From: Euglena gracilis
Lineage: Eukaryota
NCBI GenBank assembly: GCA_039621445.1
Contig: CP154954.1
Coordinates: forward strand, 10,249,521-10,313,520
Reading direction: 5' to 3'
Length of the DNA: 64,000 nucleotides
Positions 1-64,000 of this stretch are shown in pieces. Positions within the stretch are counted from its first letter, which is position 1; every line of letters begins with the position of its first letter. A model generated the notes under the pieces. It saw only the letters and a list, made by a program, of their open reading frames with translations. It made no database searches and was not told the origin of the DNA. A program made the position numbers and the translations under genes.

Positions 1-117
1 CATCATTTCCGTTTCTTAGACAGATTGAGGCAATTTTTGTTTGCACCCTCCAGCCAACCAGGGCGGACCACAGGTGACTGCCCTCCAGCCCCCCCCCCAC
101 TCCTGGTGCCTGTGTGA

Positions 118-3100
118 GCCGATGCAAACGGTGCCGTGCGACTCGTCGGCGGCCTCCCGGTGGCCACTTTCGACCTCTGGAACTCGCCGGTGCAGGTCAA
201 GGCGGCCGACCTGCGGGGCTGCACACTGGCGCCCCGCCGCCCGCAAACCCGTCGCCCGCGCCGGGCGACGTCAGGCGCGCGACGGGTCACATGTGTACGT
301 ACATGAATGGCCCGAGTGATAATGCCGTGCCACTTCGGGTATTCGGGATAACGGAATCACCGTGGAGTGGCACATGTGTGTCCCGGTTAAACGTCTCGGC
401 TGTTCGCCAGGAACCGTTCGCACATCTTTGTGTCAGTCGCTGTCTCTTTGCAAGTAAAGCACAATGCCCCAATGCAATTGCACGCTGGACGCTGTAACAC
501 TTGGGGCGGGTATCTAAGATGGCAAATGCCAGCCGTCAGCAACCGCCAGTCAAACCTGTGAAAGGCTCTGCAGTTCATCAGTTTCTGTTTCCTGCTGCAC
601 TGGAGAACTTCTTTGTTTGTTTGTTGACCCTGGTGACCCGGGTTGGGCTCTACCTCTCCCTTTGGGGGCCGGTCCTTGTGGAGACCCGAAACAAAAGGCA
701 ACTGTTTTGAATGCTTTTCTGGGCTTTTGTTTTTCTAATTGTCCTGAAAACAGCAAATTCTGCGGTCCGCATCCCACCCCCTGCTGAATGCCACCGTCGG
801 GAAGGGTTGTGTTTTTCCTTCGGCATGATTTCTTTGGGATCCCAAAGTAAATCCGAAGAGTGTGCCTCCAAAGCTCTTGCACGCCCCAACGGGTTGCTGG
901 TGTTGGGAATGCCCCCCCCCCCGCGGATCAAATAGAGCAGAAAAAGAGAATATAAAAAAAACAGTTTATTGAAATAATTGAATTAATTTTAAATAATTTA
1001 AAATTGCTAAAATGAATTTAAACAAGTTGCAAATAATAACTAATAAATAAATTTAAATAAAAATAAAATGGAAAAAAAATTAAAATTAAAAATAAAGTTG
1101 AAAAGTTGAAGTTAAGTCAAAACCATCAATGACCAAGTTCTTCACAAATCAAAAAAGGGGGTGGGCAGCCCTTGCAGTGGGCGGCGGGGCGGGACCGATC
1201 CAGCGCACGACGGCGGGCACGCAGGGCGTCGTCCGGGCGGCCGGCGCAGCGCTGCTGCTGACCGCCTCGTTCGCCGTCGCCACCGCCACCGCGCGCCACG
1301 TGTTGCAGTACGCGGCCGCCTCGTCCGGCCACTGCCACCGCTGGGCTACTGTGGCTGGCCGTGTTCTGAGTAGGACCCCACAGTTTCCGGGGGGGGGGGG
1401 GTACCCCAAAAATATGAAAAATGAAATGGCAATTAAAAAAAATGAATTTTAAAGAATTTGAAATTGAACTTAAAGTGAAGAATAATAACGCCCACCTGTG
1501 AAATAAAAGTTCAATAAAAAAAACTCCCACCTGGGGGTCGTTAAGCAGCGCCCTGTTAAGGACCACCCTGCATTGAATGGAAGATTTGTTGAACCCAGCC
1601 AATCAGTTGAGCCCACCACCCGACGCTCAGCGCCAGCTGGCCTGTTTCGACCTATCCCCTTTTCGGGTGACTGCCGGGTCCGCCCCTATCGATTCCTGGG
1701 AGACATGGGAATTCCGGCCGCCCTGTGGATGATGCACGGAGGTCTCCTCCGCCACGTCCGCTCATTTTTTGGGCTTTTGATTCAAAACCACAAACTTGAA
1801 ACTGTACTTTTGGAGCCGTTGTGAACCCAAATTTCTGTGGTTCCTACCCCCTCCCGGGAAACTGTCACCTAAACCCCGTACTCTATGACCTGTCACCTCA
1901 GGGACCTGTTACACAACAAAAGCCCCCCTGCCTCCCCGTGGGAAACTGTAACCTGACAAGTAAGCGAGCACAGAGGCAGGCATGCCAGACTCCCCCCAGG
2001 CAACCAAGTGAGGGTGGCTCTGCCACCAGTCCTTCCCATTGATCCCTGTCCCGCCCTGAACGCAGGCAGTAGCGTTGCAAACTTTGGTTTACCCTCAAAG
2101 TGGCTATTTCTTTTGACCCAAAAGGCGCCAAAGGCAAAATTTGACTCCCAAAGTGTCCGCCCTACCAGAGTGGCCGCTTTGTTGTCTAAAGTATCAACAG
2201 ATCAGTCCACTTTTAGTTTTAAAATTGCTTAATTTTTTATGATTCTGAATCAAGTCTTCTGGAGATCAAAATTTTTGTGGACGCCAAAGTTTTTTTTTGC
2301 GGGATTTGTGGACACCAAAAGGAAGGCTGCCGCTCATTTGTGTACACCACGAAATTTTTTGTGGTTCATCTGTGAACACCCAAAAAAAATGTTGTGGTTC
2401 ACACGCCTTTTGTGAACCACATTAAATGGATGTCTGGTCTGTGTGAATTGGGAACCGAGGTGCACCGCGGTGAGCGGTGGCATGTCCCCGAGCCAGTGTC
2501 TGTCTCGATGGTGATGACGGGGGTGAAGCTTGACGGCCCCCAGGGCACCATAGGGCTCTCTCCAAGCTAACCACCCAAAATGTTGGTCCGATGCCAAATA
2601 CTGTCATGCCCGAGAACCTGTCAGGGTCCTGCCCGGGAAATTGTCAGGGTCCCCGGTACCGGCCAATCTGTCAGGTTACAATTTCCTGGGGGGGGTCAAT
2701 CATGGGAGCAGGCCGTATTTTAGTCGGGTGCCGACCCCACCCCGGGGGGGGGGGTGCTTGCCTGGGCAGGCACTCCAAGGCACTCCAAATCCGACCCCCC
2801 GGGGGGGGGGGGGTAGGGCACACAGCCAAAAGTGCCCTAGCACAACCCCGGCGCCGAATGCGCCGGGGAGCAAAAAAATGGCCTATTTTGAAAGGAATGT
2901 GCCTGCCTCCCTCACAGGCACTCCGGACCCCCCCTCCCCCCCGGGGTTGGTAAAAAAAACAGCCTGCATGGGAGGCTATTTCTCCTGGGCAACGTTGGCA
3001 AAAAAGGCAGTGCAGTTTGAAGATGAACATGAGCACACACTTTGCTTTTTTTGTAATTTTAGCTCGCGGTGCTCTGCGTCAGACCCCCGCCTGGGCATCG

Positions 3101-3206
3101 AGGATCGTGCTGGGGCCCTTGCTTCAATTCAATTGAGCATATATTTTATTTGTGTTGTGTGTGTGTGTTGTGTGAGTGTGTGTGTTGTGTGAGTGTGTGT
3201 GTTGTG

Positions 3207-3261
<55 letters not shown>

Positions 3262-5345
3262 GAGTGTGTGCGTGCGTGTGTGCGCGCGTGTGTGCGTGTG
3301 GGTGGGTGGGTGGGTGGGTGGGTGGGTGGGTGGGTGGGTGGGTGGGTGTGTGTGTGTTGTGTGTGTGTGTGTGTGTGTGTTTGCGTGTTGTATGTTGTAT
3401 GTGTATTTGTGGCAGGTATGGTGCGTGGCAGGCATTCCTGCCCAACACAGAAAGTGGCTTTCAATCGGTATGCGGTCGTCCCGCCCGCCGAACACAGCCC
3501 CGCGTCTCGCGCCGTTTCGTGTCCTGGCATGGGGCAGGGGCCCCGCCTGCCTGCGCCGAGTTCCTCGCCGCCCTCCTGCGGGGGCAAGGCCATCGCCGCA
3601 CGTTCTCAAAAAGATTTGAGTGTGCCGGAATTTTTCTCAAATTGAATTTTAAATTCGAACTTTGAAATTGATTTCAAATTTCAAGTTCAGGTTCAAGTTC
3701 TCCTTCTCCACGCCGACCCATCCGGCCAGGGCTGGCTAGCTGGTGGGCGAGGCCGGGTCAGTCACAGCCAGCCCTTTGGGTGGCAGTGCAGGGGGGATGG
3801 ACCCCCACCAAACGTGGCCAGCCGGGGGGGGGGGGTCGTCAGGCGACGCCCTGGGTGGGGCAGCCGGCGGACGTGCGGGACTTCCTGACGTGGCGGCCGG
3901 ACTACATGGCAGTCAGCGGCCAGGCGATCCCGGACGACTTGCGGCCCAACTTCGGCCGAGGGAGCGGGCTTCGCCGCTGCACCTGATTCCAAACCCAGGC
4001 CAAATTTTAAGGTGGAGCTGGCCCTGCATTGAGAGGGGGGAGGTGTCTGCCTGGGCAGGCATCCCGAGGCACCTGGATCGGGGGGAGATCGGGGCACGTC
4101 TTCAAAAGTGCCGGGGCATTTGGCAAGGCACTCCGGTGTCGAAGGCTCCGAAAGCCCAGAAACGGCCACAATCAGGCAGGCATTGGTACATGGTACATTG
4201 ACTTCCGGGGGGTATCTGTCTGGCAGAAACACCAGGGCACTCTGAAACCCCGATCCCCTGGGGTCAATATAATCGAATAATTTTGTAATCAAGAATCTAG
4301 GGGCAGAGGGACCTCGAAGTTGAATCACTTCCCATAGTTTGCATTTTCTACATCTCAGCTGAGCCTCTCTGCATGCTTTCACTGAAGGAGGGATAAATTG
4401 CACGACTCGCACAAAGCGATACCAATGGAACGATACGACCAAAAATGATAAAAATAATCAAAACAAACAAATAAGCGTAACCCCCCCAAAAAATAAGACC
4501 GGGGGTCCATTTCATGGGTCGGTTGCTGGAAAGCCCTGGTATCATGTATCACTCGTACATGGTTTAGGTGGGGGGGTGTCCCCCCACCCCCCCCCCCTCC
4601 TGGCCCGCAGGGGGGGGGTCCGGACCACCCCCCCCACCTGCAAGGGGGGTCCGGACCGACCCTCAGGGGGTTCCCGGGACCCCCCCCCCCAAAAAGGGTC
4701 AATTTTTTCCTCCGGCGCTTCGCGCCGAAATTTTTTTGCATTTTTGGCCAATTTTTGCCCAAAAAGTGCCCAAAATGGCACTTTTGGTCGTTTTGGGGGG
4801 TCAAAATTTTTCGGCCCGGCGTTTCGCGCCGGGCCGAAAATCGGTCACCCTGACCGCGCCACTGTTTAGGTGGGGGGGTGGCCCCCCCCCACCCCCCCCC
4901 CCTCCTGGGCCGCCGGGGGGGCGTCCGACCCCCCCCCCCTCCTATATCTACGGGGGGTCCGGACCACCCCCCCCCTCCTTATATCGAACCCTGGGCAGAT
5001 TCCCCCCCCCAAAATGTCCTATTTTTCAAAAATCCGGCGCTTCGCGCTGGCAGGGGGGGGTCTTATTTATGGGGGGGGTCCATTTCATGGATTTTTGCTC
5101 GGACCGGCCAGGGGGCGTCTTATTTTTGGGGGGTCCATTTTATGGGGGGGTCTAATTTGGGGGGGGGGTTATTGAAATTAAGATTGAACGAGAGAAAAGA
5201 AACCGGGAGGCAAGGAGCCACTCCCTCTCCCCACGGGGACATCGACCTGTGTCAGCAGCCCGACGTGTTCCCCTTTGCCATGGTGGTCACGCTGGACCAA
5301 GGCCTGCGCGTGCTCAGCCCGGTCCCGCAGGCGGGCGCGGACTGA
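118..5345 (+). CDS. Multi-exon hypothetical protein, 5' end probably outside the window
   Basis: GC-rich coding islands: 118-210 (ADANGAVRLVGGLPVATFDLWNSPVQVKAAD), 1180-~1337 (GGGAGPIQRTT...QYAAASSGHC), ~1622-1666, ~2000-2065, ~2453-2535 (TEVHRGERWHVPEPVSVSMVMTGVKLD), ~3062-3125, ~3417-3590, 3843-3954 (ATPWVGQPADVRDFLTWRPDYMAVSGQAIPDDLRPNF), 5233-5345 (DGDIDLCQQPDVFPFAMVVTLDQGLRVLSPVPQAGAD*). No family recognised; internal boundaries are approximate. Confidence 0.6.
211..1179 (+). other. Nonconventional (non GT-AG) intron
   Basis: GAC|ctg-CGGGGCTGCACAC...GTGGGCAGCCCTTG-cagtg|GGC. The arms pair, the register is N3/N5|R, and the join is in frame (KAAD|GGGAG). Confidence 0.55.
2709..2966. mobile_element. 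hAT-like MITE, family A, copy 1
   Basis: Ends CAGGCCGTATTT...AAAAACAGCCTG with a perfect 8-bp direct repeat CATGGGAG at 2701-2708 and 2967-2974. A closely related copy lies at 30900-31171. Confidence 0.85.
3955..5232 (+). other. Nonconventional intron with GAG/CTC variant ends
   Basis: TTC G|gcc-GAGGGAGCGGGCT...AGCCACTCCCTC-tcccc|AC GGG. The arms pair, the register is N3/N5|R, and the join gives NF-D-GDIDL in frame. Confidence 0.55.
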
Positions 5346-7594
5346 TCGCGTGCGCCTTGTGTCATGCGACGCCACGCGTGCCCCACTGCCGCCCGGCCAG
5401 TGTTGGCCCCCGGCATGAAACCCCAGATCAGGGTGTGATCTCTGGTGTTCGCGTTTCATGCGTTCAAGTTGTTGGTCCGCACTGCGCACTGTCAGTGAGC
5501 CGGACCTCATCTTGCCCTCCCACCCTGAGGGATCCAACCAACCAACACCTTTTATCCAGTCAGCAGCCAAGCGTATTAATATGCACAATTTCTGCAATTT
5601 CCACAGTTTTCCGCAATTTTCTGCAATTTTTTTCCCTTTCCGCAATTTTTTCTGCATGAACATGAGATGGAACGCAAGGTGTGTTTCGCCCCTCCAAAAC
5701 TGTTACGGAATGTTTTTTTGATATCCGCATGGTTTTCACACCTGTGAGCACGAATCCGACGGCACATCGGAATAGGTATCCCGGGGATCGCAATGGGAAA
5801 CCCCAATCGGTTTCCAGCTTTGGGGCCAAACCACGGTTTTCTATGGGTACGAGTAAGGGGAAAAGGGGGTACTGCCATTTCGGGCTATCTTCCAGCCATA
5901 CCTTGAACGTTTCACAAGGGAATCCAGTGCTGAGTTTGTTGTTTTGTCGGTTTTGGAATTTTCACCCAGGAAATTCCATATTTCCAGAATCAATTTGTTT
6001 CCAAAATTGCCATATTCATGCTTTTTTACCTTTTTATTGGAATGTGAATGATGGCTCAAAACTTATCTCTATGTTGCAAAAATGATTAATGATGATTTTT
6101 TTCTCAGTCCCCTCCAACAGACAGAAGTGCACTAATTCCCAAAATTGTGTTTTCCGTAATTTCTCCGCAATTTCCACAATGTTTCTCCAATTTTTCCGCA
6201 ATTTTTTTTTGAAGGCTTCCAATGTCATTCCCCTGCAGCACCACCCGGCTGAGTTTCGGATCCCCCACCCCCGGGCAACTCACCCCCTAGGCCCAGCCTA
6301 GGCCCAGCCTAGGCTGGGCCTGTCTGGTCAATCACTTGGTGGGGTTCAAATTACCGCAATGGAGGGGGTACCCCTGACAGCCTTGAGCGGTGTTTGACGC
6401 AGATCGGTTAGATTCATTGGTCAGCACAACAATGGAGAGGGAAAAGGTGGGAAAGTGGCGAGGCTTTTGATTGGCTGGAGCCACAAGAACTCCCTGGTCA
6501 CAGCGACGGGTAAATTTTCCTGATTTCTCGGTTCTCAGTTGCCACATGGTTCTGATCTGCGCAAAGGTAAGTTCCCCAGGGCAGGGGGGATGACTGACTG
6601 GTTTTCTCGGAGCGACTGCTGGTTTTTGGCTCCGGAACTCAGGGGGGGGGTTCGGCCAGGAACGACCTAAACTGACCCACCCTGCGTTACAGGCGCCAGA
6701 ACATTTTCGTGGGTTTTGATCAAAAAATACATTGACTTTTTGAGCCATTTTTGGCCCGGGGTGCAAACCTGCCAACCTCCTCGGGGGGAAAAGGAAGTGG
6801 GTGGCTGGTTTTATAAAGTGAATGCCTGGTTTTGGAATGCCTGGTTTTGAACGTGGAGAGTGACCCCTGTCCCCCACCCCACAGATTCGGTAAGCAATTC
6901 AGCATGGCCTAATCCAAAGAGAAGCGGTGGACCAGCGCCAGGAGGGAAATGGGTTCCCGCTTCCACCCCATATGAAAATGGCATCATTAGGGGGTCCTTC
7001 TGCCTGAGATGGGCATGTCATCAGAAGGAATGGAAAAGAAGTGCGAACCCAAGCATCGACTGATGGTTTACTGGATGGAAGACCAGCGAGACCACGCCAA
7101 GGCATCGTGTCCTCTAACTGGGGTTGGTGAAAAACGGGGTCAAGGTTGGTTGTTGTGTTCTATTCTTTTTCCACAGGTACAGCCCGCCACCCGTGCCTTC
7201 TCCGATGGTGTGACAGCAAAGTGATTCAGCGTCATCCATGGTGTTCAAGCAGCAACTTGGCATGTCCCCAATCACCCCTGTTTCATTCTTTTCATGACTC
7301 GTCATTTCGGCTGCCTGATTTACCCCTGAAGAAATTTTGGCGGTAAAATGAATACGAACCCACCTTGGGCATGAAAGGGCAGTTGTCTCAGACTCAGAAA
7401 GAGTATATGTCCTTTCAGTAGGGAGGTTACCAGCCCCTCCTCTATTCTGCCTAACTGCAAAACCAGGGGGGGCGTATGGAGCTTGCATGGTTCTTTTATG
7501 CAAAAAAAAAAGATGAAGCCCAGAAACCCCATTCATATTCTTCATGTTCTTCTCAGATGAGCATCTTTTGTGTTTTTCTTTCTGCTCTGCTCAG

Positions 7595-10500
7595 GCATGG
7601 TTGGTCTACAACTGTGCGTCATCATCGCGGTGGTGATGACGTTTGCACATTATGGCTACTCCCCACGATCAGGGTTGTTGTTTTCACCCCCCCCCATGGA
7701 AATGGAAAACTGTGGTGCCAAGGAAACTGTCCGGGACTGGCCAACCTTGAGCATCAGCGATATCTGGGACACTCGCTGTTAAAGTTCATGCCACCGGCCA
7801 AAGCTGCCAGAATCCCAGAATCCCAAAGCTGGCCTGTCTGTCAAGTGACATTTTCCAGGCGTGGGGTAACACATTATTTTATTTAAACACCTATGACCCA
7901 CTTGGCTCAATGTTTGGACAGAGTTTCACTTCAAGACTCTCAAGCAGCTTTATACTGTAATGGGAGGGTGTATGTCGGAAATTTTATCCACCCGAACACA
8001 ACCACTTTTCCTTAGCATTTAGCCATTTGTGATGATTTGGACACTATTTCAATTGTTCCCATAACCCCACCCCCCGGAAGATGGCTTTCCAGGCCTGGAC
8101 TCAGCAACCTGGTTTTATGGAGTGTCACAGTGAGTGTCACAGTTTATGGAGTGAGGGCAGGAACATCAAAAAAAAATACACCAAAAGTTTTGCCATGCGT
8201 GTTACGTGTCTCTTGCAAAAATGGTTCTATGTTTGGTTGTCTAACAAAGACCTTGAGGGTCTATATTCAGGAGGGAGACTGATTAATTCAAAAAGAACAT
8301 TTATTTCACCAAAGTCACAATCGAAAGAGCAAGGCCAAGGCCTGTGGCCATTAAAGTGAGCACCACTCATTTAAACCTCCCAACCTGCCCAAAGCAAAGG
8401 GCGCAATGCCCAAATAAATTCACCCTCCTGAGGGTCCGAAAATACGGTCTAAAAATCAGCACACCCCTCGCATTTAAATGGGGCAGTGTTCGCCTTGCAC
8501 GAACTAACGCCACTACACCCCCGAATCCATGCTCCATCCACAGGGGCTCAAAATCAAATTTGCTGTGGTGGTTCGACCTCTGCAAATTTCCATTTTAGCA
8601 ACCGTCCCCTCTCCCAAGCCGACTCCTGTTACGCCCCCCCCCCCCCCCGCACTACACTAGAAGCACGGGTGCGCTTGTGGTGGACCGCCGTCTCTGGCAG
8701 CGGGGGCTGTGCTTATATTGGGACCCTACCTGCGTGATTTTTGTCGATCTTCTTTGGAAATGCCATCAAAATTTTTAGAATTTTTAGATTTAGAAAAGCC
8801 GGGGGGGGGTTAGCTGTTTTGAAGCCACGCACGGGGCGTGACCACTTTCCACAGCCCTGGCCGTGTCGGCTGGCTGTCGGCGTAACGCGCAACACAAGGT
8901 TGAGCCGAGCCCCGGGTTTAACGCCCATGCCGTCCTTTTCACAGGGGGGGGGGGATTTGTCCACCCTATGCTCATTGGCCTCAGAGAATCTGCCTGGTGC
9001 TGTGGGCGGGGAGGTTGATCCCCACCGCCACCCCGCTGGTGTTGATTGGTGTTGGCGCTGATTTTAATGTCAAACAAACCTTCACGACATGCTGTTGCTG
9101 TGGCTGCGGGGTCCCCCTCCCCCCTCGCGCCATGTCGGGGGTTGACCACTCCACCCAGGTTCCTGTACGGTCCTCATTGCGCACTAATAGTTTTTATTCT
9201 TTTCATTAATCTTTTGAAAATGGTTTATGCTTTTGTCTTGATTCCGATTGGACATAAAGGTCGAGTGAAGACCAACACAGTGAAGGTCCACTGAGGGAAA
9301 CCCCTGAGGCGTTCAGAGTTGCACAGAGTTCCACAGGCCCACAGGCCCCATTCCGAGTGTTGTTCATCACAGAGCATAACAAAAATCCGTGTCGCACAAT
9401 CGGAGGTTTGTCAATGTTAATCCAAAGCTGACGTCAAACTCTGGCCAGACCCACACACCCAGCCGGCTACGGGTCGGACAACGTCGGTGCGGCGTCTTCT
9501 CGCCCAGTTTCAGTCCCTTTCCCAGGTTCGGTATTGCCTGTGCGGGCGTGCGTGTAATGTTTTTCACTTTGCATGAGGTTCAGACCAGGGGATGCCTTAA
9601 GGTGCTCTACTCTATTTCAGCAGAACCTGGCTGGGCAGGGCTGCCGGAAAACAGGTGCTGGCTGGCTGGACCCTTAGGGGGGGGGGGAGTGGGAACCCCG
9701 GCACATCGTTCCAGCGAGACCAAGCCAAATAAACCCCCCCAAATATAAAGCCCCCCCCCCAAACATAAAGACCCCCCCAACCCCCCCAAGGGGTTTGGTT
9801 TTTGCCGCCCAAATATAAAGCCCCCCCCTGAATTGGAGCCAGAAGCTGGTGTCATTCAGGAAAAAGTAGAATTTTTTTGGGTTTTGGATAACACTTGCAC
9901 ATTCCTGCGAAGAATAGGAGGTACACAACGACTGGCATACATACATACAGAACAATTGCCATAAAATTGGTATTTGACCACAATTGAAGGCCGCCGAAGG
10001 TCATAGAGGCCACCCGAAAAAGTTTGATTTTCGCTCCCAAGTATAAAGCCACCCCCCCCCCCAAACATAAAGCCCCCCCTGAGGGTCTTGAAATTCTGTC
10101 CAAATATAAAGCCCAGGAGGCTTCATATTTGGGGGGGTTATATATATTTTGAACCCATATTTTTGAAAAAGTCAAACACACAATCCTTGAACGGTTTTTC
10201 GGGGGTTCTCGGCTCAAAATTTTGCTATAATTTTGAAGAATACAAGCCAACTCGAGTTGGCCAACTTGGAGTTTCGCCATTTTTGGGGACAGTGGCGGAT
10301 TGCAGCCAGTCAGCGGGCGTGTGACACCTTTTTGGTCACACCCCTGTGTCCAACGACCCCCCCCCACGGTCGTTGGACATAGGGGGGGGTAAAAATCAAA
10401 AAGAAAAAAGTCAAAAAAAACCATTTTGGGTCAGTTTAACATTTTGGGATGGGGGGGAGCTTTTGGGGAGGGTCTGCTTTTTGGGGCGGTTTTGCTAAAT

Positions 10501-11620
10501 TAAAAACGGCAGGGAAGGGGGATGGTTTTAGGGGGAAGCTCTAATTTTGGCAGGAGTGCAACAAAGCTCCTGGTGCAGAGGGTTTGCTTCCTGTTGCTTT
10601 CCAGAGAGATGAGGCGGTTTGCATCGCTGGTGCCCCATTCCGTGCCACCAGCACCACCACATTCGCCATGCATTTCCCCCTGCAGTGCCGCGCTCCATCG
10701 CTGACGGCCAGGCCCAATGCTCCAGTGCGTGGTTCTCCCGGCTGCCTCAGGTTGGCATATCCCCGGTGTACCCTCCAGGCCTCTTTTTAACTCAGAAATA
10801 ATATGCAATATATAATACGTATGCAATGTGTATAATTTTCAATATACAGATCGCTGTATATTGAAGTTGCTGTTTAAGAGATATTGTGTCCGTGTAGGTT
10901 TGGTATATGAATGCAGAGCGCAGCATATCCTCATGGGTTGGTCTGATTAATCTTCCTCTCCCGCAGAGCATCCTTGCTGTTGCAGCAGCTGCTTGCACTG
11001 TCTGGGCTGCGGCTGCCCATATTGCGTTACGCATGCACTGTCAGGTGTGTGTTTGAGGCCAGCCTGTGCTTACGGGTTCGCTGAGGGGGGGGGGCTGGAC
11101 CGCAGCTCGTCCAAATTTGGCTGGTGGACATCTTAGTGGACCCCCGGGGGTCTGCTAGTTGAGTTGGCTAGTGGAAATATCTTTCCAATGACCGGCGCAA
11201 AACACCAAAAAAATTTAACTCCCAAAAATGGCCAAAAATGGCCATTTTTGGGCATTTTGGGTTTTTTTTGAACAAAATAAGCCAGAAAAAAAACACATTA
11301 AAAAATCTCTTCCACCTCGGATTCAGTGCCAGAGGACTTTTTATTCCAGTGGAGATAACCCCCTGAACCCTAGCTAGTCCCTTTTTTCCAGTGTCTAGCA
11401 AAATGGCAACCCAGTGGACCCCCCCGGGTCCCTAGGCAATATCCTGTTTTAGGCAAATTTTGGAAGAATACGCTCAAAACATTTGTGCCGGCAGCCAGCT
11501 ATCAGGCAAGTTCACCCCCTCTTGCTCTTGGCATCGTTTATGGGGAAGCAATTGCCCGGAATGAAGCTGGGGCTTCTTCACTCAATTCTGTCGGTGCATT
11601 TTTTAATACACTCGGAGGGC
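7595..11620 (+). CDS. Possible multi-exon hypothetical gene with an N-terminal hydrophobic segment
   Basis: Exon-like islands at ~7595-7666 (MVGLQLCVIIAVVMTFAHYGYSP), ~7757-7844, ~8080-8155, ~8660-8733, ~8965-9090, ~9450-9525, ~10570-10750, ~10967-11044 and ~11490-11610, several bounded by AG/GT or CAG/CTG-like arms. Reading frames are not uniquely resolvable. Confidence 0.3.
11060..11446. mobile_element. hAT-like MITE, family B
   Basis: CAG...CTG ends flanked by TTTGAGGC/TTTTAGGC (7/8 TSD). The internal sequence is shared with 33347-33725 and ~51340-51650. Confidence 0.65.
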
Positions 11621-11929
11621 AAGCACCGTCGACGATGCAGGGCGATGCGGGAATTTTGGAGGCCAAAGGTGGGGATCCAATGCAGGGCGATGCAGGGCGA
11701 TGGCATGTTGACCTTTTCTCGCCCATTTTCTGACCGTTCTCTGCCCACCTTTTGGTCATTTTAGGCCATTTTCTCCTGTTTTGGTCTGTTTTTGGCTTTT
11801 TTTTTGGCCATTTTAAGGCATTTTCGGCTTTTTTTTGTTTATTTTTGGTCCGTTTTGACGATTTTTGACACAAAATGGTGTGAGATTTGGCTCGCGGATG
11901 TGCAGATGTGGGGATACGGATAAAAGAGT

Positions 11930-12135
11930 GGATGCAGAGTGCTGGTAGTGGATGCGGCGGATTCGGCAACTGGAGCGGATGTGGCTACTGGTTGCGGTGT
12001 ATTCGGCTACTGTAGTGGATGCGGTATGCGGCTACTGGATGCGGTGGATACAGCTACTGGAGTGAATGCGGCTACTGGAGCAAATGTGAGATGCGGCTAC
12101 TGGAGCAAATGTGAGATGCGGCTACTGAAGCGGAT
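11930..12135. repeat. Degenerate tandem repeat with a GCGGCTACTGGA core
   Basis: Repeated gcggctactg(g/a)a units, including two copies of atgcggctactggagcaaatgtgag. Confidence 0.7.
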
Positions 12136-12523
12136 GTTATTTGGGCAGCCGAAGTCCACGTCTAGAGTTTATCATCACCAACGAAGCATTTGTGGAAAAT
12201 AGTCACAGTTGCAAGTTGATTTCTCAGCCTGACACATGCATGCACACCTTGTGCAATAGATGTAGTAGTACATAATAGATGTCAGACACAGCAACCATGT
12301 TTCATTTCATCCCATTGGGATCACACAACAGGGTAAAAGCCTTCAACAAAATACTGTTTCCGTGTTAATCAAAATTATTTTTGGCTATGTTCTGTTTTTA
12401 ATGTTCGTTCAACATACAATATTTCAATCAGTTGTCCATATTTCTTTGTGTGAATTGCAGCGCTTTGTATGCTTCAATAGTTCTTGTGTGGATCGCGTTT
12501 TTGCAAATATGCACCCACATATA

Positions 12524-15500
12524 CTTAGGCGGCCTAATTCGCACTTAAGATTTTTATTTTTATTTGCGCACTTGCGCAAATTTCCGAATTTTTTGATTCT
12601 TCTTTGTTTCGGCTGTGAAGGTCACGTTGACAAGAGAGCGCAAAAAAATGAGCGAAATTCTGATTTTGGCGGTATGACCCCCGGGACTTTGGCAAAAAAT
12701 GGTGTTTTTGGGGTGTACCAAAATGGACTTTGTACGTCGAAACCCCCGGGGACCTTGCCGGCCCACACTGAAAAAAACGCAAAAAAGCGGCAAAGGAATG
12801 GGACCTTTACTGCCCTTGTTGCTTCTTTCGGCTGTGTCCCCGGGTGTGCCCGAGCTGCCGGCGGTGTGCGTCCTGAGTGTTTGCCGGACTGCTTTGCTTG
12901 CGACGCCTTGCTGTGGTGTTTTTGGGCTGTTTGTTAAAGCGCGGGGAGGAGGTGCCGGGGGGGTGTGAGTGTGGTGTGACCAAGCGGGAAGGAGGAACGC
13001 AGTGAGAGGAAGGTAAGTGTGGGGTGTTTGGCAAGGGAAGTGCAGGGGGGAAGAAATAGGGTCCGCAGGGACTGAGGGGGATGGGTGTCTCCCACCCGGC
13101 TTACACCCGGGATCCGCACAACCAGTTTTGTGGCAAATAACAAAGCAGAAGAAGCCCAACACTGGAAGGACAAAATTGTGTTTATTTGCGCAAATGCGCG
13201 CACCAACATGTTTATGTTTATTTGCGCAATTGCGCAAATAAACAATAAACATGTCTTTCAAGGATTGGGCTTTAGCACCCATGAACTGACGCCATTGATA
13301 AACGGTGTGATAAAGGAGCTGTGAGTGCGCAGACCAACGGGCCATCCAGTTGGTGGGTTTGTCACACTGTTTGTCGACGGCGCAAGCTCATGGGCGCAAA
13401 TGCGCAGATAAACATAAATTATGTTTATGCGCGCGCAAATAAACCTGTTCTTTGTTTATTTGCGCAAATGCGCAAATAAACACAAAGAAGAACGGTGCGA
13501 CGGAAACACAACTGACAAACACCAGCAGCAGATGTGGCTTATTTGCGCATTTGCGCGCATCACATTGTTTGTGGGCACAAATGCGCAAATAAACTGCATG
13601 AATTAACTGCACAAGTTACTATGTTTATTTGCGCATTTGCGCAAATGAACAACGAGATGCGCGCAAATGCGCAAATAAACAACCAATGGAGGAGTAAAAA
13701 GCGACTCATTTGGTCCTCCTTCTGCTACCCTTAGTGGCTTCTGAATTGGAAAGCAAATGACCACACCGTCTCCTCCGGCACATGGTGTTATGGTGCCGTT
13801 TTTGGGCCATTGACAGGTCCCAGGAAAGGTTGAGGCAAAGGATGTCCTGAAGGTGGGTGCGCAGCCACCCAGGCCACCCAGTAACGGTACACGTCCACCG
13901 GCACCAATTTTTAGGTCCCAAGGGCCCTGCCACTGGCCTGCGGCCTCGGCTCCGCTGTTGCAGCCACATCAGGTGCTGGTGCTTTCAGCACTTTTTGATT
14001 TGAAGAAGTGACACTTGAAGAAGGTGAGGGTGCGGTATATGGGGTGGTAGTCCTCCACGCTCCCCCAACCTCCCCGGTGCAACAACACCCAGCTTTAGCG
14101 GCCACGTTATATCTCGCAACCGGGGTGTGAGACTGGGGGGACGACGTGGAGCTAGTTCATGACAACCAACAGCCGGAGAAAGGTAGCCCTCAAACACCCG
14201 TTACTTTGGGTGCAAGGAATTGTTGAACCTTTACCACTGGACTGGTGGCATCAAAGCGGTGGGATTCACTCCCCCCCCAAATTATGCACAAAATCTGGTG
14301 TGTTTTACGTTTTTCAAAGGGAAAAATGGTGGAGAAATCAAGAAAAGGGACTCCGGCCCGATGCATCCCGGGTATTTCAGGTGCCAAATTTTGTCTTCTT
14401 GAAACGCAGCACTGTTGCAGAAAAGGTGTCCAACAGTCACAGGTGGTTTGCACGCCATCAATTCATGACGTTTAACTGCCAAACGGATGCCGCCAAAACA
14501 ACAGGCCGTTCGGGCCGGGTAACAGCAGTGCAAATGTGCACACACAAGACAGCCAAATTTTGGCCAGTCACATGCCATGTTCCAGTGAGCATTACACACT
14601 GCCTCTCACCACAAATTTCATCACCACGTAATCGTGGTGCAAATCAATGGTTGGCGTGAGGAAATGCATTCGCCAGCCGTCACGGAGGAGGAGATGGTAC
14701 CACACAGCTGATGTTTGTTTATTTGCGCATTTGCCCAAATAAGCACAACTTTGTTTGTGTGTGTTAAGGCTCGCTGAAACACATCATTTTGAAGCGGTTT
14801 ATTAAATGTTTATTTGCGCATTTGCGCAAATGCGCGCACAAACGTAATTGTGTTTATTTGTGCAAATGCGGATGCAAATGAAGAGAGGCACACACCCCTT
14901 GTTACGACACTTGAAAATGATGCTGAAATGCTGGCTGAACTGATTGTGATAATGCCGCCGCCGATGAACACACGGAGCCTCATTACATCACACAACACAG
15001 ACTACGTCAGCCAGCCAGCCATCACGCAACTGATGTGTGTTTATTGGCGCATTTGCGCAAATAAAAACAATTGTGTTTGTGGGCGCATTTGCGCAAATAA
15101 AACGTAAACCGATGATGATAAAATGACGTGTTGGTGGGCGCAAATGCGCAAATGCGCAAATAAACAAAATTGGTGGTGTGCGCATTTGCGCAAATGCGCA
15201 CACCAACATGTTTATGTTTATTTGCGCAAATGCGCCCACCAGCATGTATTTTACTTTCTATGTTAAAAGACACCTATGAGGACCATGACCCTACAAGGTT
15301 TTAAAACGTGATGTGCGTGTTGGTGTGCGCTCTGTTTGACATTCCTGAGCACCAATCTCACCCTCCGCCCTATTCACATCACTTGGTGAGCAGCATTTAC
15401 ACCAAACCACTGGGAGTTAATCCCCTCCAATAGAGGGTTGTAATGGTTCATAAATTGTGTTCCGTGTGTCAGGGTACAGGGTCCAGGAATTTTGTAAAAT

Positions 15501-15567
15501 TTACGCATTTGCGCAAATGCGCAAATTCTAAAGGGAAACCCCTTAAGTGCGAATTCGGCCGCCTAAG
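12524..15567. mobile_element. About 3.0-kb TIR DNA transposon, degenerate, possibly pogo/Tc1-mariner-like
   Basis: 26-bp terminal inverted repeat CTTAGGCGGCCTAATTCGCACTTAAG (12524-12549) / CTTAAGTGCGAATTCGGCCGCCTAAG (15542-15567) with 1 mismatch. It is flanked by ATA/ATA, or by TA if the TIR starts at GGCGGCC. About 20 clusters of the ATTTGCGCAAAT-type palindrome lie inside. Confidence 0.8.
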
Positions 15568-15886
15568 ATACATGTGAATTCACTCACAACGGCATTCCTG
15601 CTTGGGTTTTTTGACTCGTCTCAGTCGTTATTGTCTTTTAATGTTCTCATTGCCATAAAATTGTTGTGATATTTGTTTTTTATTTAATCCCGTCCACAGC
15701 AGGCGCCAGCTCATGTATGGTACCACACACCACCCACCGAGGCTTGCACAAGTTGGCTACTGGCTGCATTGGCAGGTGTGCTTGTGTTGCAATGCGCTTT
15801 TCTGAAATGATTGACATTTGCATTGCACCCTGAGCACCAATAGTTTCAGAATAATTTATATTTTTAAAATATATTTCAGAGTTTTA

Positions 15887-16026
15887 TGCAGTGTGCAGTG
15901 GGTGTAGGTGTGTGCATAGATGACGAGTAAATGAATTCCGGATATCTCCATATCATTGCAGTGTGCGGTGGGTGTAGGTGTGTGCATAGATGACGAGTAA
16001 ATGAATTCCGGATATCTCCATATCAT
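15887..16026. repeat. 70-bp tandem duplication
   Basis: tgcagtgtgc(a/g)gtgggtgtaggtgtgtgcatagatgacgagtaaatgaattccggatatctccatatcat occurs twice. Confidence 0.9.
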
Positions 16027-16788
16027 CACTCAGGCCATAAACTTGATAGATTCATTTAACACCTTGTGATCCGGGGGGTTTCGAGAGTTTGTTGGGGCTG
16101 CTGGACCCCCTGGGGGAGGGGGCTGCGCCAAGGTCCAGTCTGGCTGGGCCAAAAGGCTGAAATCCCTTGAAAATGTTGTTCAAGAGTTTTCGGTCAATTT
16201 TGGATGGACTGCTGGCTGGCTGGGTGGGTGAGTCTTTTCCAAGAAAGTGGGTTTGGGCTGGAAAAAGTGCACACACCCCACACTAAATTATTCCACGACC
16301 CAGGCGATGCTGGCTGATTTCTCATTTGGGATGTGGTCAGCTAGGACTGTGCCTGCTTGTCGTGTCGAGAAAACATTGGGCACACAATTTTCACAAATTT
16401 GACAGATTTTTTGTCATTTTCGCAGAAATTTGGCACACACAACTAAATTCACAACATATACATAAAAAATTTAATCTGTTTTTGTCGTCAAAAAAATTTG
16501 TTTGAAATATTTGGGTTGAAATTTGTGGGGTTGTCACCATCACCTTGGGAAGTCGTTACCTAGCCTTGTACTAAGTCATGTTCAGGGCGTTCAGCTTAAG
16601 AGAATTTTGACCGGGGGGGGGGGGCAAGCAGCAGCCTTTTTCCAGCCAGGACCCCCCAACGAGTTTTATTTATTTCGAGCCGCGCGGAGGACGGCTGGAT
16701 GGTTACACATTTTTCACTTCCAGGGGTACTAAAATGGGTCAAAAATGGGTCGGAAAAGGGCTGGCCAGGGCAGATTTGGGGCAGAATA

Positions 16789-16839
<51 letters not shown>

Positions 16840-16979
16840 TATTGGCAGTTTTTTTTTTTGGCACCTTTGACCCCTGGTCCGGCCCAGTTCAAGCCGGGGG
16901 ACCCTCATGGGAGGTTAGCCAGCAGCCCAAATTCCTTCCAATGGATGGGGGTTCAGGTGTCTCCCCCACCCCCGGCCCG

Positions 16980-19900
16980 GCCCACGGTGTTGCTGGCGGA
17001 CCCACTCGCCCCCTGCGGGCTCGCCGCACTGCGGGACGTGCGGTGCGCCGCGGTGGGGCTCGCTGGAGGCGGCGCGGAGCTCCAGGCCGCGCTGGCGACG
17101 CACCAGCCGGCCGTCCTGGTGTGCCCCCGGCCACAGTTGCCATTTTCATACAAAATTAGGCACGTTTTTTTTTTTTGCCTCGAAACCTCACACTCAGTGG
17201 GTGGACGACCTGTGTGGTGTCGCCCAGAGGATGCAACGAGACTGACAGCAACATGGTCACATCTGTGTGCAACGTGGTTGAATTTTTCAGGCAATCCGAT
17301 TCCATTGTGTCAAGGTGAGGCACTGAAACCAGATATTTTTTTAGTTCGTGACCTGGGGGGTGGGCCGACCCCCCCCCCTCCAGGCAGGGGTGTCGGGCTG
17401 TGTGGGTACCCCGCCAGAGGCGAGGTTTTGTTCTTTATTTTCCGCATGAAGCACCAAAAAAAAATTTTTGGACCCAAAATTGACTCCCAAAAGTGGATCT
17501 CCCCCCAGAGAGTGGGTACGTGTGTCCGGACCCTCCCTCCCCCGGGTGCTGAAAAAACCTCTGATTGAGACTCAGAAGTTGTTCCTTGACTCTTTTTCCC
17601 GCCTTGTGGCAGGTCGTAAGGTCCACAAAGGTCACTGCAGCCATGATGGACGCCTGCCCGTCATTGCAGCTCATTCTGCGGGCTGGTGTGTGGGTGTGTG
17701 GGTGGGAAGGTGAGTAGGTGTGGGTGTGCTATGTGTGTGTGTTATGTGCCTCTGTGTGTTTGGGTGGGTGGGTAGGTGGGTGGGTGGGTGGGTGGGGGTG
17801 ATTGTCAGGCTTCTTTAAGCGGAAGTGCGCACCCCTGGGGGGTGGGTGCTATGGGCAGGCAGAAGGGTCGGTCATTTTTTGACTTCCCCGGAGGTTGGGT
17901 TTTGGGGTGGGTGGTGCCACAGCACACCCCAGAGCCGAAGGCGCTGTGGCTGAAAAATGGCTATTTTCAAGGGAAATTTGGCTTGGTCGGCAGGCACCAG
18001 GGTCCAACCCAAACTTCTTTTCAAGTCAGAAGACCCCCTGGGGGGGGGGGTAGGTCCGGGTCTGGACCCCCCCCCCCCCCGGGGAAGGTCCCGGGGGGTT
18101 TGGGGAATGCCCTCACACGGCCCGATTTTTTGGATCCCCCCCCCCCCCTAGGGGGGAATCCAATCCCGCGCCAGGGGACCCCCCTCCCCCCCCCCGGCGT
18201 CTAAAAGTGGCCGGGTCTAAACCCCCCTGGAAGGTGTGCCTGCTATGGAGAGACACCACATATGGAACAAGACACCCCGCCTGGTGTGTGTGTGTGTGTG
18301 TGCTGCTGTGTCCAATTGTGCATTGTATAGCTGGTGCGGTGCCTCTTGAAGGTTATTGCGGGTGCGTTTTGCATTTTTGAACTGAATGGTATTTTTGGTG
18401 AAGTTCAATTGCCTTTCTTGGTGATGTTTTTCCAAAATCCACACATGGCTTCCTTGTTTTGAGATATGATTTGGTGCGGGGTGGCCACAGGGGCGGGAGT
18501 GGACAACGTCGACGTCGCCCATGCTGCTCAGCGGGGAATCCACGTCTGCAATTGCCCCGGAATGAACGCCACCGGTGTGTGCGTTTGCCTCGGTGACCCT
18601 CGTGGTTCTTTTTCTCGAAGCTTTGATCCCTTGAACAAGGTAGCTCATTTGCTTATTTTATTATTTTATTTTTTATGACACAATGACATTTGCATGTTGA
18701 GTTGGGTTTCTTGAAACTTGCAACTTGACATTCCTACCCCCCCCCCGAAAAACTGTCACCGGGACCCTGACAATGACCCTGAAATTTCATATAATGACAA
18801 GTAGGCCGGAACCAGAGACCCTGATGGATTCCCGGGCGGGACCCTGACAGTTCCCCTGGAGGGCATTTCAAGCGAAAGTAAAAGAAAAAATGACCCTGGC
18901 AGGTTGGCAGTACCGGGCTCCCTGACAACTTCCTACTCACAGGTTGGCCTGCAATAGGGACCCTGACAGTTTTCCGGCAAGGACCCGGACGGGTTCTCAG
19001 GCATGACAGTTTCCCGGGGGGGGGGGGGGTATCAGGCCCACACGATCTCGAGGACAAGGCCCGACAACAAGGCGGTCATAAAAAGACAGGATTGTTTATT
19101 TAAGGACCTGCTGATGTGCTGGAACAGGAATTTTTTTATTTAAGGACCGCCCAGGCTGACGATGGTCATCATTGGATGACAGAAATCAGGGAGGGGATTT
19201 TGGCCGCTGCATTCTGCTGCAGCAAGCGCAATCAGGTGGCAGCATCCCGGGTTGGATGAACCACGGGTTGCTTCCCGAAAAGGTTGTCAACCCCGGTGGG
19301 ACGACAAACGGTTGGAAAGGTGTGTGGTGTCTGGCTTTCCGTCATTTCCAGCGGTGGCGGAGCTCACAATCGGCCTCATGATCGCTCTTGACCGCCGGAC
19401 AGGGTTTTCTAAAGTATCGGCTCTTCACTGTGGAGGGTCTGGACCAGGCATTTTTAGGGCGAATTTTTTTCAAAAAGTTTTAAAGTTTTCCAAGCGTTTT
19501 TTAAGGTTTTCAAAAACTTAAAAAACACTTTTTTAACGCAATTTTGAGAACTTTTGAGTATTTTTAAGGTGTCTATTTTTCCAAGAGCACTCAAAAAACC
19601 ATGCTGGCATCGAACCAAAGTTGGTTCAGGTTGAAAATCAAAAAGTTCAGAACAGCAACAATTTTTTTTTTCGGTTGATAGACAATGCTTCAGCGAAGCC
19701 AAAAATCATCTCCCCCCGAGTTGGCTTGTTTTTGCCATATTTTGTTATTTCTTTTTGCTCGAAAAAATTTTTATGGTGTTTTAAGGCGCCTTAAAAAAAA
19801 TGCCTGGTCTGGACTCGGGAGGAGGGCGATTCATGGGACCCCGAAATTTTGCACCAAAACCCATCCTTCTTTCAAAGCACTTTTAAACAAAATGCCGAAC

Positions 19901-22240
19901 ACCAAATGGATCCTTTTGACGATGCCGCTGTTTAGGTGTGGGGTGCCCCCCACCCCACTCCATCTCCCCTGCTTGAACGCGAACCCTGCCGCCGGATCGT
20001 CGAAAACGTCACCGACAGCCGGCAGGGGCGGTGGGCCAAGGCAAAGCACTCCGCCGCCCTCGGCCTGGCAGGTGTGCAGTCCGGGGGTGCGCCGGGATGA
20101 CAGGTCAGTGTGTGTGATTGCTGGTTTGTCGGTTATCGCAAAATTCCCCCGCGATGAATAATATTTTTTTTCCAACCGGGTGGTAACAATGGATGACATC
20201 GGAGCATATTTTGGTCATACGTCCTATTGTTTGCTCTCAAAAAATGACGAAGGGCATTGTGCTTATATTTTTAAACTTTTTTGTGCCAATTTGTTTTGAT
20301 TTCAAATTTGCTTAAGTTTGAAATAGAGAAAACAACAAAACATCCGGCCAATTTTTTTTGGTTCATTTTAGGTTTTTTTAAGTTTTCTTCTGTTCGACGA
20401 TTTCGGATTTGGTGAAGCCAGTCATTCTGTACTTGAATACTCTTGTATTGCATTCGTACATTATCATACCCCCCCCCCCGGGCAATTGACGCCCCCAGGC
20501 AATTGACGCCCCCGGGCAATTGTCACCCCTGGCTGTGCCCGCCAATTTGTCACTCCGGGAAATTGTCACCCCCCTCTGTGCTGCCCAATTTGTCACCCTC
20601 CCGCAGAAGATGTCTGTGAATTTTCTTTTCGCCGACATAACTCGATTGATCTTCTATTTTGCTACAACGTGCTGAGAACTTTCGCATACCAAATGTTCTG
20701 CAAAATATCACAACCATAGCTGCATTTTTGCGCGTTCATTTGTGTTTTAGATGTTTTTTTTTTGGTTATTTGGTTTTTACATGGGTGGGCAATTGACACC
20801 CCTGGGCAATTGACGCCCCCGGGCAATTGTCACCCCCCCCCCCTGTGTGCTGCCCGATTTGTCGCGCGACAATTGCCGGGGGGGCGGCGGGTATCTGAAT
20901 GAGGCAGAGAAGTTTTTTATGTGACGTCATTTTTCATTATTTGTGCACTCTTAATTTCGTGGGTTGTTGGGCACCCCATGGGCATATATTTTCTGCTGCT
21001 CTCGTTGTCAGACTGCCCTCAACTTTGCGCAGCGCATTGCACCACAGGGGCTGGGGCGGGGACGTGCCAGTGTGCACTAATGTGTGAATGGCAACATCAC
21101 CAACGTCACAAAAAACCCTGCCTCCAAGCGCGATGCGGATCACGGCTTGGGCGATGTTTCCACTTCCAATCACTCCCAGCGTGCGCCCTGCGTGCGCACA
21201 GACACAGAATCACATCAGGGGATAATTGTTTGTTTTTTGAACTCACATTTCACAGCAAGGACAGCAATTGTTTGTACACCCTGATTTTTTTCGGTGGTGC
21301 CCAAACCCCGGCTCATAGAATGTGGTGACGGTGGAATTTTATTTGTTCCAGTATTTGCCGGCCCAAAAATACCTTTTCTTTTTTTTTTTTTGAGGTCGAC
21401 AGTTTCATATGAATGGGTGTTCCACACTGGGGAGGGGGTAGTTTGAAAAATCCCAATTATATTTTGGTAAAAATTTGCCTAGTCATCTCACTTTTTTTGG
21501 TGCTTATCGCTGTCTTTCAATATATCTCTTGGTTGGTCTGGTGGGAATGCCATTTTCCATGGCTTGGAATCCGGCACGTTGAGCCAAGGAGGTGAGGAAG
21601 TCTTGGACCGCTGCGTGTCGCTTGTAAAGGTTGTTGAATTTGCAACATAACAGGTGATGTCCTGAAACATCCAATGTTCCTTGGCATTTTACCACATGCC
21701 ATTTTCCCCGAAGGTGGTTGTGAAACTGAAATGTGAAACCATTAGGATTCCCAGCTGATTTTCTGAGTTGGTGAATGGCTTCTGCCAATCGTTGACGCCC
21801 GGTCAAACTTTAAGATTGTGCGCCAATATGCATAGAAATTAGACCCGAGTTTCACTGGCTGGCTCAAAAAGAAACCTCTTCTAAAATATGTGAATTATTT
21901 GAAATGAAAAATTACCCATGTGTCTGTGTGTCAAAACAGTTGAAATTGTTCTTACTCACTCTCTTCTTTCATCTTCCCGCAAAAATTCCCTTTTTTAAAC
22001 GCTTTTTTTGAGATTTCTTGAGATAAAAATATATTGTCCAAAGATCCACCAACCGATTGTCCAAAGATCCACCAACCGACTGGAGGACCCCATTTTTGAT
22101 TTGATAAACCATGGGGGGGCAGGGGGCAAGAGGGTCAACAGGAGCTATTCAAACCTTTCAAAATCTAAAGAGCTCTGTTCTTGATGCAGATGAACGTCAT
22201 CTGTTGGGGCCGGTGTGTGTGTGTGTGTGCGCGCGCGCGC

Positions 22241-22271
<31 letters not shown>

Positions 22272-25200
22272 TGCGCGTGCGTGTGTGTGTGGGTGCGTGT
22301 GTGTGTGCGTGTGTGTGTGTGTGTGTGTGTTTTGTTTGCTCCATCTCAGCAGCACATATGCACGTGAATGTGTTTGTGGGGGGAGATCTGCAAGTTTTTC
22401 AAATTTCCACAATCTTTCTTCACCTTTTGCTTTGTCCCCTTCATTTCTCTTCCACCGCATTGGCTTGAGAAGTTGCAATCAGTTATATTCATTAATTGCT
22501 GAGCTCTTCAGTGGAAGGTTCTGTGTATATTTTGCTGATAGATTTGTTTAACCAATGAAAGGTATTTCTATAATGAAATTCTTCCTTCAGTGCCATTGCT
22601 TCCCGCCACATTTGGAGTAAAGCCCAAAACCAATGTCAATTTTCCCAATCTTCCCCCAATTTTCACATTTTTGACAGCCTCCAACAACAGTCCCCCCTTC
22701 CTGAATTTTTTTGCCCAAACAAGAGCAAAGAAGCAGCCCCATGCGAAATTGTCGCCATCAGGTCTTGGCATAAGGGTTCGCAATTGTAGATTCATTTTAA
22801 AGCCTCCCCTGGGGGTGTTTCCAAGAGTGGGTGGGTGTGTTGGGGTCCCAGGAAAAAAGTGCCCCCCGGGAAACGACTAAGTGAATCTATGAAGACGTCG
22901 GTGAAAAGACGTTGGTGGTCAAGACGTCGGTGAGAAGACGTCGGTGAGAAGACGTCAGTGACAAGATGTCGGTGACAAGGCGTCGGTGACAGCCCATCAC
23001 TGGAAACTGATAGTTATTTTTTTTGGAAAATATCAGCATACCTTGGGGCTTTTGATTTGTCAAGATGATATCACCCAGGTCTCAAAACAACTTGTGTGGG
23101 TGACATTGCGTCAGGTTGCTCGTGAGCTCTCCCCATGGTCGCCAAATCGGCAAATGCCTTGTCCACAATCCTCCTTGGCATTGGGGGGTGGGGGGGGCTG
23201 GTTTTAGTTCCTGAATGGAAGATCTGCGAGGATGGCCGAGGCGGGACCTCGCTCCTTCGGATTTCACAGCTCACAGCTGGCTGCATTCTGCATTCCGGTC
23301 TCTGCCCAGGTCTCTAACTGCAGAGACGGCTGCAAAGCTTGGGACCAGGCTGCTTTGCTGAAGGCCAGGGGGGAACGTCCTCTGCCTTTCGTAGGCATAG
23401 GGGGTTGGCGTCCATGGGCTCGGCGCTGACGGGGTCCAGATCTCAACAGAGAGATGCATGGCCAACCAACTTGTCCATGTCCCCAGCTGGGTTTCTTCAA
23501 CGGAGAATTCTGTCGGGCACGGCTTGTTTCAGGGTGGACTGCAGCATCCCTGATATCTGCTGTCGGCACCCAGGGTCCCAAACAACTCGGAGTGCCTCTT
23601 TTGTGCCGCCATTCCCTTTCAGATTCCTCTGTTTTTTAAAGTTTTAAAGTTTTTTCTTAAATTATTATTTAAATTGGTTTTCAATTTATTATTATTATTT
23701 GAATAAATTTGAAATATTATTAAATTTATTAAATTATTATTTTTCTGTTTTTTATTAAAGTTTAAATTTGCATTTTTTTCCATTTTGTGTCATCCTCAAA
23801 GTGGCAGAAAACATTAGCACATTCCAGATTTCGGACAAAAGAACAAAAGCGTGGAACCCTGGGTCGGTTTCAACAAGAAGGCTGGGTGCCCCCCCCCCCG
23901 GGGACAACAGGAAATCCGCCTGGAGGCAGTCGGCTTCCGCCACTCCCCGCTGGCTGTGGCCGCCGACGCACACGTCGTGACGCTGCACGTCGCTGCCGGC
24001 CAGGGCCCTGGCCTCGAAGGAGTCCCCCCCCACCAAGACTCATTTCTCTCAGAGCTGCAGACCGCTTGAGGTGATGACTTTTTCCCACGTTTTGCATTTG
24101 CATTTTTGTTTGCATTTGCAGACTGTGTGAAACAGGTTGGAATGTCGTCGAAACCCCCGATGAACAAAATCATATTTCGGTAAATATTGCTAACTGCAAC
24201 CTCATTGGAAGTAACAACAATGGTTTTCAATTGTACCAGTCTCTCCACCGCTGTCCTCTGTGCCCGCTCACCTATATTTTAGTATGGTTCTGTACCGGCT
24301 GATTTTGTTTCCAATTTTTTCACAATTTTTTTTTATCAGTTGTTTCGTTGAAAAAGACGAAAATCTCATTGAATTTTTTTGGATTATATTTTCCTCCTCG
24401 ATTGGGGACCCCCTTTTTATATGGCTTTTTTCGAGGGAAATTTGCCTGGACACCCTGGGCTGTTAAATTGGTGGGCACCCCTCGGGGGGAGTAGGGGAGT
24501 GAAGGCTGCAAACTTATTTTGAAAAAAAATTAATTAATGGTAATTTAAAAATTAATAAAATCCATTGGAAATACAAAACAACACAAAGGTAATTTCAAAC
24601 CAATTCGTAAATTTAAACTCTTTTCGTCGATAAACCTGTGGATGGCGACATGCTCATTACCTTGGTTGTCGACAGGTCCCTACGAGGAACGCAATACGGC
24701 GCATTTCTCGTCCACAGGGGAAAAAATAAACATGTCTTCAATCCCTCATCATTGGCACGGAAATTCGAAGTTTTTGTGAAATTTTTGTGGCTTCAGCCCC
24801 CCCCCCCCCAATCTCGAAATCCGACCAGGGGCCGAAAGATTGCTTATTTTCAACCCCCAGGGGGGAGAGGCCCCCACCCACCCACCCACCCTGGGTGGGG
24901 TGGCGGGCTGGGGAGGGGGAATCGGGGCGGTCTGACAGCAAGACAAGGCAAGGAAGGTCGACCGGGGGGTGGGGGGGGGGGGGGTAATTGAAGCGCGAGG
25001 CGAAGGGTGATCGGACCGCCCCTCCAACTGCCAGAATGGGGTTGGAGGTTGTCGACAGCCACCACCCGGGGTTTCTGGGACTGCTCAGTCCCGCTCAGTC
25101 AAACTTAGGAATCGGGGCGACACGTCAATCAGGGATAAATTCAGCCTATATTTGAACCTAAATCCTTGCCCCAACCCAACCGTTCTTACCCCCCCCACCC

Positions 25201-25293
25201 GTGGTTTTGTCTGATACGGGGGGGGGGGGGGGGGGGGGGTTCAGCCGGCCAAAATTGGCTGAAAGTTGCCCCTCGGTGCCTCAGGCGCCGGAG

Positions 25294-25325
<32 letters not shown>

Positions 25326-28024
25326 CGCCAAAGTCCATCGATTTGCAGCTTTTCACGCTCACGGCTCCGGGTAGGCCGCTGGGCAGCCAACCGGGTTGGC
25401 CGCCGTCGCGGAGGCCGTGCGGGCCGGGCTGTGCCGCCCAACACGGAGACGGCGGGGCTGGCGGGCTGGGACTTCTTCCGGGCGTTGCGGCCTGGGGCCC
25501 TCTTCCTGAACACGACGCTGGTCTCCTTTGTGGACGAGGAAGCCCTGCTTTGGTCCCTGCGGGAGAAGGGCATCCGAGCCGGTCTCCGTCTTCTTACGTT
25601 GTGGATTTTTCGGGCCAAAAATTATTTATATTTTTTTAATTAAATTTCTTTTTTATTTTTTAATAATACAGGTATTTTAATTCGATCCCGTACATGCATC
25701 CACACAAAGGGGCCCAGCGAAGACGAGTGGACCCGGAAGAATTTTGGTACAAAGCGCCGAATTTTTTTTTGGAAAAATGGCCATTTTTGGTATTTTTTTG
25801 TGGGTTCACCTCAAAATTTTGGCCCAAAAAAAGGACAACTGAACTGTATTTGGGTTTTTTGCCTGTTTTCGGGTCCCACCCAGGTCCAGACTGGCAGCCG
25901 GGTTCGATTCTTTCTGGACCCCCACCCCCTTGGGGGGGAGCTTTTTCCAACTTAAAAAAATTACCTGACTGGCATACCAAAATTGTAGATGGCCAAATAT
26001 CCCAAAGTGTGTGTGTGGGCGGGTGGGTGGGTGGGTGTAGGTGTGGGTGTGGATGTGGGTGTTTGGGTGTGTGGGTGTGGGTGTGCGCATGTGCATGTGT
26101 GTGTGTGTGTGTGTGTGTGTGTGGTTGTGTGTGTGTTGTGTGTGTGCGTGTGGTTGGGTGGGCATTGGTGTGTGTGTGAGCCAGTCAGACATTGCACCTT
26201 CAGGAAATCTCCAGGATGCGGCCCTCAATAGCAGCCTCTTGAAGACCAGTCGGGACTGGGAGAGCTGTGGCCTGGGGTCCAAAGCGCTGTCCCCCTCTCG
26301 ATGGACATTGTTGGGACTTTTTGAGTGGTGCTTTGTGCAGTTGCACGCAAAGGAACCACTCAAATAGTTCATTTGCGCAAAGGTCCAAAGTCAATCTTTT
26401 TTTGAAGCCTTAACAGTGGGTATTTCTGAGACTACCCCCCCCCCCCCTGTCGTTCGACCACCCCTCATTTACGACCACCCCCCCCCAGTCGCAGGTTGCA
26501 GGTCGCAGGTCATGGGGGTGTTATGACCATCCCTCCCGGTCACAGGTTGCAGGTTGCGAAAAATTTAAGACCATTTTACCTACGACCACCCCCCCCGGTC
26601 ACAGGTTGCAGGTCATGGGGGTGTTACGACCCCCCCCCCCACCTGGTCACAGGTTGGAGGAACCCGGTCGGACGACAAGGGGGGGCGGGTAACACAGCGT
26701 CAACTAAGTCGACGTGTTTGTGAAGAGCATCTGAGATTCAAACAATTTCAAACAGCGTCTCAGGGTGTTGCAAACCCCCCCGCTGGCGCAGGGCTGGACG
26801 TGTTCCAGGGCGAGCCTGCCGGTGGGGCCGGGGAGTTCCGCTCCGCCCTCGCAGAGCACCCCAACGTGTACATCACCCACCACATCGGGGCCGCCACTGA
26901 GCAGGCCCAGGGTGTGTGGGTGCTGGTGGATTGGGGTTGTGTGTCTATCAAGGTGGGTGGTTGTGTGTTGTGCATTTTGCGCATTGTGTGTTCTTTATGT
27001 GTTGTATGTGTGTGTGTGTGTGTTGTGTGTTGTGTGTTGTGTGTTGTGTGTGTGTGTGTGTGCGCGCGCGCGTGTGTGTGTGTGTGCGTTTGCATGTGCA
27101 GTGCGTGTGTTGTGTGGGTGCGTGGGTGTGTAGATGTGGTGTGTGTTTGTGTCCAGTTTTATGTCATTTTCAAAGTGAGTTCTCTTGGTTGTGCGCAGCA
27201 GGATTGTGTGGGTGTTTTGTGGCATTCCGCGACTGGTGTTTATTTGTGTCGCAATGCAGTAGACGATCCCCCAGACTGCACAGGGTCAAAATCCATTGAA
27301 ATGCCTATGAGACGCAACCCGGGAAATTGTTGGGGTTCTTGCAATTGTCCGGCCTGCTAACAAGTCGTCCGGGTGCAACGCTGGTGGGCCTGTGTGGTGA
27401 CAGCAAAGATGGATGTGTTTCGCATATTTCCGCATTTTTGCGTTTTTTTGTGCAAAAAAAATTCAATTTTTTCAAACACATTTTTTTTTTGCTTTTGGAA
27501 ACACATTTTTTCGTGATTGTTACAATTTTTTTCGCTTTTTTTTACCACTTTTGCAATTTTTTGCAAATTTTAAAGAATTTTGAAACTGAAATTTTCCTCA
27601 TGATTCCATGCAATGTAAATTGGTTAAAATTTTTTAAAAAAATTTAATTGGTCAAAAAATTTTTAAAAATTTTTGTTTGGTTAAAATTAAAATACAATTA
27701 TTGTATATTGGTTTTACGTACGTTTTCATATAATTTTTGCACATTTTCTCTCAAAATTTGGAGCATTTTGCGCATTTTTTTTCTTCAAAAAGTACGCATT
27801 CTTGTGCATTTTTTTGTGCATTTCTGCGCATTTTTGCACACTTTTGTACAATGTTTTCGAGGCCAGGCGAGTGCATGGTCGCGTCGGGGGTGGTAGCCTA
27901 CGTGAGGGGTGCCGCATCGCTCTCTCGCATCGCGCCTCTGTCAGACGCCACGGCGCTGGAGGCTGTGCGGGTCATCAAGGCGTTCGTGGAGGACAGCGTG
28001 GTGCTGAATGCTGTGGTGCCGTGA
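16980..28024 (+). CDS. PHGDH: D-3-phosphoglycerate dehydrogenase-like enzyme (D-isomer-specific 2-hydroxyacid dehydrogenase), at least 12 exons, one of them inverted
   Basis: Exons 16980-17118, 17613-17685, 18491-18574, 19352-19396, 19994-20071, [21124-21187 on - strand], 22183-22212, 23310-23342, 23928-23997, 25440-25581, 26792-26911 and 27945-28024 join in frame. Product: ...[166 protein letters not shown]...LDVFQGEP...[32 protein letters not shown]...*. Family motifs [11 protein letters not shown]-x-x-AVAE, GxGxIA, LDVF-x-x-EP and HIGA are present. Start codon not fixed. Confidence 0.9.
18737..19029. mobile_element. TA-flanked MITE with poly-C/poly-G termini
   Basis: TA|CCCCCCCCCCGAAAAACTGTCA...TGACAGTTTCCCGGGGG(G)n|TA with internal CCCTGACA repeats. 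Partial relatives occur at ~1845, ~2600-2697 and ~51213. Confidence 0.75.
19400..19988. mobile_element. hAT-like MITE that constitutes nonconventional intron 19397-19993 of the dehydrogenase gene
   Basis: TIR CAGGGTT / AACCCTG with a perfect 8-bp TSD CCGCCGGA at 19392-19399 and 19989-19996. Removing the element plus one TSD copy restores GAC CGC CGG ATC (DRRI). Confidence 0.9.
19445..19806. mobile_element. hAT-like MITE nested inside the intron-MITE
   Basis: TIR CAGGCATTTTTAGGGCG / CGCCTTAAAAAAAATGCCTG with a perfect 8-bp TSD GTCTGGAC (19437-19444, 19807-19814). Confidence 0.9.
20469..20891. mobile_element. TA-flanked MITE with poly-C/poly-G termini
   Basis: TA|(C)nGGGCAATTG...CAATTGCCGGGGGGGCGGCGGG|TA with internal GGCAATTGACGCCCCC direct repeats. 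Confidence 0.7.
21124..21187 (-). CDS. Inverted 64-nt exon of the dehydrogenase gene (Rossmann NAD-binding motif)
   Basis: The minus strand reads cgcag|GG CGC ACG CTG GGA GTG ATT GGA AGT GGA AAC ATC GCC CAA GCC GTG ATC CGC ATC GCG CTT GG|agg-cagggttt, i.e. (G)[20 protein letters not shown](G). Both phases match the flanking + strand exons. Confidence 0.9.
21520..21700 (-). mobile_element. Remnant of an RLE-type (CRE/SLACS/R2-like) non-LTR retrotransposon C-terminus
   Basis: With frameshifts the minus strand reads [47 protein letters not shown]...QPRDIL. This matches a CCHC zinc knuckle, an RH motif and a P-x-D-I endonuclease-like motif. Confidence 0.6.
22891..22990. repeat. About 14-bp tandem repeat (AAGACGTCGGTGA)
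   Basis: About seven degenerate units. Confidence 0.8.
23343..23927 (+). other. Nonconventional intron
   Basis: CTT GG|gac-CAGGC...GCCTG-gaggc|A GTC. Register N3/N5|R; the join restores KLG-VGF. Confidence 0.8.
23998..25439 (+). other. Nonconventional intron
   Basis: GCT GCC|ggc-CAGGGCCCTGGCC...GGGCCGGGCTGTG-ccgccc|AAC. The arms pair with one mismatch and one bulge; the join restores the family-like HVAANTET. Confidence 0.65.
26435..26689. mobile_element. TA-flanked MITE with poly-C/poly-G termini
   Basis: TA|(C)nTGTCGTTCGACC...GGTCGGACGACAAGGGGGGGCGGG|TA with internal GTCACAGGTTGCAGG repeats. Confidence 0.75.
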
Positions 28025-28378
28025 GCGGAGCCCCCTCGCAACTCGCTGTGACGTCGCTCATGGAATGGGTGGGTGCGTGGCAGCCGTGGCTGTTCGAATC
28101 GCATCACTGGCAGTCTGAAGGCTGTCTCCCCTCCCCCGCACACGAATTTTATTTGTTTGTTCGAGGTCTTTTGCTGTATGCGACTGACCCTGTGCATCGT
28201 TTGTGTTGCTGCGACCTTTGTTACTACAGAAGGAAAGCGCAATAGGGAACACGGAGATTTAATGAATTTCATTTTGGCAATATTTCAAAGAGGTCGTTTC
28301 TTTGTCACACACAGATATTTTTTTTTATTTAGGTTGTAGAACGGGTGTGGCGGATCGACGATCTGAGCGGAATCTCTC

Positions 28379-35958
<7,580 letters not shown>

Positions 35959-37603
35959 AGGGGAGGAAGTCCTCCTGCCACTTGCCCACCAGCTCCTCCC
36001 TTTGCGTCTGGCACTCACCCAAACACCGATGCCCCCCGTCCCGCATTCGGCAGCGATCCATAAGCTGCCTTTGTCTCTGACCCTCCGTAACCCTCTTCAA
36101 ATGGCTAATTGCACACAGACATGGATAACGCACCATTTGATACACAGGCAGCCACACACAAGCACATGGCATACAAAAACGTCGACATGCGACACACACG
36201 CGCGCACGCACACGCACACACACCACACAGATAGGTGCACCCACCCACCCACCCACAAACATCAAAACGTCAATCCACTCATCTCACCTGTTTTTACAAC
36301 TCCCTGCACCGTTCTTAGGGACCTTTGCCAGCATGCTTCCATGCCGTGTTGCTGCCATCCCCTCCCTGTGATGTGGTATTGCTAAATTTTTTATTCCAAT
36401 GCATCGGAATACATATTAATCACATATTAATTGGGAGCGTTCCTCCCTGCTTTTCCCTACCTTTTTTTTTCCTCTACCTTAACTCCTCAATTTTTTTCCG
36501 TAGAGGAAAGAACAGGAATACCAGTTTACCACAATAAAAAAATATGCTATACGCAATCATTGGTCGTTCTTCGTTTTGCTTCTTTGAACTCCTCAGTGGA
36601 AATTCCCCTTGAAAGTTTAATTTTGTCAATGGACATAGTATGCCCCAAAGACCCCAAGCTGAAAAGAAGAACCCTCTCAGCAAAGAAGAACCCCTGGCCC
36701 TGAGAGAAAATCTGAAGACTGAAAGCCAAGCTTCTTTTTGAGTGGTTTTAGACCATTTCTGAGAGCGCACCTGGGGGCGATTGGCTGTCGGAGCGACTGA
36801 TGGGATTTTGTGTGCCGAGACTTGCCCTCATCAACCCCATAGTTTTTGTTTTTTTAGGCACTGGCTGGAAAAATTCTTCTTGAATGTACTGACTGGTTCA
36901 TCCAGAGTGATCCCCGTCCACAGGTGGCTTTCAGCCTTCACTTGCGATTTTACCCCGTCCCCATTTTCAGGCTTTTTGGCTTGTTTTGTTTTGCATATGG
37001 CCCACCAAAATTTGTACCTTGCCATTTGGCCCCCAAAGTTGGCACCCCGGCTTTAGCTTCGAATGTGGCCACATAAATTTCAATGAAATCAATTTAAATA
37101 TTGTTTTAGCCCAACCCAGTGGAAAAAAAAAATCAGAATCCCAAAGATGATTCTGGGGGGTGCTGATTGGTCTACGAAATCCAAAGGACCGCTTTTCGGA
37201 AATGGTATCCTGGATGGTCGGATGGTTGGCTTGATGGTTGCCACTTCACCGCCTTGTGGTCATGAAACACATGCTACATTATTGCCGGCCAGCCGGGCCA
37301 GTTTTCAGCCATGGATTCCAGACCAGAACCCACAAAGTTAGATCCGGTTCTCATTGGGGAGGGGGGTGCTCTTTTCATGATTATCATCATTTAAGAATAA
37401 GTAAACAAAAGACGTTCTGCAGTGTGGTTTCATTTTCTTGAACCCAAGTGCCCAGCCGGCATGGTCTGTCCAAACAAACATCTGTTGAAGGCTTTGTTTT
37501 GATTTGGAAGCCCCCCCCTCTCTGGGGGCCTTAAAAAGAAGCCTGATCCCTTGCCGATGCTGTTGATGCTGCTGGAAAGCCGCCGTCCTCTACAGTCTAA
37601 ATC

Positions 37604-38289
37604 ATGGCTGAGGAGGAGGAATGGAAACAAATGTGGTACGTCTTTGCCCATGGCCCAGTGCAATGTGGAGAGAGCCAATGCATAGAGAAAGTGCATGTGT
37701 AGCTGCGTAACATATTTACGGACGCTGGAGGGCAGCGCGTTTGCATCCACATGCTTTCATCCATATCGCAAATCCGTGCATTTACGACAAATGTGCATCT
37801 GCTCACTGCCATTCACTACCATTTCCCCTGATTTACTGCATTTATTTTCCGTTTGCACCAACCACTGCATCCATTCATGTGGCATGGCCATATGGCGCAC
37901 ACACGCGGTTGAAGAGTTCATTCACCATTCCACGGATTGGGTGTATACCAGCTGCGTGCACCATGCTGCACGTGCGCACGGTGCACGCGTGCAGCATGCG
38001 TCAAACCGCACGCATGCAATATGGCGCGTGCGTGTGCCAGATACACTGTGGTCACGGCCTGTCACGCCCCATCCTGGCGAAGGAAGCAAGCAGAATGGGG
38101 AGGGGGACGATTTTGCCGGGCCGTGCGGGCGACAGCCAGAAGGAGGACAAGGTGGCCAAGGCTGACTTCGTCCATATTGTGCGCTCTTTGGAACCGCGGT
38201 TGTGCCGGATGGGTGGGTGGGCGGGTGTTGTGTGTGTTTGTGTTGCGTGTGTGGGTGTGTGTCTGTGTGTCTGTGTGTCTGTGTGTTTG

Positions 38290-38330
<41 letters not shown>

Positions 38331-41156
38331 TGCGTTGCGTTGCGTTGTGTTGTGTTGCGTTGCGTTGTGTTGTGTTGTGTTGTGTTGTGTTGTGTTGGGT
38401 AGGTGGGTGGGTGGGTGGAGGGCAGGCGGTCTCTTAAGCTGGAGGGGATCATACCCTCACCCCCCTCCTGGGAGCTCCAGTCCACCAGGGCCCTTTTTTA
38501 CCAGCCAGCCGCTCCAGCACCTGGCTGGAAGCAGCTGCTGCTTGGCCTGCCTTTCCCCCACCATACATCTCTCTAAGGTTTTGCGAACCCCCCCGGGGGG
38601 GGCGGCTGCAGCCAGCCCCGATTTGGCCCAGCCCAGCCGCAGCAGCACCCCCTCGGGGGGGGGGGTGCTGCTAGCCCAGCTAGCCAGCCCCTTTTTGGGG
38701 GGTCCAGCCCAAAATTTTTCGGCGCAAAGCGCCGAAATTTTTGAAAAACTGTGTTCAAAAGTGGCCAAAAATGGGGTTTGGGGGGCGTTTGGGGCATTTT
38801 TGGGGGGTTTCAGATGCATCATTTTTTCAAAACTGTGTTTTGCAGGTCATTTTTGGGCATTTTTCCGATTTCAGTCCAGCTCGCCCCGGTTCGGGTCCAG
38901 CCGGGGTCCAGCCCCCCCCCCCCCCCGGGGGGAGCTAGCCAGCTCAAATTTCTAGCCAGCCCAAATTTCTAGCCCTAGCCCAGCAACCCCCCCCGGGGTC
39001 CTTAAAGAGATGTATGTCCCCCACGTCTTTATTTCAATGGACCCTCCCCCACCGGGTCCGTTGCAGCCAGGCTGAGCCAAGAAAAGTGTTTGTCCCGGAA
39101 TTTTGTTTGAAAAAGAACGGTCGTGTTGCCAAAAAAAAGTATTTTCCAGGTTCTTAATTGAGAAATCAAAGTTTGTTTTAAAATGTGAATTGGAGTACCA
39201 TTTTCAGGTATCATCTGGGTCCGGCTGACATCTGAACCCCCCGCCCGGGGGGGGGGGGGTCCAGCTCCTTTTTTCGGATCTCAGCACACCCACAGTTCCA
39301 TGTTCATCATCCGGGTTAGAAAGAGGCACCCCCTTCGGGAAGGGGTCCGGCGAACGCGTAATTTCGGGCCCACCAAAAAGCCGTACGTCGCCGCGGCGCC
39401 CGTCGCGACAGCGGCCACGGAAGGGTCGGCCCGGCCGCGCGGGCGACGCAAGTACTCCGAGCAGGAGCTGCGGGGGCGGCTGGCGGCGCTGCCGGACCCC
39501 GTGCCGCTGGCCGACTTCCTGGCGTTCATGCGGGAGCCGTACACGCCGCCCACGCAGGCCGAGCTGTGGGAGGCGCTGGACTTCCTGGGCGGCCGGAGTG
39601 GGTCTGCCCCACAGCCACAGTGTGGGGGGGGGGGGGGCTCAGACACCGGGGATGAGGCCACACCCCGCACGGCGATCCTTTCCGGAACCTGGTCGCCCAC
39701 AATTTCTTTTTTCTTTCAAAAATGTCTCCTGCCAAAAGAATAAGAAGAAGAATGGCGAGAAAATTCACCATTGGGCAAGATCTCTGGTGGAAACGGTTTG
39801 TGCAACAATGGGATATCAGACGAAACACAGAAGTCAACAGAATGTTTGTGTTTTGTGCAAATGAAAATGCACCAGGAAATTTGCTGTGGCTTTGAGCATG
39901 TGTTTATGTATGCGTGGATGTGCGCATGCACAGGGAAGTGTAGTTAAGCAACCAGAACGCAAAACCCAACAAGGAAACAACGTTCCTAGTGTGCAGCCAT
40001 TTCCTCGATCGCTCAAGAAAATATAAGGCTGGGATGAACTACCACATTATCACTAGGAGAGAGATGAGCTTCCTCGTTGGTATTTTTGTTGGGTTTGATC
40101 AGATCTTTTTCCAGAGTTCAAATGCAGGAAATCTAACTTCTTCAGGCTACCTTATCCGGAGGCCACAAACATTTCCAACCTCTCCAACCAATTTCTCCGA
40201 ACAGTGGTGCGCCACCTAAGGAAAGGCCCAGCAGACCCCCTGTCTCCATGCTTTTAATATTAAAACTTACATCTGTTTTTGCAGGTCTACCCTTTACACG
40301 GATTTAAAGGTGTGCATTTCAAGGTTGTGCAATTTCAAACTGGACATTTTTTTACCCCGCCCCCCCCCCCCCACGCGACACAGGTACATCCGCCAGTCGG
40401 AGCTGCTCACGTACCTGACTGGCCTGGGGGAGCCGATGTCGCGGGAGGAGGCGCAGCACGTGCTGAACAACGTCAAGGTGGACGACGACGGCCGCATCAG
40501 CGTCGACGAGCTGTGCAAGTGTGCCGGCCGTGTTCGCTTTGACGACGCGTTCCCGCCCCAAGCGCGTTGAGTCGCCGGCCGCTTTCTCGTTGTTGTGGAG
40601 TGGCACGGAGAGGGTGACCATCCTGTGGGCTGTTTCCGGACCATACGTTTCACAATTGGGGGGGGGGGTACCCCCAGGTTCGGGATGGGTTGGGGATAAG
40701 GTTAGGGGTAGGGTTGGTATAAGGTTAGGGGTGGGTTCAGGTTTCGAAAATGGCTCCAAGATCCATTGATTTTCTCTTGAGATGTTCCGCTCGGAAAACA
40801 GTCAAGCCCTACTGTCAGCCAACGTGCCACTTCGGGAAGTTGCCAGGTCCCCAAACTGGCTGGAACTGTGGGGGGGGGGGGCTGCTTTTTTTCCATTCAA
40901 CTGAATGGGCACACCAGCAGGGTGTTTCTGAACGTTTCTGTGTCCTGGATGAGAGGGGGGTCGGGTGACGGTAATCCCTAATGCAATCCAGCCATCCCCA
41001 TCCCACCACAGCACTGCCACACAATCCCAAATGCATGGTTTCCCATTTCCACCCCCCCCCAAATTCCTAATTCGCAGGTACCTTTGGACACCGGTGCCGT
41101 CGATGATGCCGCAAATCGTGGAGCTGCAGAACCAGCTGGCCGCGGCCAAAACCTAG
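37604..41156 (+). CDS. Calmodulin/myosin-light-chain-like EF-hand protein
   Basis: Exons 37604-~37647 (MAEEEEWKQMW...), 38136-~38188 (QKEDKVAKADFVHIVRSL), ~39447-39601 (KYSEQELRGRLAALPDPVPLADFLAFMREPYTPPTQAELWEALDFLGGRSG), 40384-40518 (YIRQSELLTYLTGLGEPMSREEAQHVLNNVKVDDDGRISVDELCK) and 41078-41156 (YLWTPVPSMMPQIVELQNQLAAAKT*). GYI..SEL...LT.LGE.MS.EE and DDDGRISVDE are calmodulin-fold hallmarks. Confidence 0.85.
38562..39016. mobile_element. hAT-like MITE, family C, copy 1
   Basis: TIR CATACATCTCTCTAAGG / CCTTAAAGAGATGTATG with a perfect 8-bp TSD TCCCCCAC (38554-38561, 39017-39024). Confidence 0.9.
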
Positions 41157-41379
41157 CCGCCGTACCCAGCCGCAGGGAAGCTAACAGCCGCCCCTGGAGG
41201 CTCGGTTCTCAGTCTTCCAAATGAGCTTTTGGTGCAGCGTTCAGTACCCCTGGTCAACACCAGACCGTGTTTGTTTCGGTCCTTTTTGGGGGTCAAAAAA
41301 TTGATTTTCAGAATTTTCTCGAACGCGGCGGGGAGTCAAAGGAAATGTCCACAGACCTAAATTGAAGCCCTTAAAATGC

Positions 41380-41460
41380 CCTATCTGACAGTATTTTGAT
41401 TTCCCCGCAACTCCCCGCCTTGCCCGAGTTACGGCCATTTTTCGGCCAATTTTGGCCATT
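41380..41460. repeat. Dispersed repeat, also present at ~49932-50010
   Basis: Shared cagtattttgatttccccgcaactccccg...gcccgagttacggccatttttcggccaattttgg. Confidence 0.75.
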
Positions 41461-42103
41461 TCCCCTCTTCGGCGTTTTGGCCCAACAGCTCCCCTGCGAC
41501 CAGGTTGATCGCCCAGCTCTTCCCTTCTCCCCCCATTATGACTCCCACTGATGTGTGAGGTGCGATTAATTGTGCTGCCAACTCCACTACTGCCCCAGCG
41601 ACCGATTTGCCCCTGGGCGCCCTCTGGCACCCATCGCACAAAGCATTGCCCAGTCCTGATTTGGTTTCCGTGTGCACAAAAGCTCTTCATTCCAAAAGTA
41701 CAATTTTGTCTCCCGTCATGCCCCACGATTTTCATAAATTTCAGTCACCATAGGAGTTGGATGTTCCGAGGGCCTTTTAGATAGACATTCCACTTCATTC
41801 ACATTGCCCCATATTTAAGCGCATGATTTGCATATCTATCGCACATTCCCGCATATTTTAGCAATTTTTTTTGCATATTTTAGCACTTTTTTTGCATATT
41901 TTAGCACTTTTTTTGCACATTTTTAGCACATTTTTTTTGCATATTTTAGCTCATTTTAGCACATTTTTTTTTGCAAATTTTAGTGCACGTTCCCGCATAC
42001 TTGGGGGGGGTATTATTAAACACATATCCCCCCCCTGCATTGTTTGCAGCAGTCTTCCCCGGACGTTTGCCGATGCGCCACTGACGGGGCCGCCCTGGCT
42101 GCT

Positions 42104-61307
<19,204 letters not shown>

Positions 61308-63810
61308 CCTTGGACTGATGCACTCCCCCACACCACGCTTCACCGTCCGTGCACTTCTCCGCTCCTGCGAAGCAATCACTGTTTGTTTTGCTTAGGGCGT
61401 TTCTTGTCAGCCTCCCCCCTCCCTTGTGTGTGTTTTGTGGTTGCCATGTGTGAAGCATTCCTTGTTGTTTATTGACTCTTTGCCACACTGCTATCCCTCG
61501 AGAGTCATGGGCATTCACCTTCCCGACAGCTGTCGTGTTTGTATTGTATATTCATTCTCTCTCAGTGTACATCGCCAGAAAGAATTTTCTCTGGTTTTGA
61601 TGGCAGTTGCTTGTCATTTGCTGCTGATGCTTCCTACTGCCTTTTTTTGCTGTGTATTATTATATTATTAGCATCATTTTATTATTGTATTATTATCCAT
61701 ACCATGCATGATATGTCATATTATTTATTTATATGATTATACTCTGTGTCATTTTTTATTGCACAGGAGTGTTTTTTATGCTGCACATTTCTTAATGTGC
61801 AGCATAAATTTTTTTGTATATTCATGTGCCTTTGCATCGATGAAAGTTTGCCTACCCTTAGAGATGGTTTGGTTTTTTGTTTTCCATGGAACATTGAAGA
61901 TTCATGGATTGAAAATGGGAATTGATATGTTTTTCCCTATTTTTTAACATCCATGTAAATTATTTTGTGGGGATTTTAAAGACAAATTTTCGAATGCCAA
62001 CGGCTATAGATATTTTCTCCGCACAATTGCACAGAAAAGAAAAGGTTCTTTGAGCAAAACAGGTCAAAAAAGTGATATTCATTATTCCAACGTTGATATC
62101 ACTGTTTTGAATCCCTGCAATCAGGAATGTTATTTCATTTAAGGAAGTTTTTTGAAAGAATAATTTAATCCAGGATTGTCAAAACATTTGTGTTCTGTGC
62201 ATCTCTCCACTGAGTTGCAAGTGTGATACTCCGATGTTGTCAACCCGACCCCCCTCAAAGACGGACAAAATGGGAACCAAGTCTTATTTTTAAGGGGCAG
62301 TTCATAGATAAAAAAAATAGAGCACGCAGCATTTTCGGCGCTTCGTGGTTTCTTCGGGATTTCTTCGGGCTTCGCGGCGTAAAAGGATCACAGCCAGCTT
62401 GATTTGACCTCGCCGGGTTTTGGGCCCTCTGGGTCCACCCTTGCAGTGGCAGTTGGCTGCCCCCCAGGGGTTTTTTTAGTTGTGGCCCGGGGGGGGGGGG
62501 GGGGGGGGGGGGGGTGGGGGGGGGGGGCCCGGCCGAGCCGAAGGCGCCGAAAAATGCTATTTTTAGCACTTTTCGCGATTTTTCGGCATTTTTTTGTGGG
62601 TCCCCCGGGACCCCCCCCGGGGGGGGCCTAGGGGGTGGGTGGGTGGGGGGACCCCCCCCCAGTTTTAAAAAAACCCCTGCCCTGGAAGGGGGTCCATCTT
62701 TATTTTTTCCCAGCCAGGCGGGTAGGCCCCCCCTCCTCAAGGAATCCCCTTGCACACACACCCGCCTCACAAAAATAACCCTAAATGCGAGTTAGGCCAC
62801 CAAAGAAAAATACCAGGGGGGGCGGGCAGGTATTAAGTGAGCGGTGGGCGGTGGTTTTGCGGGGGGGGGGTCAGACCACCTTCCCCCTGGGGTGGTTCGG
62901 TCGCCCCCCCCCCCGCCAAAAAAAAATTCCAGCATTTCTCGCCGGAGAAGATAAAAAATTTGGTGTATGCTTTGACCGATTTGTCAAAAAAGCACGTGAT
63001 TTTTGGGCCTTTCTCAAGGCCCAAAAATTCTTTGCTCAGGGGGGTCCGACCCCCCCCCCCCTCTGGGGGGAGGTCGACCACCCCCCTCCTCCCCGCTTAT
63101 TTAATATATACCCTGGAGGGGTGTTAATTTTTGGATTTTTGCTGGAAAATTCAGCCGAAGACGGTAAGTAAACCCACGCCAGCGTCACCCCCCCAATAAG
63201 CCTTGGTCAAAGACAGTTTTTTGGCTTTGTTCCTGAAAACTCAGGTGGCCGGATTTGCATGGAGCATCGGCGCAGCCATCCCACGGACTTTGCATGTCTC
63301 TCATGTATATCCGCAATGGACACCCCATTTTCTAATTTCCGCCAAGTATCGCAACACCAGAGGTGCCAGGGCACAGGTGGATCACCATTTTGCCTGGGAC
63401 AACAAGCCACCCTTCCCCCCTCAGTGCGGGCCTGGAACCACCATATTTTCCAAAAGGGCGGTCCCTGAGGCAGGCTGCACCGCGAAACAAGTGGGAGGAC
63501 CGAAAGTGGAAGTGCATTGAGCAATTTCCATCGCTCCTTTTGAATGTCGTGACATAAAAGAAAATCCATCAAGCCGACAGTCCGATGGCCTAAAAATGAG
63601 CTGTTTTTTTGTTGTTTGAAAGGCATATCATAATTGAAAACGGCCTATTACGAACTTTTTTTGATTACCAATTTCCACCCGTGCAGTAGTCCTCGGAAGT
63701 CACGCCACCCAATTTGAACAAAAAACCAATTTTGGGATGAGCGGATGGGGGTTCATCCGTGGCTTGTGCCGCCGCCCCAGCCTCTCTGCTCCCCCACCCA
63801 GCCCCGTCGG

Positions 63811-63903
63811 ATGCCTGCCATCCTGATCGCCGTGGAGACCCCCCGCCGCCAGCGGCCGTACGTCATACCGCAGCCGGGTTGCGTCCCTCCGAACATCCTC
63901 CGG
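63811..63903 (+). CDS. Possible first exon of a further gene
   Basis: GC-rich island MPAILIAVETPRRQRPYVIPQPGCVPPNILR followed by a gtgtgc donor-like sequence. Confidence 0.3.
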
Positions 63904-64000
63904 GTGTGCGGCCGCTGCATCCGCTGCATTCGGACCTCGTTGCGGGGCCAGCAGCTCATGTGGACGCATGACGCAGTTTTGCAATGCTCATCTGGCCTAG

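Follow-up and report, generated by a model that had tools for sequence, protein, structure and literature searches.

Where the second class of Euglena introns comes from is a three-decade-old question, and a transposon-like insertion in a dehydrogenase exon of Euglena gracilis brings it down to a single locus: could such an insertion leave the RNA as a nonconventional intron, and could the duplication made on its entry account for where the cuts fall? The window analysed is a 64,000-nucleotide (64-kb) stretch of genomic DNA; positions are counted from its first letter, and the features discussed are collected in Table 1.

An interrupted dehydrogenase exon

Element C is a real hAT-like insertion into a coding exon; together with its two CCGCCGGA copies it splits a conserved exon at ..ALDRR|IVEN.. 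in a gene for a D-2-hydroxyacid (phosphoglycerate-type) dehydrogenase. The initial annotation had described a dehydrogenase frame broken by an element with terminal inverted repeats (TIRs), an 8-bp duplication (TSD) of exon sequence and no GT-AG ends, and these features are borne out. The duplication is exactly 8 bp, as the repeat is not extendable on either side; the TIR is a perfect 7 bp, beyond which pairing ends. The joined frame of exons 4a and 4b (29 residues) aligns colinearly and ungapped with homologues reading ..CDRRIAEQT.. and ..CDRRIPDQT..; in a 70-homologue profile, positions 100-116 fall to exon 4a and 114-142 to exon 4b, the overlap being the duplicated RR.

The further description of the element as intact and young holds in part. 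Its ends are intact, whereas the element itself is non-coding, combines 219 bp of original sequence with an insertion nested in it (element D), and has short TIRs; neither element C nor element D has a second copy within the 64-kb window. Youth is weakly favoured, by no more than 8 unchanged free positions. Metagenome contig scans gave 0 exact matches each to the 5' ends of elements C and A. Also considered was a larger composite spanning 19400-21120 and bounded by CAGGGTTTT ends; it was dropped, since its flanks match at 4/8 positions against the perfect duplication at 19988.

Table 1. Features of the dehydrogenase locus and of the CAGG-terminal elements in the window
Feature	Position	Strand	Length	Remarks
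Element A, MITE	2709-2966	+	258 bp	CAGGCCGTATTTTAG...CAGCCTG; perfect 8-bp duplication CATGGGAG; non-coding context
Intron 2 of dehydrogenase gene, nonconventional	7667-8864	+		GAT-CAGGGTTG...CAGCCCTG-GCCGT|G
Exon 4a	19351-19396	+	15 residues	GT-AG intron directly before
TSD copy 1, CCGCCGGA	19392-19399	+	8 bp	First 5 nt exon; last 3 nt (GGA) 5' spacer in N3/N5 register
Predicted nonconventional intron	19397-19993	+	597 nt	N3-CAG/CTG-N5 register; code from PMC12501133
Element C, hAT-like, non-coding	19400-19988	+	589 bp	CAGGGTT...AACCCTG; GC 0.41
Element D, nested in element C	19445-19806	+	362 bp	CAGGCATTTTT...AAAAATGCCTG; perfect 8-bp duplication of its own, GTCTGGAC (19437-19444, 19807-19814)
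TSD copy 2, CCGCCGGA	19989-19996	+	8 bp	First 5 nt (CCGCC) 3' spacer; exon restarts at purine G 19994
Exon 4b	19994-20066	+	27 residues	Then GT 5' splice site
Exon 5, NAD-binding loop	21126-21188	- (opposite strand)	21 residues	Profile i-E-value 1e-4
Element B, second copy of element A's family	30900-31171	+		Duplication CTCCAGGT/CTCCAGCT, 7/8
Element E	45356-46729	+	1374 bp	CAGGGCTGTCC...GGACCGCCCTG; perfect 8-bp duplication GGGAAACG

Fit to the nonconventional splicing code

Removal of 597 nt restores DRR|I, which is contiguous in the two homologues and in the 70-sequence profile; it can be drawn in nine equivalent registers that yield one identical mRNA, and GT/GC-AG ends are found in 0/9 of these. 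The code for nonconventional introns of Euglena has been defined experimentally and genetically as 5'-N3CDG/CH'GN5-6|R (Nomura et al. 2025, PNAS; PMC12501133); as described there, splicing calls for a 5' spacer of exactly 3 nt, a 3' spacer of 5 nt (6 being tolerated) and pairing after the CAG, and synthetic 50-bp introns built to the code are spliced in E. gracilis. The same source puts the nonconventional class at 71.8% of E. agilis introns. The site at element C reads GGA-CAG...CTG-CCGCC|G and agrees with the code down to the purine as first exon base, as the initial annotation had proposed; it shares with the introns of PMC12501133 the lack of GT-AG, CAG at +4..+6, CTG at -8..-6, the 3- and 5-nt spacers, the purine and the end pairing. 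In a fold of the 597 nt the ends CAGGGUU/AACCCUG form 7 predicted pairs (GGUU/AACC lying beyond CAG/CUG) with pair probabilities of 0.90-1.00.

The code is reproduced base for base because the insertion brings CAG/CTG termini, four more pairing bases and an 8-bp duplication with a purine as its sixth base; the 3 nt before CAG and the 5 nt after CTG add up to one 8-bp duplication, exactly the arithmetic first put forward for this locus. The wider statement that every MITE of this kind landing in an exon would come out seamlessly stands conditionally, as it needs a purine at position 6 of the duplication and pairing beyond CAG/CTG. Element C differs from the introns of PMC12501133 in that its spacers are still identical to the adjoining exon bases, making up a full 8-bp duplication, and in that its excision is a prediction; 'slidable' introns were left out when the published motif was derived. 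The element C insertion is probably a nonconventional intron.

In the proposed course of events, a non-autonomous hAT-like transposon with CAG...CTG ends entered the dehydrogenase coding exon, duplicating the 8 bp CCGCCGGA, and a second element of like kind (element D) later inserted into it. In the pre-mRNA the ends of element C are predicted to fold together; cuts 3 nt ahead of CAG and 5 nt beyond CTG would then take out 589 + 8 = 597 nt and restore ..ALDRRIVEN... Published work describes nonconventional introns as leaving the RNA in circular form. Taken as a whole, a hAT-like insertion excised from RNA as a nonconventional intron is the explanation favoured here, with modest confidence; for the excision step specifically, we infer from the letters of the locus that element C would be cut from the RNA.

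CAGG-terminal elements of the window and their superfamily

The case is stronger than first claimed, owing to the nested element D, three further elements in the window and an 8-nt junction repeat reported in E. agilis (PMC4770533). Pairs of CAGG/CCTG lying 50-3000 bp apart in the 64-kb window, with terminal complementarity of at least 8/11, number 428; an 8-mer repeated exactly and in register on both flanks occurs in 4/428 (5/428 at up to one mismatch), while each of 168 shifted registers yields 0, and a chance origin of the flanking repeat is thereby ruled out. When any 3-nt terminus is admitted (203,659 pairs), the sole non-artefactual recurrent class is CAG-headed, with 4/1,931 CAG pairs against about 0.03 expected. 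These filtered counts were used in place of a naive count of CAG...CTG 8-mers, which without the inverted-repeat filter gives 7 against 3-57 in the shifted controls and is not significant because low-complexity DNA swamps the signal. Older, decayed copies are not apparent, there being no excess of 6-7/8 matching flanks among the element pairs of the window.

The elements themselves behave as mobile DNA. Element D is complementary at 11/11 scored terminal bases; elements A and B share 227/286 identities, their similarity beginning at the CAGG end and extending one base beyond the CCTG end, and their target duplications differ. As with element C, the duplications of the other elements are not extendable. 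Elements A, B and E are treated as non-coding insertions because no convincing open frame spans their empty sites, and Pfam recognises no coding capacity in element E. A mobile class of CAG-terminal elements with 8-bp duplications is present in the Euglena genome.

An 8-nt repeat may also arise as a by-product of double-strand-break repair that captures filler DNA rather than from transposase integration, which is how the repeat of a newly gained gapC intron was interpreted by its authors (Milanowski et al. 2016, PMC4770533). That intron (intron 4 of E. agilis ACOI 323) shows the full set of nonconventional features and, like element C, eight-nucleotide direct junction repeats; unlike element C it lies in a working gene and is documented as absent from other E. 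agilis strains, for which reason it is judged recent. Break repair predicts repeats of variable length and no conserved inverted ends, whereas in the window the length is exactly 8 in each of the 4 perfect duplications and in the one matching at 7/8, the repeat always abuts CAGG...CCTG inverted termini, and one family (A/B) occurs twice with differing flanks; repair is thus a highly improbable source of the duplications.

The assignment of these elements to hAT stands as far as the 8-bp duplication and the CAGGG terminus go, and from these two features a transposase of the hAT superfamily is suggested; a transposase domain was not seen in the 10 Pfam-scanned of the 61 window ORFs of at least 170 aa. 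The target consensus of hAT is nTnnnnAn; the duplications of the window show no clear sign of it, with T at position 2 in 2/5 and A at position 7 in 2/5, although the sample is small. Duplications of 8 bp and YARNG termini are given as typical of hAT in PMC3014272; the CAGGG termini of elements C and E match YARNG, while the CAGGC termini of A, B and D miss the fifth base. The anole hAT-HT2N MITE families described there, with CAGGGGTCC termini, resemble the Euglena elements in their 8-bp duplication, short TIRs of CAGGG type, lack of coding sequence and length of several hundred bp; the Euglena elements differ in being without a known autonomous partner or transposase, in showing no evident target consensus and in some CAGGC termini.

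The elements could belong to another superfamily with 8-bp duplications (Merlin, P, Zisupton or an undescribed group), a possibility raised by the departure of CAGGC from YARNG, by the ORF scan, and by two Merlin families with 8-bp duplications in E. gracilis (PMC8101967). The literature searched yielded nothing on hAT elements in Euglena or on a hAT transposase there; the Merlin study names hAT as a superfamily. However, the Merlin families, those of E. gracilis included, all begin with GG and encode a DDE_Tnp_IS1595 transposase (PMC8101967), whereas the window elements are non-coding and begin their inverted repeat with CA, directly abutting the duplication; what they share with Merlin is that both are DNA transposons of E. 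gracilis with 8-bp target duplications. As CAG termini with 8-bp duplications are a stated hallmark of hAT (PMC3014272), a superfamily other than hAT is considered distinctly unlikely.

State of the host gene and a proposed origin of the intron class

Whether the insertion needs to be spliced depends on the gene that received it, and the host copy may be defective. Element C would then be a plain disruptive insertion in a decaying or non-functional gene copy, either staying in the RNA or sitting in a locus without usable mRNA; its agreement with the code would merely follow from hAT-like ends and an 8-bp duplication. Several features of the locus point this way. Exon 5 is inverted relative to the other exons, in a phase compatible with that of exon 4b; read along its strand, it is followed by agg-CAGGGTTTTTTG. 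The family motif NtsRG reads NTTLV in the window copy, so that the catalytic Arg (Arg-Gly) is replaced, and no match to profile positions 162-180 was found for the gene. P0001, the sole transcript-derived Euglena protein for the gene, terminates at ..MIALD, which is the insertion site; about 12/263 residues differ between it and the window, which may thus hold a paralogue. Exon 4b has no match in database proteins of 96-2000 aa, and the 3' exon query returned only distant homologues (at most 79% identity), none with a Euglena source name.

Against this, a missing database protein is weak evidence, the detected exons are all open and in frame, and the neighbouring conventional splice sites are intact. 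The inversion of exon 5 could be an assembly error; its breakpoints show no flanking inverted repeat of at least 22 nt and no flip in strand skew. The published code alone sufficed for the splicing of fully synthetic introns (PMC12501133), and a transcript of this locus should therefore be cut whether or not it yields a working protein. A disruptive insertion, with a code fit that is a mere consequence of the ends and the duplication, is judged rather unlikely; removal as a nonconventional intron remains the preferred reading, though in a defective copy the insertion may not need splicing.

Extended to the genome, the proposal would be that CAG-terminal DNA transposons with 8-bp target duplications gave rise to most nonconventional introns of euglenids, and that the 3 + 5 ruler exists because its sum cancels the duplication; this is put forward tentatively, and we lean slightly against it. 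Together the measured spacers, 3 nt and 5 nt long, equal the duplication of a co-resident mobile class, so that insertion and excision would cancel exactly, and the fit would explain both the source of the odd introns and their cutting rule. 'MITE-like' ancestors of these introns are an old hypothesis, proposed from 2014 onwards, and 'TSD-like' junction repeats were noted in a 2024 review; the literature searched contained no link between 8 = 3 + 5 and hAT-type duplications, and the locus ties MITE-like ancestry, TSD-like repeats and the 8-nt gapC repeat into one testable statement. If true, RNA-level splicing would act as a host defence adapted to a single transposon superfamily, neutralising exonic insertions; young introns genome-wide should show exact 8-nt junction repeats, and Euglena genomes should contain active CAGG-terminal elements and their transposase. 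For annotators, introns that are 'slidable by 8' would be informative young ones and not discardable noise.

Introners, as Huff et al. reportedly described in 2016, are transposon-derived spliceosomal introns. They have in common with element C that an exonic DNA transposon is removed at the RNA level, as is predicted here, and their reading frame is restored because element ends and target duplication jointly set the cut sites (reviewed in PMC11282704). Introners use the ordinary spliceosome with GT-AG-type sites and occur in many near-identical copies (PMC11282704), whereas element C would use Euglena's separate machinery; the introner pattern of many near-identical copies, many of them genic, is not seen for elements C and D within the 64-kb window.

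The dehydrogenase gene also carries a nonconventional intron, intron 2, whose flanks match at 3/8 positions, with no duplication left; a cut in the N3/N5 register gives the exact residues of P0001 (..GYSPRRLA..).

Element C and the nonconventional splicing code

Element C is an insertion in an exon of a D-2-hydroxyacid (phosphoglycerate-type) dehydrogenase gene and is bordered on both sides by a copy of an 8-bp duplication. Its terminal inverted repeat is limited to 7 bp, as the next bases (TTC and CGC) are mismatched; the duplication is exactly 8 bp because the identity of the two direct copies stops at both their edges. The layout described in the initial annotation (the element, its ends and the flanking 8-bp repeat) is that of the sequence; the observation is real, and strengthened, and a transposon is very likely the source of this structure.

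Features of the host gene, element C and other repeats in the window
Feature	Position	Description
Exon 4a	19351-19401	profile positions 100-116
Exon 4b	19990-20076	profile positions 114-142
Duplication copies of element C	19392-19399; 19989-19996	CCGCCGGA
Element C	19400-19988	589 bp; CAGGGTT start, AACCCTG end
Element D	19445-19806	nested in element C; CAGGCATTTTT...AAAAATGCCTG, duplication GTCTGGAC
Element A	2709-2966	duplication CATGGGAG
Element B	30900-31171	second copy of A's family; duplication 7/8
Element E	45356-46729	1374 bp; duplication GGGAAACG
Mini-element	44028-44099	72 bp; CAGGGTTT...AAACCCTG
CAGGCT... element	44214-44532	319 bp
Exon 5	21188-21126	minus strand; NAD-binding loop
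Far end of exon 5's downstream intron	23853-23861	plus strand; ..GGAACCCTG
Region of NTTLV and GSGNIA	25431-25586	
Palindromic array	12500-15600	in 4.6-kb intron 6; TTGCGCAAAT/ATGCGCAAATAAAC units
(CA)n tract	54989-56966	~2 kb, ~1,000 units

A search with the neighbouring exon matched bacterial-type D-3-phosphoglycerate-dehydrogenase-like homologues and P0001, a 263 aa transcript-derived protein attributed to Euglena by a single source name (eukprot:EG_transcript_23072). A tblastn search with P0001 recovers eleven exons on the plus strand from 7238 to 19392 with 84-100% identity per exon, which identifies the window as a Euglena nuclear locus; the host gene would be either P0001's gene from another strain or a close paralogue. 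In a dehydrogenase profile using 70 homologues (150 collected), the exons on either side of element C overlap by RR, which both duplication copies encode, and the joined 4a-4b frame aligns without gaps to the homologue ..CDRRIAEQTADSRGGKW... Deletion of 597 nt yields the same single mRNA in all nine possible registers, none of which offers GT/GC...AG ends.

Knock-ins in E. gracilis are reported by Nomura et al. 2025 to define the nonconventional code as 5'-N3CDG-/-CH'GN5-6 with R as first exon base; spacers are strictly 3 nt on the 5' side and 5 nt (6 also being accepted) on the 3' side, the exonic purine is obligatory, pairing is required 3' of CAG and 5' of CTG, and synthetic 50-bp introns following the code are spliced (PMC12501133). 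Element C reads GGA-CAG-GGTT...AACC-CTG-CCGCC with G as first exon base, which matches this code, and folding of the 597-nt RNA predicts its seven terminal pairs with probabilities of 0.90-1.00. Cuts at -3 and +5 of an element with CAG/CTG ends and an 8-bp duplication take out the element and exactly one duplication; the arithmetic proposed earlier, by which 3 nt plus 5 nt equal one duplication, thus holds on this sequence. The broader proposal that any such MITE would be removed keeps its arithmetic and gains two conditions, namely a purine at the sixth duplication base and pairing beyond CAG/CTG. The sixth base is a purine in all five elements, four of which lie outside exons; this hints at a target preference. 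Element C is predicted to be a working nonconventional intron, and probably is one.

Junctions were judged by eye for the eleven host-gene introns up to and including element C. The conventional ones number seven, six with GT-AG and one with GC-AG ends; element C and intron 2 belong to the nonconventional type, and for introns 3 and 7 this reading found no register agreeing with P0001. Intron 2 has the form GAT-CAGGGTTG...CAGCCCTG-GCCGT followed by exonic G; cutting by N3/N5 gives ..GYSPRRLAVGV.., which matches ..GYSPRRLAIGV.. of P0001, and its flanks retain 3/8 matches. On this comparison with P0001, the N3/N5 rule is verifiable within the host gene itself. Two further intron starts look nonconventional and are also CAGGG-initial: ggc-CAGGGCCC at 24001, and agg-CAGGGTTTTTTG beyond exon 5 on the minus strand. 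The intron from 24001 ends ...GGGCTG-tgccg at 25427-25431, and the exon after it opens with a pyrimidine, c; TGCCGGC/TGCCGCC repeats abut its CAG and CTG with 6/7 matches, one base short of 8. This intron conforms only in part to the published code.

The CAGG-terminal class and its superfamily

Counted on their own, 8-mer repeats around all CAG...CTG occurrences show no significant excess (7 vs 3-57 in shifted controls); simple repeats are abundant in the window. Among 428 CAGG/CCTG pairs with at least 8/11 terminal complementarity and 50-3000 bp spacing, four have an exact in-register flanking 8-mer repeat and five have one with at most one mismatch; exact cases occur in 0 of 168 shifted control registers. 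A scan of all termini (203,659 pairs) left 20 pairs after low-complexity filtering. Four are the CAG-headed elements C, D, A and E, with ~0.03 expected among 1,931 CAG pairs, and two are single cases (28990-29251 and 29226-30777); the other 14 are ATG-, GCA- and CGC-headed pairs within a palindromic GCGCAAAT repeat at 13.1-15.5 kb and were treated as artefacts. The dense palindromic array in intron 6 gives rise to many spurious inverted-repeat and direct-repeat signals.

Elements A and B share 227/286 identities, with similarity running from the CAGG end to one base beyond the CCTG end, and their flanks are unlike each other. No recognisable coding sequence was found at the sites of A, B and E, and element C is the one exonic member of the class in the window. 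The genome thus has mobile non-coding CAGG-terminal elements integrating with an 8-bp stagger. The A and B family is GC-rich (0.65-0.67), has CAGGCCGTATTTTAG termini and poly-G/poly-C tracts, and shows short interior matches at 4035, 44457 and 45043. Element E contains a T-rich tract and an internal direct duplication of ~270 bp (own positions 447-717 and 870-1138, 79% identical); its longest ORF has no Pfam domain. The 72-bp mini-element has a perfect 8-bp inverted repeat and unrelated flanks (3/8), and the 319-bp element has a flanking repeat of 6/8; both may be older members of the class.

hAT transposons are described as typically having 8-bp duplications and YARNG termini (PMC3014272). 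The CAGGG termini of C, E and intron 2 fit YARNG, and the CAGGC termini of A, B and D fail at the last base. Merlin transposons, which also make 8-bp duplications, have been recorded in E. gracilis and are reported to all start with GG (PMC8101967); the elements described here, unlike Merlin, place CA directly against the duplication. No transposase was found in the window by a Pfam scan of 10 of the 61 ORFs of at least 170 aa, where the sole match was the dehydrogenase domain, below cutoff; the (CA)n tract generates long artefactual ORFs of 685-738 aa. Given the trait fit, the CA ends and this transposase result, the elements are labelled hAT-like. The assignment to hAT seems reasonable and draws on two structural traits; origin from another superfamily is considered improbable.

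Condition of the host locus and published precedent

P0001 terminates at ..MIALD, no more than two bases from the duplication start (19390-19392). Chance, truncation of the transcript, or a break in assembly where spliced and unspliced forms branch could each account for this. Exon 4b was found in no database protein of at least 96 aa, and a query with a 3' exon found no Euglena protein; transcript-derived evidence on removal of element C is neutral to negative. Exon 5 was detected on the minus strand only (profile i-E-value 1e-4), where its 3' splice site is good and its phase compatible with exon 4b; the intron downstream of it has its far end on the plus strand, ahead of the next exon. This arrangement looks as if a segment of up to 3.8 kb within 20067-23867 had simply been inverted, either in the genome or through an error of assembly; the breakpoints were not located. 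Further downstream the family NtsRG motif, with the substrate-binding Arg, reads NTTLV, so that the catalytic arginine is replaced, GxGxxG reads GSGNIA, and profile positions 162-180 were not located in the locus; this gene copy may encode a pseudo-enzyme or be in decay.

The locus thus looks impaired downstream of element C, which makes a disruptive insertion in a dying gene copy a serious rival to the working intron: the strand of exon 5, the lost arginine motif and the missing profile positions all favour it. Against this, all detected host-gene exons are open, the conventional splice sites beside element C's exon are intact, and synthetic introns are spliced on the published code alone; any transcript made here should therefore be processed, whatever the function of the protein. 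Disruption is held to be possible but rather unlikely, and the working intron is preferred.

A MITE-like origin of nonconventional introns was proposed in 2014 (PMC3935182) and restated in 2024-2025 (PMC11170887, PMC12621601 and the discussion of PMC12501133); the general idea advanced here is a sharpened, testable version of this known hypothesis and no new kind of system. A 2024 review names the CAG/CTG motifs "TIR" and the junction repeats "TSD", and the word hAT does not occur in its text (PMC11282704). In these papers, neither a link between the 3+5 spacers and an 8-bp duplication nor the name hAT for these introns was found, literature searches gave no title on such a link, and a search for hAT in Euglena returned Merlin work only; the decisive repeat numbers might already lie in a sliding-distance figure of PMC12501133 or in Table S3 of PMC4770533. 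Milanowski et al. 2016 describe a strain-specific gapC intron of E. agilis that is nonconventional and has direct repeats of eight nucleotides, for which they suggest double-strand-break repair (PMC4770533); these repeats lend independent support to the expectation of 8-nt repeats in young nonconventional introns.

Follow-up and report, generated by a model that had tools for sequence, protein, structure and literature searches.

One internal exon of an otherwise intact gene in this DNA lies on the strand opposite to all its other exons, which raises the question of how the exon came to be reversed and what the reversal means for the gene. The gene encodes a dehydrogenase and occupies ~16945 to 28024 of the + strand of the window, the term used here for the whole stretch of 64,000 nucleotides that was analysed; the reversed exon, on the - strand, holds the NAD-binding segment of the enzyme. 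The GC content of the window is ~50%.

Gene structure

A profile of 17 full-length homologues, run against the six frames of the whole window as 2658 stop-to-stop ORFs of at least 8 aa, resolves the gene into 12 exons. Eleven of these are colinear on the + strand; exon 6 alone is on the - strand, at its expected place in the exon order. Exon order, strands, phases, and borders are as observed. Joined together, the 12 exons give 990 nt, or 330 codons with no stop, and do so only when exon 6 is reverse-complemented.

Exon 1 (16945-17118) opens with an in-frame ATG at 16945, has a GT donor, and covers profile positions 2-49. Exons 2 (17613-17685) and 3 (18491-18574) are each framed by an AG acceptor and a GT donor; exon 2 matches PF00389 positions 45-70 and profile positions 48-73 (E 5e-6), and exon 3 matches PF00389 positions 68-98 (E 1e-7) and profile positions 70-101 (E 4e-10). 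Exon 4 (19352-19398; profile 100-116) has a non-canonical intron downstream, and exon 5 (19996-20071; profile 114-143, E 4e-6) ends in ..GCA G before a GT donor at 20072. Beyond the reversed exon 6 (21124-21187, - strand), exon 7 (22183-22212) has a non-canonical upstream border and a GT donor, and exon 8 (23310-23343), located by tblastn with residues 172-183 of the homologue P0036, has an AG acceptor and a non-canonical downstream border. Both borders of exon 9 (23923-23997; profile 180-206) are non-canonical. The last three exons are exon 10 (25440-25581), which has a GT donor and matches PF02826 positions 99-148 and profile positions 204-255 (E 1e-17), exon 11 (26792-26911; profile 253-293, E 2e-15), with AG acceptor and GT donor, and exon 12 (27945-28024; profile 294-317), which would end with two further codons and a TGA at 28022-28024, provided that there is no splicing after 28015.

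Encoded protein

Residues 14-330 of the conceptual product align with profile positions 2-317 at 399.5 bits, and over 318 aa the product shares 48.7% identity with P0036; it matches 31 of the 36 near-invariant columns covered. The catalytic domain (PF00389) and the NAD-binding domain (PF02826) follow each other in colinear order only if the - strand exon is included, and the presence of both places the product among the D-isomer-specific 2-hydroxyacid dehydrogenases, specifically those resembling phosphoglycerate dehydrogenase. The dinucleotide loop of the GxGxxG type is present as GSGNIA (GxGxxA) in exon 6, coded on the opposite strand. Conserved Arg, Glu, and His columns, which we take to be the active-site residues of the 2-hydroxyacid dehydrogenase family, are not all retained: the conserved ..EP and ..HiG.. 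columns match in exon 11, but exon 10 has Leu at the position of the Arg found in 50 of 54 relatives. This substitution hints at a relaxed constraint that predates a very recent inversion; the hint is ambiguous, since two relatives also lack the Arg (P0054 has Leu and P0039 has Gly).

The likeness to D-3-phosphoglycerate dehydrogenase lies in the possession of both Pfam domains and in the end-to-end alignment with relatives whose top NCBIfam match is phosphoglycerate dehydrogenase, at scores under the equivalog cut-off. The product differs from that enzyme in the replacement of the active-site Arg by Leu and of the third Gly of the loop by Ala; no ACT-domain exons were found for this gene.

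The exon on the opposite strand

A first-pass annotation, made from the sequence, had reported the NAD-binding exon as missing from the + strand and encoded on the - strand, and the profile search bears this out: the sole match to that segment of the protein is at 21191-21123 on the - strand, where exon 6 aligns with profile positions 140-162 (15.6 bits, E 7e-4). The - strand translation of 21209-20940 likewise matches PF02826, at positions 35-57 of 178 (E 0.011). Among the 2658 six-frame ORFs of the window none on the + strand matches the NAD-binding segment; the nearest + strand signal (2.0 bits, E 9.5) comes from a frame overlapping exon 8, at 23298-23402, and the remaining - strand matches are noise (E 2.3, 13, and 17). 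A regular expression for GxGxx[GA], applied to 20072-22182, finds a single - strand match, which is the exon 6 motif, and two on the + strand at 22117/22118, where a G-rich tract lacks surrounding homology.

Exon 6 is 64 nt long, with the acceptor cag| at 21190-21188 and then aggCAGGGTTTTTT on the - strand. The reading frame that had been proposed through its borders is correct, as the end of exon 5 at 20071, exon 6 from 21187 to 21124, and the start of exon 7 at 22183 read through without a stop, and the CAG acceptor that had been assigned to it is present on the - strand as cag|GG. The GT donor of exon 5 and the AG acceptor of exon 6 thus form a matched canonical pair that now lies on separate strands.

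The reading of exon 6 as part of an antisense paralogue was rejected when no further - strand exon scored with Pfam or the profile. Self-BLAST of the window revealed neither a second copy of the gene nor a long inverted repeat, homology word searches with exons 6 and 10 yielded no scoring relatives, and exact-match scans of metagenome contigs with stretches of the same two exons gave no match.

Introns with complementary ends

Seven of the 11 introns are GT-AG introns, and the other four (4/5, 6/7, 8/9, and 9/10) are non-canonical with CAG..CTG ends. The clearest of the latter is intron 4/5, which starts with CAGGGTT (19400-19406), ends with AACCCTG (19982-19988), and is bordered by an 8-nt direct repeat, CCGCCGGA, at 19392-19399 and 19989-19996. 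The ends of intron 8/9 are also complementary (CAGGC with GCCTG); the direct repeat, clear at 4/5, is unclear at 6/7 and 8/9. Self-BLAST of the window at E < 1e-5 found no further copies. Borders other than GT-AG, complementary ends, and a direct repeat at the border are the features of hairpin-type introns, and intron 4/5 has all of them. Removal of such introns is thought to need pairing of their ends; to our knowledge the mechanism of removal is not yet known.

Introns of the same kind are described for Amoebophrya, and share with those of this gene the non-GT-AG borders, the complementary ends, the direct repeats at the borders, and the presence of canonical introns in the same gene (PMC7789003). 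The account puts the inverted repeats at 8-20 nt and the direct repeats at 3-5 nt, for introns analysed at 40-1000 bp, and reports that these repeat-bounded, hairpin-ended introns are removed at the RNA level (PMC7789003). The clearest case here differs in that its inverted repeat measures 7 nt and its direct repeat 8 nt, and the putative introns of this gene run to 0.6-1.4 kb.

The intron arm that adjoins exon 6 had been said to pair over 11 nt with a sequence on the + strand, and this pairing, which includes three G-U pairs, is present: the partner is AAAGAGCTCTG at 22167-22177, just 5' of exon 7. Full pairing with the exon 6 arm occurs at 20 of 63990 + strand positions, 22167 included, and the duplex energy of the stretch before exon 7 ranks ~560th of 2200 windows, a value that 8% of shuffles equal. 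The stretch 22167-22177 is likely where the intron that once separated exons 6 and 7 had its 3' end. The pairing fits the paired ends of a single hairpin-type non-canonical intron of the past better than a guide for trans-splicing, a role that had been suggested for it as one possibility.

Extent of the reversed zone

Strand composition, measured as T/A skew and 4-mer log-odds, is + like from 20000 to ~21080 and from ~21230 to 21760, and between exons 5 and 7 it dips only at ~21020-21260, where an A6 run at 21110 also stands among T runs; the statistic is weak. The 4-mer classifier has a held-out background mean of 3.8 (sd 12.5, 38% negative), against which the minimum at the exon (-10.4) is no outlier, and the classifier is too weak for claims of significance. 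These weak composition measures suggest that the flipped piece may be ~0.1-0.25 kb long, with breakpoints that are not placeable to the base.

The first-pass annotation had stated that there were no inverted repeats, which is true of long ones flanking the exon (none of more than ~23 nt lies within 19000-23500) and not of short ones, several of which occur near it. An imperfect inverted-repeat arm at 20901-20927 on the + strand resembles the end of exon 6 and the start of the following intron; its partner, at 21103-21124 on the - strand, spans the boundary of exon 6 with its downstream intron. The two arms agree, with gaps, at 22 of 27 positions and form a terminal stem in both the MFE and the centroid folds. 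The right-hand border of the reversed zone holds, at 21203-21296, a CAGGG..CCCTG hairpin of seven perfect base pairs (ATCAGGG/CCCTGAT) that may have arisen by chance, and short inverted microhomologies lie near both zone edges (CAAAAAAC at 21109-21116 and GTTTTTTG at 21232-21239). The interval from exon 5 to exon 7 also contains a repeat element (20466-20895) whose ends are inverted poly-C/poly-G tracts and which carries 17-nt repeats internally.

The 23-nt tandem duplication at 22033-22078, which had been offered as a possible junction scar, is present and perfect. It lies beyond the reversed zone, at a distance of ~850 bp from exon 6, and tandem repeats are common here, with 33 rows of them in 15 kb, so nothing ties this one to a junction. 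Staggered breaks, an inversion between CCCTG and CAGGG, and an inversion between A6 and T6 arms were each fitted to the local repeats, and none fits cleanly; no known mechanism of inversion was found to have left a clear mark around exon 6.

Proposed origin

A real and recent micro-inversion that blocks normal splicing of the dehydrogenase gene is the explanation that we favor, at a probability of about one half. The earlier ranking, headed by a misoriented contig, is changed accordingly: that possibility moves down, and a disabling inversion now leads. We infer that the inversion is present in the organism, and also its size, age, and cause. A piece of ~0.1-0.25 kb would have been flipped in place inside the gene, comprising exon 6 and its AG acceptor, with a few tens of bases from the intron upstream and the initial bases of the one downstream. 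Prior to this flip, exon 5 would have been joined to exon 6 by removal of an ordinary GT-AG intron, and exon 6 to exon 7 by removal of a non-canonical intron with pairing ends (CAGGG.. with ..CTCTG). After it, the + strand transcript would hold exon 6 in antisense only, so ordinary cis-splicing could not yield the full enzyme. A transcript that skips exon 6 could still be made from the + strand: splicing from the donor GT at 20072 to an AG at 22171-22172 is in frame and leaves out the NAD-binding loop. As none of the 12 exons has acquired a stop or lost its phase, the flip probably happened recently.

As a possible cause, the DNA may have been broken and rejoined at the CAG..CTG intron ends beside exon 6, which are transposon-like. 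The CAGGG starts and the 8-nt flanking repeat of one intron resemble, as we presume, those of hAT elements. In maize, DNA transposon ends are reported to produce inversions through alternative transposition of Ac (PMC8225341). The likeness would be that adjacent transposon ends invert the DNA between them, a part that intron ends starting with CAGGG may have played here. Unlike the maize case, no transposase, element family, or target-site duplication was found at the junctions here, and the link to transposition is one that we infer.

Alternative explanations

Both an artefact and a functional trans-spliced arrangement would equally be expected to leave the gene and its splice signals intact. 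It is possible, if doubtful, that exon 6 is + oriented in the organism and that amplification, read processing, or assembly turned a small segment round; a gene that is otherwise perfect (330 codons, no stop, phases right) has the look of one in which a normal piece was misoriented, and template switching could have used the microhomologies at the zone edges. Such an error, however, requires two clean junctions within ~200 bp, and the reversed zone is far below the size of a scaffolded contig, with no flanking inverted repeats long enough to mislead an assembler. The window has neither N nor gap, which, with the lack of a long flanking inverted repeat, argues against a misoriented contig and is compatible with a small assembly or amplification error; the repeat arms at 20901-20927 and 21103-21124 agree, with gaps, at only 22 of 27 positions, a divergence that speaks against a fresh duplication artefact. 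It is unlikely that both orientations coexist, whether as a polymorphism of strains or cells or through flipping by way of short inverted repeats, the assembly having captured one state. Short inverted repeats do bracket exon 6, and an intact gene fits the persistence of a functional orientation in the population; the repeats, however, are short and imperfect. In many DNA runs labeled as the same organism, 0.56-0.62 of the words sampled from the region are present, a share that is silent on orientation and from which it follows that the run sequences are close to this one, not identical; none of the runs listed as containing such words is an RNA run, although RNA-seq under the same species label exists. 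A switchable inversion, which had been listed among the explanations, finds no backing as a site-specific switch: there is no long flanking inverted repeat, and no recombinase family of Pfam matched any ORF of at least 28 aa on either strand of ~16-28.6 kb or of at least 125 aa elsewhere in the window. Among 123 long ORFs outside the gene, Pfam gave two weak matches, in one ORF and both under the curated cut-offs.

The rescue of a real inversion by trans-splicing would be decidedly improbable: antisense RNA would supply exon 6, which would be joined to exon 5 by its GT/AG pair and to exon 7 by the paired non-canonical ends. The splice borders of exon 6 are both intact and its phases fit at both ends, the remaining exons are all intact as expected under continued selection, the exon 6 arm pairs over 11 nt with the sequence before exon 7, and an antisense RNA would be complementary to the sense intron throughout, which could keep the two RNAs in contact. 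Precedents are the inverted eri-6 of C. elegans, repaired by trans-splicing (PMC11414722), and Giardia, in which 5 of 11 introns are given as trans-spliced (PMC6679479). Rescue would nevertheless demand antisense transcription and two trans joins for one internal 64-nt exon; within its own strand the exon 6 arm finds a longer partner (22 of 27 positions, a stem in both folds), the duplex before exon 7 is energetically unremarkable, and GT-repeat runs, of which there are 27 on the + strand and 0 on the - strand in bins covering 1-32000, suggest transcription in one direction over that span. The Leu in place of the conserved Arg also makes strong selection for enzyme activity doubtful, which counts against trans-splicing. 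The exons of one mRNA lie on opposite strands, as in eri-6/7 and mod(mdg4), at the DNA level only; the likeness to eri-6/7 is that part of a gene is inverted with respect to the rest, that DNA transposon ends are implicated, and that the rearrangement lies inside one functional gene. In eri-6/7 the whole 5' gene part is inverted between long transposon-end repeats, and trans-splicing is demonstrated (PMC11414722). Here, in contrast, a single internal 64-nt exon with short imperfect repeats would need two trans joins, and the evidence comes from genomic sequence. The window has no Rfam match and no match, at up to three mismatches, to a dinoflagellate spliced-leader motif. It is scarcely credible that this is a germline-type scrambled gene, whose intervening pieces would be excised and whose inverted piece would be reoriented in the DNA itself, in the manner of spirotrich ciliates. 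One segment is inverted and there are direct repeats at some borders, such as the 8-nt repeat of exons 4 and 5; against this, 7 of the 11 introns are ordinary GT-AG introns, GC is ~50%, the frame needs no reassigned stop codon, and similar introns have in Amoebophrya a precedent for removal at the RNA level (PMC7789003).

Implications

Should the arrangement be no more than a recent micro-inversion, as we favor, the gene is an ordinary null allele; should it be an artefact, the cause is an error of assembly. Its main value would then be to caution those who predict genes where non-canonical introns occur. It merits attention, even so, that the gene is otherwise intact, that the flipped exon retains both splice borders, and that a hairpin-type intron adjoins it. 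Were trans-splicing to prove true, pairing of intron ends would suffice to direct splicing of the hairpin type between molecules; alternatively, the locus may mean that transposon-like intron ends could rearrange exons.

Gene model and homology

A phosphoglycerate-dehydrogenase-like gene of 12 exons occupies about 16945-28024 on the + strand, while its NAD-binding exon (exon 6, 21187 to 21124) lies on the - strand between exon 5, which ends at 20071, and exon 7, which starts at 22183. Among the stop-to-stop ORFs of 28 aa or longer from about 16 to 28.6 kb (150 on the + strand, 145 on the - strand), Pfam scans give 2-hydroxyacid-dehydrogenase matches in + strand ORFs at 17565-17714, 18463-18675, 25263-25640, and 26569-27357; the sole match among the 145 - strand ORFs is in ORF 20940-21209, residues 7-29 of which align with positions 35-57 of PF02826. 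With the exon 10 peptide as query, a full HMMER search across 1.84 billion representatives yields 54 relatives, whose best NCBIfam match is phosphoglycerate dehydrogenase, under the equivalog cut-off. Word-based homology searches with exons 10 and 6 return no relative, and two metagenome scans return no match.

A profile built from 17 relatives of 290-430 aa, searched with all filters off against every ORF of 8 aa or more in the six frames of the window (2658 in all), finds the + strand exons in colinear order (profile positions 2-49, 48-73, 70-101, 100-116, 114-143, 180-206, 204-255, 253-293, and 294-317). Segment 140-162 is matched on the - strand only, at 21191-21123 (15.6 bits, E 7e-4 over the 2658 ORFs). 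The short exons 22183-22212 and 23310-23343 are located by tblastn and alignment. The resulting model has 990 nt and 330 codons with no stop, provided that exon 6 is reverse-complemented; residues 14-330 of the conceptual product align to profile positions 2-317 (399.5 bits), and the product is 48.7% identical over 318 aa to the homologue P0036. Past exon 12 two further codons are in frame before a TGA, which makes a product of about 332 aa plausible. Joining the exons in frame bears out the coordinates, cag acceptor, and 5' and 3' phases that the first-pass annotation gave exon 6, and profile and motif searches agree with it that no credible GxGxxG exon lies on the + strand between 20072 and 22182.

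Introns and the pairing of the exon 6 arm

Seven introns are GT-AG (1/2, 2/3, 3/4, 5/6, 7/8, 10/11, and 11/12); intron 5/6 is split, having its GT donor on the + strand and its AG acceptor on the - strand. The other four (4/5, 6/7, 8/9, and 9/10) begin CAG(G) and finish (C)CTG. Intron 4/5 (19399-19995), with ends CAGGGTT and AACCCTG and a perfect 8-nt direct repeat, CCGCCGGA, at its flanks, looks like a young transposon-derived intron; it also holds a 19-nt inverted repeat (19437-19455 with 19796-19814). The non-canonical introns and introner elements described in Amoebophrya likewise have complementary ends and short direct repeats over their borders, and their splicing mechanism is given there as unknown (PMC7789003). 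At the DNA level intron 4/5 shows this architecture; repeat lengths and intron sizes in the present gene differ from those in that paper, and no placement in Amoebophrya is implied. At the exon 10/11 junction R-A-G-L can be read twice in different codons (25572-25586 at the end of exon 10, 26788-26799 at the start of exon 11), and the GT-AG choice takes part of each copy. The acceptor border of exon 6 falls within an 11-nt tandem repeat, CCCAGCGTGCG (21175-21201, 2.5 copies, 81% matches).

On this view, the - strand arm that follows exon 6, CAGGGTTTTTT, and the + strand stretch that precedes exon 7, ..AAAGAGCTCTG, probably represent the ends of what was once a single hairpin-type intron and is now divided between the strands. 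The 11-nt pairing first reported between the arm and 22167-22177 holds. Full pairing with the arm occurs at 20 of 63990 + strand positions, and by our own arithmetic, allowing about a dozen registers, its chance of falling next to exon 7 is about 0.4%. The duplex energy of this site is unremarkable (about 560th of 2200 windows, matched by 8% of shuffles). A longer same-strand partner of the arm lies at 20901-20927 (22 matches over 27 gapped columns); this stem closes in the MFE and centroid folds of a 240-nt antisense stretch, the whole fold of which is not unusual (z -1.44).

Extent of the putative reversed zone

On either side of exon 6 T exceeds A by a skew of +0.2 to +0.3, and the skew drops close to zero in 21000-21299 alone. 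A strand log-odds model for 4-mers, with the remainder of the first 48 kb as its training set, is positive over 20000 to about 21080 and about 21230 to 21760, and negative only in windows covering about 21020-21260, yet negative values also occur in 38% of the held-out background windows. Within 20240-21364 no A run reaches 5 except the A6 at 21110, whose neighbours are T runs. These weak composition measures suggest that about 0.1-0.25 kb is reversed. Inverted repeats in 19000-23500 do not exceed about 23 nt, and repeats close to exon 6 are short: besides the 22-of-27 pair, a 7-bp CAGGG..CCCTG hairpin (21203-21296) and an 8-nt A6/T6 pair (21109-21116 and 21232-21239). No clean inversion mechanism could be fitted to the locus, nor breakpoints placed. 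The 23-nt tandem duplication at 22033-22078, earlier proposed as a junction scar, does exist, but it lies about 850 bp off and counts among 33 tandem-repeat rows in 15 kb.

Origin of the arrangement

We favour, at a probability of about one half, a micro-inversion of exon 6 that is real and recent, took place in situ and would block normal splicing. Breakage at the transposon-like ends of introns adjoining the exon may have caused it; inversions made by transposon ends are reported in maize (PMC8225341). The intactness of the gene counts only against an old pseudogene, and is consistent alike with a functional arrangement, an artefact, or a real inversion of recent date. The artefact, as a small error of assembly or amplification, ranks next and is rather unlikely. 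The misoriented contig that the first-pass annotation placed foremost has become improbable, because there is no gap, the reversed zone is tiny, and long repeats are lacking.

Coexistence of both orientations ranks third and is distinctly doubtful; the inverted-repeat search and Pfam scans lend no support to the site-specific switch once considered. Slightly less probable still is rescue of the gene by trans-splicing, for which inverted eri-6 in C. elegans (PMC11414722) is a precedent, and a germline-scrambled gene is very improbable. A run search lists 14 DNA-type runs that contain 0.56-0.62 of the words sampled and, under the same species label, four runs of raw RNA-seq.

State of the enzyme and transcript

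The exons match 31 of the 36 near-invariant columns that they cover. A conserved Arg in exon 10, present in 50 of the 54 relatives, is replaced by Leu, so the protein may already be a non-standard or inactive family member, which weakens any appeal to selection on the NAD-binding exon. Two of the four relatives without Arg are poor alignments; the others are the homologues P0054 (Leu) and P0039 (Gly). Around the lost Arg (25512-25526) three codons read L, V, F; at these three places the closest relatives show R, then G or S, then V. In a + strand transcript the exon 5 donor could be joined to the AG at 22171-22172, in frame without exon 6, as would happen by chance in 1 of 3 cases.

Surrounding sequence

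The window, with an N count of 0 and a GC content of about 50%, is clearly eukaryotic and intron-rich; neither an Rfam match nor a dinoflagellate spliced-leader motif (up to 3 mismatches) occurs anywhere in it. At 20466-20895 lies a repeat element whose ends are inverted poly-C/poly-G tracts and which contains 17-nt repeats of the GGGCAATTGAC type; a similar end recurs at 19011-19033, and diverged copies of nearby 18795-19029 occur at about 2600-2674 and at 51219-51290. At 25218-25239 stand 22 uninterrupted G. (GT)4+ runs outnumber (AC)4+ runs by 37 to 2 in bins covering 1-48000, and from about 48 kb on AC runs prevail (13 GT, 68 AC), a balance suggesting that the transcribed strand changes near 48 kb. 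At 54989-56966 a degenerate array of CA dinucleotides, about 2 kb long (79% matches, about 1023 copies), accounts for the extreme AT skew and the long stop-free frames there.
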